Source: Candidatus Falkowbacteria bacterium
Lineage (GTDB): Bacteria; Patescibacteriota; Patescibacteriia; Patescibacteriales; UBA12075
Reading direction: 5' to 3'
Length of the DNA stretch: 64,000 bases
NCBI GenBank assembly: GCA_003514005.1
Contig: DOSJ01000018.1
Span: 33,105-97,104, forward strand
The translations under genes were made by a program, and so were the position numbers. Below the pieces are notes generated by a model. It searched no databases, was not told where the DNA came from, and saw nothing but the letters and a program-made list of their open reading frames with translations. This document shows, piece by piece, positions 1 through 64,000 of the stretch. How positions within the stretch are numbered: the stretch's first letter is position 1; each line of letters starts with the position of its first letter.

Positions 1-1275
1 TTTACTTGCCAAAATATATTTGACAAGCTCATCTTTTTTGATTGATTTTAATTTTTCCGAAATTTCCGAAAAATATTCTTCACTAATAGTATCTTTAATT
101 TTCGTATTTTTCACTTCTTCCAAAAAATTATCAATCTGTTTCCGACAGATATCTTCGCCATTCGGCACTTTTTTGTATTCGATTTTTTTGCCGATTATAT
201 TTTCAATCTCTCTGATTCTTCTGGTTTCCCTTGGTGTTGCAATAATGATCGAAACCCCGCTTTTCTGCGCGCGCCCTGTTCTTCCGCTTCTGTGCGTATA
301 CGATTCGTTCTGATCCGGAAAATTATAATTGATAACATGCGTCAAATCATTCACATCAATTCCGCGTGCCGCCACATCGGTCGCGACCAATAAGCGGATT
401 TGTTTACGTTTGAATCGATCCATGATCTTTGTACGCATTCCCTGTGAAATATCGCCATGCATCGCTTCGGCGTCATAATTCGCTTGTTTTAATTTATCCG
501 CTACCTCTTGAGTTTCATTTCGAGTACGGCAAAACAGAATGCCATATACACCTGGCAGATTATCAAGAATCCTTTTCAAAGCCTCGAAACGATCTCGCCC
601 TTGCACAATATAATGCTCGTGGCTGACATTTTCCGCGCCAACGTTCTTTGTGCCAATACTTATCTCCTCCGCATCTTTCATGTACTGTCTGGCAATTGCG
701 TGAACGCTTTTTGACATGGTTGCAGAAAAAAGCATGGTCTGTCTTGTTTCCGGCGTTTCGCTTAAAATAGCATCAAGGTCATCCTTGAATCCCATATCGA
801 GCATCTCGTCCGCTTCGTCCAAAACCAACCATTTGATATTTTGCAGTTTTAATATTTTTCTACGAATCAAATCATGCACGCGCCCCGGAGTACCAACAAC
901 GATATTAGCTCCACTGCGAAGCGACTTGATTTGAAACTCGATTCTTTCTCCGCCATAAACCGCGGTAACGGTTACACCCTTGCAATATTTTGCAAATTTT
1001 TTAATATCCTGCGAAATCTGCAAACACAGTTCGCGTGTTGGGCAAATAATAAAGGCTTGCAATTCTTTGCCGTCCGCCTTGATCTGATTTAAAATTGGCA
1101 ACGCAAAAGCCGCCGTCTTACCGGTTCCGGTCTGTGCCAAAGCAGTCAGATCTTTTTTTGATTTTAAGAGAAAGGGAATCGCCTGCTCCTGAATCGGAGA
1201 AGGCTCAACAAATCCCAAGTCGTCAAGACCTTTCATCACATCAGGATGAAGGCCCAGTTCTTTAAAAGTAGTCAT
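1..1275 (-). CDS. DEAD-box ATP-dependent RNA helicase (C-terminus cut by window edge)
   Basis: Reverse ATG at 1275-1273. Hand translation gives MTTFKELGLHPDVMKGLDDLGFVEPSPIQEQAIPFLL...AQTGTGKTAAFALPIL (Q motif, motif I) and VLDEADEMLDMG (motif II). The frame stays open to position 1; it is absent from the ORF track because there is no stop in the window. Confidence 0.85.
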   Translation of the reverse strand, partial: MTTFKELGLHPDVMKGLDDLGFVEPSPIQEQAIPFLLKSKKDLTALAQTGTGKTAAFALPILNQIKADGKELQAFIICPTRELCLQISQDIKKFAKYCKGVTVTAVYGGERIEFQIKSLRSGANIVVGTPGRVHDLIRRKILKLQNIKWLVLDEADEMLDMGFKDDLDAILSETPETRQTMLFSATMSKSVHAIARQYMKDAEEISIGTKNVGAENVSHEHYIVQGRDRFEALKRILDNLPGVYGILFCRTRNETQEVADKLKQANYDAEAMHGDISQGMRTKIMDRFKRKQIRLLVATDVAARGIDVNDLTHVINYNFPDQNESYTHRSGRTGRAQKSGVSIIIATPRETRRIREIENIIGKKIEYKKVPNGEDICRKQIDNFLEEVKNTKIKDTISEEYFSEISEKLKSIKKDELVKYILASK

Positions 1276-1289
1276 GTATTTTATTTTAC

Positions 1290-1444
1290 ATGACTTACGC
1301 AAGTATTTTTTAATCCGAAAAAGTATTTGCTGATATTTAATAATTATCCGATTTGGGCGACCTCACTTTCCACACGCCCCATAAGGAGAATTATTAAATA
1401 TCAGCGAATACGATGATTGTAAAAAACACAATCGCGTAGGTCAT
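1290..1444. repeat. Nested inverted repeat (long hairpin) in the helicase leader
   Basis: Outer arms atgacttacgc (1290-1300) / gcgtaggtcat (1434-1444). Inner 23-nt arms gtatttgctgatatttaataatt (1323-1345) / aattattaaatatcagcgaatac (1389-1411), 1 mismatch. Confidence 0.6.
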
Positions 1445-1687
1445 ATTTATATTTGCTCTAGTCCCAAAAAAATATAACAATATTTTTGAGCCGTCAATTC
1501 AAATCTTTTTTATTATAATTTCCAAAAAAGATTTATTATAAGCAAATATAATTATGACAGCCCGCTAAAGAGTTAAGAGTACAAATAGTTTATTATTTAA
1601 ACTTTTTTAATAAGCACAAAACTTATAGTCTCATACTTTTTGTATTTTGTCAAGGGCGTAAAAAAACGATGAATTTGCATAAAACCC

Positions 1688-1793
1688 TAGTGAAGTAAAG
1701 GCTTAAATTAGTTATTATCGAAGCGAGGACTGTCTGAGCCGCGAGAGTTCCGCAGCGAGAGAATAGCTAATTTAAGCCTTTACGAAACGGATT
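1688..1793 (+). repeat. Hairpin element with conserved core gaggactgtctgag...gagttccgcag, copy 1
   Basis: Arms gtaaaggcttaaattagttatt (1695-1716) / aatagctaatttaagcctttac (1762-1783) flank the core. Near-identical copy at 52493-52625 (inverted); core-only copy at 28175-28293. Confidence 0.7.
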
Positions 1794-3024
1794 TGACAGC
1801 ATTTTCTCCCGCCACATACCCCGTACTCCAACAAATCTGCAGATTATAACCGCCACTAGGCCCATCCAAATCCAAAACTTCACCAGCTAAAAACAAATTA
1901 TTATATAATCGCGAGCGCATTGTTTTGGGGTCAACTTCTTTTATATCAACACCGCCGGCAGTTACCATTGCTTTTTCAAAACCACCTAGTCCGCTGACAG
2001 TAAAACAAAATTCTTTGAGCAATAAAACCAATCGTTTTCTTTCTTCCTTTGAAATTGAATTGATTAATTTGTTTTCGAAAATCCCGGATAATTTAATAAT
2101 AGACGGAACCAATTTTGGAGATACTAAACCAGCTAAATAATTTTTAAACATTTTATTATTACTATTATGAAAATCATTCTGAATTTTCTTTTCCAAAACA
2201 TCTGTCATAACTGCGGGAAACAAATCGATTTTTACAAAAACTGATTCTGATAGAAGTGCGCCGATCTGACGGCTCAAATCAATTATCACCGGACCGCTCA
2301 GTCCATCGGCGGTAAATAGCAAATCCCCTATCCGGCTGATTATTTTTTTCTTGTTTTGAAAAATACTGATTCCAACATCTTTCAAGCTTGTGCCTTCCAA
2401 GTCTTTTACAAATTTTTCTTTGACTATCACAGATGTCAAAGCCGGACGCGGAGCGATTATTTTATGGCCAAGACCCGCGAGCCATTCATACGCATCACCG
2501 GTTGAACCAGTACCGGGGTAAGATTTTCCACCTGTTGCAATAATATAATTTTTAGCAACAATTTCTTTGCCATCTTCTAAAACTATTTTTTCAATCTTAT
2601 TCTTTTTCCCGATTACAGACTTAACTTTTGACCCGAATAATATTGTAACATTATTTTTCTTTAAATATTCTGCCAATACCAAACGCACGTCCAGGGCGCG
2701 ATCGCTTTCCGGAAAAATCCGGCCATTGTCTTCCACTTTTGTTTTCAGACCCAGACCATGAAAAAAATCCAAAGTTTTTTCAACACCAAACTGATCAAAA
2801 ACAGAAAACAAAAATTTATAATTCACCCCATAAGCCGGCATAACATTTTTGTCATCAGCAAAAACATTGCTCAAATTACAACGCCCGTGCCCGGTTGCCA
2901 AAAGTTTCTTACCCAAACTCTCATTTTTTTCCAAAACCAAAACGCGAGCACCTCGCTCGCTTGCTCTTGCCGCCGCCATCATCCCAGCCGGACCGCCTCC
3001 TATTATTACAATATCGTATGTCAT
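1780..3024 (-). CDS. FAD-dependent oxidoreductase, HI0933/YhiN (BaiN-like) family
   Basis: MTYDIVIIGGGPAGMMAAARASERGARVLVLEKN...GRCNLSN dinucleotide-binding N-terminus and GGYNLQ..STG C-terminus. The track start 3048 is TTG; ATG at 3024 is preferred. Confidence 0.75.
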   Translation of the reverse strand: MTYDIVIIGGGPAGMMAAARASERGARVLVLEKNESLGKKLLATGHGRCNLSNVFADDKNVMPAYGVNYKFLFSVFDQFGVEKTLDFFHGLGLKTKVEDNGRIFPESDRALDVRLVLAEYLKKNNVTILFGSKVKSVIGKKNKIEKIVLEDGKEIVAKNYIIATGGKSYPGTGSTGDAYEWLAGLGHKIIAPRPALTSVIVKEKFVKDLEGTSLKDVGISIFQNKKKIISRIGDLLFTADGLSGPVIIDLSRQIGALLSESVFVKIDLFPAVMTDVLEKKIQNDFHNSNNKMFKNYLAGLVSPKLVPSIIKLSGIFENKLINSISKEERKRLVLLLKEFCFTVSGLGGFEKAMVTAGGVDIKEVDPKTMRSRLYNNLFLAGEVLDLDGPSGGYNLQICWSTGYVAGENAVKSVS

Positions 3025-3683
3025 AATTTTCCCTCTACCTCTTTCCAAAATCGAATAAAATAATTCTTCATATATGCATGCCTATCAACCGCGTACTTTG
3101 TTCCCGTTTTCGTAATCATTTTATTTTTAATCTTTTTTAAAATAATCTCATATTCCAATATCGCAGAATCTTCTTTTGTATATGAATAATTTTTTTTCTG
3201 TTTTGATAATATTTTTTCATTTCCGGTATACAAATTTTTTGATCCGGCGTAGCCGGCAAACAAAAAATCTCTGGCAACCCCAATCGCACCGATCGAATCC
3301 AGCTTGTCCGCGTCAAACAAAACTTTTGCCTCAATCGTTTTTGGCAAATGGTTATTTCGATTACGATGAGAAATAATACAATGGCAAATTCTATCGATAA
3401 TTTCTTTGTCAATTTTTAAATCCCCTAAAATCAATCTTGCTATTTCCGCCCCTTTCTCAGCATGACAAAAGCTACCTTTGCTTTTCATCTCTTCCTTTCT
3501 GCCAATATCATGCAACAAAGCCGCAACCTCCAAAACATCCAAATCCGCCTTTTCAATCTTACCGATTTTCATCGCCAGTTTCACAACCCGCTCCACATGC
3601 GACCAATCATGACAACCGCTTGCGTCTTTAAAAAAAGTTTTTGCCTTTATTCTAATTTTTTCTTTTACTTGATTATTTATCAT
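3021..3683 (-). CDS. HD-domain metal-dependent phosphohydrolase
   Basis: HDWSHVERV...AALLHDIGR HD motif. The track start 3707 is TTG; first ATG is at 3683. The stop overlaps the downstream start as ATGA (3021-3024). Confidence 0.7.
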   Translation of the reverse strand: MINNQVKEKIRIKAKTFFKDASGCHDWSHVERVVKLAMKIGKIEKADLDVLEVAALLHDIGRKEEMKSKGSFCHAEKGAEIARLILGDLKIDKEIIDRICHCIISHRNRNNHLPKTIEAKVLFDADKLDSIGAIGVARDFLFAGYAGSKNLYTGNEKILSKQKKNYSYTKEDSAILEYEIILKKIKNKMITKTGTKYAVDRHAYMKNYFIRFWKEVEGKL

Positions 3684-3797
3684 ATTATTATCGATATAAT
3701 ACCACAATCATTAATATTAAACTAGTATAATTCATATAGCTATATAAATATTATTATATTAGTATTTTATGCTAATTTTAAGCTTAAAAACAACATA

Positions 3798-3826
3798 TTG
3801 ACAAAATAATATAAACATGCTATTAT
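3798..3826 (+). promoter_or_regulatory. Sigma70-like promoter of the orphan gene
   Basis: TTGACA (3798-3803), 17-nt spacer, TATTAT (3821-3826). AAAGGAG Shine-Dalgarno precedes the ATG at 3877. Confidence 0.5.
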
Positions 3827-3876
3827 AAAAAATTAATTGTACATTTTATTAATATTTTTGAATAAAGGAGTTAACA

Positions 3877-4602
3877 ATGCTAATGAGGAGAAATAATGCG
3901 CGAACGAGGGAAGCTGATCTTGTGAGTGTCAAATTCAATGTATCAGGGGAAGTAATAAACGGAAATATTACAAATAAATGCGACAACAGAACCAAGATTG
4001 TTTTAATTTATGGCTACAAGCCAGAACTAGGATGGAGTGGCATTTTACCAAGAGATAAAGAAGAGTGGCGATGTGTGGTTCAACAAGACACTAATGAATA
4101 TTGTCCTTTTCGTGGCGCACTATTAGTGCATCTTCTGGAAAACTTAAGTGAAAAAAAGCTTAGAGAAGCCATTGAGTCGGCAAAAATACTTTCTCCAATC
4201 TTAAAACATTTCGACAATCCCAAAAACATTGACAGCATCAATTTTGCGGAGAAGATCAAAAAATTCGCGGAAGAGACGATTGCGCCACAAAAACTCTTAT
4301 CATCCATAAAAAAGATGGTAGGAAATGATCATTTGCAGGCACAGGTCGGTCAATCGGAATATTTATTATTTCTTCTCCAGGAACAAGGAGTAACAATCGG
4401 CCAAGACGATAGGTTACAAGCTGTAATCGATTGGCTTGAGCGGGACGAAAATATTGCCCTCATAGAAGATAAAGGGCAAAGACATTTCTCCTGCGGAGGC
4501 TGCAAAACAATGTTCCGTTTAGGAAAAACGGAATATCGGGAATACAAAACTCACCAATTTATCAGATGTCCGGATTGCGGTGCCAATTCTGGAAAAAAAT
4601 AA
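3877..4602 (+). CDS. Hypothetical protein with C-terminal CxxC...CxxC zinc ribbon
   Basis: 241-aa ORF with a strong SD. C-terminus reads FSCGGCKTMF...IRCPDCGANSGKK. No family recognised. Confidence 0.6.
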   Translation: MLMRRNNARTREADLVSVKFNVSGEVINGNITNKCDNRTKIVLIYGYKPELGWSGILPRDKEEWRCVVQQDTNEYCPFRGALLVHLLENLSEKKLREAIESAKILSPILKHFDNPKNIDSINFAEKIKKFAEETIAPQKLLSSIKKMVGNDHLQAQVGQSEYLLFLLQEQGVTIGQDDRLQAVIDWLERDENIALIEDKGQRHFSCGGCKTMFRLGKTEYREYKTHQFIRCPDCGANSGKK

Positions 4603-4614
4603 AACCCTAAAATT

Positions 4615-4645
4615 AAAGCCGGTAGATTATCACCGGCTTTTTTTC
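4615..4645 (+). terminator. Rho-independent terminator
   Basis: Stem gccggt (4618-4623) / accggc (4632-4637), followed by a T7 run. Confidence 0.7.
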
Positions 4646-4650
4646 ATTTT

Positions 4651-4699
4651 AAAAAAAGCGGCTACGATTTATGCTTTGCGCATATTTTTCGTAACCGCT
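4651..4699 (-). terminator. Probable terminator of maf
   Basis: Stem agcggctacg / cgtaaccgct. The A7 run on the plus strand is a U-run on the minus strand. Confidence 0.45.
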
Positions 4700-4727
4700 A
4701 TACTGTTTTATATTTATTTTTTTATAA

Positions 4728-5348
4728 TCAGGACCAGACTACCCTGATTATCTCGATTACTGCTTCCAGTGGCAATCCATAGAGTAGATTATTGTAACTA
4801 CCATGAATCTCTTTTGCAAAAGTCGCGCCATAATTTCCAAATGTACTGTGGCCGATAGCGTATGTTTTAAAATTTGGATCCTGCATAAGGTAATGGTTGA
4901 TTTCAGATGTTTCCAATTCACGCATCAATACTTCAGTTTTTATTGCCAAATAATACGCCGTCTGTCCACCTTCCAGATAATTATCAATAAGATGGATACC
5001 AGTATAAAACTCATATTTATTTCCAGACAAAGCCTTTAATCGCCTAAAAGCATCAGCTTTTGATTTTGGTTTTTCCAAAATCTTTCCCTCAAAACAACCG
5101 ACAGAATCAAAACCAATGATTATACAATTTTCTTTGTGGTTTTTGGCCACTGCCTCGGCTTTTAATTTGGCTAAGCACATAACCAATTTTTCCGGACCAT
5201 CTGGTCTTCCTTCAAAATACTCCTCAACATCACTCCCTTCAAAATCAAACGGAATATCCAGTGTCTCAAATGCCTTTATCCGATGCGGTGAAGTAGTCGC
5301 CAAAATAAGTTTTTTTCTTGATTTTATTGCGCCTTTCTTATTCATCAT
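4728..5348 (-). CDS. maf: Maf-like nucleoside triphosphate pyrophosphatase
   Basis: LILATTSPHRIKAFETLDIPF N-terminus, typical Maf length, GGAGG SD. Confidence 0.7.
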   Translation of the reverse strand: MMNKKGAIKSRKKLILATTSPHRIKAFETLDIPFDFEGSDVEEYFEGRPDGPEKLVMCLAKLKAEAVAKNHKENCIIIGFDSVGCFEGKILEKPKSKADAFRRLKALSGNKYEFYTGIHLIDNYLEGGQTAYYLAIKTEVLMRELETSEINHYLMQDPNFKTYAIGHSTFGNYGATFAKEIHGSYNNLLYGLPLEAVIEIIRVVWS

Positions 5349-5435
5349 TTAAACCTCCAAAAAATTAATTAATATTTGAACGAACATTTTTGTATAACAA
5401 GAATTTATCTGAAATATTTGTAATTGTCAATTTAT

Positions 5436-6539
5436 CTACAAAAACAAAAAATACAAATATGACAAACCAACAAGTGGGAAAAGAGATTGGATATTGTCTA
5501 TAAATAAGAGCGCCAAAACAAAGATCAGTAAACGACCGATGACAGTCGGTATTTCTTTAATGATAAAAAAATCCTCATTAATATCCTGCTTGGCCTTATT
5601 AAAAGTCAGATGAGTATAGGGCAAAATCAATAGAACGGTAAACACACCGGAAAGCAGAGTGCTGATGTATATCAATATTTCATTTGAAAACGCATAGCGA
5701 ACAAACCAATTAACCATGAGCAAAGGTACGGCTATGCGGATAAAGAACTTCTCGTTTTTCTTGTTTACCTGTTTGCCGATATACAGCGTAAAAAGAGCGG
5801 AGCCAATCGCTACCAAAGTACCCAAAGCCCCGATTGAAACAACATTTTTTACAGTAAAATATACAAAAATCGGCCAAATTATTCCATCAGTCTCGCCGCC
5901 GATGTTATCAAATATTTCAGACAAGATTAATTTTGGATGTTTCTTAAAAAATGCCAAACCTTTTTTTGGACGAAAATGATAATTGTCTTTCAAACTTGGA
6001 GATAATAAAAGTGGCAGCATTGAACAGAAAGAAATTATAAAAGTTGCGGCAAAAAGCGGTTTGAATCCAAAAAAATAAACAATTACGCCGCCCAAAAACG
6101 GTCCTGCCAAACCCGCTATCTGCGGCAATGCCATTAACTTGCCAAGCGAACCGCCCATCTCGTTCGCGTTTGTGTGTCGCGCAAACAAAACGTTCAAGGG
6201 CGTATAATAAAAAGCGGATTGCAATCCGCTGGCAACAGCCAAAACAAAAATATTGATATCCAATTCTTTCAGATATATTAAAAAAATTAAATAAAAAAAT
6301 AAAAACGGATAGCGGAAAAGCAAAATCTTTTTAAAACCCAATCCCTCCGCCAAGTAACCGGCGGCAAAACAACCGGCTAAAAGCACCAAATTATGAATTA
6401 TAAAATAATAAATAATCGCACGGAAGTCATAGCCATAATCCAGCATCAAGATCGGAATAAATATTCCGGATATGGAAAAAGCTAAAGCATCGATTATCTG
6501 CATCAAATAAATTGCGTTAATTCCATTTTTTATTTTCAT
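5436..6539 (-). CDS. MFS-type transporter
   Basis: 367 aa, roughly 10-12 hydrophobic segments. Lies 2 nt downstream of the GH130 gene. Confidence 0.5.
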   Translation of the reverse strand: MKIKNGINAIYLMQIIDALAFSISGIFIPILMLDYGYDFRAIIYYFIIHNLVLLAGCFAAGYLAEGLGFKKILLFRYPFLFFYLIFLIYLKELDINIFVLAVASGLQSAFYYTPLNVLFARHTNANEMGGSLGKLMALPQIAGLAGPFLGGVIVYFFGFKPLFAATFIISFCSMLPLLLSPSLKDNYHFRPKKGLAFFKKHPKLILSEIFDNIGGETDGIIWPIFVYFTVKNVVSIGALGTLVAIGSALFTLYIGKQVNKKNEKFFIRIAVPLLMVNWFVRYAFSNEILIYISTLLSGVFTVLLILPYTHLTFNKAKQDINEDFFIIKEIPTVIGRLLIFVLALLFIDNIQSLFPLVGLSYLYFLFL

Positions 6540-6541
6540 AT

Positions 6542-7624
6542 TTAAATATCTGCGGATTTTAATATATCGCTCAAACTTGCGCTAGCCGTACAAATCACTG
6601 AATCGCTAGCACCGTAATAGATGCGCAAAGTATCACCAATAACAACAGCGCCACAGCAAAAAGTTACTCTTGGCATAATACCTTTTTTCTCGGCTTCGGC
6701 TAAAAAATTTTTCAATTCTTTGTCAGACATTTTTTGCAAAGCCGAAAGTCCGCCTGGCAGAACATCCACAATACCGCTCATTTCATAATCTTTTTCCGGC
6801 TCAAAAATCGGTTTGTCAGAACGGTACAAAATCTTTTTTGGATCAACTAAATCCAAAAGCAAAAAACCAATCTTGTAACAATGTTGTTGATTTATACCGT
6901 GATACAAAACCAGCCAGCCTTTTTCAGTTCTAATCGGCGGCGGTCCCATTTCAACAAAAGCATTATCAAAATAATCTCCTTCACGCGGTTCCAAAAATGG
7001 AGATTGATCACCTATCCAATGAATACCGTCATCCGATTCCGCGAACCAAATCCGATATTCACCGAAGAGCATCAAATATTTTCCATTTACTTTTTCCGGA
7101 AAGATTCCACCCGATTTTGACCACTCACTAAATTTTTCTTTCTCATGCAACTCACCCTCTTCATCCCATTCCAAATAAACACCGCCGGCCTTTTTAAAAT
7201 TCCAATCAAAAAAAACCGGACACTGCTTTTCCCAAACTTTCAAATCCAAAGATGTTGCAACGCACAATCTGGGTGTTACTCCGTCATAAGCCGCGTATGC
7301 CATATAAAACGTATCACCAATCTTTGTAATCCGCGGATCTTCCAATCCTCTTTTTTCCGATTCAGTCTCGCCAAAGAGAAGTGGCGTATCAAATCTTTGA
7401 AAATTCTCACCGTCACGAGACACAGCATAACCGATTGCAGATTTCCAATCCGTACCCTTACCAACCGCGCGATAAAACAAATGATATTTTCCATCAAAAA
7501 AAATCGCCCCGGAATTATACAGCTTTTCCGCTTCCCAGGTGTTTTTTGGATTTGGTTTTAGGATTGGGTTTTGTTTAGAGCGAGTGAACATGTTTTGATT
7601 ATTAGATAGTAATAATCGTATCAT
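6542..7624 (-). CDS. GH130-family glycoside phosphorylase/hydrolase (DUF377-like)
   Basis: NPILKPNP..WEAEKLYNSGAIFFDGKYHLFYRAVG, DPRITKIGDTFYMAYAAYDG, and RIYYGASDSVICTA motifs. Confidence 0.6.
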   Translation of the reverse strand: MIRLLLSNNQNMFTRSKQNPILKPNPKNTWEAEKLYNSGAIFFDGKYHLFYRAVGKGTDWKSAIGYAVSRDGENFQRFDTPLLFGETESEKRGLEDPRITKIGDTFYMAYAAYDGVTPRLCVATSLDLKVWEKQCPVFFDWNFKKAGGVYLEWDEEGELHEKEKFSEWSKSGGIFPEKVNGKYLMLFGEYRIWFAESDDGIHWIGDQSPFLEPREGDYFDNAFVEMGPPPIRTEKGWLVLYHGINQQHCYKIGFLLLDLVDPKKILYRSDKPIFEPEKDYEMSGIVDVLPGGLSALQKMSDKELKNFLAEAEKKGIMPRVTFCCGAVVIGDTLRIYYGASDSVICTASASLSDILKSADI

Positions 7625-7701
7625 TTTTACAAAAAATTAACAAAAATATTTTATTTTATTATAATATTAGCAAAATATTTTAAATATAATCGTATCATTT
7701 T

Positions 7702-9042
7702 TTATCTCCCACCACCCGAAATTGACCTACGAAATTTTTCTCTGTCTGTCATTGTTTTTTGTATAGGGTTACTCGGCCTATTCTGTGCACTTACACCGCG
7801 CGATTTTTTCGGCGCGCTAAATGATCGGCGGATAACTCCGTTTCTTTTTGTGATACTCATCCTTGCCCCTCCGCGCGCGCTTTCGCTTCCGCTGGCCTGC
7901 ATGAGCGCGCTCAGCTCGGCCGGGGTCTTGTCGGTCTTAATAGTTTTGTTGATAAGCTTTTCAATCTCGCGCAGATTTTTTATCTGGCTCGGCATTACAA
8001 ATGAGATTGCTTTACCACTTTTTCCGGCGCGGGCAGTACGTCCGATACGATGGACATAATCGCCGGATTTTTCCGGCAGATCAAAATTGATAACCAGCTC
8101 AATCTCTTTCACATCTATTCCCCGAGCTGCGATATCAGTCGCGATCAATATCCGATATTTTCCCATTTTAAATCCTTCCAAAGCACTACGACGCTGATCC
8201 AAAGAACGGTTGGAATGGATTTCAGCCGCGCTAAATCCAATCTGACTGATTTTTCTAGTCAGTCCTTTGACAGAATGTTTGGTACGCATAAAGATAAGTA
8301 CCGAACCTTTGGTTTCTGATAATATTTTTTTTAAATAATCAAATTTGCTTTCCTTGTCTATCACAAAAATCTCCTGCTCAACATTCTCGGCCGAAGTTCC
8401 AGCCGGCGCAACCTCGATCCTGGTTGGCAGTGACATATAGTCGGCCGCAATTTTTACGATTTGACTCGGCATAGTGGCAGAAAAAAGCATAGTCTGCCTC
8501 TCTCTTGGCACTAGTTTGAGAATGGATTTTATCTGCGGCAAAAATCCCATATCAAGCATCATATCTGCTTCATCAAGGACTAAAATTTTTACAGACGACA
8601 AATCGACCGACCGTCTTTCCGCATGATCGATAAGCCTTCCGGGTGTAGCGATTATAATGTGCGGTTTTGTTTTTAAAGCTCTTAGCTGGCGATTGATCGG
8701 TTCACCGCCGATTAACACAGATGTGCGCAAACCGATTTTTGCTCCGATCTGCTTAAGGTTTTCATCAACCTGCAAAGCCAATTCGCGTGTTGGCAAAATA
8801 ACTAGTCCTGTTCCTTTGTGAATAGCCAAAAGCTGAAGCATAGGAATTCCAAATGCTAAAGTTTTACCTGTTCCGGTTTGCGCGATACCGACAAGGTCTT
8901 TTCGCTCAAGACTGGCCGGAATCGCCTGCACCTGAATCGGAGTCGGAGTTAAATACTCAAGTTCCGCTAAAATTTGTAAAAGTTTTGGTGCTATGCCAAG
9001 CCCGTTAAAGCCTTGGACATTGCGTTCTGTTGTATTTTTCAT
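7702..9042 (-). CDS. DEAD-box ATP-dependent RNA helicase
   Basis: PTPIQVQAIP, AQTGTGKTLAF, VLDEADMMLDMGF, SAT and HRIGRTARAG motifs. The track start 9075 is GTG; ATG at 9042 (MKNTTERN) is preferred. Confidence 0.9.
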   Translation of the reverse strand: MKNTTERNVQGFNGLGIAPKLLQILAELEYLTPTPIQVQAIPASLERKDLVGIAQTGTGKTLAFGIPMLQLLAIHKGTGLVILPTRELALQVDENLKQIGAKIGLRTSVLIGGEPINRQLRALKTKPHIIIATPGRLIDHAERRSVDLSSVKILVLDEADMMLDMGFLPQIKSILKLVPRERQTMLFSATMPSQIVKIAADYMSLPTRIEVAPAGTSAENVEQEIFVIDKESKFDYLKKILSETKGSVLIFMRTKHSVKGLTRKISQIGFSAAEIHSNRSLDQRRSALEGFKMGKYRILIATDIAARGIDVKEIELVINFDLPEKSGDYVHRIGRTARAGKSGKAISFVMPSQIKNLREIEKLINKTIKTDKTPAELSALMQASGSESARGGARMSITKRNGVIRRSFSAPKKSRGVSAQNRPSNPIQKTMTDREKFRRSISGGGR

Positions 9043-9234
9043 AATATTAGTGACCCGAGTTCTTATGGGAGTCACTAAAAAGCTAGCAATCTAACAACAA
9101 GATAAGTTCGAGTCCTTGCCCAAAAACATGGGCTTATTTTACCGCTTATGTGCGGGTTTGATTGATTTAATGTGGCATTTACAATGGAGTGGCGCAATAG
9201 ATATTTATTCAAATATTAATACAACAGCATAATG

Positions 9235-10251
9235 TCATCTTTTTTTCATTTTTTTCTCCACCTTTTTCTGAACTGAAGTAATCGCATCTAAATACGCTTT
9301 TTCAACTTCACTAAAGGTTTTGGCTTGATATTTTTTGTATTCTCCTTTTGCTTTTTCCACTGCATCTTCGCGGCTCACTGTACCAGCATCAAGCAAAATC
9401 CGCTCGCCAGTGGCGGACAAAATATCATCCAACTGTTTAATATAATCTTTCATATACATTGGTCGCTGTTTCATGGCTTGAACTTCTGCAAAATCAAAAT
9501 AACCAGAAACCAAATTATTCAAAATCTTTAATTCCTTGTCTGTTAAATAATTCTTAGCAATGGCGATATCGCTTTTTACAACTCCGCCTTTTGAAAAAGT
9601 CAAAAGACCCATAAATGGCTTTCCGGCATCGGCACGCTCAATAATTACCTCCGCGGCCGTATGTCCATGAGCAGCATAATGTAGTTTATTTTGCACGATT
9701 TTAAAAAACAAAACAGATTCTGAGGCCTTTGGACTATAATCAATACTAGTAGCATAGAGATCAAGAATTTGACGATATAAAACCTTCTCGCTACTACGAA
9801 TATCGCGAATGCGATCCAAAAGCTCTTTCCAATATCCACCACCACCCAAATTTTTCAAACGCTCATCGTCCATAACAAAACCTTTGACAATATATTCCTT
9901 TAATCGTGTTGTTGCCCATTGGCGAAATTTGGTAGCAGTGCTGGAATTTACACGATAGCCAATTGCAATAATCATCTCTAGGTTATAAAATGGCAATTCA
10001 CGCTCTACGTTACGACCACCTTCCATTCGAACCTGTCGGAATTTCCGACAAGTTGCTAAATCATCCATTTCTTGATCTTTGTAAATATGCTTGATATGTT
10101 CAACAATATTAGTACGAGAAGATTGATAAAGTTCAGCAATCTGTTGCTGACTTAGCCATACATTTTCTTCCACGAGACGCACCTGAATGCTCAGTTGGCC
10201 ATTGCCACCTTCATAGATTATAATTTCACTGTTTAGTTGATTATTTTTCAT
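9235..10251 (-). CDS. RhuM-family (virulence-associated) protein
   Basis: IIIYEGGNGQLSIQVRLVEENVWLSQQQIAELYQSSRTNIVEHIKHIY and AIGYRVNSSTATKFRQWATTRLKEY resemble the RhuM family consensus. Confidence 0.75.
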   Translation of the reverse strand: MKNNQLNSEIIIYEGGNGQLSIQVRLVEENVWLSQQQIAELYQSSRTNIVEHIKHIYKDQEMDDLATCRKFRQVRMEGGRNVERELPFYNLEMIIAIGYRVNSSTATKFRQWATTRLKEYIVKGFVMDDERLKNLGGGGYWKELLDRIRDIRSSEKVLYRQILDLYATSIDYSPKASESVLFFKIVQNKLHYAAHGHTAAEVIIERADAGKPFMGLLTFSKGGVVKSDIAIAKNYLTDKELKILNNLVSGYFDFAEVQAMKQRPMYMKDYIKQLDDILSATGERILLDAGTVSREDAVEKAKGEYKKYQAKTFSEVEKAYLDAITSVQKKVEKKMKKR

Positions 10252-10379
10252 ATGATTTATATATCTCTAATTATAACATTTAATTCATTATATGCAAAAG
10301 CTAATACACTGCATATTTATAGGACTTCCAAAATCCCAAATTCATGCTATCATTTACCTATAATTAAAAATAGATAAAA

Positions 10380-12170
10380 ATGTCTTCCCTCCTCCATATC
10401 AAAAAAATATCAAAATCATTCGGACCGCGTTTACTTTTTTCTGAGGCGAGTTTTATGGTTGATAAAAAACAAAAGATTGGGGTGATTGGTATAAACGGGG
10501 CTGGAAAGACTACTCTTCTCAAAATAATACTGGGTGAGGAAAAATTTGATAGTGGTGAGATAATTATTTTTGAAAATACTCGGATCGGATATCTGGAACA
10601 GCAGAATAAATTTGAGGATAATGAAACCGTTCTTGAATACCTGATACGCGACTGTAAAAAGGAGTCGTGGGAATGCGCAAAAATTGCCGGCAATTTTCAA
10701 TTAAAAAACGAATTGTTGGAAACAAAAATCTCCGCCCTTTCCGGAGGCTACCAAATGCGCGTTCGCCTTGCCGCCATGCTTCTGCGCGACCCGAATCTTT
10801 TGCTCCTGGACGAACCGACAAATCATCTTGATCTAAGCACGCTCCTCCTTTTGGAAAATTTTTTAAAAACATACAACGGTTCGTATCTGATTATTTCACA
10901 TGACAGAGAGTTTTTGCACAATACATGCGACAGAACTCTAGAGGTTGACCAAGGAAAATTTTATTCATTCCCCTGCTCCTTGGATGCATATTTGGATCAA
11001 AAAGAACTAAAGAAAAAAACCGATGAGCGCTACAACAAAAAAATTCGACTCCGCCAAAAACATTTACAATCATTTGTTGATCGTTTTCAATACAAAGCCT
11101 CCAAAGCCGCACAAGCGCAGGCAAAGATAAAACAAATTAAACGTCTGACCGAAGTAGAGATTCGGCAATCACTAAAAAACGCCAAGATTGTTATTCCAAC
11201 GGTTGAGGACAAAAAAGGTCTTGCACTCCGACTCGAGAACCTTAGCATTGGCTATGACAAAAAAATTATTGCAAATAATATTACAATCGACATTGATCGC
11301 GGTAATCACATCGCGGTTCTGGGTGACAATGGACAAGGCAAAACCACTTTTCTCAAAACACTAAATAACGAGCTAACAAAAATATCCGGTAATCTGCGCT
11401 GGATGCCAAACACAAAAATCGCAAGCTATAGCCAGCACTCGGCCGGAGAGTTGAATCCAAAAGAACAAATCGGCTCTTATCTCGAAAGACAGGCCGGAGC
11501 AAATGTTACAAGCGAAGATATCCTGCGAATTGCGGGCAACTTTCTCTTTTTTGGTGACGATATCAAAAAAAGTATTGCTATTCTTTCAGGTGGCGAAAAA
11601 GCCCGCCTCTGTATTGCCGGTATGCTTTTGCAAAATTGCAACGTCCTCCTCTTGGATGAACCAACTAATCATCTTGATTTTGAAACCGTAGAAATGCTCG
11701 CGTTAGCTCTTCGCCAAAGCCGGGCCACAATCCTGTTCATAAGCCACAACCGCGATTTTATCCATAGTCTCGCAGATACCATCATTGAGGTTGATAACGG
11801 CACAGTTAAACTAACTAATTACACATACGAAGAATATCTACATCACCTCTATTTAAAATCTGATCTAGATGACACGCCCAAAACCGAAAATGATCCTTTT
11901 GGTTCCGAAGCGCTCAAAGAAATAGAAAAAGAAAAACGAAAAATTATCCGCGAAAAAAAGAACGAACTTCAAAAAGAATTAAAAAAATTAAAAAACAGCC
12001 TCGAATACAACAAAACCGTTGAACAAAAACTTTTCAAAGAATACGAAACCGCCAACTACCTCTACTCCCGCGAACGGGATGAGAAAATTAAGAAGATTAA
12101 GGATTTAATTATTGAGGAAGAGATTGGTGTGATGGAAATTGAGGAGGAGATTTTAGGATTGGAAAATTAG
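10380..12170 (+). CDS. ABC-F family ATPase (two ABC domains, Lys/Glu-rich coiled-coil tail)
   Basis: Two Walker A motifs (GINGAGKTT, GDNGQGKTT), two signatures (LSGGYQMR, LSGGEKAR), two LLLDEPTNHLD motifs, and no TM segments. Confidence 0.9.
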   Translation: MSSLLHIKKISKSFGPRLLFSEASFMVDKKQKIGVIGINGAGKTTLLKIILGEEKFDSGEIIIFENTRIGYLEQQNKFEDNETVLEYLIRDCKKESWECAKIAGNFQLKNELLETKISALSGGYQMRVRLAAMLLRDPNLLLLDEPTNHLDLSTLLLLENFLKTYNGSYLIISHDREFLHNTCDRTLEVDQGKFYSFPCSLDAYLDQKELKKKTDERYNKKIRLRQKHLQSFVDRFQYKASKAAQAQAKIKQIKRLTEVEIRQSLKNAKIVIPTVEDKKGLALRLENLSIGYDKKIIANNITIDIDRGNHIAVLGDNGQGKTTFLKTLNNELTKISGNLRWMPNTKIASYSQHSAGELNPKEQIGSYLERQAGANVTSEDILRIAGNFLFFGDDIKKSIAILSGGEKARLCIAGMLLQNCNVLLLDEPTNHLDFETVEMLALALRQSRATILFISHNRDFIHSLADTIIEVDNGTVKLTNYTYEEYLHHLYLKSDLDDTPKTENDPFGSEALKEIEKEKRKIIREKKNELQKELKKLKNSLEYNKTVEQKLFKEYETANYLYSRERDEKIKKIKDLIIEEEIGVMEIEEEILGLEN

Positions 12171-12231
12171 TGAAATTATAAAAGCGACAAAGACTATTGC
12201 TTTGTCGCTTAAATATTTTAGCTGATCCAAA

Positions 12232-13308
12232 CTATACTCCTGAACTAAAATAATTTTCCACCGCAAACTCAAATTGTTGAATAAAAATTTCTTTCATATA
12301 AGAAACATTATTTTGTTCATAAAATAACAACATAGCTTTTTTGTATTCAACACTATCAACATTGCGATAAGATAGCATGGATTTATCATGGGCGTGTAAA
12401 ACTGCATTAGCAATAATGCGTGAGGTGCGCTTGTTGCCATCTTCAAATGGATGAATATACGCAATCATCACAAGAATAATAAAAGATTTTACAAAGGGGT
12501 TCGCTACCTCAACAAGAGATTCTGCTAATTTTTTCATAGCATCTTCAATGGCTTTTTTTCTCGGCAGAGGTCTATAAATCGTTCCAGTAATTCCAACTGG
12601 ATGATCCCTAAAATCTCTTTTAATATCTATTTTTTCCGTTAAGAGCTCATGGATTTTTATGATTTTATCCGGGTTGATAATTTTAAAATAATCTTTGTTA
12701 GCTAAAATAAAATCAAGTGTTTTTTTATGATTTAATATCATTTGCGCTTCTGCTCTATCTTTCCCTTTGGCAAAACGCATTTCCCTAATCAATGCCTCCG
12801 TTTCAAGTAAGGTATAGGTGTTACCTTCGATCTCTGAGGATTTCCAGGATAGCTCTATTATCAAGCGCTCCCACTCTTTTCTAAGGATAACCGGGCTGTC
12901 TTTGGTCAACTTATTGCTTGTATTAATATATTTTTTATTAATTTTTTCCAGTCTTTCTATTTCATCTTCTGAAAAAAGACCGTTATTCAGTATATAAAAA
13001 ATTTCCTCATTAAATGATGATTTTGCTTCTCTATCTGAAAAAGGTCGCGAAAAATATTTGTCCACATCAATTTTTTCAAGCGTCAAATATTGTCTGGAAA
13101 TATTATAAGAAATCGATCGTCCTTTTCCATGTTTTTCTAGAATGTTGTTTTTTTCTAAAAATGATAAATCGCGAACAACAGTCAGTCGTAAGACGCCAAA
13201 TTCTTTTTCGATAACAGGAAACACATCACCAGTTTGAAAGGTCTTTTCTTTCTTGGCAAAATCAATAATAGATTTTTGCCGATCATTCAATGTGGAGTAA
13301 AATGACAT
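12232..13308 (-). CDS. Fic-family protein with N-terminal winged-HTH
   Basis: Fic motif HPFEDGNKRTSR, inhibitory-type motif SSEIEGN, and an N-terminal HTH-like segment LRLTVVRDLSFLEKNNILEKHGKGRS. Confidence 0.85.
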   Translation of the reverse strand: MSFYSTLNDRQKSIIDFAKKEKTFQTGDVFPVIEKEFGVLRLTVVRDLSFLEKNNILEKHGKGRSISYNISRQYLTLEKIDVDKYFSRPFSDREAKSSFNEEIFYILNNGLFSEDEIERLEKINKKYINTSNKLTKDSPVILRKEWERLIIELSWKSSEIEGNTYTLLETEALIREMRFAKGKDRAEAQMILNHKKTLDFILANKDYFKIINPDKIIKIHELLTEKIDIKRDFRDHPVGITGTIYRPLPRKKAIEDAMKKLAESLVEVANPFVKSFIILVMIAYIHPFEDGNKRTSRIIANAVLHAHDKSMLSYRNVDSVEYKKAMLLFYEQNNVSYMKEIFIQQFEFAVENYFSSGV

Positions 13309-13397
13309 AATTGTATCATTTATAGGTATTAATATAGTTTAATTGTATCATTTATGATATAAATAGTCAATATATATACTTCAAAATGATACAATTA
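13308..13397 (-). promoter_or_regulatory. Fic promoter with three copies of a 15-16 nt operator-like site
   Basis: taattgtatcatttat at 13308-13323 and 13340-13355; the inverted copy aaaatgatacaatta at 13383-13397. Minus-strand TTGACT (13370-13365), N17, TACAAT (13347-13342) overlaps the middle site. Confidence 0.55.
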
Positions 13398-13479
13398 AGC
13401 CAAAATAACAGGATTAGAGCCGCTAGATTTAGGATCTTATTAAATAAAAATGAGGCTTTGACCTCAATTAATCTCTCTT

Positions 13480-13565
13480 GGCTCGGGGATAGGGATTCCC
13501 CGCCCGAGGCGGGTGCGCCTTTGGGCGTAGAACACGAATAAACAGGACCAGAACCTGCTGTCTTA
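13480..13565 (-). pseudogene. tRNA-Gln remnant (3' two-thirds, with a 31-nt insertion in the T-loop)
   Basis: Matches the intact gene over 13480-13498 and 13537-13565. Interrupted by cccgcccgaggcgggtgcgcctttgggcgta. The 5' acceptor and D arm are missing. Confidence 0.8.
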
Positions 13566-13621
13566 TCATTAAAAGATTATCTATGTATAGTTATTAACAA
13601 AATTTCAAACAAATAAAAAAT

Positions 13622-13793
13622 AAAAAACAGCCTTGAACACAACAAAGCCGTTGAACAAAAACTTTTCAAAGAATACGAAACCGCCAACTATCTCTATTCC
13701 CACGAACGAGATGAAAAGATGAAAAAAATTTAGGATGTTATTTTTGAGGAGATCAGGGTGATGGAAATTGAGGAGGAGATTTTGGGGATATAA
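13622..13793 (+). pseudogene. Degenerate duplicate of the ABC-F 3' end
   Basis: Aligns by eye to 11992-12170 with scattered substitutions. It has an in-frame TAG (KKI*DV). Confidence 0.8.
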
Positions 13794-13805
13794 AAAGAGA
13801 TATAT

Positions 13806-13874
13806 AAAAATACATCGGCAAGCCACACTCCGGCCTGCCACGAGATGCGCCTTGCGCATTTTTCGCGGCTCGGG
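13806..13874. repeat. 69-bp direct repeat, copy 1 (tRNA-Gln 3' flank plus last 8 nt of the gene)
   Basis: aaaaatacatcggcaagccacactccggcctgccAcgagatgcgccttgcgcatttttcgcggctcggg, with 1 mismatch to 16721-16789. Confidence 0.85.
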
Positions 13875-13910
13875 TCGTGGATGTTGTTAAAACTGAATTA
13901 AGTCAAGGTT

Positions 13911-14342
13911 TTATTGGCTATCTTTATTAATTCCAAAACCTAGCCAATTGTACCATTTCCATTGCCATGAAGACTGCCCTATTTCCAGACTCATATTCTT
14001 TGGATCAACATTAGCTTCGAATATATTTCCCTCTGCATACACCGTGCCTCTGATTTTTTGTTCATCTATAGACAGAGGAATATTGTTGTTGTCTAATTCA
14101 TGGCCTCGAAAACGATAGCAAAATTCCCCAAAATTTTTATTTTGACTGAATTCATTATTATAAGTTTTTTCTAAAAAAGTCCAAGCGTCACTTCTTGTTT
14201 TTTGCGATAAAAATAATTTATAATTAGTGCTAAAAATGTAATTCAAAACCACAATTAAACTAACAACTCCCAAAAGCGCTAAAAACACAACAACAAAAAT
14301 TGACGCACGTTTAATAATTATATTTTTAAAAATATTGTTCAT
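13911..14342 (-). CDS. Hypothetical membrane-anchored protein
   Basis: 143 aa with one N-terminal TM segment (IFVVVFLALLGVVSLIVVL). No recognisable motifs. Confidence 0.5.
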   Translation of the reverse strand: MNNIFKNIIIKRASIFVVVFLALLGVVSLIVVLNYIFSTNYKLFLSQKTRSDAWTFLEKTYNNEFSQNKNFGEFCYRFRGHELDNNNIPLSIDEQKIRGTVYAEGNIFEANVDPKNMSLEIGQSSWQWKWYNWLGFGINKDSQ

Positions 14343-14814
14343 ATTTTTTATATTTTTACTTAAATTATAAATTTCACAGAGATGTTGTTATTATATCATA
14401 GTTTTTTAGACATTACCATTCTTTAAAAATTTTGTTAAAAAAATACCGGCAGGAAATTTTTTCCCGCCGGTTCGATTCGTTTATTTGGCTATAAGCAGTC
14501 GATATCTTCTCTGTTCCAGAAGCCGGAAACAATCGTTATCCATGTATCTCCGGCAACATATTCATTATCGATAATCGTGCCACAATTGTCCGCGTCTCTT
14601 TCATTATATGTGCCACCTACAACAAGATGGTATACGCCGGGGCCGAGAGAAATGATGTAATATCCACAATAACTTGCCATGGTCTGGGTAACATACTGCC
14701 CTAAACTATTGTAGACTCTCACGACAGCATCTTGCACAAAGCAATCATTTGCACCATCTCTCCAGGCATACACAATACCATACACCCCTTGATCTGCTTG
14801 GGCAACTTCAACGG

Positions 14815-16002
14815 TTAGCGGCGTAATAGCGATGACCGCAACGGGTAATTAGTCAAAACATTTTGTGATATTTGTTCAAGAATATTTTTGTGATAAGCAA
14901 TGTGGAATGTCGTAAAAAGGTGTTGATAAAAATTATCTAGAATTATACAGGGAAATCTACATATACTCTCGGCGTTCATAATGCCGAGAGTTTTTAATTT
15001 TTCAATCGGTGATAATCCGTTCATTCCGATACCATCATTTGACCTGTTATTGTAATAAATAATCCATTTTTGCCCCTCAATGATAAAAATTGACTTAGTG
15101 TTGATTTTTTCGCCTACGGGGCAATAAAACTCTTCGTCATCGGTTCTGTGTGTTCGTTCAACTAAATTTTGTTTCCATTTACAGCCACCATGATCGTAAA
15201 CATGAGCATTGTATTGTCTAAACTGTTCATTCCATTTTTTAGTTTTAATTTTTGACATGGAACAAAATTCAGACCCGCCATCAAATTGTACATTTATTTT
15301 TGTTGATATTCCATGGCTTCTGAGCCAAAATACAACTAATTTCAAAAATTCAAATCCAAGCAGGCTGTTGCGGGCATATGACCAAGCAAGGAATCTCGTT
15401 TTAGTTTTAGCATCTACTAAAGTCCATTGATATATCGGTAACTGCTCATTGTTTTTAAATTTTTCGTAAATTTCTTTCGGTAGAGCATGTTTATCCAGTA
15501 TCTCCTTGGTGTCATATTGCATAAATTCAAATGCAGCAATTTCATCATAATTATATAATTGTCTCCGTTCACCATTGTACGTTCTTATCCGTTTGGTTTT
15601 AAGTTCACGTCTTTTAAAAACTCCTTTTATTTTTCCAATTGTAAAAACATCAGTGTCATACCCAGCTCTTTTTAAGTGCTTGAAAATTCTCTTAGCTCCA
15701 CCGTTAGTTTTTTCATGTTTTTCTAATATTATTTTTTCATTTTTAGAATCCAAACAGCGATTATGCTTTTTGGGTTTACGACTATTATTTTTTAGAAATT
15801 CAAATGTATTATTCAATAACTCTAAATTGATCTGTTTATTTGTGTTTAAATAATCTGCTATCCGAGGATTGTCTTTTATTTTTTCTTTGCATAAACGAAT
15901 TATTTGATTAACAGTGTTGTAATGGCAATTAATATGGCGAGAAATATCTCTTTGTTTTTTACCTCCAGAAAAATACAAACGAGCAATTTTAAATTTAGTC
16001 AT
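14815..16002 (-). CDS. DDE (rve-type) transposase with N-terminal HTH
   Basis: YDTKEI (D), VQFDGGSEF (D) and NLVERTHRTDDEEF (E, the ERxHRT signature typical of IS481/IS3-like integrase cores). ATG at 16002 has an AGGAGA SD. The ORF has no stop inside the IS and ends 27 nt into flanking DNA. Confidence 0.8.
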   Translation of the reverse strand: MTKFKIARLYFSGGKKQRDISRHINCHYNTVNQIIRLCKEKIKDNPRIADYLNTNKQINLELLNNTFEFLKNNSRKPKKHNRCLDSKNEKIILEKHEKTNGGAKRIFKHLKRAGYDTDVFTIGKIKGVFKRRELKTKRIRTYNGERRQLYNYDEIAAFEFMQYDTKEILDKHALPKEIYEKFKNNEQLPIYQWTLVDAKTKTRFLAWSYARNSLLGFEFLKLVVFWLRSHGISTKINVQFDGGSEFCSMSKIKTKKWNEQFRQYNAHVYDHGGCKWKQNLVERTHRTDDEEFYCPVGEKINTKSIFIIEGQKWIIYYNNRSNDGIGMNGLSPIEKLKTLGIMNAESICRFPCIILDNFYQHLFTTFHIAYHKNILEQISQNVLTNYPLRSSLLRR

Positions 16003-16265
16003 TATTTCTCCTTCTGCTTTGCAATTTTCCTTGTAAGGCATTAGAATAGGATAAAAGGGCATATATTTGTTAAATGTAATTATTAGTCTAACTACATTTT
16101 AACGCATATGTCCTTTTTTGTTACTTGAGCATTATCTTAAAATGCTTATCAATGAAAAATATTTGCCAATATCGATAATTCCAGGCATGTTTTTCCCGAA
16201 AAATCTTCAAAAATTTTCTAATTATTATTTTGTAAAATATCACATTATGTATTATACCTTCTACG
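14844..16265 (-). mobile_element. IS481-like insertion sequence (single DDE/rve transposase)
   Basis: Flanked by a perfect 15-bp direct repeat gcgatgaccgcaacg (14829-14843 and 16266-16280). Imperfect ~31-bp terminal inverted repeats share ..acat..tgtgatattt. Confidence 0.8.
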
Positions 16266-16597
16266 GCGATGACCGCAACGAACAAAAAAGCAAGAACAGC
16301 CAAAAATTTTTTCATGATTATTCTCCTTTTGCTTGAGGATTAATTGGAATGAACAAAAAAAATCCGACCGATTTTTTATCTCACCTCCTTTCTTTTTCTA
16401 ATCGGCGGATAACAATATTATAATGATATCTAAATAAAAAATAAATGTCAAATTTTTTATTTAATTATAGCCAAAAAAATAAAATAATTATAAAGAAATT
16501 ATAAAATTTTAATAAAAATCTAAAAAAATAAAATTAATTATCTAGTCTAGATATCTAGTCTAAGCCTAATTATTATTATAATTCAATTATAACACAA

Positions 16598-16624
16598 AAA
16601 CACGTCTAAATAAACGTGTTTTTT
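16598..16624 (-). terminator. Bidirectional hairpin terminator
   Basis: aaacacgt (16598-16605) / acgtgttt (16614-16621), flanked by A and T runs. Confidence 0.4.
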
Positions 16625-16720
16625 GTACTGTGGCTAGTGCGGTTATTGTTCACGAGCCGCGTAAAGAGGCTTCGCCTCCACGCGGCCGCTCAAAATGCGC
16701 AAAAACCATTAAGCAAATAA

Positions 16721-16789
16721 AAAAATACATCGGCAAGCCACACTCCGGCCTGCCGCGAGATGCGCCTTGCGCATTTTTCGCGGCTCGGG
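16721..16789. repeat. 69-bp direct repeat, copy 2 (abuts and overlaps the intact tRNA-Gln 3' end)
   Basis: See copy 1 at 13806-13874. Confidence 0.85.
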
Positions 16790-16854
16790 GATAGGGATTC
16801 GAACCCCAATAAACAGGACCAGAACCTGCTGTCTTACCGTTGGACGATCCCCGA
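16784..16854 (-). tRNA. tRNA-Gln (anticodon CUG)
   Basis: Hand-folded cloverleaf. Acceptor UCGGGGA/UCCCCGA (U1-A72 pair), anticodon stem GCAGG/CCUGU, loop UUCUGGU, T arm UGGGG-UUCGAAU-CCCUA. CCA is not fully encoded (CCG). Confidence 0.9.
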
Positions 16855-16863
16855 AAAAAAATT

Positions 16864-16966
16864 AAAATGTAAATCTCAAAATGTAAAATGACAGTTTAAA
16901 ATGAAAAATGGAATAAACAAATTTTAAATTTAACATTGTCATTTTACATTTTGAGATTTACATTTT
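16864..16966. repeat. Perfect 30-bp inverted repeat built from aaatgta-type heptamers
   Basis: aaaatgtaaatctcaaaatgtaaaatgaca (16864-16893) and its exact reverse complement (16937-16966), with a 43-nt spacer. Confidence 0.85.
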
Positions 16967-16992
16967 ACATAGATATTATAAACCTATATTCT

Positions 16993-17790
16993 TTATTTAA
17001 TATTTTTTAGCTCACTAACCACCCTAACCGCCGCCCTTTCCCCGCTTTCAATCAACTTCCCGATATCGGAAAATTTGAAGCTGTCCAAAGTGCTTCTTAT
17101 TTCCGGGCAGATCAAAATTATTTTTGTGTTTGGGTTGGTGTTGTTTATCTTATGTAATACTGCCTGATTACGAATTATTTCGTATGATTGCAACAATGTG
17201 GTAATAATTCCCGGATTTTTCAATTTTACATCACTCTTTAACATTAAGTCAACCCCGATAATTATTTCCGCGCCCATTTTCTCTGCCGTATCAATTGGCG
17301 TTGGATTTACTACTCCCCCGTCAATCAAAAATTTTCCGTCCTTGCTGACTGGCGGGAAAATACCCGGAACGCTGATGCTGGCCTGGACTGCTGTCGCCAT
17401 TGGTCCGTTTTTCAAAATAACTTCCCGTCCATTTTCCAAATCAGTCGCCATGACTGAGAAGGGTAAAATCGTATCGGTAAATTCCTTATCGCCGATAAGT
17501 GAATGGATGAATTCAAATACTTTTTCACCTTTGATTAGTGACGAGGTTGGTCGGCTAATATTGAGCCATTTGATAAAATCACGCTTGCGCAAATTTAGGA
17601 CGGTTTCCTCGATTTTTTCAATGCTCATTCCCGTGGCATAGCATGAACCGACAAGCGCGCCCATACTGCATCCGCATAAAAGGTCAAAGCGAATGTTTTC
17701 GCGCAACAAAACTTTCAAAACGCCGATATGCGCGATTCCCCTGGCGCCGCCTCCGCCCAAAACAAGTCCGATTTTTTTCCGATTAGGCAT
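16993..17790 (-). CDS. Patatin-like phospholipase
   Basis: GGGGARG oxyanion motif, GCSMGA (GxSxG), and a DGG motif. Confidence 0.8.
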   Translation of the reverse strand: MPNRKKIGLVLGGGGARGIAHIGVLKVLLRENIRFDLLCGCSMGALVGSCYATGMSIEKIEETVLNLRKRDFIKWLNISRPTSSLIKGEKVFEFIHSLIGDKEFTDTILPFSVMATDLENGREVILKNGPMATAVQASISVPGIFPPVSKDGKFLIDGGVVNPTPIDTAEKMGAEIIIGVDLMLKSDVKLKNPGIITTLLQSYEIIRNQAVLHKINNTNPNTKIILICPEIRSTLDSFKFSDIGKLIESGERAAVRVVSELKNIK

Positions 17791-17794
17791 ATTT

Positions 17795-19423
17795 TTACGC
17801 GATTACTTTGCCGCCAAAAGTCTTTAGCATATTATCAATCAAATCATCATTGTCTTTTTTGTCTTCCGCCTTGTTGTCTGTATTTAAAAATGGCTGAGCG
17901 TTTGTTGCTTGATCCTCCTTTGCTTCATTAACGACTTCAACATCCAAATTTTCATCAACAATCGCCTCGACATTTATCGGCTGACCATAAACCTCTAGCA
18001 AGACTTTTTCAATTATGCCTTTTATGCTGACATCATTGATTCTGTCCTTGTGGAATTTGTATTTAAAAGCCAGACAAAGCTTATTGCCAACAATATCGCG
18101 CGGTTCGCAGACGCGCAGAATAAATATCAGGGAATGGTTATGCTTTTTGATATGGATCAAAACTTCGTTCCATTTTGCCATCAAAGCCTCTTTGTTTATC
18201 CCGACAATATTCTGCCCAATACCGGCAGTATTCGCCGCCATATTAGCTTGCGCGATTTTTTGCGCTTCCGGTCTTGGCGCGGTAGGCGTTTGCGGACGGG
18301 GCGGAATCGGCATGCGGTTGGCGGCCGGCATTGGATTGCAGATTTCTACAACCGCTATTTCTAAAGGTAGCTGCGCGATAAAACTACCCTTGATCTTGTC
18401 TTTCGTACTAATAAGTTTTTCTATAATCGTGGTTACACGCATAAGTTCCACTTCCCGACTTATTTCATTTATTTTTATCTCTATCGCTTCACCAAGCTCG
18501 AGACCAAGTTTTTCCGAAAGCGCCGGGTTAATCTTGATAAGCATCAGCTTGCGCAAAATCTCGATCACGTCTGTCAAAAATCTTTTCAAATCTGCGCCTT
18601 CATTCAAAAGCTGATTAACAATCCCGATGCCTGTCCCGGCATCATTACGGAACAAGGACTGGATGAATTTAATCGCTTCGCCCAAATCACTGCGCGGAAT
18701 AACCAAATCGGCTTCTTTTTGTGTGATTTTTGCGCCGCCAATAACAATCACTTGCCCAAGCAGGCTTTCCGCGTCGCGCATATGCCCTTCGCTATGGCGC
18801 GCGATCGCTTCCAGTACCGATTTATCTATTTCGATTTTTTCCTGTTCGGCAATGTATTGCAATTTCTTGGCAATATCAACTACGCTGATTCGCTTGAAAT
18901 CAAAACGCTGACAGCGCGAGATAATCGTTGCCGGAATCTTGTGTACTTCGGTCGTGCAAAGAATAAATATAACCTCTTTTGGCGGCTCTTCTAATATTTT
19001 CAAAAGCGCGTTAAAGGCCGATATCGAAAGCATATGTACTTCGTCGATGATAAAAACTTTGTATTTGGAACGCCCTGGTGCAGTTCTGGTTACGCTGATA
19101 ATATTATCGCGCACATTGTCTACACCCGTATGGCTGGCTGCGTCAATCTCGATTATGTCCATGTTGCGGTTTTTATTTATCTCGACGCAAATATCGCATT
19201 TATTGCAAGGCTCATGTTCGCCGTCTTTGCGCTCGGTACAATTAACCGCCTTCGCGAATACGCGCGCGATAGTGGTCTTGCCAATGCCCCTGGGTCCGCA
19301 AAACAAATAAGCATGCGCGATCTTTCCCGAACTGATCTCGTGCTCCAAGGTAATTTTTATATGATTCTGATTGACTATCTCCTTAAAATTCTGCGGACGA
19401 TAGCTGCGGTATAATGTTGACAT
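17795..19423 (-). CDS. dnaX: DNA polymerase III subunit gamma/tau
   Basis: YRSYRPQNFKEIVNQNHI...AHAYLFCGPRGIGKTTIARVFAKAVNC, a Zn module CNKCDIC, and IIDEVHMLS. The track start 19441 is TTG; ATG at 19423. Confidence 0.85.
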   Translation of the reverse strand: MSTLYRSYRPQNFKEIVNQNHIKITLEHEISSGKIAHAYLFCGPRGIGKTTIARVFAKAVNCTERKDGEHEPCNKCDICVEINKNRNMDIIEIDAASHTGVDNVRDNIISVTRTAPGRSKYKVFIIDEVHMLSISAFNALLKILEEPPKEVIFILCTTEVHKIPATIISRCQRFDFKRISVVDIAKKLQYIAEQEKIEIDKSVLEAIARHSEGHMRDAESLLGQVIVIGGAKITQKEADLVIPRSDLGEAIKFIQSLFRNDAGTGIGIVNQLLNEGADLKRFLTDVIEILRKLMLIKINPALSEKLGLELGEAIEIKINEISREVELMRVTTIIEKLISTKDKIKGSFIAQLPLEIAVVEICNPMPAANRMPIPPRPQTPTAPRPEAQKIAQANMAANTAGIGQNIVGINKEALMAKWNEVLIHIKKHNHSLIFILRVCEPRDIVGNKLCLAFKYKFHKDRINDVSIKGIIEKVLLEVYGQPINVEAIVDENLDVEVVNEAKEDQATNAQPFLNTDNKAEDKKDNDDLIDNMLKTFGGKVIA

Positions 19424-19445
19424 GAATGTATATTTAAACAAAATT

Positions 19446-19576
19446 AATAATCAATACTCAATGTCCAATATTCAATGAATATTCAATAAATTATTTTTTT
19501 CAATATCAAACACATTTCATTTGGCTATTGAAAAATTGAATATTAATTGGATATTGAGTATTGAATATTGATTATT
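19446..19576. repeat. Imperfect hairpin built from aatattgaat/attgagtat words
   Basis: aataatcaatactcaatgtccaa... pairs with ...ttggatattgagtattgaatattgattatt, leaving a 7-nt bulge. Confidence 0.6.
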
Positions 19577-19580
19577 TAAA

Positions 19581-20306
19581 TTAGTAGCCTTTTCTAACAA
19601 TATTCTCCACCGCCGCCCAGTTGCTTTCGCCGACTTTGGGGACAAGGATTACGACTTCGTCATTGTCTTGGCCTTTGTAATATGTTACGCTAGCGGTTAA
19701 AACTTTCCATCGCTTGCTTCCATTCACAACCGTAAAGCTTCCGTTGTCTGCTTGTTCCAATACGCCGACAACTCTGATTCTGTCTATCGGGCCGATTTGT
19801 TTGTACATAAAAGTACCGGTTGGCGTAATTGTTAATTTCAGAATATCGCCTTCGATCAATTTTGATTTGCTGGCATAATTTGCCGGAACGCTATATTGCT
19901 TGCCGTCCGGTCCGATCATATTTTCGCCGTCAAATACGCCCTCGATAATCCGGCTATTGTCGCCACTTGGCCCTTGCTCATCGTCTACTCCGCTAAAACG
20001 CGGTACTTCGCCGATTTGCCCAATGCTTATGCGCGCCTCCTCTTCGGTAGTAATAGTTCCAGACAAAAGCTTTTGGATTTTTTCATTAGTTTCTTGAATA
20101 TTCTTCAATAGCTTATTTATCAAAACCACTTTTGATTTGCTAATCACAACTCCTTCGTCGTTATTTGCTTCGTTTTTATTATTTTTTTCAGCAAAGCTTT
20201 CATTTTCCAAATCTAAGTCGTCTAGGATACTTTTTGTTTGATTTTTGTTATTATTAGCTGTTTCTTCGTCTAAATCATCATCTAATAAAAAATTTGTATC
20301 TGTCAT
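19581..20306 (-). CDS. Hypothetical protein (acidic low-complexity N-terminus, globular C-terminus)
   Basis: 241-aa ORF lying between dnaX and the TraG-like ATPase. No motif recognised. Confidence 0.5.
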   Translation of the reverse strand: MTDTNFLLDDDLDEETANNNKNQTKSILDDLDLENESFAEKNNKNEANNDEGVVISKSKVVLINKLLKNIQETNEKIQKLLSGTITTEEEARISIGQIGEVPRFSGVDDEQGPSGDNSRIIEGVFDGENMIGPDGKQYSVPANYASKSKLIEGDILKLTITPTGTFMYKQIGPIDRIRVVGVLEQADNGSFTVVNGSKRWKVLTASVTYYKGQDNDEVVILVPKVGESNWAAVENIVRKGY

Positions 20307-20432
20307 ATTTTTGTTTATTTTTAGCTATTTTAAATGTTTTTTGCTTTTCTATTTTAATGATAGACTATTTTTTTGGGTTTGTAAATATAAAATTTAATAT
20401 ATAAAACTTGTGAAAAACTTGAAAAAACTCTT

Positions 20433-20566
20433 GTCATTCCCGCGAAGGCGGGAATCTCGGTAATAAAATAGATAAACAATTAATTTATATAATTTTTTAT
20501 AACAAATTTTATAGTAGTTTTGTTTTGTTCTTTTAACACCAAGATTCCCGCCTTCGCGGGAATGAC
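20433..20566. repeat. Family-1 palindromic element (arms split by an ~80-nt insert)
   Basis: gtcattcccgcgaaggcgggaatc ... gattcccgccttcgcgggaatgac. Confidence 0.85.
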
Positions 20567-20583
20567 AAAAAATGTTTAATCTT

Positions 20584-23082
20584 TTATTCCCTAAGCCTCG
20601 CTCTTCGTCTTATCTCCGCCTCTATCACATTCCGGTCTTGCCCGAATTTCAAGCGGCTAAGCGTGCGGATTTTTCCCGACATACCTTCACGAACAATGCC
20701 CGGCAAAGGGTAAAGAGTTGCCATGGAAAACGCACGGCTAGCAGTATTGTCTATCAATAGCTTTACATAAGCGGTGTATTTTTCAATATTAATCAAATCA
20801 AATTGATTGAAAACCGGGCTAAATTCTTTGGCCAGATATTCCGCGTCATCCGAACCGATCTTAAAGGCCAGCATAGTGCCGACGTTTCCAAAAACAGCAT
20901 CCTTGATCGAGGTGTCTTGTTTTTGCGAGAGTTGTCCAAGATATTGATTGGCGATAATCAAATTCAAACCGTATTTGCGCGCTTCGGAAAGAATCGAGCA
21001 GATGGAATCGGTTGTAAAATTTTGAAACTCATCAATATATAAATAAAAATCCTTTCGCGTCTCCTCGCTGATATCGGCGCGTGACAGCGAGGACATAAGG
21101 ATTTTGCCGACCAGAATCATACCAAGAAGAAACGCATTCATCTCGCCGATCCGACCCTTGGATAAATCAACCAGCAGGATTTTTTGCTTATCCATGACAT
21201 TGCGAAGATTAAAAGAGCTTTTTTGCTGGCCGATAATCGGGCGCATAGTATCGTTTGAAATAAACTGCGTTAGTTTTGATGTTACATACGGAACAACATT
21301 TGCAAGTGCCGCGTCACCACCGGCCTTTTCCGCTTCTTTTTTCCAAAAATCCACGACAGTAGGGTCAGGACATTTTTCGAGCTTCATCTTGCGAAATTCC
21401 GGGTCTGACAATATTTTTGGTATTTCCATTAGCGTAGAACCGGATTCAACATGACCCATGATAAGTAACATGGCATTGCGCATATACTGTTCAAAAATCG
21501 GTCCGCCGGTTGATTTCAGGTCATAGAGCTTGTCAAATATTTTTATCATCTCGTTGATAACAAATGTTTTCTGCTCCGGATAGCGCTCGTCAAATTCCAT
21601 TAAGTTAAGCGCAAGCGGCCGCTCCATATCTGCCGGAGAAAAAACAATAACATCTTCGGCGCGCTCCGGCGGAATCCGGTCAATGATATCGGTAATCAAA
21701 TCGCCGTGCGGATCCAAAACACAAACACCTTCGCCATTCAAAATATCTTGAATCGCCATCGAAGCGATAAGCTTTGATTTACCGGTTCCGGATTTGCCGA
21801 TTATATAGGTATGCCTGCGCCGATCCGCGCGCTTGATCCGAATATTACTTGACTGATTACGATAAACATTTTTTCCCAAAAGCAAGCCTTCGTCCGGAAT
21901 ATTTGTCGGCGCGGCGGCATGTTTGGCCATAAGCCAAAGAATATTCGGCGTTTCCGATGTTTTGAGCGGCAAATGAAACAAGCTGGCTAATTCTTCAGTA
22001 TTCAATAAAAAACCGATACCAGATTCAAAACGGCGATAAATAAAATCATTGATTAGTTTGTGCTGTTTTTTGATTATGATCTTATTATTAAAGCTGTTGC
22101 CATATTCATAACGGTTGTACTGGCTGTACGCGCTCGCCAAATTATCCAAATACAAATGAGCTTGTCCCTTGTTTTTTGCGCTGACGATAATGCGGATATT
22201 CACATCTAACCCGGCTTTGGAATTTTTTTCTTCAATCCCCTTTAACATTTCTTCTTCCATCTGCGTGAGACGCGGTGTTTGCATGTTCATTTTCTTCTGT
22301 TTATCCTCCGCCTTTTCCGGTTTTGCCGCCTTGGCTATTTCCGATAAAACCATAACAAAAAAATTCCGATCAACATTACGGAGCGCCTCTTTCATAGTTT
22401 CACCCCGATGAATGCCCGCTGTTACTTTGCCCGCCTCGCTATGCCAAGCCGGTTTCGCGCTTCTGACAAGATATTGGATGGCAAGCCCTTCGCCGTCTTC
22501 AAGTTTTGACATGACATTGATAATGGAATTCATCGGGTCGGTTTCCATCTTATTGTAAGTCTTTATCGGAAAAATCAAATTACGCTTGGTTTTTTGGTAG
22601 CCGGCGAGAACGGCAGAATCAGGGCGAAAAATATTATAATCATCAACTTCCTCGATTACAGCGCTCGGATAATGAGCGTGTACTTGCTGTTCCAGATAGC
22701 GCCCCATCTCCCGCGGAGTTACCGCGTAAAAAGCGATTTTTTTACGGCTGGCAACAAGCTCAAAAGAAAAATGATCGTTGCGTCCGAAAAACCAAGGCAT
22801 AAATCCTTTCTGCGCCCGCAAACCGCCGATGCTGGAAAAAATAGTCTCGCCTTTCGCAATCTCTTCGTGCAGCTGCTGGACCGTTACTTCGCGCTCCTGA
22901 TCACCTGGCTTGTCTTTTGGTAATTTTATCAAATAAACAACATGATCAAAAAATCTATTTTTTGCCATTATTTTTCGAATAATAATTTTTGCAATCAACA
23001 AAAAAACAAATACCGCTAATGCAACTATAATCAAAATTATTCCAGTATAAAAAATTAAATTGATGTTTAATGATTGATTCAT
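20584..23082 (-). CDS. TraG/VirD4/TraD-like P-loop NTPase with N-terminal TM anchor
   Basis: Walker A IIGKSGTGKSKL, Walker B-like LYIDEFQNF, GVCVLDPHGDL, an N-terminal TM helix, and a ~400-aa unknown domain. Confidence 0.65.
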   Translation of the reverse strand: MNQSLNINLIFYTGIILIIVALAVFVFLLIAKIIIRKIMAKNRFFDHVVYLIKLPKDKPGDQEREVTVQQLHEEIAKGETIFSSIGGLRAQKGFMPWFFGRNDHFSFELVASRKKIAFYAVTPREMGRYLEQQVHAHYPSAVIEEVDDYNIFRPDSAVLAGYQKTKRNLIFPIKTYNKMETDPMNSIINVMSKLEDGEGLAIQYLVRSAKPAWHSEAGKVTAGIHRGETMKEALRNVDRNFFVMVLSEIAKAAKPEKAEDKQKKMNMQTPRLTQMEEEMLKGIEEKNSKAGLDVNIRIIVSAKNKGQAHLYLDNLASAYSQYNRYEYGNSFNNKIIIKKQHKLINDFIYRRFESGIGFLLNTEELASLFHLPLKTSETPNILWLMAKHAAAPTNIPDEGLLLGKNVYRNQSSNIRIKRADRRRHTYIIGKSGTGKSKLIASMAIQDILNGEGVCVLDPHGDLITDIIDRIPPERAEDVIVFSPADMERPLALNLMEFDERYPEQKTFVINEMIKIFDKLYDLKSTGGPIFEQYMRNAMLLIMGHVESGSTLMEIPKILSDPEFRKMKLEKCPDPTVVDFWKKEAEKAGGDAALANVVPYVTSKLTQFISNDTMRPIIGQQKSSFNLRNVMDKQKILLVDLSKGRIGEMNAFLLGMILVGKILMSSLSRADISEETRKDFYLYIDEFQNFTTDSICSILSEARKYGLNLIIANQYLGQLSQKQDTSIKDAVFGNVGTMLAFKIGSDDAEYLAKEFSPVFNQFDLINIEKYTAYVKLLIDNTASRAFSMATLYPLPGIVREGMSGKIRTLSRLKFGQDRNVIEAEIRRRARLRE

Positions 23083-23085
23083 ATA

Positions 23086-23155
23086 TAAATTTCTAATTTC
23101 TAAATTATAATTTCTAAATAAAATAATTAGAAATTAGACATTATAATTTAGAATT
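23086..23155. repeat. Hairpin of ctaaattataat / aatttctaa modules
   Basis: ctaaattataatttctaa (23100-23117) pairs with ttagaaatt..attataatttag (23127-23151). The same modules occur at 57833-57902 and 61241-61297. Confidence 0.7.
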
Positions 23156-23162
23156 TTTCTAC

Positions 23163-25928
23163 TTATTTCTCCTCCACCAACACCGCCCGATACCTATCCA
23201 CCTTCAAATCCCCCACGTATTCATCCCCGCTCTCGCCTCCATATCGCCAGACGACTTTGAATTTTTCCGGCAAAATTATTTTGCTAAAAAATTTACTGCC
23301 AATAGTTCCCGGTTGTTTTTGCGCCATAAGCGCGTACGGGACAAGAGTTTTTTGTTCTGGATTCATAAACTCTTCAAATCTGGTTTTCAGGTCAAGCGTT
23401 CGTTCCGGCGCGACCATTTTGAATGGCAAAACATATTTGAATCTGACAACGATAGTCTCTCCCGGGTCTGCCATGCACCAATTGGCAAAAACCGTCTTAC
23501 CAGCCTCTGTATATATTTTCGTTCCGCTGTTTTCATCAATCGTTGCCTTGTTCTCGGTCAAAGCCAAATAATCGTCTTCTTGCCAACTTTCATCCGGCTT
23601 GTCAAAAAACTTTTCATCCGGAACCCGAAATCCGCTTGCCGAAATCAGCCTGCTTCCTTCCGGTACATAAACCCTTAGCCAATCAACATTGCGAACACCT
23701 GTAAAAGCATCGCCTTTTATGCCGTTGTGCCGGCGGATAATCTCCACGGTATCCGTTATTGTGCCATCTTCCGATACTTCCGTTTTATGGCTAATATCTT
23801 CATTGATCACTCTGTCGGTTTTTGCCCCGGCAATATTGGAATGCACGACCATCAAATAATCCCAAGCGGACGACCTCATCTTTCCAGTCCAAGAATAAGC
23901 ATCAGCTTTTGCCTGCAAATCGTCGTCATTAAAATATAATAAAATGTGTTTTTCGTTCAAGCTTTCCAGGGCTGAACCGGCTAATGAAAAAAATATTTCT
24001 TTACTAAGATTTTCTTTCATTACGAAGCGGATTTTTTCAAACATATCGCCGATAATTTTTTTCGGGGCATGCTGTTCTTCGCCGGTTTTCGCCGTATCAC
24101 TACTGGTAGCGTTTGCGGTCAAAGCATTTGACGAAGAGGCGGTAGTTGGCAGACTGGAAGATGCCGCTGCGTCAGCCGTAACCACCGGATCCTTAAACAA
24201 CTCCGCGCGCAATTTCAAATATTTTTGATAATCCGGATGGTCCTGCGGTTTTTGTTCAGACATTACCTGGACCAATTGCCAAAAATTTTCTGCCGTTATC
24301 GTAGCGCCGTATTTTTCGTTCATATCGAGCGGTCCAATTATTTTTAAAATACTTTCCAAAACCGTAGGCGTAAAACTGATTACGCCGTCAACGGTTGACC
24401 CGCCGCTTTTTTCATAAAACCAAGCCAGCTTCTCGGCGCTTGTCTGCCAATCCGGCCACCAATTCGCGTCCCAAAAATGCCAGAGCGGATTGACTAGCGC
24501 CAAGGGTTGCGGGGCGATTATTCTTTCTAGCAGTCCGCCTTCGGTATCATACGAACCGCCACCCGGAACATTAAGATTGATTATCTCGCCATTGCGAAAA
24601 TCAACAACTGCAAAACTGCCGATAAATCCACCGCTGGCGCGCAACTCGGCATTATTTTGAAAAACGAATAAATATCTTTTGTCCTGTTCAAAACCCAAAA
24701 AAACACGAGCCAATTTGATTATTTCAAAAAATTCTTTTATATTTCCGTTAACCAAACCGAATTTTTCCCTTAAAACGATAAATGTATCTTTGTATTCCGG
24801 CGGAAGCGCCTCTGCGTCAATTTTATTTATAACACCGTCAAGCAAAGCGGTATTGGCAATCAGTTTTTCACTTTTTGCATGCAAACTGTTTATTATCAAT
24901 TCCAGGCTTGGCTTTTCTTGATTAAATACGCTCAAAGCCTCGCTTAAATCAAAACCAATTTCCGAACTAAGCCGTCCAGCCTCCAAAATCAAATCAGCAT
25001 TTTTCGCAAGTCTTATTTCGTTGTTCGGAACGATTGAACCGACAATATTCAAAAGCACATTAAGGTCGGCAATTTCTTTTTTAGCTTCCAAAAAATTCTT
25101 ACTGGCATAAGAAAAATCCTTGCCTGCTTCGGCAAAATCCTTGTCTGTCGCGGATTGTGAGGCGGATTTTATATCTGAAATAGCGGCATTGGTCGTCCCG
25201 ATTACACGCATTTTTAGATTGTCCAAATCTTTGAATGAGGTAAAAGCCTTCAAAGGCAATATGATAACGATCAAAATAAAAATAAAATTTAAAAGCGGAC
25301 GGAAGGGCGCGATAGTTAGATTAAACGGATTAAAACGCCTAGGCGTAGGTTCTGATTTTTTAAAAAAAGAAAAAATAGATTTCTTTTCTTTTTTATTTTC
25401 TTTATTTTTGTTTACCGCAATCCCATCTTCACTTCCTTTTGTCATTCCCGCGAAGGCGGGAATCCAGGGTTTATCGCTCAATTCTGGATTCCCGCCGGAG
25501 TTTATGCCCGAATGGGTACGGGAATGACAAGAAAAAACGTTTTGAGATTTTTCAACAACAGTAGAATGTGCAGAACCAGATTCAAAAAATTGATTTTTCT
25601 TTTTAGTTTTAAATACGCTAAATATTTTAACAATAGAAATTCCAAAAAAACGAATAACAAACAAAAACACCCAGCCGAACCAAAAACAAATTTTTGAAAA
25701 AACTTTGAATAATTTATAACAAAAAACAAACAATGCCTTAAAAAGCGAAAAAAACGCCAAGCGCTTGATATGTGTTTCTTTCTTTTTGAAATGCAATAAA
25801 AACTTCTCCCAGATATTCTTTTCCGGTTCCGGCTTTGGCTCATTCGCCCTTAGCAAATCAACCAAAAAACGCGACGGCCGAGCGCTTTCATTCACATAAA
25901 CCACTTTCTTATTTTTTTTGCTATGCAT
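23163..25928 (-). CDS. DUF4012-like large membrane/extracytoplasmic protein
   Basis: YLFVFQNNAELRASGGFIGSFAVVD matches the DUF4012 signature as I recall it. N-terminal TM segments are present. The track start 25931 is TTG; ATG at 25928. Confidence 0.6.
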   Translation of the reverse strand: MHSKKNKKVVYVNESARPSRFLVDLLRANEPKPEPEKNIWEKFLLHFKKKETHIKRLAFFSLFKALFVFCYKLFKVFSKICFWFGWVFLFVIRFFGISIVKIFSVFKTKKKNQFFESGSAHSTVVEKSQNVFSCHSRTHSGINSGGNPELSDKPWIPAFAGMTKGSEDGIAVNKNKENKKEKKSIFSFFKKSEPTPRRFNPFNLTIAPFRPLLNFIFILIVIILPLKAFTSFKDLDNLKMRVIGTTNAAISDIKSASQSATDKDFAEAGKDFSYASKNFLEAKKEIADLNVLLNIVGSIVPNNEIRLAKNADLILEAGRLSSEIGFDLSEALSVFNQEKPSLELIINSLHAKSEKLIANTALLDGVINKIDAEALPPEYKDTFIVLREKFGLVNGNIKEFFEIIKLARVFLGFEQDKRYLFVFQNNAELRASGGFIGSFAVVDFRNGEIINLNVPGGGSYDTEGGLLERIIAPQPLALVNPLWHFWDANWWPDWQTSAEKLAWFYEKSGGSTVDGVISFTPTVLESILKIIGPLDMNEKYGATITAENFWQLVQVMSEQKPQDHPDYQKYLKLRAELFKDPVVTADAAASSSLPTTASSSNALTANATSSDTAKTGEEQHAPKKIIGDMFEKIRFVMKENLSKEIFFSLAGSALESLNEKHILLYFNDDDLQAKADAYSWTGKMRSSAWDYLMVVHSNIAGAKTDRVINEDISHKTEVSEDGTITDTVEIIRRHNGIKGDAFTGVRNVDWLRVYVPEGSRLISASGFRVPDEKFFDKPDESWQEDDYLALTENKATIDENSGTKIYTEAGKTVFANWCMADPGETIVVRFKYVLPFKMVAPERTLDLKTRFEEFMNPEQKTLVPYALMAQKQPGTIGSKFFSKIILPEKFKVVWRYGGESGDEYVGDLKVDRYRAVLVEEK
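25441..25528. repeat. Family-1 palindromic element inside the DUF4012 CDS
   Basis: Translated as CHSRTHSGINSGGNPELSDKPWIPAFAGMTKG. One arm is the variant gtcattcccgtacccattcgggcataaactccggcgggaatcc. Confidence 0.85.
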
Positions 25929-25956
25929 CAAAATTTTTATAAATCACTTACTCAAC

Positions 25957-26123
25957 ATTCTGAAATATATTTAATTATTTTTTTAAAATTACTCGCCCTT
26001 ACGTTTGTTACTAATAGCGTGTATGTTAAAGTAATAAATAAAATATCTTAACTTGTATTAGCATTTAAATTTTAAAAGTTTAAAGGCTTAATTTTAAAAA
26101 AATAATTAAATATATTTCAGAAT
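25957..26123. repeat. Perfect 34-bp inverted repeat flanking a 99-bp segment
   Basis: attctgaaatatatttaattatttttttaaaatt (25957-25990) and its exact reverse complement (26090-26123). Confidence 0.9.
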
Positions 26124-26239
26124 ATCGCGACTCTGATTAAGATATGTTTTCAATACAAAAGTTATCTACAACAAGTAGACTAGCTGACTATATTATACCC
26201 TAAACACACCCTCGAGCGCAAATTAAAAACCCCGGCTAA

Positions 26240-28144
26240 TTATTCTTGCCGAGGTTGTTTTTCAATATCTTTTGCTTCCACTCTTTTATTAATCCGATAA
26301 AGCGTGAAATCGCCTGTGATTTGCTTTGTTTTTGTTAGGCTAAGTCCGACATCGGCCAGGCGACGAGAGTTTAGATATTCAAAATCTTTTTCCGGCAAAG
26401 TAAAGTTGTAATAATATACCGGTAAGAGATCAACCAAATTCGCGTATTCCCTATTCATATTTTGGTCGTTAAATAAACCGACAATGACCTTGCGTTCGGG
26501 AAAAAATAGTTTGTCATGATAAAAAGTTATAATCGTAGAATTGTTTTCAGTCAGACTCATTACTTCCTGCCATTCATAACGGCTATTCATCTGCCTTTGG
26601 GCAAGAAAAATCAAACCTTCTTCCGAGCCGAAAAGGACGTAAGAAATCGAGATATAAAAAAATAAAAACAAAAAAATAAAACGCAAGGCAGTATAATAAA
26701 ATTTTTGATTTATTTTTTTTGCGAACAAGCTCAAGTTACCGGTTTTGCTTTTTCCTCTCTCACCAAACAGCTTATTAATCAAGGAAAGTACAGCACGCGT
26801 TAGGCGCATAATAAACATGGCCGCAAAAGGCATAGCGCCAAGATAAATCGGGAGCCAATAGCGAGTATAGGAATTGCCGATTGTGTGCCTGGTCTTGTCC
26901 GGATTGTCATTAAAAACCCAACTACCATAATACAGAACTAAAATAGCGGAAATCATGATAAGTAAAATTATAAACAACCATTGTTTTTTTGTCTGCTTTT
27001 TATAATTAAACAAATATGTGATAAAACCAAGGATGCCTGCCCAAAAAAGCCAGGCAAACATTTTTATAAAATACGCAATCACCATCCGTAAGCTAAGCCG
27101 CGGATGAAAACCAAAATGAAATACAATGTCTTTAATCTTATTCAATGTTTCAGAATACGCTGAGAAAGCACCCTTGATAGTCGAATGCGCCAAATCGGTT
27201 CCGGCGGCCGCGATTCCAACCAAGGACTGGTTCATCTCGGCATAACCGCTATTATAGTATGAGCCGTAAAGAATCTTGTTATAACGCATGGCCGGAAAAA
27301 GTGCGATTAGAAAAAATAAAACAAATATAAACAATCGGACAAAACCGATTTTTCGAAAATTAAACAACCACAAAAAAAACAATACCGGCGCAAGCCATAA
27401 CAACTCCGAAGCGCGCGTTATAACCGCAAGTCCAAAAAAAGCACCCGCCAAAGCGGAAAAAACAATCTCTAACAAATTTCTTTTAGCATATAAATTTCTA
27501 AAAATATTTTTTAGCCTTTTCAAAAATGACAGTTCTTTCAAACTGATCAAATATTTCTTTCGCGATTTTATTGATATGACAAAAAAATATAATCCGATTA
27601 TCACCAACACCATAAAAAGCACATTATGAAACATGCTCCTGGCAGTATAAAAAATATAAGGCGGAAAAACCGCAAGCATGCTCGCGGAAAGCCACGCATT
27701 GCTCTTGTTAAAAAGCTCCTTAATCAAAAGATAAAAAAATACGATACCCAAGGCGCCAAAAAACGGCGTAAGATATGGAATAATTTGATAGCCGAACACT
27801 GAAGCGATTTTTCCATATATCAATATTATTCCCAAAAAACTCATCGGCCGCAAAACGCCAGAATCAGAACGAACGCTCCGCGGATGCATTATGTCTTTTG
27901 TATAAAGATTATAGCTTTCCGAAAAAGAAATTTTTCCTTCCTGCGCGTACAGTTTTGTAAAAATATAATTCGCGGTTTCATCCGGCGATGCCCAACGAAT
28001 AAATTCTTGCGTTTTGCCCTTGTCATCAATATATTTTTGCGTATAATAATTAAAACTGCTTGTGCCCAAAAAAAACAAGACGCTTAAAAGAATAACCATC
28101 AAGAATTGCCAATTATTTTGAATTTTTTTAATTATTATTATCAT
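26240..28144 (-). CDS. Polytopic membrane protein, possible GT-C (ArnT/PMT-like) glycosyltransferase
   Basis: More than 10 TM segments and an N-terminal loop ASPDETANYIFTKLY. The track start 28177 is TTG and lies inside a repeat; ATG at 28144. Confidence 0.4.
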   Translation of the reverse strand: MIIIIKKIQNNWQFLMVILLSVLFFLGTSSFNYYTQKYIDDKGKTQEFIRWASPDETANYIFTKLYAQEGKISFSESYNLYTKDIMHPRSVRSDSGVLRPMSFLGIILIYGKIASVFGYQIIPYLTPFFGALGIVFFYLLIKELFNKSNAWLSASMLAVFPPYIFYTARSMFHNVLFMVLVIIGLYFFVISIKSRKKYLISLKELSFLKRLKNIFRNLYAKRNLLEIVFSALAGAFFGLAVITRASELLWLAPVLFFLWLFNFRKIGFVRLFIFVLFFLIALFPAMRYNKILYGSYYNSGYAEMNQSLVGIAAAGTDLAHSTIKGAFSAYSETLNKIKDIVFHFGFHPRLSLRMVIAYFIKMFAWLFWAGILGFITYLFNYKKQTKKQWLFIILLIMISAILVLYYGSWVFNDNPDKTRHTIGNSYTRYWLPIYLGAMPFAAMFIMRLTRAVLSLINKLFGERGKSKTGNLSLFAKKINQKFYYTALRFIFLFLFFYISISYVLFGSEEGLIFLAQRQMNSRYEWQEVMSLTENNSTIITFYHDKLFFPERKVIVGLFNDQNMNREYANLVDLLPVYYYNFTLPEKDFEYLNSRRLADVGLSLTKTKQITGDFTLYRINKRVEAKDIEKQPRQE

Positions 28145-28174
28145 AAGAAATACGAAGTTTTGTTTTTTTTCAAA

Positions 28175-28293
28175 CAAATCTTTGATATCTCTTATTTTTT
28201 CTCCGAGGACTGTCTGAGCCTAAATAAAGATTGGTCGCCCTCGCGGTGTGGGCGAGTTCCGCAGGAGGAAAAATAAGAGATATCAAAGATTTG
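28175..28293 (+). repeat. Hairpin element with conserved core, copy 2 (different arms)
   Basis: Arms caaatctttgatatctcttattttttctcc (28175-28204) / ggaggaaaaataagagatatcaaagatttg (28264-28293). Core is gaggactgtctgagcc...gagttccgcag with an internal GC hairpin. Confidence 0.75.
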
Positions 28294-28312
28294 CGTTTTT
28301 AGTAAAAACAGA

Positions 28313-30307
28313 ATGACAGCGATATGGAAATCATGTATAATCAACTATATGAACACATCAATCGATAAACTAATAAAATACGCTCTGATTTGCCTTAACC
28401 TAATCATTATTTGGGGCGCTTTTGTATATCGGGTATTTAGCCTTGGAATTATCGGTATTATTAGTGTTTTAATCTTAGCATTTTTATCATTTTTCATTAT
28501 ACTTTATATATTTAATAAATTCAACCAAGAAACGATTGATTTAAAAATTAAAAAAATAAATGAAATAAATCAAAAAAAATACGTAATTGCCGATTATGCC
28601 CTGCCATTTCTATATGTTATTCTTATGCTTTGCTGTACACATTTTTTGTACAGCTCCGGCACGACAGACGCGATAATATCGCCCTGGCAAAAAGTACCAT
28701 ACTATTTCTTTGCCGCTTTTTTTTCCGCCTCGCTTTGTCTCGCGGCCATAATTCTAAGGAACAAACCGTTAGCCAAGGCGTTGATTTTTTTGCACTACCT
28801 TTTGATTTTTTCCGTAGCGGTTTTTATTTACAAGATCGGCTATGGCTTTGACCCGTTTATTCATCAAGCAACGGAAAAACTGATAAGCCAAACCGGCGCC
28901 GTCGAACCGAAACCTTTCTATTATCTTGGACAATACGCGCTTATTACAATAATCAACAAACTATGCGCTATTCCGATTGTATGGCTGGACAAACTTTTGG
29001 TTCCGGTTTTAGCGGCATTTACTTTGCCTGCCGCGCTTTTTTTAACCTTAACAAAATGGCTGGAAAACAAAAACATCATGCTCCTAACGATTTTCTTATT
29101 GCCTATTTTACCTTTTTCTTTTTTTATCGTCACCACACCCCAAAATCTGGCCTATCTTTTCCTTATCCTGGTTCTGATTTTCGGCTTGCATGCCAAAAAC
29201 CGCTTAGACCTTCTGAATATAATTCTATTGTCTTTATCCGCTTTTGCCGTCCATCCCCTTGCCGGAATCCCGACAATCCTTTTCGCGCTTCTACTACTTG
29301 TTTATTATGCCGGTAAACAGCAATTCAAAAATAATTATTATCGGATTATTTTCTTACTAATGGCGATTGCCCTTCCCTTAGCCTTTCTTTTTATCCAACA
29401 AAAAACGGGCATAAACGCTACAGACAGCACTTCTTCAATCGGTTCTGCCATAGACTGGCCGGAAATCAAAATCCCGGATAAAGAAAACGCAATCTTGAAT
29501 ACAGTCTATCTTTTTATTTTTAATTTTAAACTACTGTTTTCACTACTGGCGATATCCGGTCTGACTATTATTTTAAAAAACCGAAAAGAATGCAAAGTTC
29601 TCTTCTTGTATCTTTTTTCCAGTCTGGCAATGTTTATCTCGTATCTGATCAGCTCCCGACTTTCATTCGGCTTCCTGATCGAATATGAACGCAGTGATTA
29701 TAATAATCGGATTCTTTTGATTGCCGCAATTTTTCTTTTCCCGTTAGCTTTGTTGGCGATTCACGCTTTTCTACTTAAACTGATGAAACAAAATAAAATT
29801 ATCATATCTATTTTTATTGTCTTTTTTAGTTTTCTTTTAACAACATCACTTTACGCTTCATATCCGCGTTTTGATAATTATCATAATTCCCACGGTTATT
29901 CGGTAAGCAAAAATGACATTCTTGCCGTAGAATGGATAAATAATGACGCAAAAGGCGATTATATTGTCCTAGCCAATCAGCAAGTCAGCGCGGCTAGCTT
30001 AAAAACATTTGGTTTTAAAAAATATTTCAAAGGAAAGGGTGATAATGCAGAAGACATATTTTATTACCCAATCCCAACCGGCGGCCCATTGTATCAACTG
30101 TATTTGGATATGGTTTACAAAAAGCCGACGCGCAGTACAGTACTATCCGCTCTTGACCTAACCGGAGCAAAAACCGGATATTTTGTCCTGAATAAATACT
30201 GGTGGGCATTCCCAAAAATCGCTGCAGAAGCGAAGCTTGAGGCGGATTCTTGGCAGGAGATTGGTGAGGGAGAGATTTTTGTTTTTAAATACGAGTTAGG
30301 TGATTAG
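28313..30307 (+). CDS. Polytopic membrane protein with C-terminal soluble domain
   Basis: 664 aa, about 14 hydrophobic segments. No motif recognised. Confidence 0.5.
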   Translation: MTAIWKSCIINYMNTSIDKLIKYALICLNLIIIWGAFVYRVFSLGIIGIISVLILAFLSFFIILYIFNKFNQETIDLKIKKINEINQKKYVIADYALPFLYVILMLCCTHFLYSSGTTDAIISPWQKVPYYFFAAFFSASLCLAAIILRNKPLAKALIFLHYLLIFSVAVFIYKIGYGFDPFIHQATEKLISQTGAVEPKPFYYLGQYALITIINKLCAIPIVWLDKLLVPVLAAFTLPAALFLTLTKWLENKNIMLLTIFLLPILPFSFFIVTTPQNLAYLFLILVLIFGLHAKNRLDLLNIILLSLSAFAVHPLAGIPTILFALLLLVYYAGKQQFKNNYYRIIFLLMAIALPLAFLFIQQKTGINATDSTSSIGSAIDWPEIKIPDKENAILNTVYLFIFNFKLLFSLLAISGLTIILKNRKECKVLFLYLFSSLAMFISYLISSRLSFGFLIEYERSDYNNRILLIAAIFLFPLALLAIHAFLLKLMKQNKIIISIFIVFFSFLLTTSLYASYPRFDNYHNSHGYSVSKNDILAVEWINNDAKGDYIVLANQQVSAASLKTFGFKKYFKGKGDNAEDIFYYPIPTGGPLYQLYLDMVYKKPTRSTVLSALDLTGAKTGYFVLNKYWWAFPKIAAEAKLEADSWQEIGEGEIFVFKYELGD

Positions 30308-30310
30308 GTG

Positions 30311-30382
30311 CTTAGGTACTTGGGGCATAGGGGTTTATAATCAAAATTCTATTTAAAAATCCCTATGCCCCAAGTACCTAAG
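30311..30382. terminator. 22-bp perfect hairpin between convergent genes (probable bidirectional terminator)
   Basis: cttaggtacttggggcataggg (30311-30332) / ccctatgccccaagtacctaag (30361-30382), with a T-run shortly after. Confidence 0.5.
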
Positions 30383-30446
30383 TACCTAAAAATTTTTTTA
30401 CAAAAAAAACAGCGGTTGATTCAAGCCGCTGCTTTTTATATAAAAC

Positions 30447-31346
30447 CTATTTCTTCTTCTTCCGATTCAAATCCACCTCAACCACAATTTTCGTTCCGTT
30501 TTCTCCGCCTTCGCGGAATTCAACGTCAACGGATTCTTTTAGCGTGTGGTGTCCGACCACTATTCCGCGCTTGCCGTCGACATTCACTTTGGTTCCGAGC
30601 GGCGGTAGTCTTTTTGCCAACTCTTCATAGCCTTTTTGTTCGTATGCCAAACAACACATCAGACGCCCGCAGATGCCGGAAATGCGGTCAGAGCCGCGAT
30701 GCGAGCAATCCTGCAGTTCCGCCATTTCCGAATTTATCGATTCCAGCTGGCGCAAATGACCGCGGCAACAAAGGCCTTTACCGCAATGACCGATATCACC
30801 CATAATCTTGGCCTCGTCGCGGATGCCAATCTGCTGTAAACGGATACTCTTATTAAAACTTCTGGTCAGCTCCTTTACAAGCTCGCGAAAGTCCACCCGG
30901 CCGTCGGCAATGAACGCGAAGGTAATACGGGAACCGTCATAGGAAAAATGCGCATCAACGAATTTCATTGGCAGATTAAAACGGTCTTTTACTTTTTGGC
31001 AAATATCCAAAGCGGCTTGCTTGTCTTTCGCGGCAGTCATCCGCTCCAAATCATGAGCCGATGCTTTGCGGATTATCGCCTTAATCACCTTTTCGTTCGT
31101 TTCCGAAACATTCTGACCGGCGTTTTCCATAGGCTCCGTTTGCGCGGATTGTTCACCGGCGTTCTCGGCCAATTCTTCAACCCTGACTTTCTTTGGATCT
31201 ATTTCAATAAAACCGACAATCTCACCCAGTTCCATACCTAGCTCCGTTTTCACAATCACCTTGTCCCCCACAGCCAAATCCAAACCATTCAAAGAAAAAT
31301 TATATTCCTTGTCCCAAGATACGAATTTTATTTGAGCTATCTTCAT
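30447..31346 (-). CDS. PSP1-domain protein (RicT/YaaT-like)
   Basis: DGSRITFAFIADGRVDFRELVKELTRSFNKSIRLQQIGIRDEAK and a Cys cluster GHCGKGLCC...GRLMCC. Confidence 0.8.
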   Translation of the reverse strand: MKIAQIKFVSWDKEYNFSLNGLDLAVGDKVIVKTELGMELGEIVGFIEIDPKKVRVEELAENAGEQSAQTEPMENAGQNVSETNEKVIKAIIRKASAHDLERMTAAKDKQAALDICQKVKDRFNLPMKFVDAHFSYDGSRITFAFIADGRVDFRELVKELTRSFNKSIRLQQIGIRDEAKIMGDIGHCGKGLCCRGHLRQLESINSEMAELQDCSHRGSDRISGICGRLMCCLAYEQKGYEELAKRLPPLGTKVNVDGKRGIVVGHHTLKESVDVEFREGGENGTKIVVEVDLNRKKKK

Positions 31347-31445
31347 ATATTATGTGTCCGTACAATCCGATTCAAAAATCAATAATCATAAATACGCAAA
31401 CGGCTTCGCGGATTTACGTGGATTAAGCGCGGATTTACGCTGATA

Positions 31446-32240
31446 TTATAGGCTAAATCGAACAAATTTTTCAATCTTAACATCGCCCAAAATATCTTTT
31501 ACTTTTTTCTTGTCATCTTTGATATATTCCTGATTCAATAGACAAACATCCTCATAATATTTGTTTACTTTTCCGACTAGGATTTTTTCAACAATTTCAG
31601 CCGGCTTGCCTTCGTTTTTTAACTGTTCGCGATAGATTTCTTTTTCTTTCTCAAGCTCCTCAGCAGGTACCTCGGAAGACTCAAGATAGCGCGGATTGGA
31701 GGCGGCTGCTTGCATGGCAATGTCGTAGGCCAAGTCCTTTTTATCCGCCTTGTCTAACGCAACCAAAACACCGATTCTTCCACCCATATGGCTATAAGAA
31801 GCCACGGTTTCGCCTTTTACAATCGCGAAACGGGAAACGCTGATTTTCTCGCCGATGGTGCCGCTCAAATGACCCAAGGCATCATTGACATTGCTTTCCG
31901 CGTATTCAAGATTTAACAAAGCCTCCAGATTTTCCGGCTTATTCGCAATCAACAAAGAGAGCAAATCATCGGTAAATTTTTGAAACTTTTCATTACGCGC
32001 CACAAAATCAGTCTCGGAATTAACTTCCAAAATATAGCCTTCATTACCTGCCTCGTTCACTGCCAATTTGACAATGCCCTCGGTCGCATCACGCTCACCG
32101 CGCTTTGCCGCCTTGGCAATCCCTTTTTTTCTAAGTATTTCCGCTGCCATCTCAATATTTCCGCCCGCTTCATCAAGCGCCTTTTTACAATCAACCATTC
32201 CGGCACCGGTTTTTTCACGTAAAATTTTTATATTTTCCAT
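31446..32240 (-). CDS. tsf: Translation elongation factor Ts
   Basis: ILREKTGAGMVDCKKALDEAGGNIEMAAEILRKKG UBA-like N-terminus. Located downstream of rpsB. Confidence 0.9.
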   Translation of the reverse strand: MENIKILREKTGAGMVDCKKALDEAGGNIEMAAEILRKKGIAKAAKRGERDATEGIVKLAVNEAGNEGYILEVNSETDFVARNEKFQKFTDDLLSLLIANKPENLEALLNLEYAESNVNDALGHLSGTIGEKISVSRFAIVKGETVASYSHMGGRIGVLVALDKADKKDLAYDIAMQAAASNPRYLESSEVPAEELEKEKEIYREQLKNEGKPAEIVEKILVGKVNKYYEDVCLLNQEYIKDDKKKVKDILGDVKIEKFVRFSL

Positions 32241-32253
32241 ATTTTAGGTACTT

Positions 32254-32325
32254 AGGTACTTAGGGAATAGGAAATAAAAAAAACATTCTATTTCCTTGCC
32301 AAAGGTACCTATGCCCTAAGTACCT
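32254..32325. repeat. Hairpin of aggtacttaggg words in the rpsB-tsf spacer
   Basis: aggtacttagggaatagg (32254-32271) / cctatgccctaagtacct (32308-32325), 1 mismatch. Related to the hairpin at 30311-30382. Confidence 0.7.
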
Positions 32326-32373
32326 ATGCCCTAATGTACTTTTTCTTAAAAATTAATAATAAAGATCAAAAAA

Positions 32374-33096
32374 TTATTTTTTTTCAACCACCGTAGCGGA
32401 AGCCGAAGCTCTCTCCTTCTTCCCTTCTAAAACAGCCTCGCAGACTGCGTTCAAGAGAAGCTTGATGGTTTTTGTCGCGTCATCATTGGAAGGAATAACG
32501 TAGTTGATGCCGCTTGGGTTTGAGTTGGTGTCGCACACCGCGATAATCGGAATATTTTTCTTTTGCGCTTCAATCATTGCGGTTTTCTCGTGGCCGATGT
32601 CCCAGATAAAAAGTGCATCCGGCATGCGAGTAACATTAGTCAGACCACCCACCTTTAATTTTAATCTGGCTAATTCGCGATCTATATTTAAGCGTTCTTT
32701 TTTTGTATATTTATCCAGAGTACCTGCGGCCTTATCGCGGCTTAGGTCATTGTATTTTTTAATTACTTTTTTAATTACCGCAAAATTGGTCAAGCATCCG
32801 CCCATCCATTTTTCTTTTACATATGGCATACCGCTTTCCGTAGCGATTCTTTCGATGGTTTTTTTCGCCTGGATTTTCGTGCCGACAAAAAGGATTGTCT
32901 TGTCTTCGGCCGCCATTTTTTTGATATACTCCAGCGCGGTTTCAAGCAACTGTCTGGATTTTACCAAATCAATGATATGCACCCCATTGCGCGCGTCAAA
33001 AATATAAGGCGCGAATTTCGGATGCCATTTACTGGTTCGATGCCCAAAATGCATACCGGCCTTGAGCATCTGTTCGATTGTAGGAATTGTTGTCAT
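32374..33096 (-). CDS. rpsB: 30S ribosomal protein S2
   Basis: MLKAGMHFGHRTSKWHPKFAPYIFDARNGVHIIDL. Confidence 0.95.
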   Translation of the reverse strand: MTTIPTIEQMLKAGMHFGHRTSKWHPKFAPYIFDARNGVHIIDLVKSRQLLETALEYIKKMAAEDKTILFVGTKIQAKKTIERIATESGMPYVKEKWMGGCLTNFAVIKKVIKKYNDLSRDKAAGTLDKYTKKERLNIDRELARLKLKVGGLTNVTRMPDALFIWDIGHEKTAMIEAQKKNIPIIAVCDTNSNPSGINYVIPSNDDATKTIKLLLNAVCEAVLEGKKERASASATVVEKK

Positions 33097-33099
33097 AAT

Positions 33100-33320
33100 T
33101 TTTCCTTTTGATCCTGCTCTATAAAATATAATTATCTTTATAGATTAAAAAATTAACCTTTTTACTTTCAAGTTTTTTGCCTTTTTATTTTTTTTGTCGG
33201 GAAGCAGCCTCTTTATTATATTTTGTTATAGAGGCATTGCAAGGAGATAAAAAAAATAAAAAGGCAAAAAACAGTTTGCTAGTAAATTTTAAAGATAACT
33301 ACAAGGAAAATTATAGAGTT
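33100..33320 (-). promoter_or_regulatory. Structured leader upstream of rpsB-tsf
   Basis: 24-nt arms gttttttgcctttttatttttttt (33172-33195) / aaaaaaaataaaaaggcaaaaaac (33249-33272) enclose the hairpin gcctct..agaggc. The outer segments ctctataa (33117) and ttatagag (33311) are complementary. Confidence 0.4.
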
Positions 33321-33423
33321 TAGGAGTTTAATTTAATAATAAAAGTGGCTCGCGCCACATATATAAACTATAATATTTACAAATAAATGTCAATGTTGAC
33401 AAGATATTGATTTTGTTGCTTAA

Positions 33424-33783
33424 TTATTTTTTAGCATATGTAATGTTTGGTTCGCTATTATATTTTGGCTTTACGATACTAAACGGCTGTTTTTTTGTAT
33501 TTCTAGCCTTATTTACGGGTATTCCTAGGGCATACCCAAGCGTATTTGCAGTAACAATTCCAATTCTAAGCGCCGTAAAGCCTTCGCCTTCGTCAGCTAC
33601 GAATATATTATGTAAATCAGATAATTTTATCTTTGCCTTTTTTAATAATTTCTCAATCGCCGGCAATAATAACTCGGCTTGAGAATACTTAGCCTCAATT
33701 ACAATATTTCCAATAATTTTTTTATTGCTTTTAAGACTTAAACCGATTTTCTCGTTCTTACTTGTATCAATATATAATTCCAT
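33424..33783 (-). CDS. tsaB: Short TsaB/YeaZ-like protein (t6A pathway, N-terminal domain only)
   Basis: MELYIDTS...LSDLHNIFVADEGEGFTALRIGIVTANTLGYALGIPV. The track start 33801 is TTG; ATG at 33783. Confidence 0.6.
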   Translation of the reverse strand: MELYIDTSKNEKIGLSLKSNKKIIGNIVIEAKYSQAELLLPAIEKLLKKAKIKLSDLHNIFVADEGEGFTALRIGIVTANTLGYALGIPVNKARNTKKQPFSIVKPKYNSEPNITYAKK

Positions 33784-33852
33784 ATTACTTAATACTATCA
33801 AATAAAAATAATACCCGCAACCTGACTTTTTTCGTCTGGTTGCGGGTGGCAG

Positions 33853-34083
33853 TTAGTTTTTTTTCTGATAATCCTCGATTCTTTTTTCAAGAATAAAAAT
33901 CTGTTCTTCCAGGTCGTTCGTTTTTTCTTGTAAACGAACAAATTCTTCTTTTACTACGGTTTCTTCTGTCATGAAATCTTCAATTTTCTCCTTTGAGCCA
34001 GGAATAAAAATCGCAATCAATAAAATCACAATTGCAACCGTTGCCAAAAACTCAATCACCGTAAAACCTTTGTTATTATTCAC
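33853..34083 (-). CDS. Type IV pilin-like protein (prepilin N-terminus)
   Basis: GTG at 34083 preceded by AGGAGGG gives MNNNKG/FTVIEFLATVAIVILLIAIF, a class III signal peptide. The upstream ATG (34191) lies in a family-1 repeat. Confidence 0.65.
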   Translation of the reverse strand: MNNNKGFTVIEFLATVAIVILLIAIFIPGSKEKIEDFMTEETVVKEEFVRLQEKTNDLEEQIFILEKRIEDYQKKN

Positions 34084-34119
34084 AATCCCTCCTATAAATT
34101 TTTTTAAAAACTTTTTTCT

Positions 34120-34189
34120 ATCATTTCCGCTTAGGTGGGAATCCAGATTAGAATAATTTACCCTGGATTCCCGCCTACGCGGGAATGAC
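34120..34189. repeat. Family-1 palindromic element (one degenerate arm)
   Basis: ...ggtgggaatccag...ctggattcccgcctacgcgggaatgac. Confidence 0.75.
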
Positions 34190-34226
34190 AAAAAAGAAGT
34201 GAGTTTTCTAAAAAATCATCAAAAAA

Positions 34227-35345
34227 TTATTTTTTTTCAGCAATCGCCTCTTCGTATAAATTCAAAACATCGGTTGTTATCTTATTCCAATTATAATTTT
34301 CATTTACATGCTTTATTAAATACGCGGATCTTGCATTTAATTCTTCCTTATTATCAAGCAGATATTTTAGCTTTTCCGTCAAATCGTTTGCGTCCTTATT
34401 GGAAAAGGTATAACCAATATCCAAGACCGCCTCTTTGTTTTCCGGAATATCACTGACTAGGACATTAGTGCCATACGACATGGCTTCCAAGAGCGATATC
34501 GAAAGTCCTTCTGATTCGGACGGTTGAATGAAAAGGTATGCATTTGAGTAAAGCTCGGCTAATGCTTGTCCGGATTGGCGTCCGGTAAAAATTATCCTGT
34601 CATCTTCCGCGGCCATAGCGCGCAGTTCCTCGACATAAGAATCAGTAAAAAACCCATCACCGACAATCACAAGCTTTTTATCTGTGTTAAGTTTTTTAAA
34701 TGCTTGAATCGCGTAATGAATACCTTTGTGCTGAATCAAACGCGAAACCATGACAATATATGAATCTTTACTCAAAGACCATTTTTCATCAATAATATTT
34801 GCGGCTTGAGCAATCCCGGTATTTACGCCATTTGGAATATAGTTCGCTTTCCGCTTATAACTCGCCTCCGCATACGTTTGCAAGCCCTCTGATATCGTAA
34901 TAACACGATCCGCAAGCTTACAGCACGTTTTCTCTCCCAGTTTTAGACTGAAACGCGCGAATGAGCCCCACTTTTTATGCAGATAGCAAAGCGTATGAAA
35001 AGTCGCGACCACCGGAATTCTTGGTTTTAGAATTTTAACCAGCCAAATCATAATCGAGGGCCCGATTGAATGAAAATGGACAACATCAACCCTGCGGCGA
35101 AGCAGATCAAAACAAGCCAATACAGTATGACTGATAGCATCTAGGTGCTTTGTCGGGATACTTGGCAAGCTAACCAAATGCACTCCCCTGTACATTTTAA
35201 GGCTTTTATCCGTATAGTTAGGGCGCGTATAAACAATCACCTCATGCCCGCGATCCGCCATTTGCGCCGCTAGCTCCTCAACGTGCGTTTCTACGCCACC
35301 GGATACAGCCGGAATGCCTTTTTGTCCAATTATGGCTATTCTCAT
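34227..35345 (-). CDS. GT4-family glycosyltransferase
   Basis: MRIAIIGQKGIPAVSGGVETHVEELA N-terminus and an E..G.S..EAM-type C-terminal motif (SESEGLSISLLEAMSYG). ATG at 35345 lies downstream of the predicted promoter. Confidence 0.75.
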   Translation of the reverse strand: MRIAIIGQKGIPAVSGGVETHVEELAAQMADRGHEVIVYTRPNYTDKSLKMYRGVHLVSLPSIPTKHLDAISHTVLACFDLLRRRVDVVHFHSIGPSIMIWLVKILKPRIPVVATFHTLCYLHKKWGSFARFSLKLGEKTCCKLADRVITISEGLQTYAEASYKRKANYIPNGVNTGIAQAANIIDEKWSLSKDSYIVMVSRLIQHKGIHYAIQAFKKLNTDKKLVIVGDGFFTDSYVEELRAMAAEDDRIIFTGRQSGQALAELYSNAYLFIQPSESEGLSISLLEAMSYGTNVLVSDIPENKEAVLDIGYTFSNKDANDLTEKLKYLLDNKEELNARSAYLIKHVNENYNWNKITTDVLNLYEEAIAEKK

Positions 35346-35365
35346 ATTTTTTAGATTGATAAACA

Positions 35366-35394
35366 AATATAGAATAAATAAGTCTTTCTGTCAA
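35366..35394 (-). promoter_or_regulatory. Sigma70-like promoter
   Basis: Minus strand: TTGACA (35394-35389), N17, TATATT (35371-35366). Confidence 0.45.
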
Positions 35395-35458
35395 GTCATC
35401 TTTATCAACCAAATATCTTTAATATTCTAATAATTATTTTCTAGTAAACATATATTTT

Positions 35459-35625
35459 GTCATCTCGAACCGCAGTGAGAGATCTTTAATACATGAACAT
35501 TAACAGAATTAAAATTTTTGAAAAATTAAGAATATCAAATCTTTTTTTATAGTATTCATTGATAATGATTCACGTATTAAAGATCTCTCCGCTCGCTTCG
35601 CTCGGTCGAGATGACAAAATAACAA
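35459..35625. repeat. Family-2 palindromic element (gtcatctcga...gagagatctttaatac)
   Basis: Arms at 35459-35492 and 35584-35625. The right arm carries an extra ccgctcgcttcgctcgg. Confidence 0.75.
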
Positions 35626-35665
35626 ATAAAATATTCTCGCTAAATTATCGCAGATACCAAGTTTT

Positions 35666-38176
35666 CTATTCCCTAGTAACAACAACCGGGTTATCATTTA
35701 TATAAGCCTTGTCAATCACCGCGATAATAAAGAAATTACTGCGATAATGCGTGGCCGCTTCACGGCTGCCGATCATTACTTTTCCTTTCGGTCCAAAATT
35801 ATAACCGCTGATATACAATACACCCATTACCTTATTCTCGCTCTTTACAAATTCTACACGGCGAGCAATATTGCTAACTAAGGTTTCACCAAAACCGACT
35901 TCATTGCTGACAAATTCGCCAACCTGAACGCTGACAAAGCCATAGCGGTATCCATCTAAAATCTGGATCCGTATTTCCTGGCCCTCTTCAGTCGGATAAA
36001 CACCTAGCGTCCTTACATTCGGAGTGATAACGGTTTTTGTTTCATCATTATATTTATAAGTAATAACATTTTCTTTGGGATTAATGGAAAAGCCGTAACC
36101 CTTGATTGAAAGCACCTTGTTTTCCATGTTAATGCTTGCGCTGTCAACATGCGGACGAACATTCAAAACCGAAGTACCATCATCGCTCCAGCGATCATAT
36201 TGTAAAACGACTTTGGTATTGCTATTCGAAATCGCCATCGGCGCTTTTACATAAACCGTGGCCGTGTCCCCGCTCAAATCAATGGCATAGGGCGCTACGC
36301 TTATCTCGTCCGTATTGCTTAGTTTAAAATTAACCCTGCACAGCTCTAAATTATCCGAAACGCCATTCGCACTGATCCGGATATCCGCTCCCGGAACAAC
36401 CGGATTCGGCGATACGGCAATAACCGTCGGAATGATTTCCAAAGCGATATAATTTGAATCCTGGCCATTTACTTTTACATTAAAATATCCATTCTGCGCA
36501 CCAACCGGAACCGCAACCTTTAGGGTCGTACCTTCGCGCGTAATATTTTCCGCGCTCAGACGGACATTAATGCGTTTGTTATTTCCCTGAAACTCTACGT
36601 TTACAATACCGTCAGCCGCCTTAAAGCCTTCACCGTTTATGGTTATTTCCTCGCCGATTTTAGCGGCGGCAATCTTTTCCGAACCGGTATAAACCGTGCG
36701 GTTACGGCTGCTCATTACTGTTAAAATCTTTGGCTTGGCCAAAAAGGCCAAGAATTCCGAACGATCCGATTCAACTCCATTTGAGATAATGGTTATGTCA
36801 AAGCTGTTGCTTTTCTTCGTGGTAACAACCTCAATCTTTTCCAATTCGCCAACGCTCACAATCTTGGCTTTTTTCGTTTCCAACTTATTCCCAGCACTAT
36901 CATAAAAATTTACGCTCGGCGCCGTACCTAGTCCTTTACCATAAATCGTCAAGTTATCACCAACATGCTCATAACCGCGCTGGCTCCACTCGGTAGCCGT
37001 AACCACCGGTTTGATCTTGTAAGTTATTGAATTAGATTTATTGATTTTTTCCAATCCGGCCGCATCAAAGAAAGAGGTCTGGACATACATGCCGCCCGCA
37101 ACCGTGCCGGCCGGCAATTTGAAAGACATCTGTTTCAAGCTGGAATCCATTGTTTCCGGCTTTACCCAAGTCAAAGATACTTTGCCTTCGCTATTTATCG
37201 TATTCACAACCAGCGATGTGCTGTTTTTTTCCAACGGCATGAAACCGCTGCCCGTTACCACCACGTCTTCGCCAACACGAACCAACTCCGGATGAATAGC
37301 GCTTATTTTAGTTTGGACATTATAATCAAAACTGCCGATATAATTCAAATTGATATATACCTTTCCCAATCCGGAATAAGTTCCTTCTTGGATCTGGAAA
37401 TACACGCCGCTTGATGTAACGCGAGACGGCTTGTTTTTTATACTGGAAAGATTATTTGTCAGTTTATCAAAATATGGAAGCTCAATTTCGATATCACTAT
37501 CGGAATAATTGCCGATGTTTGAGATATTGACCAGTTTTGTTTCACCCACAAAACCCTTTACTTCCGTTGTTGAAATATTATTATCCGATTCTACCAACTG
37601 GATACCGTCCAAATACAAGGTTGCATTGGCAGGCATGTTTCCATAGACAAAAGCCAATAGCGCATCAGCAGAAGCCGTTGGACTTACGTTTACAACATGC
37701 TTTTGCCACTTATCCGTGATCGGCTTGGCATAAAAACCGGAAATCGCGTCATGCGTATCCGCTTTTTGCAAATAGGCAATCAAATCCATATTCGCGGTTG
37801 CGCGCGCGTAAAATATTAATAAATATTTCTTGGCCGAATTCACGGCAAATTTATTGGTTACGTTATTGGAAGACATCACTGCCGTAAACGCGTCCTGAGG
37901 CGCTCCCTTGGCATCAATCGCGGCACTATATGAACCGTAGCCAAAAGGCGCGTCATAGGCGCGATATAGCTCGTATGTGCGGGAAGAAGATTCGTCTTTC
38001 CAAGTCCCCCAATGCGTATTTATCAAATTTTCAAAACTACCCTCTTTTATCAGATTCCCGGCTGCAACTACTTCGTTTACAGAAACAAAGGCAGAGAGAC
38101 TAAGAATCATTGAAGAGATTACAAACAGATTCAATATTCTCAAAAGCATTTGTTTTCTTAATTGAATTTTTTTCAT
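35666..38176 (-). CDS. Secreted protein with repeated IPT/TIG-like Ig-fold domains
   Basis: Signal peptide, an N-terminal CBM-like region, and repeated motifs of the type I.AIHP..V..GE.V.ITG.GF. Confidence 0.5.
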   Translation of the reverse strand: MKKIQLRKQMLLRILNLFVISSMILSLSAFVSVNEVVAAGNLIKEGSFENLINTHWGTWKDESSSRTYELYRAYDAPFGYGSYSAAIDAKGAPQDAFTAVMSSNNVTNKFAVNSAKKYLLIFYARATANMDLIAYLQKADTHDAISGFYAKPITDKWQKHVVNVSPTASADALLAFVYGNMPANATLYLDGIQLVESDNNISTTEVKGFVGETKLVNISNIGNYSDSDIEIELPYFDKLTNNLSSIKNKPSRVTSSGVYFQIQEGTYSGLGKVYINLNYIGSFDYNVQTKISAIHPELVRVGEDVVVTGSGFMPLEKNSTSLVVNTINSEGKVSLTWVKPETMDSSLKQMSFKLPAGTVAGGMYVQTSFFDAAGLEKINKSNSITYKIKPVVTATEWSQRGYEHVGDNLTIYGKGLGTAPSVNFYDSAGNKLETKKAKIVSVGELEKIEVVTTKKSNSFDITIISNGVESDRSEFLAFLAKPKILTVMSSRNRTVYTGSEKIAAAKIGEEITINGEGFKAADGIVNVEFQGNNKRINVRLSAENITREGTTLKVAVPVGAQNGYFNVKVNGQDSNYIALEIIPTVIAVSPNPVVPGADIRISANGVSDNLELCRVNFKLSNTDEISVAPYAIDLSGDTATVYVKAPMAISNSNTKVVLQYDRWSDDGTSVLNVRPHVDSASINMENKVLSIKGYGFSINPKENVITYKYNDETKTVITPNVRTLGVYPTEEGQEIRIQILDGYRYGFVSVQVGEFVSNEVGFGETLVSNIARRVEFVKSENKVMGVLYISGYNFGPKGKVMIGSREAATHYRSNFFIIAVIDKAYINDNPVVVTRE

Positions 38177-38237
38177 ATTTTTCTTGCTTATTATTAATTA
38201 ACAGGCTCCAAAAAGGCTTACCTGTCTAAAACAATAC

Positions 38238-38266
38238 ACTGTATCACACTTTTTCGATTATGTCAA
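38238..38266 (-). promoter_or_regulatory. Sigma70-like promoter (cassette shared with 44569-44597)
   Basis: Minus strand: TTGACA (38266-38261), N17, TACAGT (38243-38238). Confidence 0.55.
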
Positions 38267-38306
38267 GGGTTTTTTGCGATAATTATTTATTTTGGCTAAA
38301 ATTGAA

Positions 38307-38338
38307 TAAAAAAAATCGACATAATTGTCGATTTTTTC
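38307..38338 (-). terminator. Rho-independent terminator
   Basis: atcgac / gtcgat stem flanked by A8 and T6 runs. Confidence 0.6.
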
Positions 38339-38370
38339 ATATATATTCTTTTTGATTATTTAATTACAGT

Positions 38371-39636
38371 CTAATAAAATCCAACCTCAAAACTAACGCT
38401 ATAAGTCAATCCGGATACCAGACCGGTGGCTTTTATATCGTGCGTGCCTGGGCGCATGTCGCAAGGGACTTGGATGCGGGCGGTGAAGGCGCCGTTTTTG
38501 TCGGCTCGAACCTTCCAGATAATGTCTTCCAGCTTCACTTCCACATCTTCATTAAAACCAAAGCCTTTGCCGTAAATATATGAAGTTGATTCAGGCGCGT
38601 TCATGCGTCTGTCTGTGCTAAGCGATAATGGTTCGACAACGATTGTGTCGCTCGGACTGCTTTTGTGATATGCAATAATATTCAAATCAGAATCAAGCGC
38701 CAGAATACTGCTTGAGTTAAAAACCACAACCACCTCGCCATATGCGTCTTCGGCAACGCGCAAGCCCATGGCCCAGCCGTTACCGCCGCCCAATTGCGTT
38801 GTATATGCCCAATCGATCGGAGACATATCGGATTTATTTATTTTTACCACGCCGATACCGTCCGAAAAATAAACATGATCTCGGCCGTTAATGCCGTCAA
38901 CATCATAGCCATAATCGGATGTATGGCGGAATTCATGGATTTTGCTATTAAAAGAAACGCGCTTCAGGCCTTTGTCATCCACAAAATAGCCTTCACCATC
39001 GAGCTCATCAATAAAAATATTGCGGTTATGATCATCCTTAAAATTAATGCCGGTTTCCATAATCACATCGCGATACAATCCATCGATTATCTGAAAACGG
39101 TCTTTTTTGATTTTATAGAGATAATTGCCGTCATTGGAAATTTTTATATTATCCGGCATAGTGCTGTATTCTTTGAAAGAGTTTGTGATATCACTATTTT
39201 TATTCCACTGCTTTACGCCATTAACGCCGGAAGTAACAACGCCCAAATTATTTTTGCTCAAAGCCTGAAACCAATCCCAGCCGTTATCCTTGGTCTTGGC
39301 GACTAGTTTTAAGGAACTGACATCAGTCGCATCATATTTATACAAATAACGTCCGTTAATTGTATAGACATATAAACGTCCGCCTTCGTTTGCAAAAGCC
39401 AAGTCAGTAAAATCGCGATACTCGCTTTCATCAGAACGAACCAAACTTTTCTTTACAATTCCTTCCTGTGTAAGTTCAAACAACTCCAAAATACCGGTAT
39501 TTGTCGTACCGATAATCACTCTGCCATTATAACCGATCGCTTCGCCGGAGTAATATGGCTTAACATTGCTTTTTGCCTTTGGGATAAAGACTAAAACAGT
39601 AAAAATAATAACTATTAATGCAATTAATTTTTTCAT
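38371..39636 (-). CDS. Secreted hypothetical protein (possible beta-propeller plus C-terminal Ig-like domain)
   Basis: Signal peptide MKKLIALIVIIFTVLVFIP. No catalytic motif recognised. Confidence 0.45.
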   Translation of the reverse strand: MKKLIALIVIIFTVLVFIPKAKSNVKPYYSGEAIGYNGRVIIGTTNTGILELFELTQEGIVKKSLVRSDESEYRDFTDLAFANEGGRLYVYTINGRYLYKYDATDVSSLKLVAKTKDNGWDWFQALSKNNLGVVTSGVNGVKQWNKNSDITNSFKEYSTMPDNIKISNDGNYLYKIKKDRFQIIDGLYRDVIMETGINFKDDHNRNIFIDELDGEGYFVDDKGLKRVSFNSKIHEFRHTSDYGYDVDGINGRDHVYFSDGIGVVKINKSDMSPIDWAYTTQLGGGNGWAMGLRVAEDAYGEVVVVFNSSSILALDSDLNIIAYHKSSPSDTIVVEPLSLSTDRRMNAPESTSYIYGKGFGFNEDVEVKLEDIIWKVRADKNGAFTARIQVPCDMRPGTHDIKATGLVSGLTYSVSFEVGFY

Positions 39637-39689
39637 ATAATAAGTATGTTTAAATTTTTAATTTGAGACTTTAAAAAATCTATCCATTT

Positions 39690-39759
39690 GTCATTCCCGC
39701 GAAGGCGGGAATCCAAGATTTGATGCTTGTAGCTGGATTCCCGCCTTCGCGGGAATGAC
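39690..39759. repeat. Family-1 palindromic element, canonical copy
   Basis: Perfect 26-bp arms gtcattcccgcgaaggcgggaatcca / tggattcccgccttcgcgggaatgac with an 18-nt spacer. Confidence 0.9.
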
Positions 39760-39838
39760 AAGAAAAAAGTTTTCTTTAAGTCTCAATTTAAAATTAATCT
39801 ATATTCGGATTTTACCCTAGCAAATTAGCTAATAATTG

Positions 39839-41050
39839 TCAATGTTTAGCTATTTTTTCAAATAAATTAATTATCTGCCGATAATGACTATTTGCGTTCA
39901 AATGCTCGATTGATTTTTTGGCTCTTCTACCGATTTCGCGTAAGTCTAAATAGGCTAAATTATCAATAATATTAGCTAATTTTTTGTAATTTCCCGGCTC
40001 AAACAAAAAGCCATTTTCTTCATTTTTAATCAATTCTGGCATTCCTCCGGATTTGGCAACTATCGCAACTTTAGCGCTTGCCATTGATTCCAAAAGGCAA
40101 TACGGCATATTCTCCGGCCAGAGCGAAGAGATAACAACCGCTTTGGCTTTTCTGATAATCACATCAAGCTCATCGCCGTATTTCGGGCCAAGCATTTCTA
40201 CACGTTTTGATAATTCAAGAGCGCTTATTTTGTCTGCCAGCTTTTTGTAATCCGGGCCGGAGCCGACAATCTTGAAATTAATATTGCTTTTTAAATTTTT
40301 CATTGCCATCAAAACCGTTTCAATCCCCTTTTCACTGGACAAGCGTCCATAAAACAAGATATAGTTTTCTAATTCCGCAATTTCACTTTTATCAAAATCT
40401 TTAAAATCCAAAAAATTATAAATAACTTTTATTTTTTCTTCCGGAATGCCAAAACCGACGCACTTGTCTTTCATAAACTGGCTTGGCGCAATAAACATAT
40501 CGACATTTTGATATGATTTTAAAAACGAATTATGCAGATAAGCCTCGGCCATTCCCAAAAAACTTTTTGCCCAAGAATCTTTCATGCATTTGTTTGCGAA
40601 ACAATTGTAATATTTTCCACCTCGGCATTTATCACAAACTTTATTTTTTGAAAAAAGAATAGCATTCGGACAGATCAATTTGTAGTCATGCAAAGTCTGG
40701 ACAACCGGAATATTATTTTTTTTCAAAACCGAAATTATGGCCGGGCTGAATTGATGGGCAATGTTGTGCAAATGGGCAACGTCTGGTTTTTGATCCTGAA
40801 TAATTTTTTTCAATTTTTTTATCGCGTCATAATTATAAAAAAACTTAAAAATATTTTTTATGCTGAATTTATTCAAATCAACTTTATCTATAAAATATTT
40901 TTCGTACTTCGATGACAAGTTGCTATCCTCTTTCATAGAAAAAACAAGCACGTCATGTCCTTTTCTTTTCAATACCTTTGACAAACCAAAAAGATACCGC
41001 TCCGAGCCGCCTTTTAGATAGTAGAATTTATTTATTTCTAGGATTTTCAT
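39839..41050 (-). CDS. GT4-family glycosyltransferase
   Basis: MKILEINKFYYLKGGSERY N-terminus and a PENMPYCLLESMA C-terminal motif. The ORF-track N-terminus (MLLILDSRLRGNDK) is repeat-derived. Confidence 0.75.
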   Translation of the reverse strand: MKILEINKFYYLKGGSERYLFGLSKVLKRKGHDVLVFSMKEDSNLSSKYEKYFIDKVDLNKFSIKNIFKFFYNYDAIKKLKKIIQDQKPDVAHLHNIAHQFSPAIISVLKKNNIPVVQTLHDYKLICPNAILFSKNKVCDKCRGGKYYNCFANKCMKDSWAKSFLGMAEAYLHNSFLKSYQNVDMFIAPSQFMKDKCVGFGIPEEKIKVIYNFLDFKDFDKSEIAELENYILFYGRLSSEKGIETVLMAMKNLKSNINFKIVGSGPDYKKLADKISALELSKRVEMLGPKYGDELDVIIRKAKAVVISSLWPENMPYCLLESMASAKVAIVAKSGGMPELIKNEENGFLFEPGNYKKLANIIDNLAYLDLREIGRRAKKSIEHLNANSHYRQIINLFEKIAKH

Positions 41051-41062
41051 ATTTATCCACTT

Positions 41063-41210
41063 GTCATTCCCGCGAAGGCGGGAATCCAGGATTAAAAGCA
41101 TCCTGCATTATTTACTCCTAAACTATTAAAAAATATTCAAATATTTTCCCCTGGATTCCTGATCATTTAATATCTATATTCCCTACGGGGTTAGGTGTGT
41201 CAGGAATGAC
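41063..41210. repeat. Family-1 palindromic element (expanded, degenerate right arm)
   Basis: gtcattcccgcgaaggcgggaatccagg ... cctggattcc ... caggaatgac. Confidence 0.7.
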
Positions 41211-41225
41211 AAAAAATATATATTA

Positions 41226-43043
41226 TTATAAAAACTTATTTCTTATCACCCAATACCCCACCTTCAAAATATTCCGCTTCATCTCCCCGCGAATCGTGCA
41301 GATGATCCAACTTTCTTCGATAACTTCGCGGATTATTTTATTTCTAACTGTATTTGCTTGCGCTCCATTCCAAATCTTATCTATTTTTTCTGAATTAATA
41401 TTACCGATTTTCAGATTGATCAAGTTGCTTGGAAAGACATTGCCGGCCGAATCGATAAAGGCTGAATCAAATCCGGCGCCACTTTTTAACAAGCGCTCTT
41501 TGTTTTTTGCGTAGCTAAGCAAGCCGTAATCATAATAAGCGCGCGCCCAGCGTTTTGGACTTTTGCTTTTTAATTCATTTTCTATTACATAATTCAGGCT
41601 TTTTTCCACTTCGGCGATATAGGTCAGGCTATTATCTTTTTTACCAAAATAAATATCCGAATTCTGGACCAAAGCGATCGCAAGCTCAATTTCCATTTCT
41701 TTTGAAAGGTCATAAATCGCCGGAAGTTCACTTACATTGTCATTCATTATCGTAAAACTAAAACCCAGATTGCTAATACCAATAGCCTTGAGACCGGATA
41801 CTGTTTTCATGACAGCCCGAAACATCCCGGGAATGCCGCGAATCTTGTCATGCGTTGCCGCAAGTCCGTCCAACGATATGCGAATACCGACGCGCGGATC
41901 AATCGCGCGGATTTTTTCCATTGTTTTAACTATCAAATCCGTTGCCAAGCCGTTTGATGATATGATAATTTTCGCTTTCGGACTGACGCGATTGATTGTG
42001 TGCACGATACCTACAAGTCCAGGATGCAAAAACGGTTCTCCGCCGGAAAGATTGATATATCTTAAATCTTTGCTTAAATTTTCAAATAAACATTCGCTCA
42101 TACTAGCTGGATTTTCGATCTGCCAAATATTGCACATCTGACAGCGAGAATTGCAACTGTACGTAATAGCGATTGTCGCGTCACGCAAGCGATAATTTTT
42201 CTGTGCAAACTTATTCTTTATGCTTTTTAGCGCAATTTTTATATTATTTAATAAAACAATAACTTTATTTTGTAATTGATTTTTTGGAAAATGTTTTTGT
42301 AAAAAAGATGCTATACCATCACGATCATATTTCAAACGCATAAGACTACCTGTGCCGCCAGATGAGAAACCGTGATAATGGATTACTTCAGATTTTGGAT
42401 AATAAATAACACCATATCCTGCTTGATTTGCGCGATAACAAAAATCCATATCTTCCATGCCCAGAAAATATTTTTCATCCAGACTGCCGATTTTTTCAAT
42501 CACACTTTTGCGGATAAGCAAGCATCCGCCCGAAAGCCAGTCTATTTGACGCGGACAATTATCTTCGATTTCTCTCCGACTCATCAGAGTGGATTTGTTT
42601 GTCAGATTATATAATTTGAACAAACGCAAAAATTCTCCAACAATATTGGGATAACGACCGCCGCTGGCTTGCGGCTTACCACCTGGGAAAAGCATACGCG
42701 GGCCGATAACGCCGACTTGCGAATTAACATACAAATAATCCAACATTTTTGAAATACTTTTTTCTTTTAGAAGTACATCCGAGTTCAATAGCAAGACATA
42801 ATCGCCCTGTGCGTTTTCGATGCCCTGATTTACCGCGCGCGCAAAACCAATATTTTCTTTATTCTGAATAAACTTTAGATTCAAATCCTGAAATATTTTA
42901 CTGTCCAAGCTACCGTCCGATTCATTGTCAATTAAAATAATCTCATAATCCAAATCTTTTTCTTGCAACACAAAATTCCGAATAACCTTTTCGGTCATTG
43001 CGGGGGTTTTGTAGTTTATGATAATTACGGATAGTTTTGGCAT
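41226..43043 (-). CDS. Fusion protein: GT2 glycosyltransferase (N) + radical SAM domain (C)
   Basis: LSVIIINYKTP..IDNESDGS..EDMDFCYR (GT2), then ITYSCNSRCQMCNIW (CxxxCxxC) and GGEPFLHP (radical SAM). ATG at 43043. Confidence 0.75.
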   Translation of the reverse strand: MPKLSVIIINYKTPAMTEKVIRNFVLQEKDLDYEIILIDNESDGSLDSKIFQDLNLKFIQNKENIGFARAVNQGIENAQGDYVLLLNSDVLLKEKSISKMLDYLYVNSQVGVIGPRMLFPGGKPQASGGRYPNIVGEFLRLFKLYNLTNKSTLMSRREIEDNCPRQIDWLSGGCLLIRKSVIEKIGSLDEKYFLGMEDMDFCYRANQAGYGVIYYPKSEVIHYHGFSSGGTGSLMRLKYDRDGIASFLQKHFPKNQLQNKVIVLLNNIKIALKSIKNKFAQKNYRLRDATIAITYSCNSRCQMCNIWQIENPASMSECLFENLSKDLRYINLSGGEPFLHPGLVGIVHTINRVSPKAKIIISSNGLATDLIVKTMEKIRAIDPRVGIRISLDGLAATHDKIRGIPGMFRAVMKTVSGLKAIGISNLGFSFTIMNDNVSELPAIYDLSKEMEIELAIALVQNSDIYFGKKDNSLTYIAEVEKSLNYVIENELKSKSPKRWARAYYDYGLLSYAKNKERLLKSGAGFDSAFIDSAGNVFPSNLINLKIGNINSEKIDKIWNGAQANTVRNKIIREVIEESWIICTIRGEMKRNILKVGYWVIRNKFL

Positions 43044-43056
43044 ATTTTTATAACCT

Positions 43057-43209
43057 GTCATTCCCGTGCCCTGCTGGGTATAAACTCCGGCGGGAATCTT
43101 GGTTTTTTATTATCGAGTCTTTTTTCTTACGATTATATTTAAAAATTTATTATTTATTTTTTTGAATCCACTATTCTATCACCGAGATTCCCGCCTTCGC
43201 GGGAATGAC
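43057..43209. repeat. Family-1 palindromic element (variant left arm, ~90-nt insert)
   Basis: gtcattcccgtgccctgctgggtataaactccggcgggaatc ... gattcccgccttcgcgggaatgac. Confidence 0.75.
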
Positions 43210-44542
43210 AAGAGGAGGAAAAAACTCCAACCATCAACCAAAAAATAATCGCATAAGGTAAAGCGAAAAATGTTACCTCTACCAAGCCGTTAAAAAAAGC
43301 GGTTATAATGCTCGCAATAAAGCCGATTGCGAGAATTGATTTTTTTCCAAACAATCCGCCGGCTTTTTTGATTTGGGTAAAAATATTTTTAATTATCAAT
43401 AATAATATAATTAAACCAATGACACCTAAATCAATCAGCGCTTGCCAGAAAAAATTGTTTACATAGTTCCCTTGCTCTTGATCTAATATTTTCTCAAAAT
43501 GATAAATCTGTTGTCCGATTCCAGAGCCGAACCAGGGGTGGGCGGTAACCAAATCCCAGCCGACCTTGTATTCTGTCACGCGGTATTCCGTATTCGTATC
43601 TACAAATGCAGTTTGGATTCTTTGGAGCAAACCAGTAAAGTACGGCGTAAAGCCAAAAAAGGCCAAAGCCAAAAACCAAATAAGAAAAAGGACAAATGCC
43701 AAGCGTTTACCTTTGAAATTATAAAAAATATAAAACAAGCCGATAAATAAACTAAGTATCGCGCCTTTGCCTAGTGTCAAAAACACTGCTAAAAACGCCA
43801 TAAAAAAAGCCAAAAAAACAATCGGCTTCCAACGGTTGGCTATATCAAGCTCAAAATAAAATGCCAAAAGAAGGGGTGCAAGCAACGCGAGAATGGCGGC
43901 GCTTGTCGCAATCGGCGCGATTGGCAAAAGGATATTGGAACGGTTAAAAAAGAATTCTGAAGAAAATCCCATTAAATAAAATTTTAAAAAAACCTGCGCG
44001 CTTAAGACAATCGCCGTAACAGTAAGTCCATACAAAAACCAATATATTTTTTTCGTACTATCAAAAAGATTCATTGCCAAAAAGTACCCCAAAAAACTAA
44101 AGGCAACCGCCTTGAGCCCAAAAACAAAAAGACGAAAATCAATAACGGAAATGACAGACAACACAGAGATTATCAAATACGCAAACAGCCAGACGCTTAG
44201 TTTGTCGATTTTTAGTTTTGTATATTTTTGGTTCAAAAAAATATCCAAAGCAAAAACGCCAAACACCAATATGAGGAGTGCCTCAGCCAAATGCGCTTCA
44301 TAAATCCAGCCGGAAGTGATTGGAATAAAAAGCACTTTGCCAAAAATCAAGCTAGGCACCATTGCTACCAAAAACAGCCAAATTTTATCTAGCCAGAAAG
44401 CATACACACTAGCCAAAATAATTATCCCAAAAACAATCGCCAAGCTTGTCTTGTCAAAAACCAAAAGCGAAAACAAAAATCCAACGACTACCAATAATAA
44501 TCGCTTAATAAAAATATCCCGATTTTTGCTATATTTTTCCAT
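43154..44542 (-). CDS. O-antigen ligase/polymerase-like (Wzy_C-type) membrane protein
   Basis: About 12 TM segments with a large loop. The C-terminal SSSCHSREGGNLGDRIVDSKK is encoded by a repeat arm. The GTG at 44578 overlaps the -10 box, so ATG at 44542 is preferred. Confidence 0.5.
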   Translation of the reverse strand: MEKYSKNRDIFIKRLLLVVVGFLFSLLVFDKTSLAIVFGIIILASVYAFWLDKIWLFLVAMVPSLIFGKVLFIPITSGWIYEAHLAEALLILVFGVFALDIFLNQKYTKLKIDKLSVWLFAYLIISVLSVISVIDFRLFVFGLKAVAFSFLGYFLAMNLFDSTKKIYWFLYGLTVTAIVLSAQVFLKFYLMGFSSEFFFNRSNILLPIAPIATSAAILALLAPLLLAFYFELDIANRWKPIVFLAFFMAFLAVFLTLGKGAILSLFIGLFYIFYNFKGKRLAFVLFLIWFLALAFFGFTPYFTGLLQRIQTAFVDTNTEYRVTEYKVGWDLVTAHPWFGSGIGQQIYHFEKILDQEQGNYVNNFFWQALIDLGVIGLIILLLIIKNIFTQIKKAGGLFGKKSILAIGFIASIITAFFNGLVEVTFFALPYAIIFWLMVGVFSSSCHSREGGNLGDRIVDSKK

Positions 44543-44568
44543 ATATTTTCTGGAAATATTAATAAACC

Positions 44569-44597
44569 ACAGTAGCACTTTTTTTGGATTATGTCAA
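44569..44597 (-). promoter_or_regulatory. Sigma70-like promoter (cassette shared with 38238-38266)
   Basis: Minus strand: TTGACA (44597-44592), N17, TACTGT (44574-44569). Confidence 0.55.
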
Positions 44598-44618
44598 GGT
44601 TTTGCGATTTTTTCCAAA

Positions 44619-44655
44619 GAAAAAAGGCATTTCACTAATATTTTGTGAAATGCCT
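44619..44655 (-). terminator. Rho-independent terminator
   Basis: aggcatttcac (44625-44635) / gtgaaatgcct (44645-44655). The A-run on the plus strand is a U-run on the minus strand. Confidence 0.65.
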
Positions 44656-44687
44656 TTGTTGCGCCGAGGCGCCGGTCGAGGGGGAGG

Positions 44688-45056
44688 TTATTTTACGTGA
44701 ATACAAGGTCCAGCCTTGCGCCATTTTACAAACTCGGCGTCTGTGGACCATACGTCTTCGATTTTGCACCATGATTTTTTTCCATCCGCTAAAACATAGG
44801 GATGAATATCAGTTCCGCGGCCACCAGGGGCAACCCAGGTATTTCCACGCTGCTGCATGGGCTGATCGGAATTCTTTCCGGTAAGGTCATGGTAGGCGCA
44901 TCGCACCTCTCCTTTACCGGTATAAACCGTATCAATAAAAGCTTTGGGAAAAACAACGCTATCCCCTTCGGCAACAGGTGCAACCGGTCCATTGGCCATG
45001 GCGACATTTGCAATAAGCATAAAAATAATTCCTATCAATACTGATAATTTCTTCAT
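44688..45056 (-). CDS. Small secreted hypothetical protein
   Basis: Signal peptide MKKLSVLIGIIFMLIANVAMA and an AAGGAG SD. Confidence 0.6.
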   Translation of the reverse strand: MKKLSVLIGIIFMLIANVAMANGPVAPVAEGDSVVFPKAFIDTVYTGKGEVRCAYHDLTGKNSDQPMQQRGNTWVAPGGRGTDIHPYVLADGKKSWCKIEDVWSTDAEFVKWRKAGPCIHVK

Positions 45057-45227
45057 TTTTCTTTCTCCTTAAATTTTTTTTGGGGTTATTTTTTTCAATC
45101 AAATCTGAAATCACAAATCGTAAATCCTTCTATTCACCTCCTAAAATAAAGTTTAAAAACTTTAAAATTTTTGGGAGGCGATTTTGGGATTACCTCCCAG
45201 TTTATATTTTTATTTAAAGATCGATGT

Positions 45228-45450
45228 TCTGACCCTTGTCATTTTAACCAAAAATGTAGCTGAGCGAAGAATCCATTTAATTTGCAAACTTCTTTCAAGT
45301 CTCTAAATTTATTTCTATTGCAGTCTTTCTAAGTACTTTGCCAAATAAATTTCTTTTTCTTGCTTCGCTATTGTTTACCTCGCCTAAATTTCCAAGCATG
45401 TCTCAAAATTCTTATGCGGGTGTTAATCAGTTAAAATGATAAGGATCAGA
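45228..45450. repeat. 223-bp nested imperfect palindrome
   Basis: Arms tctgacccttgtcattttaac (45228-45248) / gttaaaatgataaggatcaga (45430-45450). Inner complementary pairs are agcgaag/cttcgct and atttaatttgcaaa/tttgccaaataaat. Confidence 0.7.
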
Positions 45451-45472
45451 TATATTTATATTGTAACTCCCC

Positions 45473-45501
45473 ACTATACATCATCTAAATAAATTTGTCA
45501 A
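45473..45501 (-). promoter_or_regulatory. Sigma70-like promoter reading into the palindrome
   Basis: Minus strand: TTGACA (45501-45496), N17, TATAGT (45478-45473). Confidence 0.55.
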
Positions 45502-45621
45502 GAGGGCAATCGCAACAACCGTGAAATATACGCCAATATTAAACTAAAAATAATTAATGTCATAACTCATTTTCCGCGCGCGCCCCTCGTAGCTTTAGCG
45601 AAGTGGGGTAAATCCGCTTTT

Positions 45622-46488
45622 TCACAAGACATTACTCATACTCCCCTGTCGTGAAATATCATCATACTCTTGGTTTCTATTCTGTACATTACCGGTATTA
45701 ATAGCATAAGCCTGGCCTTCCTGTTTTTCTCTCTGACGCAATTTATTGATCGCTTCGCGCACATCATAAGCAACGGTTTTATCAACGCCGGACAAAACTA
45801 CTTCAGAAGCGTGATCATCGGCTTCATCTTCGTAGTATTTTCTCTTGCTCTTTTTTCCCGGCACAAGACGCAGATCATAACGGCTTTCCGGAAAAAGATA
45901 AACATAGGTTAATGCGAATAGCAAGCCAAATACCAAGCCAAAAACCAAATTCAATACGACATTCGGCTTGACCGGCAGGTTTGAAACAAAAGGCTGGTCG
46001 ATTACGCGAACGCTCACTTGTTCACCGGAACCATGATACTGAGCGTGCTTGCCTTTTAGAGTAGCGTTAATCGCGCGGACTATCTGGTCGGCTTGTTCCT
46101 TATCCTTGTGATACACATTTATCGACAATATGCCGCGATCACTGGAATTAATTTTTACCGCACTCTTCCATTCTTTGAGCTGTTTATTCAAATCAGTTGA
46201 AAAATAATTACGGTTAATATTAAAACCGGCATTTGTAATTTCATTAAAAAATGAATTGGTCAAAACCACGTCAGCCAAAACATCACTCACATATTCATTG
46301 GCCTTATTTACCTGGTAAGGATCCGCGCCGATTTGCGCGCTTTGCACAACCAAAAGCTTTGTTTCCGCGCCATAACGAAAAGGCTGAATCAGAATCAAAA
46401 CCGCTGATAGCACCAAAAAAACAATGACCAATGAAAAAACGGTCTGTTTTTTTTGTTTTAATATTACTAAGAATTCATTAAAATTCAT
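45622..46488 (-). CDS. Wzz-like polysaccharide chain-length determinant
   Basis: An N-terminal TM segment after MNFNEFLVILKQKK, a periplasmic-type domain, and a C-terminal TM segment (LNLVFGLVFGLLFALTYVYLF). Confidence 0.5.
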   Translation of the reverse strand: MNFNEFLVILKQKKQTVFSLVIVFLVLSAVLILIQPFRYGAETKLLVVQSAQIGADPYQVNKANEYVSDVLADVVLTNSFFNEITNAGFNINRNYFSTDLNKQLKEWKSAVKINSSDRGILSINVYHKDKEQADQIVRAINATLKGKHAQYHGSGEQVSVRVIDQPFVSNLPVKPNVVLNLVFGLVFGLLFALTYVYLFPESRYDLRLVPGKKSKRKYYEDEADDHASEVVLSGVDKTVAYDVREAINKLRQREKQEGQAYAINTGNVQNRNQEYDDISRQGSMSNVL

Positions 46489-46514
46489 AAAATAATCTTA
46501 TTTGATTTTCTATC

Positions 46515-47513
46515 CTAGCATTTTTCTTTATTCTTGTCAAGACAATGCACAAAATCCTTAACCATGTCCTGCGCCTCTTCCTTATTATTAATCCAAAAAA
46601 TTTTTGTCCCCTGCTTTTCCCAACGCCGAAGCCAAGTCATTTGTCTTTTGGCATATTGCCCGGATGCAATATCAAGTTTTTCTACCATCTCGTCATAAGT
46701 AAATTTTTTCTGCAAATACTGTGCAATAAATTTATACTCAAGTCCAAAAGACTCCAGTCGCTTCCAACTGACTTTTTCCTCATCATGCAAACGAACCACT
46801 TCACCGACCATATCCTCTTTTTCCAAACGATCAATCAATCTTTTATGTATCCGCTCCTTAATAATTTCACGCGGCCACTCTATGCCAATAATCAAATACT
46901 CATATTCATTATTTTTTTTCAAACCATTATCCTTTATCATTTCGCCCTGCTTATTTATTTCAATATAACGAATCAAACGGCGTTTATTGTTGCGTTCGCT
47001 GTTGTTAAGCTTATTTGCAAACTTTTCATCAAGATCCAAAAGCATATTAAACAACTCTTCTTTATTCTTTTTTTCTAGCTCTAATCGCAATTCTTTATCT
47101 TCTCCTTGCGAGCTAAGATTAAAACCATCTACCAAAGCCTGGACATAAAGACCAGTCCCGCCGGCAATAACCGGCAATTTTTCTCTGGCACAAATATCTT
47201 TAAGCGCCAGTTTTGCGCCGTCTAGCCATTTTGCCAAGTCAAAAGGCACGTTTGGATGAACTACGTCAATCAAATGATACGGGATGGTGATTTCAGATTT
47301 CCGATTTCCGATTTCCGATTTTATTGTATATTCTGCAAGATCTTTTCCAGTTCCAATATCCATGTGTTTATATACTTGTCTTGAATCTGCCGATACGACT
47401 TCGCCGTTGAATTTGCAGGCCAAATCAACCGCAAGAGCGGTTTTGCCGCTGGCGGTTGTGCCAACGATTACGATGGCCTTTTTTTTATTTACTTGATTTT
47501 TTTTATTATTCAT
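46515..47513 (-). CDS. miaA: tRNA dimethylallyltransferase
   Basis: IVIVGTTASGKTALAVDLA...VVSADSRQVYKHMDIGTGK. Confidence 0.9.
   Translation of the reverse strand: MNNKKNQVNKKKAIVIVGTTASGKTALAVDLACKFNGEVVSADSRQVYKHMDIGTGKDLAEYTIKSEIGNRKSEITIPYHLIDVVHPNVPFDLAKWLDGAKLALKDICAREKLPVIAGGTGLYVQALVDGFNLSSQGEDKELRLELEKKNKEELFNMLLDLDEKFANKLNNSERNNKRRLIRYIEINKQGEMIKDNGLKKNNEYEYLIIGIEWPREIIKERIHKRLIDRLEKEDMVGEVVRLHDEEKVSWKRLESFGLEYKFIAQYLQKKFTYDEMVEKLDIASGQYAKRQMTWLRRWEKQGTKIFWINNKEEAQDMVKDFVHCLDKNKEKC
47288..47322. repeat. Heptamer tandem array (gatttcc x5, imperfect) inside miaA
   Basis: gatttca gatttcc gatttcc gatttcc gatttta, translated as KSEIGNRKSEIT. Confidence 0.85.
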
Positions 47514-47575
47514 GATATCTTGTTTTTATTACAGTGTGTTCTTTATTAATTTTAACGATAATTTAAGGAGAAAAA

Positions 47576-47776
47576 ATGCCAAATCGTAAACCGAAAATCA
47601 AAGAAGACGGGGCGGGTAAATACATTGAAATCAGAGAAGTAAGCGAACGGATTATTCCAGTTGTAACTCGGCTCGGAAACGACAATGGCATCAATCGTAT
47701 TAAGTGCTCGTATATTTCCGAACTTACAAAATTCAATCTTCGCCACGAAGGCTTTACCTGCGAAATTTGCAGATAA
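47576..47776 (+). CDS. Small hypothetical protein (66 aa)
   Basis: AAGGAG SD 7 nt upstream of the ATG, plus its own plus-strand terminator. The overlapping minus-strand ORFs lack such signals. Confidence 0.5.
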   Translation: MPNRKPKIKEDGAGKYIEIREVSERIIPVVTRLGNDNGINRIKCSYISELTKFNLRHEGFTCEICR

Positions 47777-47790
47777 TAGTTCTTCTTACG

Positions 47791-47832
47791 ACCCTCAATG
47801 TTTAGCAATAAACAAAGAGGGTTTTTATTTTT
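47791..47832 (+). terminator. Rho-independent terminator
   Basis: accctc (47791-47796) / gagggt (47817-47822), followed by tttttattttt. Confidence 0.6.
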
Positions 47833-49291
47833 CTAAAACCCCGTTCAAGCCAAAATCTCGAACTTTCTCAATTTTAATATTCACAAAATTCCCAATCAAA
47901 TTCTTATCTCCCGAAAACTTAACTGTCTTATTCGTTCCTGTCCTCGATATCAACTCGCCTTTTTTATTTTGCCCTTCTACCAGAACTTTTACAATTTTCC
48001 CAAAATACGCTTGATTATTTTCCAAGGCCGTTTTTCGGAGTACCTCTGTTAATTCGTGCTCTCTTTGTTTTTTTTCTGTCTGCAAAACGTCATCCTCCAT
48101 CTTCTTCGCCGCAGTCCCCGGCCGCGGACTATACTGCGCAATGTACGCCATGTCATATTTCACTTTTTCAAATAAACCGACAGTATTCAAAAACTGCTCC
48201 CGTGTCTCACCCGGAAAACCGACGATAACATCGGTAGTTAAAGCCACCGGTGCTTGCCAATCGTCATTGGATATTGAATATTGATTATTGATTATTTGAG
48301 AACGAATTTTTTCAATCAATTTAATATAATGTTCAATCGTATATTTCCGATTCATTCTTTCTAAGACATGATTGTCCCCTGCCTGCGCTGGCAAATGAAT
48401 ATGCTTACAAACCTTTTCGCAGTCATTGATAGCGGCAATCAAATCATCACTCATATCTTTCGGATGACTAGTAGCAAACCGAATCCAAAAGTCGCCGGGG
48501 ATGAAGTTGATAACGCGCAAAAGATTTGCAAAATTCGCACTACCCTCCCTTGTCATTCCCGCGTAGGCGGGAATCCAGGGTTTGATGCTCGATTCTGGAT
48601 TCCCGCCTTCGCGGGAATGACAAGAAGAAGCATCAGGTGAAAAATAAGAGTTTACGTTCTGCGCAATCAAAGTAATCTCCTTATATCCACGCCTAACCAG
48701 CTCCTCAACCTCAGAGACAATCTCATCCGCCAACCGATAAACCTCGCGCCCGCGCGCATACGGCACAACGCAATATGTGCAAAAATTATCACAACCATTG
48801 CCGATCGGAACGAAAGCGGAAAAAGAAGAAGAATATTTTGGTAAAATATTCAAATAATCATGGTTTTGATGATTTGCTCTAAGAGATTTGGATTTTGTAC
48901 TTTGGATTTTTTTTGTTTCTTGTTTCTTGTTTCTTGTTTCTTCTTTATCTAAATCGCAAATCGCAAATCGCAAATCGCAAATCCCCCTCGCCGGCAACCA
49001 TATATCCACCATATCTTTCAATTTTTTGATAACATCTTCCCTTTCCGACAAACATCCGGCTAATATAATTCGCGCATTCTTATTCTCCTTTTTAATTCTC
49101 GCAACCAACCCAACCGCCCTGTCCTCAGCCGCCTGCCGAACACCACAAGTCGTAAGCACGACAAAATGCGCCAGCTTTCTTTCAACTGATTCAGTAAAAC
49201 CTAATTCCTCAAAAACCCCAGCAATCCGCTCGGAATCGCTCTTGTTCATTTGGCAGCCGATGGTTATTATGTGGTATGTTTTTTTATTCAT
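47825..49291 (-). CDS. miaB: tRNA-2-methylthio-N6-dimethylallyladenosine synthase (radical SAM methylthiotransferase)
   Basis: YHIITIGCQMNKSDSE, GCDNFCTYCVVPYARGRE and SHPKDMSDDLI motifs. Carries three repeat-derived insertions. Confidence 0.9.
   Translation of the reverse strand: MNKKTYHIITIGCQMNKSDSERIAGVFEELGFTESVERKLAHFVVLTTCGVRQAAEDRAVGLVARIKKENKNARIILAGCLSEREDVIKKLKDMVDIWLPARGICDLRFAICDLDKEETRNKKQETKKIQSTKSKSLRANHQNHDYLNILPKYSSSFSAFVPIGNGCDNFCTYCVVPYARGREVYRLADEIVSEVEELVRRGYKEITLIAQNVNSYFSPDASSCHSREGGNPESSIKPWIPAYAGMTREGSANFANLLRVINFIPGDFWIRFATSHPKDMSDDLIAAINDCEKVCKHIHLPAQAGDNHVLERMNRKYTIEHYIKLIEKIRSQIINNQYSISNDDWQAPVALTTDVIVGFPGETREQFLNTVGLFEKVKYDMAYIAQYSPRPGTAAKKMEDDVLQTEKKQREHELTEVLRKTALENNQAYFGKIVKVLVEGQNKKGELISRTGTNKTVKFSGDKNLIGNFVNIKIEKVRDFGLNGVLEK
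48269..48296. repeat. attgaat/attgatt word array inside miaB
   Basis: ggatattgaatattgattattgattatt, translated as IINNQYSIS. Confidence 0.7.
48552..48621. repeat. Family-1 palindromic element inside the miaB CDS
   Basis: Complete element, translated as CHSREGGNPESSIKPWIPAYAGMTRE. Confidence 0.9.
48913..48984. repeat. Two adjacent heptamer tandem arrays inside miaB
   Basis: gtttctt x4 (48913-48943) and aaatcgc x4 (48951-48984), translated as ICDLRFAICDLDKEETRNKKQETKK. Confidence 0.9.
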
Positions 49292-49294
49292 ATA

Positions 49295-49588
49295 TTATTC
49301 AATTTTCCTTCCACTCTCAATATGCCAGCCGCCTTCAACGCGCCAATAACTTTCCGGGCAGTATTCTTGGAATTTGATTTTTACTTCTACCGAATTCAAA
49401 TCGCTATCAGTCGCGTGTCCAATCGCAATCTGTTTGTCTATGCAATGTTTCCCGCAAGCGCAATGCCAAATATTATAATCCAATTTTTTATCAATTACAA
49501 CATGCCGTCCGCCGCAATGATGCACTTTGTGGTCATCGCCGTGATGATGGATATGATGAAATAAAGATATGATATCTGTCTTTGTCAT
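49295..49588 (-). CDS. Small His/Cys-rich hypothetical protein
   Basis: HHIHHHGDDHKVHHCGG and CACGKHC motifs. The stop lies 3 nt before the miaB start. Confidence 0.55.
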   Translation of the reverse strand: MTKTDIISLFHHIHHHGDDHKVHHCGGRHVVIDKKLDYNIWHCACGKHCIDKQIAIGHATDSDLNSVEVKIKFQEYCPESYWRVEGGWHIESGRKIE

Positions 49589-49661
49589 ATTTAGAGTATA
49601 TCAAAAATAAAATATAAAATAAACGCCTGAAAAATCAATTCCAGGCGTTGTGATAATGTTT

Positions 49662-50474
49662 TCAGATCTTCATTTCCTGATCCAGAGCACTGCAAAATCC
49701 AATTTTTTTCCTTTGGATTATCTCGTCGGGTAAATATTTTTTGGCAATTTCTCGCAAGGGAATTTTACTCACTTCTCTTGTTGTCCTTTTATTCAGCGGG
49801 ATACGCGTCAAATAGTTGACAAGATTAAAATCCAAATATGGAAAAATAACATTTACACTATGGTATCTTGCTTTTTCCAAAAGCGGGTTCAAATGATTTG
49901 CCTGTAGCAAGTCCCAGTGAGTCTGGAATGCCACTAGCTTTTTTTCCGCGCTTTCAGCAAAGCGATGGGCAGGATATCCACCCAATATTTCATCAATCCC
50001 ATCATGAGCAATACCTGCCTTGAAACCGTTTATTTCCATCATTTCATAGGCCATAAAAACCGCTACGTCGCCATTGGTACACTCAATATTCGGCAAAGAA
50101 AATGCGACAATATCTCTTACTTTCTGGATTTTTTTAGCACTTGGGATTAATTCATGATGAATTGTTCCAAACATACCCGCAGCCATTCTGGCGAAATGAA
50201 TATCCGGATGATCAGCACTGATTCCGACCGTGTGCGTGTGAATCTCAACCGAATCTCCGACAAACCGCCTTGCCATTGCCAAGCAAAATGATGAATCCAC
50301 TCCCCCGGAAAGCGTAGTTGATATTTTTCCATCGTTTAGTTCAAAACAATTTTTTACTGCCGATTCGATAGATTCACGAAACAAAATCTCTAGCTCTGTT
50401 AAATTACATTCAATTAACGGCTTTGCCAATATGCTTAATAAAATGGCTCTTTCCCAATGATTATCTCTTCTCAC
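49662..50474 (-). CDS. PP-loop ATP pyrophosphatase, asparagine synthase C-terminal-domain-like (no glutaminase domain)
   Basis: TLSGGVDSS PP-loop and an LPDEIIQRKKIGF tail typical of AsnB. GTG start with an AAGGAG SD. Confidence 0.55.
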   Translation of the reverse strand: MRRDNHWERAILLSILAKPLIECNLTELEILFRESIESAVKNCFELNDGKISTTLSGGVDSSFCLAMARRFVGDSVEIHTHTVGISADHPDIHFARMAAGMFGTIHHELIPSAKKIQKVRDIVAFSLPNIECTNGDVAVFMAYEMMEINGFKAGIAHDGIDEILGGYPAHRFAESAEKKLVAFQTHWDLLQANHLNPLLEKARYHSVNVIFPYLDFNLVNYLTRIPLNKRTTREVSKIPLREIAKKYLPDEIIQRKKIGFCSALDQEMKI

Positions 50475-50561
50475 TTTTATTCTCCTTATTTAAGGTTCAA
50501 AAAAAAATACAAACATATATTTTCTTTAGCATGTTTTATATTGAAAGTCAATAATAACCAT

Positions 50562-50599
50562 AAAAAACCGCAAGAATTATAAATTTCCTGCGGCTTTTT
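50562..50599 (-). terminator. Rho-independent terminator
   Basis: Minus strand: gccgcagg...cttgcggt followed by tttttt. Confidence 0.5.
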
Positions 50600-50655
50600 A
50601 TAAACAAAATTTTACTAAAAATCTCCTACTCCCTAATTACCTAATCACTAATTAA

Positions 50656-52452
50656 CTATTCCACATCCCCCATCTTCTGCAAATTCACCAGCTTGGCATA
50701 AAGCCCGCCTTTGGCACGCGAAAGTTCGATATGATTTCCTTGTTCGACTATTTTTCCGTTTTCCAAAACAATTATTTTATCGGCTTTACGAATTGTGCTT
50801 AAACGATGCGCAATAATAATTGTTGTGCGACCTTTGCTAATCTTATCCATGGATTCTTGAATTAATTTTTCCGAGTAGCTGTCGAGATTACTTGTTGCTT
50901 CGTCAAAAATCAGAATTCGCGGATTTGCCAGAATCGCGCGGGCGATGCCGACGCGCTGGCGCTGGCCACCCGAGAGTTTGATGCCGCGTTCGCCGACTTC
51001 GGTGTCATATTTTTTGGAGAGCTTGTCGATAAATTCCTCGGCATTGGCAATGCGCGCCGCGGCCTTGATTTCGTTCATACTCGCATCCGGCTTGCCATAG
51101 GCAATGTTATCGCGAACTGTCATGTCAAATATTTCCACTTCTTGCGGAACAATCGCGATGTGTTTTCGGAATGCGTACAGGTCATAATCTTTCAGATCGA
51201 TATCATCCAAAAGCACAGCGCCTTTGCTTGGGTCGTAATGACGGTAAATCATGCGCGCCAATGTCGTCTTACCACCACCCGATGGTCCGATTAACGCGGT
51301 TACACAGCCGGAATTAATTTTTAAGTTAACTTTATTCAAGGCCTTGCCTTTGCTTTCTTTATACACAAAGTCAACATTTTTAAATTCAATCTGTCCGGTA
51401 ACATTTTTCGGAATTATTCCGTTTTCTTTATTGATTATTTCAGACTCTTCTTGGAACAATTCATACAGCCTTTCAATCGCCTCGCTCGATTCCATTACAC
51501 GATCATAGGTTTTTGAAATATTAAAAAAAGAAATCAAAGCTTTTGTTGATATGGTAATCACGAAAACCAAACTGCCGATTGTTATACTCCCCTTCCAGAC
51601 AAAATAAATTCCAAGAATCATTATTAAGGCCAAACACATATCCATAAAAAATGCCCTCAGCCAATTAAAGCCAAAAATAGTTTTGAATTCTTTTTTCTCA
51701 TCAACCACTATTTTTTGGTAAGCATCGGCATAATCTTTTTCCTCGCGCTTTTCCTGTACGAAAGATTTAACTGTATTAATATTTATAATTGCTTGTGTCA
51801 TTTTTCCGGAAATCTCTTCATAACCGTCATAGCGAACTTTACGGAACGGTGCAACTTTCTTATTTGCATAAAACGTCATATAAACCAGGAGTGGAGAGAA
51901 AAATAAAAAAATCAAACCAAAACGCCAGTCCATGACAAAAAGCACAATAGTGGTTATTAAAACCTGAAAAACAGTGGACAAAAATCCCCAAAAGATATTA
52001 CTCAAAAGATTGTCGATTTTATCTATGCCACGCTGGATTTTGATAATTTTCCCACCGGTATTTTCCCTCTCATGATAATGTAATGACAATTCCAACATTT
52101 TTCTTTGAGCCAAGACTGATAAGTATTTACTAGTATCAATAATTGTTACAATAATCCGATTATCCGTAAAATAATTAATCCCAGTATCCACCTGATTGAA
52201 CGCAAGCATAATAATAATCAAGACAATTATTTCCTTGATATTTTCTGGCTTAAAATCACTAATCATATCAATTATCAATTTCAATATATATGGACTTGCC
52301 AATCTGATAATCTGAACAAAAAATATCAAAAGCACCAGAATACGAATCTGTTTTTTCTTGATTTTTATCAAAAACCAAAGTTTTTGCCAAAAATTTATTA
52401 TTATTTCTTTGTTTATTTTTTCTTTTTCCATGCAAAAAAGGGACAAATCCAT
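50656..52452 (-). CDS. ABC exporter, fused permease/ATPase (MsbA-like)
   Basis: 6-TM N-terminal half, Walker A GPSGGGKTT, LSGGQRQRVGIARA, and ILIFDEATS. An alternative ATG lies at 52431. Confidence 0.85.
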   Translation of the reverse strand: MDLSLFCMEKEKINKEIIINFWQKLWFLIKIKKKQIRILVLLIFFVQIIRLASPYILKLIIDMISDFKPENIKEIIVLIIIMLAFNQVDTGINYFTDNRIIVTIIDTSKYLSVLAQRKMLELSLHYHERENTGGKIIKIQRGIDKIDNLLSNIFWGFLSTVFQVLITTIVLFVMDWRFGLIFLFFSPLLVYMTFYANKKVAPFRKVRYDGYEEISGKMTQAIININTVKSFVQEKREEKDYADAYQKIVVDEKKEFKTIFGFNWLRAFFMDMCLALIMILGIYFVWKGSITIGSLVFVITISTKALISFFNISKTYDRVMESSEAIERLYELFQEESEIINKENGIIPKNVTGQIEFKNVDFVYKESKGKALNKVNLKINSGCVTALIGPSGGGKTTLARMIYRHYDPSKGAVLLDDIDLKDYDLYAFRKHIAIVPQEVEIFDMTVRDNIAYGKPDASMNEIKAAARIANAEEFIDKLSKKYDTEVGERGIKLSGGQRQRVGIARAILANPRILIFDEATSNLDSYSEKLIQESMDKISKGRTTIIIAHRLSTIRKADKIIVLENGKIVEQGNHIELSRAKGGLYAKLVNLQKMGDVE

Positions 52453-52492
52453 CCCTTGTTATATTAATGTATACTCAATGCAAATCGCTACT

Positions 52493-52625
52493 AATCCGTT
52501 CCGTAAAGGCTTAAATTAGTTATTCTCTTGCTGTGGAACTCGACTTTTTTCTTTATTATTTATTTTGGAAGCGTCTCAGACAGTCCTCGCTTCGACAATA
52601 ACTAATTTAAGCCTTTACTCCACTA
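52493..52625 (-). repeat. Hairpin element with conserved core, copy 3 (inverted relative to copy 1)
   Basis: Same arms as copy 1. Its core is gaggactgtctgag..35-nt AT-rich insert..gagttccacag. Confidence 0.75.
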
Positions 52626-52693
52626 ACTTTTATTTATTATAAATAATTACTACTTAATAATACGGAAAAAATCAAAAAATGTTACATTTTGCT

Positions 52694-54112
52694 TTATTTT
52701 ACAAGCTTTTCACCAATTCGAAACACATCGCCGGCACCCATGAGGATTATGATGTCATCTCGCATGATTTTATCTCGAAGGTATTTCTCACACTCCAGCT
52801 GCGTCGCAATATACTTCACTTCTAACTTCTTACTTCTAACTTCTAACTTCTCAACTAAATCCTTACTATGTACTCCGCCTTGGGCTTCACGTGCGCTGCC
52901 ATAGATATCCAAAACAATAACTTCATCCGCGTCATCAAAGCTTTTAGCAAAATCATCGAGCAGGGCTTTTGTTCGTGTAAACGTGTGCGGATGAAAGACT
53001 ACACGGATTTTTTTGTTGCCATATTTTTGACGAGCACCAGCAAGGGTTGCTTTTATTTCGGTTGGATGATGGGCATAGTCATCGAGAATCAATGCGCCAT
53101 TATATTTGCCCATAGTTTCCATTCGTCTGGCTGTTCCCTTAAATTCACCGAGGTAAGCCCGAATATCAACCAGGTCAACACCAAGCTCAATCGCTGACGC
53201 GATAACCGCAAGTGCGTTGTAAATACTATGACGGCCGGAAAGTTGAATTGAGAAACTGCCAAGCTCTGTATTCAATAGCACGTCATCGTCTTCGGCATCA
53301 AAATTGTCTGCGCCAATCTTTACTTTGAAATATTGTCTATCACCCATTTGCTGAATATCGTATGCGACATAATCGGCGGATTCATCAATCGCGTAGCTGA
53401 TAACTTTTGCCAAAGTATTGACCGGAGCAATTTTACGGATAATCGGATCATCAAAATTGGCAACCAACCAGCCGCTTTTTGGGATTTTTTTAATAAACTC
53501 AACAAAGACTTGATTATAGTCATTGTGTGTTGGGAAAAAATCCGGGTGATCGTAGTCGATATTATTCAGAAGCACGGCGCGCGGGGAAAAAAGTTTTAAT
53601 TTATTCTGGTATTCATCGGCTTCGATTATCAGATAATTTGATGGGCCAATAATGCTTGCGCCGTCCAGTTGTGGAACACGTGCGCCTATCATAGCGTTCG
53701 GTCCTTGATTTGTCATTTTTAAAACATACGCTAGCCAAGCCGTTGTCGTGGTTTTGCCATGCGAACCGCAGACTGCGATGCCAAAATAATCTTGGAACAC
53801 AGCGCCCATAGCCTCGGCATAAGTCATTATTTTTTTATTTTGTTTTTTTACCAAAGCCAATTCTTCGTTATTGTTTTCGTTATACGCTGTTGAATGAATA
53901 ATTAAATCAATATTTGCCGGAATGTTTTTTTCGGAAAAACCATTGAAAAATTTAATGCCTGAGTCAAGCAAAACTTCATCGGTCATAAATACTTCGTTTA
54001 CATCCGAACCGCTTATCTCATACCCTTTGGCAGACAAAAACTGCGCCAGCATCGTCATGCCCACGCCTTTTATTCCGATCATGTAAATTTTTTTTATATT
54101 TTTTAGGCTCAT
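52694..54112 (-). CDS. murC: UDP-N-acetylmuramate--L-alanine ligase
   Basis: IYMIGIKGVGMTMLAQFL, GSHGKTTTT and DDYAHHP motifs. Confidence 0.9.
   Translation of the reverse strand: MSLKNIKKIYMIGIKGVGMTMLAQFLSAKGYEISGSDVNEVFMTDEVLLDSGIKFFNGFSEKNIPANIDLIIHSTAYNENNNEELALVKKQNKKIMTYAEAMGAVFQDYFGIAVCGSHGKTTTTAWLAYVLKMTNQGPNAMIGARVPQLDGASIIGPSNYLIIEADEYQNKLKLFSPRAVLLNNIDYDHPDFFPTHNDYNQVFVEFIKKIPKSGWLVANFDDPIIRKIAPVNTLAKVISYAIDESADYVAYDIQQMGDRQYFKVKIGADNFDAEDDDVLLNTELGSFSIQLSGRHSIYNALAVIASAIELGVDLVDIRAYLGEFKGTARRMETMGKYNGALILDDYAHHPTEIKATLAGARQKYGNKKIRVVFHPHTFTRTKALLDDFAKSFDDADEVIVLDIYGSAREAQGGVHSKDLVEKLEVRSKKLEVKYIATQLECEKYLRDKIMRDDIIILMGAGDVFRIGEKLVK
52814..52852. repeat. Heptamer array (tctaact-type) inside murC
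   Basis: cttcact tctaact tcttact tctaact tctaact tctc, translated as EKLEVRSKKLEVK. Confidence 0.8.
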
Positions 54113-55383
54113 AAAGATCGGGTAAAGAATTTTATCGCCGGTATCACGTAAATTTTTTTATCAACGGACTCGACTATATCTTCTTCGTCATAAGTTATAA
54201 TAAACGCATCTTTTAATTTTAATTCATCCATTGCACCCAAAAGGCTTCTTATCTCCCTACTTTTGGTTTTGCTATCGGATAATGTCCAGGATACTTGGAT
54301 TAATTGATTAAGCCGATTTTTTTCTTTTAGCACGAAATCAACTTCATAATTATTACTCGTCTTATAATACATAACATCTTTCCCTGCTTTAAGAAATTCT
54401 AAAAGAACTAAATTTTCCAACATTTTTCCTTTGTCCTCTGAAAACTTGTAAGCCACATTTTTTGCAAGACCCGTGTCAATCGCATAATATTTTTTCAATG
54501 CCTTGCTTTGTTTTTTTAATGAAAAGGAAAATTGCGGCACCTCTACAATCAAGAATGCATCCTTTAGGTAGCCCAAATAATCCGTAATCTGTTGGAATGT
54601 GCTATTTAAAGGCTCTTTAAGTGATTCAATCGATAAAAGTCCGCCGGAATTTGATATTAAATACAAAGCCAATTTTTTGACCGTATCTTTAGAGCGGATA
54701 TCATAGCGCGCAATAATATCTTTTTCCAAAATATCAAAAAAATAATTTTTCAACAGCTCTGAATCAGCGCCAATGACTGGTGCCGGAAAACCGCCGATAT
54801 CCAAAAAAACATCAAAAAGTTTTTTAATCTTTTCTTCTTGAACAACTAATTCTTTTTTATTTTTGATATTTACTCCGGAAAATGATAAAAACTCGGCAAA
54901 GTTAAGCGGCCAAGCAGTATAAGATTTGTGGCGTCCGGTAATCAGAGTTGACAGCTCGCCGCTGAGCAGAGTAGCCGATGAACCGGTAATATATATTTTA
55001 TACTTGCTGCCATCTCTTAATTTTCTTACTGCTTTCTCCCAATTTTTTATTTCTTGGATTTCATCAAAAAAAACATGAGTTAAACCTTGGTCAAAGTATT
55101 CTTTGTATGTATTTATTAATACTTCAATAATTTGCGGATTATTATTTTCAATAAAAAACGGGTCTTCAAAATTGATATACAAAAAAACCGCTTTCGGATC
55201 AAGCGCCTTAATCAATAATTTCAATATAGATGACTTTCCGCAACGGCGCACACCGACAATATCGATTATTTCTTGGCTATTTGTTGGAATATCATTTAAT
55301 ATTGAGCGATTAAAATATTTATCATTATCTACAGAATTTTGCCAATATTCAATCAATTTTATTAATTCATCTTTATTTTTCAT
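54109..55383 (-). CDS. AAA ATPase with DUF4143-like C-terminus
   Basis: Walker A GVRRCGKSS and Walker B VFFDEIQ. ATGA overlap with the murC start. Confidence 0.65.
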   Translation of the reverse strand: MKNKDELIKLIEYWQNSVDNDKYFNRSILNDIPTNSQEIIDIVGVRRCGKSSILKLLIKALDPKAVFLYINFEDPFFIENNNPQIIEVLINTYKEYFDQGLTHVFFDEIQEIKNWEKAVRKLRDGSKYKIYITGSSATLLSGELSTLITGRHKSYTAWPLNFAEFLSFSGVNIKNKKELVVQEEKIKKLFDVFLDIGGFPAPVIGADSELLKNYFFDILEKDIIARYDIRSKDTVKKLALYLISNSGGLLSIESLKEPLNSTFQQITDYLGYLKDAFLIVEVPQFSFSLKKQSKALKKYYAIDTGLAKNVAYKFSEDKGKMLENLVLLEFLKAGKDVMYYKTSNNYEVDFVLKEKNRLNQLIQVSWTLSDSKTKSREIRSLLGAMDELKLKDAFIITYDEEDIVESVDKKIYVIPAIKFFTRSL

Positions 55384-55515
55384 AATATACGGCTTATGAC
55401 TTTTATTAATTATAATAATATATAACTTATGATAATTAATAAATTATAATTTGTCAATGATATTTTTTTCTTCTGCATTGGGTCACAATTCATTAGACAC
55501 CGTAGTACGGCGTCT

Positions 55516-56640
55516 CTACGATAATAATTTGCTTATTATTTCCACAATTTTTTCTTCGCAATCGGTTTTAATAACTGTTTTGATATTATTTTTTAATCTA
55601 TTCCGCAAAATCTCGTCATTTAAAATCATTTTAATATTATTTAACAAAATTTCTCCGGTCAATTCATTTTGATTTAAAACAATTGCCGCGTCTGCTTTTG
55701 CAAACACTGCGGAATTATCTTCTTGGTGCGAATCGGGCATCGGAATTATAATTGTCGGTTTGGCGACATATGATAGCTCGGTCAAAGAGCCGATGCCGGC
55801 GCGAGAGATTATAATATCGGCGGCGGAATAATTTTTTATCAAGCCAAAAACATCAAGAAATTCAAAATATTTATAATAAATATTTGTTTCCATAGCGCGC
55901 ATCATAGGTAGGCCGGCTTTGCCCTTGCCTGTGATATGCAAAATCTGACAAACTTTTGTCAGGCTATCAATGCTTTTAATAACAAGCTCGTTAATAGCAC
56001 CCGCGCCCGTACCACCACCCATCACAAGAACAACCGGTTTATTGTCACGCAACCCGATTTTTTGCATTGCTTCTCTTTTGCTGATTTTTACAGAAGTGAA
56101 TTCTTTACGAATCGGATTACCAACCAAAACCGCTTTATCCCCGTAATCTGTCAAAGACTTTTCAAAAGTCACCATAACCTTTTTTGCAAACGGCGCCATC
56201 AGTTTATTTGCCAAACCCGGTCGCACATCCAACTGCTGTATCAAAACCGGAATGCGTAAAATCCAAGCTGCCCAGACCAAAGGCACGCTAACAAAAGAGC
56301 CAGCGCTAATAATTAAATCCGGCTTCTCATTTATTAAGATAAAAAGAGACTGAAAAAAAGCAATTTTTATTTTAAAAATATCAACAACATTTTGCCAAGA
56401 CCAATAGCGCCGCAATTTTCCGGAAAAAATCGCACGATATTCAATCCCTGCCGATTCTGCCATTTGCCGCTCAATACCTGTTTTGGTTCCAATCCAAAGA
56501 TATTGAATATTGAATATTGAATATTGAATATTTCCCAGTATTTCCGATATTGCTAAAAGAGGAGTTACTGAGCCACCAGTTCCTCCGCCGGTTAGAATTA
56601 TTTTCTTAGATATTTGATTTGACATCATTTTATAATTCAT
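55516..56640 (-). CDS. murG: Undecaprenyldiphospho-muramoylpentapeptide beta-N-acetylglucosaminyltransferase
   Basis: ILTGGGTGGSVTPLLAI and ISRAGIGSLTEL motifs. Confidence 0.9.
   Translation of the reverse strand: MNYKMMSNQISKKIILTGGGTGGSVTPLLAISEILGNIQYSIFNIQYLWIGTKTGIERQMAESAGIEYRAIFSGKLRRYWSWQNVVDIFKIKIAFFQSLFILINEKPDLIISAGSFVSVPLVWAAWILRIPVLIQQLDVRPGLANKLMAPFAKKVMVTFEKSLTDYGDKAVLVGNPIRKEFTSVKISKREAMQKIGLRDNKPVVLVMGGGTGAGAINELVIKSIDSLTKVCQILHITGKGKAGLPMMRAMETNIYYKYFEFLDVFGLIKNYSAADIIISRAGIGSLTELSYVAKPTIIIPMPDSHQEDNSAVFAKADAAIVLNQNELTGEILLNNIKMILNDEILRNRLKNNIKTVIKTDCEEKIVEIISKLLS
56499..56533. repeat. Heptamer array (atattga x4) inside murG
   Basis: Translated as GNIQYSIFNIQYL, just after the G-loop helix. 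Confidence 0.85.
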
Positions 56641-56682
56641 TATAAACTTTTTTAATTCTTACTTCTAACTTCTTACTTCTTT

Positions 56683-57822
56683 TTATCTTAACTTCGTCTG
56701 TTTACTAATATTCACAAGAATCCCGCAAGCGGCCAGTGCCGCGAGAATCGCCGAGCCGCCGTAGGAAATTAACGGCAAAGGCACACCGGTCATTGGCATT
56801 AAGTTTATGATTCCACCGATATTTATGATTGCTTGGATAACTATCCAGCTGACAATGCCGATTGCCAATATTTTTCCAAAATCATCAGGCGCATTTTTTG
56901 CTATCAGATAACCGCGATAGAAAAGGAATAAATACGCGCAGATCAAAGCAATACAAACCAGCAGGCCGGTTTCTTCGGCGATGATTGCAAATATCGAATC
57001 GCCACTGACTTCAGGCAGATACATGTATTTTTGCCGGCTCGCGCCTAACCCGCGCCCAAGAACACCGCCGGAACCGACTGCAATCAAAGATTGATTGATT
57101 TGATAACAAGCGCCCCTACTATCATAGTTCGGATCAAGCAAACATTTAAAACGCTCTTGCTGATAAGTTTTTACGCTAATAATTGCGGTTAATGCCAAAA
57201 CGCCGACAAGACAGATGGTAACCAGATGTCTTTTTTTGCCTCCGCCGGCAAAATATACGATCAAAGAAGTAGCGGTTACGATCGATAGTGTTCCCAGGTC
57301 CGGCTGTAAAAGCATTAACAAGGCAATAAACCCAAGTACGGCGATAAACGGGCCAATGCCCTGCGAAATTTCATGTAGACTTTTTTTTCTGGTTTCAAGC
57401 CAAGCGGCCAAATACAGCAAAAAAGAAAGCTTTACAAATTCTGAAGGTTGGAGCGAAAACCCGAAAACATTAATCCAGCTCCGCGCTTTGCCGTAGTGTG
57501 CTGAAAGCCCTGGAATAAAAACTAAAAGCAACAAAAAAATCGAACCAATCAAAAACCAAAAAGCGTATTTTCGCCATAGATGATAATCTACGCGCGAAAA
57601 AAATATAAACGCCGCAATGCCAATAGTCAAACCTTGAAGCTGATGTTTAAAATAATAATATACATCTCCAAACTTATCATAAGCCACCACCGCCGAAGCG
57701 CTGGAAAGGCTTATCAAACCGAATATGACAATCACGCCAATGATAAGCATTAGCGCCTTATCCGGTTCGTGATAACCAATCCGCTTGTCGAGAAGTTTTG
57801 TTAGTTTTTTTTTGAGAGACAT
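56683..57822 (-). CDS. ftsW: SEDS-family peptidoglycan polymerase FtsW/RodA
   Basis: 10 TM segments, QPSEFVKL, and TGVPLPLISYGGS. Confidence 0.85.
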   Translation of the reverse strand: MSLKKKLTKLLDKRIGYHEPDKALMLIIGVIVIFGLISLSSASAVVAYDKFGDVYYYFKHQLQGLTIGIAAFIFFSRVDYHLWRKYAFWFLIGSIFLLLLVFIPGLSAHYGKARSWINVFGFSLQPSEFVKLSFLLYLAAWLETRKKSLHEISQGIGPFIAVLGFIALLMLLQPDLGTLSIVTATSLIVYFAGGGKKRHLVTICLVGVLALTAIISVKTYQQERFKCLLDPNYDSRGACYQINQSLIAVGSGGVLGRGLGASRQKYMYLPEVSGDSIFAIIAEETGLLVCIALICAYLFLFYRGYLIAKNAPDDFGKILAIGIVSWIVIQAIINIGGIINLMPMTGVPLPLISYGGSAILAALAACGILVNISKQTKLR

Positions 57823-57832
57823 TAAAACAATA

Positions 57833-57902
57833 AATTCCTAAATTATAATTTCTAATATCTAAATATCAAAATTTAGAAATTAGAAATTAGAAATTAGAAA
57901 TT
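57833..57902. repeat. 32-nt-arm hairpin of ttagaaa heptamers in the mraY-ftsW spacer
   Basis: Arms 57833-57864 and 57871-57902; 28 of 32 positions are complementary. Confidence 0.8.
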
Positions 57903-57906
57903 CATT

Positions 57907-58956
57907 TTATAATGTTTTATCCAACCAAAACAAAATCAGCCCGATAACGGAAAATACTCCGGATAAGAGCCAGGAGCGCATTACTATTTTTGGCTCAGTC
58001 CAACCTTTGGCTTCGAAGTGATGATGGATAGGTGCGGATAAAAACACTTTTTTGCCGTTGCGGAATTTTTTGGAAAGAATCTGAACGACTGTTGATAAAG
58101 CTTCAATTAAAAATATCAATCCAATAAAAGGTAAAATAAAAGCGGTATTGGTATAGAGCGCGACCAGCGCCAAAGTTACGCCGAGCGAAATCGAACCGGT
58201 ATCCCCCATTATAAATCGAGCGGGATTGATATTGAACCACAAAAAAGCCAAAAGCGCGCCGACAATCACGCCGCAAAAAGTTGCCAAATCATACTTCCCT
58301 TGCGCAAATGAAATCACGCCATACGATGCGAAAGCAAAAAGGAGCGAACCGCCGGCTAAGCCGTCCAAGCCGTCGGTCTGATTTACGGCAAAAGCCGTGC
58401 CGACAACGATAGCGATAAAGAAAAGAATATACCACAAACCGAATTGCACAAATCCGATAAAAGGAATATGCACTATGCTCCAGTCCAATTTGAAATAAAA
58501 CCACCAAGCGCCGACAAAAGCGATCAAGGCGTAAATAATCAGCTTGTGGCTGAATTTTATGCCTCGCTTCTTATAGCCCAGCCGTCTGACATCCAGATAA
58601 TCATCGATTAAGCCGACCAGTGCCGATACAACCAAGCACCCGAGTGGCAAAAGCGTCTGTGAGCGGGAAAGAAAATTTAATTGTTCAAAAATATTCCAAG
58701 GCAAAAATAGCGCCAGATAATAAAAAACGACACTAAAAATCAAAACAGTTACCCATATCAACAAACCGCCCATGGTCGGGGTACCGGCCTTGTGGGCATG
58801 TAGTTTTGAAAACAGCGGCGTTGAACCGTCATCCCGAATCTGTTTGCCAAGCTTATATTTATACAAAAAATACGTAAAGAATGGCGTCCAGGCAACCGTA
58901 AAAACAAAAGCAAATGTCGTAAAAAAAAGAATCTTTATAATGTAAAAATCTTGCAT
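57907..58956 (-). CDS. mraY: Phospho-N-acetylmuramoyl-pentapeptide transferase
   Basis: NQTDGLDGLA, MGDTGSISLG and PIHHHFE motifs. Confidence 0.95.
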   Translation of the reverse strand: MQDFYIIKILFFTTFAFVFTVAWTPFFTYFLYKYKLGKQIRDDGSTPLFSKLHAHKAGTPTMGGLLIWVTVLIFSVVFYYLALFLPWNIFEQLNFLSRSQTLLPLGCLVVSALVGLIDDYLDVRRLGYKKRGIKFSHKLIIYALIAFVGAWWFYFKLDWSIVHIPFIGFVQFGLWYILFFIAIVVGTAFAVNQTDGLDGLAGGSLLFAFASYGVISFAQGKYDLATFCGVIVGALLAFLWFNINPARFIMGDTGSISLGVTLALVALYTNTAFILPFIGLIFLIEALSTVVQILSKKFRNGKKVFLSAPIHHHFEAKGWTEPKIVMRSWLLSGVFSVIGLILFWLDKTL

Positions 58957-58960
58957 ATAA

Positions 58961-59377
58961 CTATCTAAAATTAATTAAATAAACCGAAGAAATTGCCGCC
59001 AGCAAAACGATGTTGGACAACAAGCCCGTGATTAATAAAATGTATGAAATAATGATTATGTCTTTGTTTCTTTGCAAAAACATAACAATTAAAAAATTAA
59101 ATAAAATAATTATAAATCCCAAAACCGGAATAATAAAAATTTTTTCCGCATTACCATAGAAATCAATCCCAAAATCAACATTATAATGAAGAGCGATTTG
59201 ATCGGTTCCGGTTGTTACCTTGATAAATCTGGCGATTAGCCAAATCAAAACATTTGCAAATACGGCAGTGGCTAAAAAAATTTTTACATACGTATAAGAC
59301 CAGGCACTAAAAAAAGCGCTTTTCGCGTTTTTTCGAAAATTATAGGTGAGATTAAAAAAATTTATCCTTTCCAGCAT
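58961..59377 (-). CDS. Hypothetical membrane protein
   Basis: 138 aa, 3-4 TM segments. Stop lies 4 nt before the mraY start. Confidence 0.5.
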   Translation of the reverse strand: MLERINFFNLTYNFRKNAKSAFFSAWSYTYVKIFLATAVFANVLIWLIARFIKVTTGTDQIALHYNVDFGIDFYGNAEKIFIIPVLGFIIILFNFLIVMFLQRNKDIIIISYILLITGLLSNIVLLAAISSVYLINFR

Positions 59378-59498
59378 ACATCCTTACTTTAACATAATAT
59401 AGAGAAAAATCAAAGATGTATTTGTTATCTGATTTTCTTTTTATTTTTTCGAAAAATATGTTATAATATATTTATAATTTAAAATCCACAATCAATCT

Positions 59499-61235
59499 AT
59501 GCTTTCTGACCAACAACTAAAAAACATCTTGCTTAAAGCTGAAATTTTATCATCTGAAAAATTCGACAATCTACAAGAAGAAGCAAAAACGCTCGGGAAA
59601 TCTATCGAATATTATTTGAACGAGAAAAATATTATTAGCCCTCTGGTTTTATACGAAAACGCAGCCGCTTATTATAAAATTCCATTTATAGATTTAAAAA
59701 ATCAAACCATCCGCAAAGACATTCTTTTTTTAATTCCCGAACCGATTGCCACTACCCATAATATAATCGCCTATGACGCGAATGACAAAGAAATCAAGCT
59801 TGCCGTTCTTGATCCAGATGACATGGAAATTTTTGAATTTATCAAAAAAAAGACCGGTCTTAATGTCAAAATCAGCTTGACCACGCCGGACAATATCAAA
59901 GAAACTCTGAAACAATACCACAAAAGCTTGAAAGCGGAATTCAATTATTTAAGCGAAGAAAAAGAAGATGGAAAAGGTGCGACTGAAGAAAATAAAGATT
60001 TGAAAAAATTGGCAGCCGATTTGCCGGTTGTCCGCATCGTTGATACGCTTTTGGAGTACTCTATTATGGAGGGCGCAAGCGATATCCACATTGAACCGGA
60101 AGAAAAAAACGTGCTGGTGCGCTATCGTATCGACGGTATTTTGCGCAATGTTATGGTATTGCCAAAAACCGTACAATCAGGAATCGTCGCCCGTATCAAA
60201 ATATTAGCCAATCTAAAAGTCGACGAGCATCGTCTCCCGCAGGACGGCCGTTTTAAAATATCCACAAACGAATACAAGGTGGCATTCCGCGTTTCCATTA
60301 TTCCGACTTTTGACGGCGAAAAGCTTGTTTTACGCCTGCTTAACGAAAAAGCGCAAGTATTGACTTTGGAACAACTCGGACTGCAAAAGAACCCTTTGGA
60401 GGTTTTGAAATCAAACGTTAAAAAACCGCACGGCATTATCCTGGTTACCGGCCCGACCGGTTCCGGAAAAACCACGACTCTCTACACGGTTTTGAATATC
60501 CTAAACACGCCGGAAGTCAATATTTCAACAGTCGAAGATCCAATCGAATACCGCATGCCGCATGTGAACCAATCGCAAGTCAATGCCAAAATCGGCTATA
60601 CTTTTGCATCAGGACTGCGCGCCTTTTTAAGGCAAGACCCGAATATTATCATGGTCGGCGAAATCCGCGATCAAGAAACAGCGGAAATCGCCATCCAAGC
60701 GGCCATGACCGGACATCTTGTATTATCCACTATCCACACCAATGATGCCGCCGGCACGATGCCACGCTTATCCGAAATGGGAGTACCGACTTTTTTAATC
60801 GCCACTACCGTTAATATTATCATTGCCCAGCGCCTTGTTCGCAAGATCTGCACAAACTGCATTCAAAGCTACAACCTTGAGCCGGAAACTATCAAAGAGC
60901 TGGAAAAACAGCTGAATATCGAAAATATTTTAAAAACTTTGGAAAAAGAAAAAATCATTATAGACGCGAAAAAAGGACTGAAATCAATGCTTTTTTATCG
61001 TGGCAAAGGCTGCAAACACTGTAATAACACCGGCTACAAAGGCCGCATCGGCATTTACGAAATATTGGAAAACTCTGAAACCATTTCCGCACTTATGCTC
61101 AAAAATGCCAGCGCCCACGAAATAAACCGCGAAGCCATAAAAAACGGCATGCTCGCAATCGTTGAAGACGGCTTTATTAAAGCACGCAACGGCATTACGA
61201 CGCTGGAGGAAGTGCTGAGAGTTACTAAGGAATAA
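59499..61235 (+). CDS. pilB: Type IV pilus assembly ATPase (GspE/PilB family)
   Basis: Walker A GPTGSGKTT, an Asp box, a His box (LSTIHTN), and a tetracysteine CTNC...CKHC. Confidence 0.85.
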   Translation: MLSDQQLKNILLKAEILSSEKFDNLQEEAKTLGKSIEYYLNEKNIISPLVLYENAAAYYKIPFIDLKNQTIRKDILFLIPEPIATTHNIIAYDANDKEIKLAVLDPDDMEIFEFIKKKTGLNVKISLTTPDNIKETLKQYHKSLKAEFNYLSEEKEDGKGATEENKDLKKLAADLPVVRIVDTLLEYSIMEGASDIHIEPEEKNVLVRYRIDGILRNVMVLPKTVQSGIVARIKILANLKVDEHRLPQDGRFKISTNEYKVAFRVSIIPTFDGEKLVLRLLNEKAQVLTLEQLGLQKNPLEVLKSNVKKPHGIILVTGPTGSGKTTTLYTVLNILNTPEVNISTVEDPIEYRMPHVNQSQVNAKIGYTFASGLRAFLRQDPNIIMVGEIRDQETAEIAIQAAMTGHLVLSTIHTNDAAGTMPRLSEMGVPTFLIATTVNIIIAQRLVRKICTNCIQSYNLEPETIKELEKQLNIENILKTLEKEKIIIDAKKGLKSMLFYRGKGCKHCNNTGYKGRIGIYEILENSETISALMLKNASAHEINREAIKNGMLAIVEDGFIKARNGITTLEEVLRVTKE

Positions 61236-61240
61236 AAAAT

Positions 61241-61297
61241 CTAAATTATAATTTCTAATGTCTAAATTTAGATATTATAATTTAAGAATTAGAAATT
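61241..61297. repeat. ctaaattataat / aatttctaat module element in the pilB-pilC spacer
   Basis: The modules A-B-C ... C'-A'-B' are arranged so that the pairings cross. Confidence 0.6.
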
Positions 61298-61304
61298 TTA
61301 TAAT

Positions 61305-62453
61305 ATGCCTGTAAATTTTTCACAAGAACAATTAAGCAAAACCGGAGTCGAAGTAAAAAACGGTAAAGAACAGTCGTCGACTATGGATAAAATCAATAAT
61401 TACTTGCTTCGATTTTCCAAAGTCCCTTTAAAAGAAAGGCTGTTTTTTGTTCAACACCTTGGCGTTATGCTTAAGTCGGGCATTTCTTTATCAATTGCCA
61501 TAAAAACTTTAGCCAAGCAGACTGAACATAAGTTTTTTAAAAAAGTACTGACCGATATCGGCACCAAAATCGAAAAAGGTTCAAGTTTCGCTGAAAGCCT
61601 TGATAGCCATAAAAGAATTTTCGGAGAATTGTTTGTAAATATGATCGAAGCCGGTGAACTTTCCGGAAAACTGGAAGAAGTCTTGCGACAGATTTTTTTG
61701 CAGATGAAAAAAGACCACAAGCTTATTTCAAAAGTAAAGGGCGCCTTAACTTACCCGGCGGTAATCCTTATGGCCATGTTCGGCATCGGTACATTCATGC
61801 TGGTTTTTGTTGTTCCAAAAATTACCGCCATGTTTACGGAAATGAATGCCGAGCTTCCTTTGCCAACAAAGGTATTGATCGGTCTTAGCGGACTGATAGC
61901 AAATAACGGGGTAATATCCGCAGTTATCTTTGTCGTACTAGTTTTTTCTTTTATTAAATTTTCAAAAACGCACAAAGGTAAATATCTGATACAGTCTCTC
62001 TTGCTTAAAGCGCCTGTCATTTCACCGATTATAAAAAAATTTAATCTTGCCCGTTTCGCGCGTAATATCAGCTCACTTCTCAAAACAGATATCATGATTA
62101 TAAAAGCGTTCCAGATTACCGCAAGTGTTTTGGGTAATCTTCACTACCGCGAAGCATTAATCGTAATGAGCAAGAAAATCAAAGACGGTGGAAAACTGAG
62201 CGATGTAATAAATACTTATCCAAAGCTTTTTACGCCGGTTGTCGCGCAAATGGTCGCAATCGGTGAAGAAACCGGAGAGCTGGACAATATTTTGGTTGAA
62301 TTAGCCGAATTTTATGAAGAAGAGGTTGATCAAATTATGGAAAGTTTGCCTGCTATCATCGAGCCATTGCTTATACTAATCTTGGGACTTGGTGTCGGCG
62401 GCGTTGCGGTCGCGATTATTATGCCGATGTATTCGATTACATCTTCGATCTAA
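61305..62453 (+). CDS. pilC: Type IV pilus platform protein (GspF/PilC family)
   Basis: Two T2SSF repeats (FVNMIEAGELSGKL, VAQMVAIGEETGELD) and 3 TM segments. Confidence 0.85.
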   Translation: MPVNFSQEQLSKTGVEVKNGKEQSSTMDKINNYLLRFSKVPLKERLFFVQHLGVMLKSGISLSIAIKTLAKQTEHKFFKKVLTDIGTKIEKGSSFAESLDSHKRIFGELFVNMIEAGELSGKLEEVLRQIFLQMKKDHKLISKVKGALTYPAVILMAMFGIGTFMLVFVVPKITAMFTEMNAELPLPTKVLIGLSGLIANNGVISAVIFVVLVFSFIKFSKTHKGKYLIQSLLLKAPVISPIIKKFNLARFARNISSLLKTDIMIIKAFQITASVLGNLHYREALIVMSKKIKDGGKLSDVINTYPKLFTPVVAQMVAIGEETGELDNILVELAEFYEEEVDQIMESLPAIIEPLLILILGLGVGGVAVAIIMPMYSITSSI

Positions 62454-62456
62454 AAA

Positions 62457-64000
62457 ATGAAAAAATCCCCATTTTCATCACAAAACAAACTTGGATTTTC
62501 TTTAATGGAAGTCATGATATCGCTGGCAATCATATCAATATTGATTTCTGGCGTCTTTGGCTTGATACTGCTTTCCATCCGTATAACCGAAGAAAATAAA
62601 TATGCCGTTGAAGCGATCAATCTTGCCAATCAACGCATGGAAAGAATCCGCAATATGCCCTACAATCAGGTCGGCACTGTCGGCGGTACAATACCAGGAC
62701 CAATCCCACAAATGGAAACAGTCGTGCGCAACGGTTCATTTGATGTATATACTTATATCCTTTTTTATGATGACCCTTATGACGGTGAGATCGGATCAAC
62801 CACGCCGGATATAAATGGCTGTGGCACTGATTACAAAATTGTTACGATTAAAGTTGTTTGGCAGGGAAAATACGGAGAAAAAAGCATAAAAGTTTTCTCA
62901 AAAATAATTCCAAAAAATATTGAAACCAGCGACGGCTATGGCACTATGAAAATATCGATTAATGATTTGAACGGCTTGCCTGTACCAAGCGCCGATGTGC
63001 ATGTCTACAAAATACTGACATCAACCACAACTATCAGTGCCAGCTATCCAGTCGGAGCAAATGGAGTGCTTTATCTGCCGGTTCCGGCGGCAACCGGATA
63101 CAGGCTGACGGTCAGCAAGCCCGGTTATGAAACAGTCTCTACCATGGAAGCGACAAGCACGAACCCAAATCCGATTCCACAGGACTGGAATGTTTCCGAG
63201 GGCGCTTTGGTAGAAAATAATATCGAGATTAATAAATTAGTCAACCTTGACATCCAGACGGTTTCACAATCCTTGCCGGATAATTGGCAAGTTAACACCG
63301 TGTCCGCTCCAAGCGACAGCATAAATCCCAAAGCCGGAATCGATAGTAGCGATAATATGTATTTTATCTGGCAAAAACAAGATTCGGCATCTTCATCATT
63401 GTACATGCAAAAATATGACACAGCCGGAATTAAACAATGGGCAAATGACAAACAGGTATACAGTAATACAAATTTTCAAAAAAATCCCGATATCAGCGTA
63501 ATCGTCAATGGCACCTCTTATGTTGTATGGCAAGACACTTCATCCAATCTCAAAGCAACCGCTCCGCTTGTCAAAGCTCCAAAAATATATAATCGACAAA
63601 TAAAAAATATTGAAATCGCGCAATCCGATATTCAAAATAAATTTTGGCTGGAAAAAATAAATTTTCCAATAATGGCTTATGAAACAAAAAAAGAGATCAA
63701 TAATATAGTCTATTTTTTTAAAAATTCCTTAACCAAGAAAATCGCGAATGCGGCCGGAAGCATTGTTCAGTCAAAAATAGGAAGCAATACATACGTTGGG
63801 TCAAGCATGTCGGTAACTTTTAACGCACCACCGACTGCTGGCAATGTACTTATTGCCATTGCCACACATCGAAATTCCAATGACTCATTCAGCGCTCCTA
63901 CAAATGCGAATGGAAATTTTATCGTATCAGCGTATTCCAATACTGCCTGGAGCCTTGATGTTGGAATTTGGCACAAAGTTGCCGGTGCAGGAGAGGATTC
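62457..64000 (+). CDS. Large pilin-like protein (prepilin N-terminus; continues beyond the window)
   Basis: Hand translation gives MKKSPFSSQNKLG/FSLMEVMISLAIISILISGVF. The frame stays open for 514 codons to the window end, and it starts 4 nt after pilC. Confidence 0.7.
   Translation, partial: MKKSPFSSQNKLGFSLMEVMISLAIISILISGVFGLILLSIRITEENKYAVEAINLANQRMERIRNMPYNQVGTVGGTIPGPIPQMETVVRNGSFDVYTYILFYDDPYDGEIGSTTPDINGCGTDYKIVTIKVVWQGKYGEKSIKVFSKIIPKNIETSDGYGTMKISINDLNGLPVPSADVHVYKILTSTTTISASYPVGANGVLYLPVPAATGYRLTVSKPGYETVSTMEATSTNPNPIPQDWNVSEGALVENNIEINKLVNLDIQTVSQSLPDNWQVNTVSAPSDSINPKAGIDSSDNMYFIWQKQDSASSSLYMQKYDTAGIKQWANDKQVYSNTNFQKNPDISVIVNGTSYVVWQDTSSNLKATAPLVKAPKIYNRQIKNIEIAQSDIQNKFWLEKINFPIMAYETKKEINNIVYFFKNSLTKKIANAAGSIVQSKIGSNTYVGSSMSVTFNAPPTAGNVLIAIATHRNSNDSFSAPTNANGNFIVSAYSNTAWSLDVGIWHKVAGAGED

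Follow-up and report, generated by a model that had tools for sequence, protein, structure and literature searches.

A foldback intergenic repeat with 23 near-invariant bases at its tip, from a divergent gene pair of Candidatus Falkowbacteria to at least eight phyla

Between two divergent genes of a Candidatus Falkowbacteria genome lies a long hairpin whose tip recurs elsewhere in the same stretch of DNA, whereas its arms do not. This locus raises the question of what kind of element keeps a short core and lets the stem around it vary freely. The window, meaning the whole stretch that was analyzed (64 kb of contig DOSJ01000018.1), contains three copies of the repeat, at 1688–1793 (+), 28175–28293 (+), and 52493–52625 (−). 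GAGGACTGTCTGAGCC is matched at 1725, 28205, and 52588 (−), the last with one mismatch, which makes three matches as opposed to 0.01 expected by chance; GAGTTCCGCAG is matched at 1745, 28254, and 52541 (−), again with one mismatch in the last, as opposed to 0.41 expected. A covariance model built from copies in other genomes finds exactly these three sites in the window, with 40.6, 36.9, and 32.3 bits in descending order, the next best site scoring 9.7. The core common to the three copies cannot be a product of chance.

Copy 2, at the divergent gene pair, is a 119-nt hairpin of the + strand in which 30-nt arms (helix P1) close the 5′ core GAGGACUGUCUGA, a variable inner hairpin (P2), and the 3′ core GAGUUCCGCA. 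Read along the strand, the order is 30-nt arm, GAGGACTGTCTGA, a 36-nt segment closed by GCC/GGC, GAGTTCCGCA, and the complementary 30-nt arm. Its parts are as follows.

28175..28204 (+): P1 5′ arm (caaatctttgatatctcttattttttctcc), pairing with 28264–28293
28205..28217 (+): 5′ core GAGGACUGUCUGA, an exact 13-mer in 138 of 155 distinct units
28218..28253 (+): inner hairpin P2, enlarged, with GCC/GGC closure, an AT-rich insert, and a hairpin UCGCCC...GGGCGA
28254..28263 (+): 3′ core GAGUUCCGCA, an exact 10-mer in 139 of 155 distinct units
28264..28293 (+): P1 3′ arm (ggaggaaaaataagagatatcaaagatttg), the same arm being present with one substitution in the orthologue L186

Helix P1 of copy 2 comprises 29 Watson–Crick pairs and one U·G (97% complementarity). 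The preliminary description had called the arms unrelated to those of the other copies and perfectly complementary; the shared core and the pairing hold, and only "perfectly" has to be given up. The U·G is a pair on the + strand only, and the folding energy is −58.0 kcal/mol for the + strand versus −52.9 for its complement, with z-scores near −8 on both strands. Within the 5′ core, G3G4A5 pair with UCC of the 3′ core, and CUGUCUGA forms the conserved internal-loop strand. The GCC...GGC closure is aligned as P2 by the covariance model, with a 26-nt insertion. A search with the two arms gave no second occurrence in the 64-kb window. On the left, copy 2 is bordered by a gene for a PMT_2-type membrane glycosyltransferase (26240–28177, −) and on the right by a gene for a hydrophobic protein without a Pfam match (28313–30307, +), in agreement with the divergent membrane-protein genes noted beforehand. 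The best promoter-like site of the + gene (ATGACA-17-TATAAT, 28313–28341) lies downstream of the hairpin. The hairpin is followed by CGUUUUU, and no intrinsic terminator was found at copy 2.

The other two copies are built from the same parts.

1688..1793 (+): copy 1, whole unit, covariance model 36.9 bits
1695–1724 and 1755–1783 (+), approximately: P1 arms of copy 1
1725–1737 (+): 5′ core of copy 1
1738–1744 (+): degenerate P2 of copy 1, GCCGCGA
1745–1754 (+): 3′ core of copy 1
52493..52625 (−): copy 3, whole unit, covariance model 32.3 bits
52588–52576 (−): 5′ core of copy 3
52575–52542 (−): P2 of copy 3 (GAC...GUC, AT-rich loop)
52541–52532 (−): 3′ core of copy 3, GAGUUCCACA

Copies 1 and 3 are 92–95% identical outside P2 over approximately 106 nt, arms included, whereas their flanks are unrelated. 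The homology is confined to 1688–1793, its start lying some 7 nt ahead of the stem, and neither copy shows a visible target-site duplication at its ends. Copy 2 has only the core in common with them. Copy 1 runs antisense to the genes on either side and has lost most of its inner hairpin, P2 being truncated to the seven bases listed. Copy 3 carries two core substitutions (GAGAC, CCACAG); its neighbors are a Mur ligase gene on one side and an ABC transporter gene on the other, and all three point in the same direction. Counted between ...GAGCC and GAGTTCC..., the variable segments of copies 1, 2, and 3 comprise 4, 33, and 31 nt, respectively; of the lengths given earlier (4, 35, and 35 nt) only the first stands. 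The segment of copy 2 had been described as a GC hairpin, which is true of about 22 of the 33 nt, the remainder being the AT-rich insert. The 64 kb contain about 50 local inverted repeats with a length of 18 nt or more; hence, a long intergenic hairpin is not rare in this genome.

The repeat is by no means confined to this genome, which, judging by homologues of the neighboring gene, is Patescibacteria/Parcubacteria-like. A pattern scan with GAGGACTGTCTGAGNC-N(4-34)-GAGTTCC over one genome per species (species representatives) yielded at least 120 loci in at least eight phyla. Carriers among the listed loci include Beta- and Gammaproteobacteria (Rhodocyclales, Burkholderiales, Cellvibrionales, and Pseudohongiella); Myxococcota, Spirochaetes/Leptospirales, Eggerthellaceae, and Clostridia/Lachnospiraceae; and Bacteroidales, Hyphomicrobiales, Saccharibacteria, and Uhrbacteria. 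The genomes that host the core range from 38% to 70% GC, and every copy shows the same layout of variable P1, 5′ core, small hairpin P2, 3′ core, and P1′. A covariance model built from an 82-sequence alignment retrieved 137 units in 100 sources.

No catalogued family accounts for these units. At the gathering threshold, Rfam 15 gave no match in the window or in 15 loci, in line with the initial impression that the motif is not recognizable as a known ribozyme or riboswitch; at E≤10, the window copy and canonical copies hit only plant and animal miRNA-hairpin models, by chance. Such miRNA-precursor models respond to any long hairpin. A full-text literature search for the core strings returned unrelated primers only, and no description of the motif was found in the literature on new ribozyme classes and HUH repeats. 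In viral contigs, 65 places match the 5′-core 14-mer, and the whole motif is present in only 3 of them. With a consensus unit as the query, BLAST gave no full match in plasmids, phages, or E. coli; since the stems vary, only copies with the same P2 are detectable in this way, and this null is weak evidence. The contig of the orthologue L186 ends inside a unit, an instance of units breaking short-read assemblies. The element is, thus, a widespread, previously uncatalogued foldback intergenic repeat capped by 23 near-invariant bases.

One unit is a hairpin of approximately 100–250 nt that consists of a long P1 of any sequence and a fixed module at its tip. P1 has a mean length of 26 bp and falls into 90 clusters of unrelated arms. 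The tip module reads, in sequential order, GA, GGA, CUGUCUGA, a small GC hairpin with a triloop, GAGU, UCC, and GCA, with GGA and UCC pairing to each other. The conserved parts outside the helices are herein 5′-GA and 5′-GCA below GGA/UCC, and 5′-CUGUCUGA and 5′-GAGU above it. P2 is GC-rich with a stem of 3–8 bp and extends from 7 to 36 nt across the family. Among 99 P2 loops, 63 are triloops (led by C-GCA-G 18, C-GAA-G 15, and C-GTA-G 3), and GNRA tetraloops are rare. C-GNA-G is known as the classic extra-stable mini-hairpin of DNA. In the upper loop, P2 is bordered by UGA on one side and by GA on the other, and these bases can, as judged from their sequence, form tandem G·A pairs. Contacts U11·G3′ and C10·U4′, which we infer, would accommodate the core variants U11 to C and C10 to U.

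Pairing was scored on the four innermost pairs of P1, on GGA/UCC, and on P2. In the 82-sequence alignment, 94.4% of the cells are paired, compared with 76.1% in shuffles and 33–56% when the partners are slid against each other, and 136 cells are changed on both sides compared with 44 in shuffles. The 137-unit alignment gives 94.6% paired cells versus 73.7% in shuffles and 244 double-changed cells versus 75. Double changes occur in this larger set at 11 of 12 pairs, with strong covariation in P1, GGA/UCC, and P2. The register of GGA/UCC is fixed by a subfamily with GAGCAC and GAGUUGC, which is represented by at least six copies in different genomes. The structured single-strand motif first proposed from three copies, in which the core is invariant, the inner hairpin varies, and the stem covaries, is hence borne out by the family. 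Furthermore, compensatory changes preserve pairing between the orthologous copies L032 and L077 as well as among Rhodocyclales P2 variants. Such changes in orthologous copies imply that selection acts on each resident copy, beyond the moment of transposition.

The two strands are not equivalent. With one unit taken per arm cluster (90 clusters), the mismatches of P1 on the strand that reads GAGGAC comprise 76 G·T versus 18 A·C, and P1 alone is more stable on this sense strand in 121 of 155 units. It follows that one specific strand, the GAGGAC strand, folds. The wobble asymmetry would herein denote a strand preference rather than evidence of enzymatic use. Of 144 units, 53 have GAGCAACGCAG on the same strand 15–35 nt upstream of the core, and 49 have GAGTAGCGCAG, followed by a 5-bp hairpin, on the same strand 10–15 nt downstream (background 0.017). 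Both are recurrences of the 11-nt 3′ core box in Beta- and Gammaproteobacteria. Because they recur on the same strand, the GTAG-type tag reads on the folding strand.

Single units lie outside genes in 47 of 55 cases. According to gene calls that are rough for GC-rich loci, those in tandem gene contexts are sense in 17 cases and antisense in 14, whereas 16 lie between convergent genes and 2 between divergent genes, copy 2 being one of these rare units. Some units are located inside operons, as between livG and livF in L051. Adjacent units are arranged head-to-head (−,+) in 30 of 36 pairs, 100–400 bp apart, in Beta- and Gammaproteobacteria as well as in Saccharibacteria. In one Eggerthellaceae lineage, six copies share a whole foldback of approximately 215–250 nt in unique flanks, with no target-site duplication visible. 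Clustering of 3474 ORFs revealed no neighboring protein family that recurs across phyla, only syntenic housekeeping families.

The site of copy 2 was compared across relatives ranked by the identity of the flanking protein. At 94% identity (L186), the element is present, with the P1 3′ arm listed above. At 73% and 57% identity (L187 and L188), the whole hairpin is absent from the orthologous site; in the latter relative, the divergent gene pair is preserved, its two genes are 40 bp apart, and this spacer contains no palindrome. The notion that copy 2 arose by insertion into a pre-existing palindrome was discarded, as its arms occur once in the window and the distant orthologous sites lack a palindrome. 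Orthologous loci carry or lack the hairpin as a whole, and the unit is a dispersed repeat, which is probably mobile. The remark that the motif resembles a structured RNA or protein-recognized hairpin "rather than a simple MITE" was therefore too strong, because arms shared in unrelated flanks, presence and absence at orthologous sites, random orientation, and head-to-head dimers are the behavior of a dispersed repeat.

The reading that we tentatively prefer, at somewhat less than an even chance, is that the element is a REP/BIME-like non-autonomous repeat that folds as single-stranded DNA and whose tip is read by a trans-acting structure-specific enzyme. Herein, the GAGGAC strand would fold when the DNA becomes single-stranded, the enzyme would recognize the invariant tip, and the whole hairpin would be copied or moved as a non-autonomous unit. 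The most plausible candidate reader would be a nuclease-ligase of the HUH/Y1 type, such as the REP-associated TnpA. The invariant unpaired strand reads A-CT-GT-CT-GA; TnpA_REP cuts next to a hairpin at the dinucleotide CT and acts on a single strand, and a REP whose stem is 8 bp long and whose loop has 3 nt has been shown to be cleaved in vitro by the cognate TnpA (PMC8266576). In the GTAG and CGTC families of REPs, head-to-head dimers predominate, and the repeats lie mostly downstream of genes and are occasionally embedded in longer palindromes (PMC3733652). That the folded strand is DNA rather than RNA is favored by an orientation independent of transcription, a mobile unit without promoter or terminator, the triloops, the GTAG-type tag, and the CT dinucleotides.

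A partner enzyme was sought and not found among the loci examined, which counts against a REP-like element. A crude motif scan of the loci gave no Y1-like ORF, no RAYT gene flanked by the repeats was found in 120 loci of at most 8 kb each or in the window, and no transposase lies near units among the loci examined. A consensus-like TnpA_Y1 subclass 2.1 query led to PF01797 proteins from Azonexus, Dechloromonas, and Zoogloea; at the four loci examined, the covariance model finds no motif. The TnpA_Y1 subclass 2.1 genes of Azonexus and Dechloromonas were rejected as partners, since they are instead flanked by AATAGGGGWCAGACC inverted repeats (GGGGWCAGACC). Repeats of the GGGGWSAS type have already been described for such Y1 genes (PMC3733652, PMC6006769). 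The reverse complement of the Y1-flanking repeat, GGTCTGTCCCC, has only GGWCTGTC in common with the core, a weak lead at most.

Further points speak against the REP-like reading. As a rule, a REP sequence evolves together with its transposase, and different lineages have different REPs. The 23-nt module is identical from Patescibacteria to Proteobacteria, which is more typical of a catalytic RNA or of the ligand of a universal host factor, and the compensatory changes in orthologous copies imply selection on resident copies.

These points lead to the strongest competitor, a structured RNA, which we regard as possible, though doubtful. Judged from its sequence, a sense transcript would fold into a rod whose invariant loops, comprising tandem G·A pairs on P2, a pyrimidine-rich bulge of 5–6 nt, and GA/GCA below GGA/UCC, would form a tertiary motif that is protein-binding or catalytic, e.g., self-cleaving; the copies would have spread as a selfish or regulatory RNA element. 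About 23 bases invariant across phyla beside three covarying helices are the signature of ribozymes and riboswitch cores, and the 4:1 bias of wobble pairs toward one strand fits RNA equally well. Tandem sheared G·A pairs next to a helix are a feature of K-turns and of the hammerhead core, and UGA-helix-GA, as read from the sequence, would provide them here. The compensatory substitutions in orthologous copies are likewise in line with an RNA, as are the units inside operons (livG–livF), which are hence transcribed, and a head-to-head dimer would ensure one sense copy in either direction of transcription. However, units show no orientation bias (17 sense versus 14 antisense), and the mobile unit has no conserved promoter or terminator, its homology between copies 1 and 3 starting about 7 nt before the stem and no intrinsic terminator having been found at copy 2. 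The P2 loops are GNA triloops as opposed to the GNRA or UNCG tetraloops usual in functional RNAs, and a P1 of 26 bp would keep cleavage products joined. In addition, the core fits neither the hammerhead (CUGANGA/GAAA) nor the hairpin ribozyme nor the canonical K-turn; the register that covariation supports leaves a bulged U, and the loop has 5 nt rather than 3. No Rfam ribozyme is hit even at E≤10.

A generic host hairpin is improbable. It would serve as a bidirectional terminator, a stabilizer of mRNA 3′ ends, or a site for gyrase or a nucleoid protein, as proposed for REPs, with no dedicated enzyme and with a core that is a frozen accident of common descent. The enrichment downstream of genes and between convergent genes (16 convergent versus 2 divergent), the richness of this genome in long intergenic hairpins, and the CGUUUUU after copy 2 are in keeping with such a role. 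Yet such a hairpin has no need of 23 invariant unpaired or mismatched bases that persist in genomes of 38% to 70% GC despite the complete turnover of both stems, a U-run is missing after most copies, and the strand asymmetry is unexpected for a site in double-stranded DNA. Least probable is an ordinary MITE, in which a DDE transposase would bind the arms as terminal inverted repeats and the center would be filler: foldback shape, multiple copies, and presence/absence at orthologous sites agree with it, but conservation is inverted (arms unrelated in 90 clusters, center invariant), target-site duplications are lacking at copies 1 and 3 and at the Eggerthellaceae copies, no transposase is nearby, and no long, "autonomous", cargo-carrying version with the core halves far apart was found in 190 loci.

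Several other identities were tried and rejected. In a comparison by hand, registers or junction types do not fit the hammerhead, the hairpin ribozyme, the canonical K-turn, the sarcin-ricin/loop E motif, or group II domain V. For 5S rRNA (CCGAACUCAGAAGUG versus the reverse strand), 4.5S RNA, RNase P, and the tRNA-Asp anticodon loop (CUGUC), the similarity is short and the structures disagree. A sigma-E–type promoter on the reverse strand (GGAACTC...TCAGA) would have wrong and variable spacing, the neisserial DNA uptake sequence (CTGTCTGAA) differs in copy number and context, and for an intrinsic terminator, a consistent U-run is lacking and none was found at copy 2. Coding sequence was dismissed, as P2 does not have a length divisible by three.

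Repeats of the REP type have hitherto been regarded as lineage-specific, and only two broad "tag" superfamilies have been described (GTAG and CGTC), one of them without a known mobilizing enzyme. The present module is larger and has two loops; Patescibacteria and Spirochaetes share it unchanged with Proteobacteria and Actinobacteria, with both surrounding stems free to change, and the finding is far more general than an observation in a single window. Such constraint implies either a very conserved reader or chemistry performed by the nucleic acid itself. It is conceivable, although we would not expect it, that the tip is a functional nucleic-acid fold new to science in at least eight phyla, being either a small RNA, catalytic or protein-recruiting, in which a hammerhead-like core of tandem G·A sits on a long duplex, or the recognition module of a phylum-spanning superfamily of single-stranded DNA repeats with an enzyme of its own that reads the tip of a hairpin instead of the foot. 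The motif is short enough to be synthesized in either form, RNA or DNA. Several carriers can be cultivated, among them Dechloromonas hankyongensis XY25, Thauera sp. 2A1, Niveibacterium sp. 24ML, and Zhongshania aquatica, and complete genomes with the motif include Azonexus sp. IMCC34839 (NZ_CP150631.1) and Dechloromonas sp. (CP059264.1). With the covariance model, it can be censused in any genome; both genome-annotation pipelines and screens for new RNA motifs would do well to mask or annotate the units.

Compared with known systems, the element is most similar to the REP/BIME/REPIN-RAYT repeats. These are short intergenic palindromic repeats that lie mostly downstream of genes and predominantly form head-to-head dimers; one strand is active, internal mismatches and bulges are part of recognition, cleavage takes place at CT beside the hairpin, and they are chromosomal and largely vertically inherited (PMC3733652, PMC8266576, PMC6006769). 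Inverted dimers (30 of 36 pairs −,+) and a position outside genes (47 of 55 single units) are shared by the element, and the one-strand substrate has its counterpart in the strand preference (G·T 76 versus A·C 18; 121 of 155 units). In Proteobacteria, the likeness extends to the GAGTAGCGCAG box and 5-bp hairpin that flank the motif. However, REPs measure 20–40 nt as opposed to 100–250 nt, with a P1 of 26 bp on average, for the unit, and they conserve a GTAG tag at the foot together with the stem, whereas here the stem is free and the two-loop tip module is conserved. GT[AG]G at the 5′ foot is absent from the universal core, and GAGTAGCGCAG occurs 3′ of P1 in about one-third of the units, all of them proteobacterial. 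Finally, REPs are lineage-specific, whereas the core of the element is identical across phyla and no RAYT association was found.

The CGTC/TGTC-tagged REPs (Di Nocera et al. 2013; dRS3, RPE-4/6) occur in several phyla, mostly as head-to-head dimers, and have no dedicated transposase known (PMC3733652). Their layout TGTC-ATTCCCGC-GAAG-GCGGGAAT-CCAG is comparable with cTGTC-TGA-GCCC-GAA-GGGC-GAG-TTCCGCAG of the element: both consist of a tag, a GC hairpin, and a short tail. The cTGTC is invariant in the element, and the TGA between it and P2 may form non-canonical pairs. Unlike the CGTC REP, with its 8–9-bp stem starting with two A-T pairs, its 4–5-nt loop, and its CCA tail, the element has a GC-rich P2 of 3–8 bp, loops of 3 nt in 63 of 99 cases, tandem G·A flanks, and a tail UUCC; it also has a second helix (GGA/UCC) and the long P1. 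A TGTC-tagged REP family of CGTC-1 type is present in the window as well, some of its copies sitting at the tip of longer AT-rich palindromes.

Integron attC sites are imperfect hairpins of about 60–140 nt, of which one strand is recognized as folded single-stranded DNA, with unpaired bases carrying the specificity; their structure is conserved and their sequence varies. Conservation resides in the base of the stem (R″/R′ boxes, RYYYAAC / GTTRRRY) and variation at the tip, which is the reverse of the element. The element was not assigned to attC, its conserved part being at the wrong end; neither R″/R′ boxes across the family nor cassette arrays or an integrase at the loci were found, and the TAACCGCGG/CCGCGGTTAGC at the base of one Thauera subfamily do not fit GTTRRRY. 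The origin hairpins of HUH-Rep proteins in CRESS-DNA viruses and rolling-circle plasmids have an invariant tip loop on a freely covarying stem, conserved over very distant lineages because the catalytic HUH enzyme nicks there. They occur once per replicon beside the rep gene, whereas the element is chromosomal and multi-copy. The likeness to hammerheads and K-turns lies in CUG...GA-helix-GA, through which the inner hairpin would carry two sheared G·A pairs, an arrangement also present in stem II of the hammerhead and in the non-canonical stem of the K-turn; the other defining features of both are lacking. Compared with the hammerhead, the element has a two-way instead of a three-way junction, and CUGUCUGA/GAGU instead of CUGANGA/GAAA. 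The element, thus, lacks defining features of the GTAG REPs, the CGTC REPs, attC sites, DDE-type MITEs, and every Rfam family. It is best filed with the REP/BIME kind, as a foldback repeat in which it is the structured tip, not the foot or the stem, that is conserved.

Local inverted repeats 18 nt or longer, with both arms lying within 130 nt, number about 50 across the 64 kb of the window (for instance at 30304-30389, 16863-16967, 1323-1411, 19446-19576, and 25930-26150). As a general trait, this Patescibacteria genome carries long hairpins with unique arms between its genes. Another family that follows the plan of the motif, namely a conserved tip on free arms, may be represented by the first of the following features:
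33172-33272, hairpin with 27-nt AT-rich arms that are 96% complementary, and a structured 47-nt center, GGGAAGCA-GCCTCT...AGAGGC-ATTGCAAGGA
23081-23159, 57801-57934, and 61229-61321, AT-rich palindromic repeats of TTCTAA/ATTTCTAA units in three intergenic regions

Downstream of copy 2, the motif unit at 28175-28293, the ORF start listed for the plus-strand gene encompasses a strong promoter-like site (ATGACA-17-TATAAT; region 28313-28351). Comparison with the orthologous site L187, which is devoid of the hairpin, indicates the ATG near 28351 (MNTSIDKLIKYA) as the probable true start of this gene; this would place copy 2 upstream of the promoter and outside the 5' UTR. A 43-nt repeat ending in TTTTGTCAAGG occurs at 1617-1659, 38230-38272, and 44561-44603; it may be a shared promoter, since its reverse strand resembles a -35 box (TTGACA) preceding genes on the minus strand.

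The region 11983-16880 has the appearance of a small insertion or duplication beside a tRNA gene. A gene for a Fic-domain protein (12232-13308), together with two ORFs without Pfam match, is bracketed by the tRNA gene, its partial copy, and two repeats:
16782-16854, minus strand, tRNA-Gln(CTG)
13523-13609, partial copy of tRNA-Gln(CTG)
13802-13874 and 16717-16789, 73-nt repeat, 97% identical
11983-12118 and 13615-13750, 136-nt repeat, 88% identical

In other genomes, the gammaproteobacterial locus L082 contains a small satellite-like array (222-1111), in which three tandem units of the motif spaced by about 415 bp are followed by a fourth, inverted one. In Saccharibacteria, the 131-nt spacer between two head-to-head units is conserved across species (L032 5890-6021 versus L077 5890-6021) and includes GAUGAGCAUAUGAG, a sequence similar to the box GAGCA-N-CGCAG that precedes the motif units of Proteobacteria; there may be a larger conserved architecture. 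The TnpA_Y1 genes of Azonexus and Dechloromonas (PF01797, about 237 aa; loci L189, L190, L191, and L192), examined as candidate partners of the motif, are flanked by AATAGGGGWCAGACC inverted repeats (2930-2960 and 3720-3775 in L189), with tandem GGTCTGTCCCCGGTTTTC copies downstream of the gene in L189. Many contigs bearing these genes span only about 1-2 kb, as expected if the assemblies are broken by repeats.

Besides the motif, the window harbors a second repeat family, TTGTCATTCCCGCGAAGGCGGGAATCCAG:
20428-20456, 20540-20568, 25436-25530, 34114-34195, 39685-39767, 41058-41097, 43056-43098, 43171-43214, and 48547-48630, family copies
20414-20585 and 39656-39793, longer locus-specific AT-rich palindromes, enclosing two copies
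Head-to-head dimers are frequent among these copies, and the family agrees with CGTC-1, a TGTC-tagged type of REP described by Di Nocera et al. 2013.

Follow-up and report, generated by a model that had tools for sequence, protein, structure and literature searches.

The DNA analysed here (the window) is a 64,000-nt stretch from a groundwater member of the Patescibacteria, a Candidatus Falkowbacteria MAG, in which 7-nt units are repeated head to tail in at least 3 copies, as in heptanucleotide simple sequence repeats, both within genes such as murG, murC, miaA and miaB and in the spacers between genes (Table 1). Every locus listed in a preliminary description of this DNA (the murG, miaB, murC and dnaX-upstream arrays, and those built from TTAGAAA and AAATGTA units) was found again, and one third of the arrays lie in frame within essential housekeeping genes. 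The assembly was confirmed by JGI 3300001242 and ENA ERZ909587, which were each 100% identical to window positions 45516-64000; copy-number polymorphism was sought between the two assemblies of this population and none was seen, the sequences being identical.

Table 1. Heptamer arrays and array-built hairpins in the window, in order of position.
Feature	Coordinates	Strand	Remarks
AAAATGT / ATTTTAC hairpin	16858-16970		between patatin-like gene and tRNA-Gln
dnaX-upstream hairpin	19446-19576		fills spacer 5' of dnaX (17795-19441)
Spacer hairpin of AATTTCT / AATTAGA arrays	23088-23153		z -2.95
Intergenic short array (TCAAAAA)x3	31372-31393
miaA array (GATTTCC)x4.7	47289-47321	-	miaA 46515-47513, aa about 65-75
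miaB array ATTGAAT/ATTGATT	48266-48296	-	miaB 47825-49291; same necklace as murG array
miaB paired arrays (TTTCTTG)x5.4 + (AAATCGC)x4.7	48909-48983	-	adjacent; inter-domain linker
Intergenic short array (ATATAAA)x3.4	49598-49621
ABC-transporter gene array (TATCAAT)x3, weak	52266-52285	-	gene 50656-52452
murC array (ACTTCTA)x5.4	52818-52856	-	murC 52694-54112, aa 419-432
murG array (ATATTGA)x4.7	56500-56532	-	perfect, 100% identity; murG 55516-56640, minus strand
ftsW-murG spacer array (TTACTTC/TAACTTC)x4.3	56652-56681		fills spacer, without hairpin
mraY-ftsW spacer hairpin	57833-57902		arms TTTCTAA-type 57833-57862 and (TTAGAAA)x4.3 57873-57902
T2SSE-like/T2SSF-like spacer hairpin	61241-61296		TTAGAAA-type units; z -2.3

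The window was scanned for exact arrays of at least 3 copies; five were found with period 7, spanning 26 to 33 nt, compared with 0.0 in 30 dinucleotide shuffles, and none with periods 5, 6 or 8 to 15. A looser scan returned 14 period-7 arrays (0.8 in dinucleotide shuffles) and 0 to 3 for each of the other periods (6, 8 to 15), and TRF gave 20 period-7 rows. The excess thus stands out from both base composition and other unit lengths, so that the first of the two outcomes named in the preliminary description as refuting it, a lack of period-7 enrichment, was not observed; its count of at least six unit sequences sharing the 7-nt period is correct, since at least nine distinct necklaces (unit families) occur side by side. 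With a GC content of 33 to 44% and many weak A/T-rich repeats of other periods, the window might be thought to hold chance low-complexity sequence, or else an assembly artefact; this reading, whose probability we put at close to nil, is refuted by the dinucleotide shuffles (0 to 0.8 arrays of period 7 per shuffle, where the window has 5 to 14) and by the two independent assemblies, which match base for base, and the same phenomenon recurs in relatives from other samples.

The unit families are shared between reading frames and spacers, in agreement with the preliminary description. The ATATTGA family is common to murG, miaB and the dnaX-upstream hairpin; the GAAGTTA family is common to murC and the murG-ftsW spacer, whose arrays are 88% identical over 32 nt (family D5); and the TTAGAAA family is found in three spacer hairpins. 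Altogether there were 13 identical-necklace pairs where 0.45 were expected, or about 6 against 0.26 when each hairpin was counted once.

Fourteen arrays lie in non-coding DNA (12% of the window) and seven in coding DNA (88%), an array density about 14-fold higher in spacers. The coding arrays are filtered for stops: five of the seven units have no stop on the coding strand, and in the other two the stop is removed by a variant unit, as in the third unit of murC, where an in-frame TAG is changed to AAG; by comparison, when read in the gene direction, 12 of the 14 units from spacers have a stop. The arrays of MurG, MurC, MiaA and MiaB fall in variable-length loops. That of murG encodes NIQYSIFNIQY (MurG aa 37-47), modelled as the loop after helix 25-36 together with the first residues of strand 44-51, and that of murC encodes KLEVRSKKLEVK. 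In miaB, the array at 48266-48296 encodes QIINNQYSISN, which is an insertion of 10 aa when compared with the orthologue of L010, and the paired arrays encode ICDLRFAICDL...KEETRNKKQETKK, 16 aa more than in L010; these lie in the MiaB loops at aa 331-348 and aa 101-143, respectively, both of which are hot spots for repeats among the orthologues considered below. A separate 80-nt palindromic element (GTCATTCCCGCG...) is also present in frame in miaB, at a loop occupied by a heptamer array in relatives. It resembles the in-frame palindromic elements of Rickettsia.

Several spacers are occupied by inverted arrays with predicted hairpin folds. The arms of the dnaX-upstream hairpin (19446-19476 and 19526-19576; AATATTC / TATTGAA; -42.2 kcal/mol, z -7.2) have the necklace of the murG and miaB arrays. 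The hairpin at 16858-16970 (-39.9 kcal/mol, z -10.7) has a perfect 31-bp stem and then a 7-U run on the transcribed (minus) strand, and the mraY-ftsW hairpin (-27.9 kcal/mol, z -7.9) includes TTGATA-16-TATAAT, oriented to ftsW, its region (57823-57906) being followed by UUUAUUGUUUUA. Only the TTAGAAA-type hairpins look like a single palindromic element that has been copied to dispersed sites: the 19-nt core CTAAATTATAATTTCTAAT is exact in both the 61241-61296 hairpin and at 57838-57856, occurs with 1 mismatch per arm in the 23088-23153 hairpin, and, when 3 or fewer mismatches were allowed, was matched 7 times where 0.3 matches were expected; the matches lie at three loci, all of which fold as hairpins (z -2.3 to -7.9), in the manner of REPIN or MITE-like sequences. 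They are like REP/REPIN palindromes (PMC3116915) in being dispersed, palindromic and intergenic, and unlike them in that the window has no tyrosine transposase and that each arm is built as a 7-nt array, a trait foreign to REP sequences.

One may ask if the intergenic arrays are selected cis-regulatory elements, with the coding copies as by-products; the hairpins would then serve as terminators, attenuators or mRNA-end stabilisers, and the repeats as promoter elements or as sites for a single-strand nucleic-acid-binding protein reading 7-nt units. We consider this quite improbable. Spacers between co-directional genes are filled exactly by hairpins, and the arms at 16858-16970 pair perfectly over 31 bp, with the 7-U run after the stem, even though the units within each arm are only about 70% alike. 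The stems at 16855-16975 and 57823-57906 are long and A/U-rich, unlike short G+C-rich terminators, and a consensus scan made no terminator call. An Rfam scan of the window returned tRNA-Gln only, with no hairpin matching an RNA family at the gathering threshold. A hairpin of unrelated sequence sits in the mraY-ftsW spacer of the window and of relatives L004, L009 (-53 kcal/mol) and L011 (stem plus U-run), but is evidently not required there, because L007 and L012 have a spacer of just 6 and 27 nt, respectively, at the same place. The top sigma-70-like site of the 55-62 kb region falls within the mraY-ftsW hairpin, but promoter consensus matches are common in AT-rich DNA (41 found, 22 expected). 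In the literature, TAACTGA repeats are proposed to act in translation, and a cold-shock protein is noted to bind heptamer repeats; against a regulatory role in our case, the ftsW-murG array is unstructured and is missing from the same spacer of L004, an 85% relative, and the ORF loops, for which regulation of this kind is implausible, hold identical units.

The array ends were examined in at least 120 metagenome contigs with 125 (ATATTGA)n runs. All 7 phases were found at both starts and ends, and the flanks had no consensus. Since the phases at either end and the flanking sequence are random, a mobile element with fixed ends can be rejected as a general account of the arrays. The preliminary description had thought a common mechanism or element type likely; one period-7-specific process acting in spacers and ORFs agrees with our data, whereas a discrete element with fixed ends does not. 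Variant units stood next to one another in these contigs, forming compound arrays, and their presence in unrelated contigs is compatible with slippage. Within 692 kb of contigs selected by a single (ATATTGA)3 match only, 151 additional period-7 arrays of other units were counted, compared with 17 of period 8 and 13 of period 9.

Relatives were surveyed using 240 Patescibacteria sequences (120 MurG and 120 MiaB orthologues). At least one lag-7 peptide repeat was present in 33 of the MurG and 50 of the MiaB sequences, with 42 and 74 lag-7 runs, respectively, whereas runs at other lags numbered about 7 to 30; 7-residue repeats outnumbered those of other periods 3- to 6-fold. The runs were concentrated in three loops of MurG and four of MiaB, with units that differed by lineage; 81 of the 116 decoded as a 7-nt unit read in three frames (exactly in 49), and just one of these 81 was an ATATTGA array, that of the window's own MurG. 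Protein-level selection for heptad or coiled-coil repeats was rejected as the primary cause because the units also occur in spacers, because these 81 repeats are exact or near-exact three-frame readings of 7-nt units, and because the MurG segment is modelled as loop and strand rather than helix. Related Parcubacteria loci and a Kazan genome (52% GC) likewise had a period-7 excess. A scan of genome contigs with MurG gave, among the matches listed, distant homologues only (Kazan, Peptoniphilaceae, Eubacteriales).

Orthologues at 65 to 68% identity either lacked the window's arrays or had another unit at the same loop, e.g., an AATTTCC array in miaA of L009 and an AAATCAG array in murC of L012; the coding inserts are thus lineage-specific and not conserved ancestral sequence, and the second outcome that the preliminary description named as refuting was not observed either. 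In L004 (85% identical) the murG array was of the same length with 4 substitutions. The comparison with sister genomes proposed earlier revealed arrays that are absent or different in relatives, but no insertions in progress in this organism itself, whose MiaB had no relative between 65% and 100% identity; array changes were accordingly compared in closer pairs from other lineages. For L160 and L161, the flanks were 94 to 95.5% identical, whereas the loop-2 array was 66% identical, gapless, and composed of (AAATTAC)4 in the one and (AATTTTC)4 in the other, with 2 positions altered per unit and total length kept; loop 1 was 50% identical with 78 gap columns. In L163 an (AAATTAC)n array was interrupted by an exact 30-nt hairpin-like insert, and a different loop carried a second insert of 30 nt. 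In L162/L163 divergent patches adjoined the loops. In these relatives the arrays were gained, lost or replaced whole, not in 7-nt steps. The arrays change much more rapidly than the sequence on either side of them (66% compared with 95% identity), and it is because they are short-lived relative to the flanks that orthologous loops hold different units in different lineages.

Genome-specific heptamers have been described in Calothrix and Nostoc, where the STRR units are CCCCAGT, TTGGTCA and CAACAGT; none of these three was found in tandem in the window. A 2008 paper in Genome Research reportedly dealt with small dispersed repeats of Nostoc that lie inside heptamer arrays. The window resembles these systems in having genome-specific heptamer families, and the hairpin insert within the L163 array is a parallel; the phylum differs (Falkowbacteria as opposed to cyanobacteria). 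The bacterial heptanucleotide excess has been on record since 2007, when a survey, as summarised in PMC4679880 and PMC4692102, found that in most prokaryotic genomes no long simple repeats are as abundant as the heptanucleotide ones, for which DNA-polymerase slippage was proposed as the source. Judged by those summaries, our arrays agree with the survey's repeats in being over-represented, of many units and mostly non-coding; they differ in that units of a multiple of 3 are expected in coding regions, whereas one third of ours lie there in frame, and in their host phylum. Hence the statement in the preliminary description that no account of such arrays was known does not hold for the class, known from prokaryotic surveys, cyanobacteria, Xanthomonas and Beggiatoaceae. 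The literature searched yielded no description of heptamer repeats, or of the repeat peptides, in Patescibacteria/CPR, and Patescibacteria are a new host for a known bacterial heptanucleotide repeat class.

A close parallel is the TAACTGA system of Beggiatoaceae and cyanobacteria (PMC4679880), which likewise has sets of 2 to 6 copies, mostly intergenic, with interleaved variant units, and ORF-internal copies only in the stop-free orientation and at peripheral positions, one of them in a surface loop; strains of Cyanothece differ there by indels in 7-nt steps. That system has one dominant unit, related heptamers being rarely repeated, as against the window's many families, and its sets lie mostly just 5' of start codons, whereas many of our arrays are spacer-filling inverted pairs; the window holds a single TAACTGA and no tandem copies of it. 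The GGGAATC repeats of Xanthomonas and GGGGA(C/T)T repeats of Nostoc (PMC4692102) are also about 90% intergenic, mostly between co-directional ORFs, and in Xanthomonas sometimes form inverted pairs; they keep their position while length and sequence vary among close relatives. Their units are G-rich and quadruplex-capable, unlike the A/T-rich units and ordinary hairpins of the window, where neither GGGAATC nor GGGGA(C/T)T was found in tandem.

Taken together, the arrays are probably best viewed as heptanucleotide simple-sequence repeats that arise by a 7-nt-biased, slippage-type mutational process and are filtered by selection. Such a process would add, remove and homogenise DNA by 7-nt steps, most likely through strand slippage or mis-realignment in replication or repair, with possible assistance from recombination between arrays, and would be active throughout this genome and in Patescibacteria generally. 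In spacers, selection would allow any unit, and inverted array pairs would form long AT-rich hairpins that may be co-opted as terminator-like or RNA-end structures; in genes, arrays would persist in a few permissive protein surface loops, surviving only where length changes by a net multiple of 3 and where the unit is stop-free in all three frames read. The polymerase-slippage proposal, the 7-nt indels between Cyanothece strains and the stop-orientation constraint, all from the literature cited above, support slippage as the step that we infer. Against it, the copy number of this organism's arrays was identical in both assemblies, and stepwise homogenisation is awkward in an essential ORF, because an array of 4 to 5 units keeps the reading frame only if it changes by three units at a time. 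The lengths of the exact arrays bunch at 26 to 33 nt, few having 3 copies, which for this small sample is no simple geometric distribution. Slippage does not explain the choice of 7 nt.

The arrays visibly reshape conserved proteins, with lineage-specific 7-residue repeats that inflate and diversify MurG, MurC, MiaA and MiaB, and the tiny gene-dense genomes of Patescibacteria give an unusually clean view of this. Because the arrays hit the same few loops of universally conserved enzymes, thousands of public orthologues may be read as a natural time series in which arrays are seen to be born, to be replaced and to decay. The arrays can mislead alignment, gene calling and assembly, and could serve as strain markers.

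Some of the observations would be accommodated more readily if arrays were written or moved as blocks by active copy-paste, i.e., by ectopic gene conversion, templated repair from donor arrays or very small mobile elements like the small dispersed repeats reported in heptamer arrays of Nostoc, so that a unit family at several loci of one genome was copied there. We regard this as unlikely overall. The within-genome sharing of unit families is far above chance, and among the 81 decoded peptide repeats ATATTGA is confined to the window's own MurG, which pure local slippage does not predict. A core of 19 to 28 nt, its variant units identically ordered, is common to the three TTAGAAA hairpins and is exact in two copies. 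The miaB array (48259-48297) and the dnaX-upstream hairpin arm (19539-19577) are 87% identical including the terminal variant units (family D14), although this resemblance may be convergent, because the ATTGATT end variant recurs beside ATTGAAT arrays in unrelated contigs. The same-length swap between L160 and L161, where (AAATTAC)3 is present in another loop of that gene, looks from the alignment more like conversion or block replacement, and the two 30-nt inserts of L163 and the in-frame 80-nt palindrome of miaB point the same way; however, the divergent patches in L162/L163 suggest that ordinary inter-strain homologous recombination could import alternative alleles. Also against copying are the (ATATTGA)n arrays, without fixed ends, phases or flanks across the metagenome contigs, and the ORFs of the 64 kb window, among which no reverse transcriptase, transposase or Y1/RAYT gene was found. 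A bolder proposal, and one that we hold to be no less doubtful, is that in Patescibacteria, and perhaps in other heptamer-rich bacteria, active templated or copy-paste writing of array blocks of about 30 to 40 nt, which are then targeted by small hairpin elements, keeps overwriting the spacers between genes and, in essential enzymes, the same permissive loops, as a dedicated generator of diversity in protein loops and regulation in minimal genomes rather than passive slippage. If block replacement does reflect an active mechanism, it would amount to a new way in which protein loops vary in the candidate phyla radiation. As a separate observation, a faint Y1_Tnp match adjoins murG in the relative L011.

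Tandem Repeats Finder located period-7 arrays at every position named in the preliminary description, and additional ones in miaA and miaB (Table); the murG array (56500-56532) reads (ATATTGA)x4.7 with zero mismatches. Arrays with three or more exact copies of the unit numbered 5 at period 7 compared with 0.0 in 30 dinucleotide-preserving shuffles, and none was present in the window at periods 5, 6 or 8 to 15; a scan permitting 15% mismatch gave 14 period-7 arrays in the window vs. 0.8 expected. ATATTGA, ATTGAAT, TATTGAA and AATATTC are rotations or reverse complements forming one necklace (a 7-nt unit regardless of rotation or strand), so that one unit is common to the arrays of murG and miaB and to the two arms of the hairpin upstream of dnaX. 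All three TTAGAAA hairpins likewise had a common unit, and the murC array was 88% identical over 32 nt to that in the murG-ftsW spacer. Identical-necklace pairs numbered 13, against 0.45 expected for random genomic 7-mers (about 6 vs. 0.26 with each hairpin counted once). The preliminary observation was confirmed. An assembly artefact was ruled out, since two independent assemblies agreed base for base across 18.5 kb.

Pfam confirmed the gene names murG, murC, miaB, miaA, ftsW, mraY and dnaX. The MurG product (55516-56640, minus strand) matches, at 100% identity, a protein that NCBI assigns to a Candidatus Falkowbacteria MAG, the remaining named matches being from Patescibacteria or Parcubacteria, and the contigs with this MurG originated from Rifle groundwater metagenomes. 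Window GC ranged from 33 to 44%.

Period-7 arrays and palindromic features of the window
Feature	Coordinates	Remarks
Additional array, miaA	47289-47321	Tandem Repeats Finder
Additional arrays, miaB linker	48909-48946, 48951-48983	Tandem Repeats Finder
Hairpin	16855-16975	31 perfect pairs, z -10.7, then a run of 7 U
Hairpin, dnaX upstream	19442-19580	z -7.2
Hairpin, mraY-ftsW spacer	57823-57906	z -7.9
Hairpins	23083, 61236	weaker than those at 16855, 19442 and 57823
80-nt palindromic element	48550-48629 (within miaB), 39688-39767, 25439-25518, 34118-34197, 41061-41095	
80-nt element, half copies	20549-20568, 43192-43211	

We examined if the arrays behave as an element or as a simple repeat. A scan for (ATATTGA)3 matched at least 120 metagenome contigs and 26 viral contigs. 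Among the metagenome contigs listed, the arrays started and ended in all seven phases, showed no flank consensus, became rarer with length over the range of 21 to 76 nt, and formed compound arrays with variant units beside them; this is the behaviour of a microsatellite, unlike that of fixed-end mobile elements, which were rejected for most arrays. The preliminary proposal of a common period-7 process stands; for most arrays a discrete element does not. No reverse transcriptase or transposase gene is encoded within the 64-kb window. The 692 kb of contigs listed also held 151 period-7 arrays of other units, compared with 17 (period 8) and 13 (period 9), indicating that heptamer richness is a property of whole genomes. 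We consider the arrays to be probably the product of a mutational process in which slippage-type events biased toward 7 nt would create arrays and selection would then filter them.

The non-coding 12% of the sequence held 14 arrays and the coding 88% held 7, an about 14-fold higher density in the former. Several spacers of co-directional genes consist almost wholly of an array plus the same array inverted, folding to long hairpins. A 19-nt core, CTAAATTATAATTTCTAAT, is common to the three TTAGAAA-type hairpins (7 matches, 2 of them exact, vs. 0.3 expected), with variant units in identical order, and the three behave as copies of a single dispersed palindromic element. That spacer hairpins were selected as regulatory structures ranks third among the explanations and appears improbable. 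The mraY-ftsW hairpin contains the top sigma-70-like match of 55-62 kb (TTGATA-16-TATAAT, directed at ftsW), of a kind frequent in AT-rich DNA. Hairpins of unrelated sequence occupy this spacer in the window and in the relatives' contigs L004 (1-127), L009 (8740-8815) and L011 (2604-2701), and the spacer is merely 6 to 27 nt in L007 and L012, two further relatives; a structural role is possible, yet not required. The window and L004 hairpins are heptamer arrays of two different units, that of L009 is a G+C-rich palindrome of 25 perfectly matched bp (-53 kcal/mol), and that of L011 is a short stem followed by a U-run.

Within genes, a 7-nt unit is translated in all three frames. In keeping with this, five of the seven coding units had no stop codon in any frame of the coding strand, the array in murC has a T-to-A change precisely where a perfect array would yield TAG, and 12/14 spacer units include a stop when read in the gene direction, a pattern that marks selective filtering of translated sequence. 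Residues 37-47 of MurG are encoded by its array; they are predicted (AlphaFold model, mean pLDDT 89.5) to form the loop past helix 25-36 and the beginning of strand 44-51, and align with a variable-length loop without net length gain. The MurC, MiaA and MiaB arrays likewise lie in variable loops, and those of MiaB can be net insertions (+10 aa and +16 aa). In other cases the orthologue has a different array in that loop: GAAGTTA in the window vs. AAATCAG in L012 for MurC, and AAATCGG vs. AATTTCC in L009 for MiaA.

The phenomenon extends across the phylum. In the closest orthologues of MurG (120) and MiaB (120), lag-7 runs of at least 3 residues numbered 42 and 74, respectively, compared with about 7 to 30 at other lags, and at least one occurred in 33/120 MurG and 50/120 MiaB proteins. 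Of these 116 runs, 49 were exact translations of a 7-nt DNA unit in its three frames and a further 32 came within one residue of such a translation, a result that chance essentially could not produce; no fewer than 44 distinct units were decoded, AAATTAC, AATTTTC and AAATTCC being most frequent. Mapped on the window proteins, the runs cluster in hot loops (MurG aa 32-47, 178-195 and 239-258; MiaB aa 101-143, 212-251, 331-348 and 453-467) that include the window's own MurG and MiaB arrays. The period-7 excess was also seen at related Parcubacteria loci and in a Kazan genome of 52% GC. Some contigs from the (ATATTGA)3 scan were extreme: one (Ga0247842_10012208, 8177 nt) has AATATTC arrays at 16 separate sites in 8 kb, and two others (59% GC) have 11 period-7 arrays each, built of many G+C-rich units, so heptamer-rich genomes are not restricted to AT-rich lineages.

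Turnover of the arrays is fast. The murG array of L004, an 85%-identical relative, is unchanged in length with four substitutions, and the ftsW-murG spacer array is missing there. Two close MiaB genes of another lineage, on contigs L160 (69-1445) and L161 (1501-2922), have flanks 94 to 95.5% identical; their loop 2 is (AAATTAC)4 vs. (AATTTTC)4, of equal length and 66% identity, and in loop 1, where L161 contains (AAATTAC)3, identity falls to 50% with 78 gap columns. The linker loop was rebuilt with several further arrays, (CCCGATT)n among them. In a second pair (L163 vs. L162, about 91% protein identity), L163 has an exact 30-nt hairpin-like insert, CCCGCTTCGCCAAAGCGATAGCGAGGCGAG, with self-complementary ends, amid an (AAATTAC)n array (~2133-2162), and its C-terminal loop holds another insert of 30 nt (~2824-2853). 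The first resembles the small hairpin repeats reportedly found within heptamer arrays of Nostoc. The same-length swap, the block inserts and the sharing of units within a genome are what a copy-paste or conversion process would give; this main rival to slippage-type mutation we nevertheless regard as unlikely.

A palindromic element some 80 nt long, TTGTCATTCCCGCGAAGGCGGGAATCCAG...CTGGATTCCCGCCTTCGCGGGAATGACAA, is also dispersed through the window (Table). Its miaB copy is in frame within the radical-SAM domain (aa 222-247, SCHSREGGNPESSIKPWIPAYAGMT), in a loop where relatives have a heptamer array instead, and is reminiscent of the in-frame palindromic elements of Rickettsia.

The arrays have the defining features of a known heptanucleotide repeat class, and the statement that they were undescribed could not be upheld. 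Xanthomonas GGGAATC repeats are about 90% intergenic, chiefly between co-directional genes and at times in inverted pairs, and Nostoc and Calothrix have heptamers of their own (PMC4692102). Beggiatoaceae TAACTGA repeats are largely intergenic with variant units interleaved, inside ORFs are confined to the orientation that has no stop and to peripheral sites or surface loops, and differ between strains by 7-nt steps (PMC4679880). None of these units is tandem in the window, and we found no literature linking heptamer repeats to Patescibacteria; novelty seems to lie in the host phylum, in the many unit families that coexist and in the way the same loops of essential enzymes are systematically colonised.

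The junction of murG and murC is a hot spot for insertions (window 54109-55383; L009/L010 11264-12953; L011 5014-7011; L012 7601-7663), holding an AAA_14/DUF4143 ATPase gene in the window and an amidohydrolase, GIY-YIG or faint Y1-transposase-like gene in relatives, with L012 empty. A second copy of the flank of tRNA-Gln (16782-16854) and of part of the tRNA itself lies about 2.9 kb away (13523-13874 vs. 16717-16880; 73 nt at 97%, 87 nt at 71%), and the 3' end of the ABC-F gene is likewise duplicated (11983-12118 vs. 13615-13750; 136 nt at 88%); these look like attachment-site scars of an integrated island with ORFs lacking a Pfam match. Beside this putative island, the ABC-F gene is flanked by RhuM-family and Fic/DOC genes (9235-13308), which are accessory or toxin-like cargo amid an otherwise housekeeping region.
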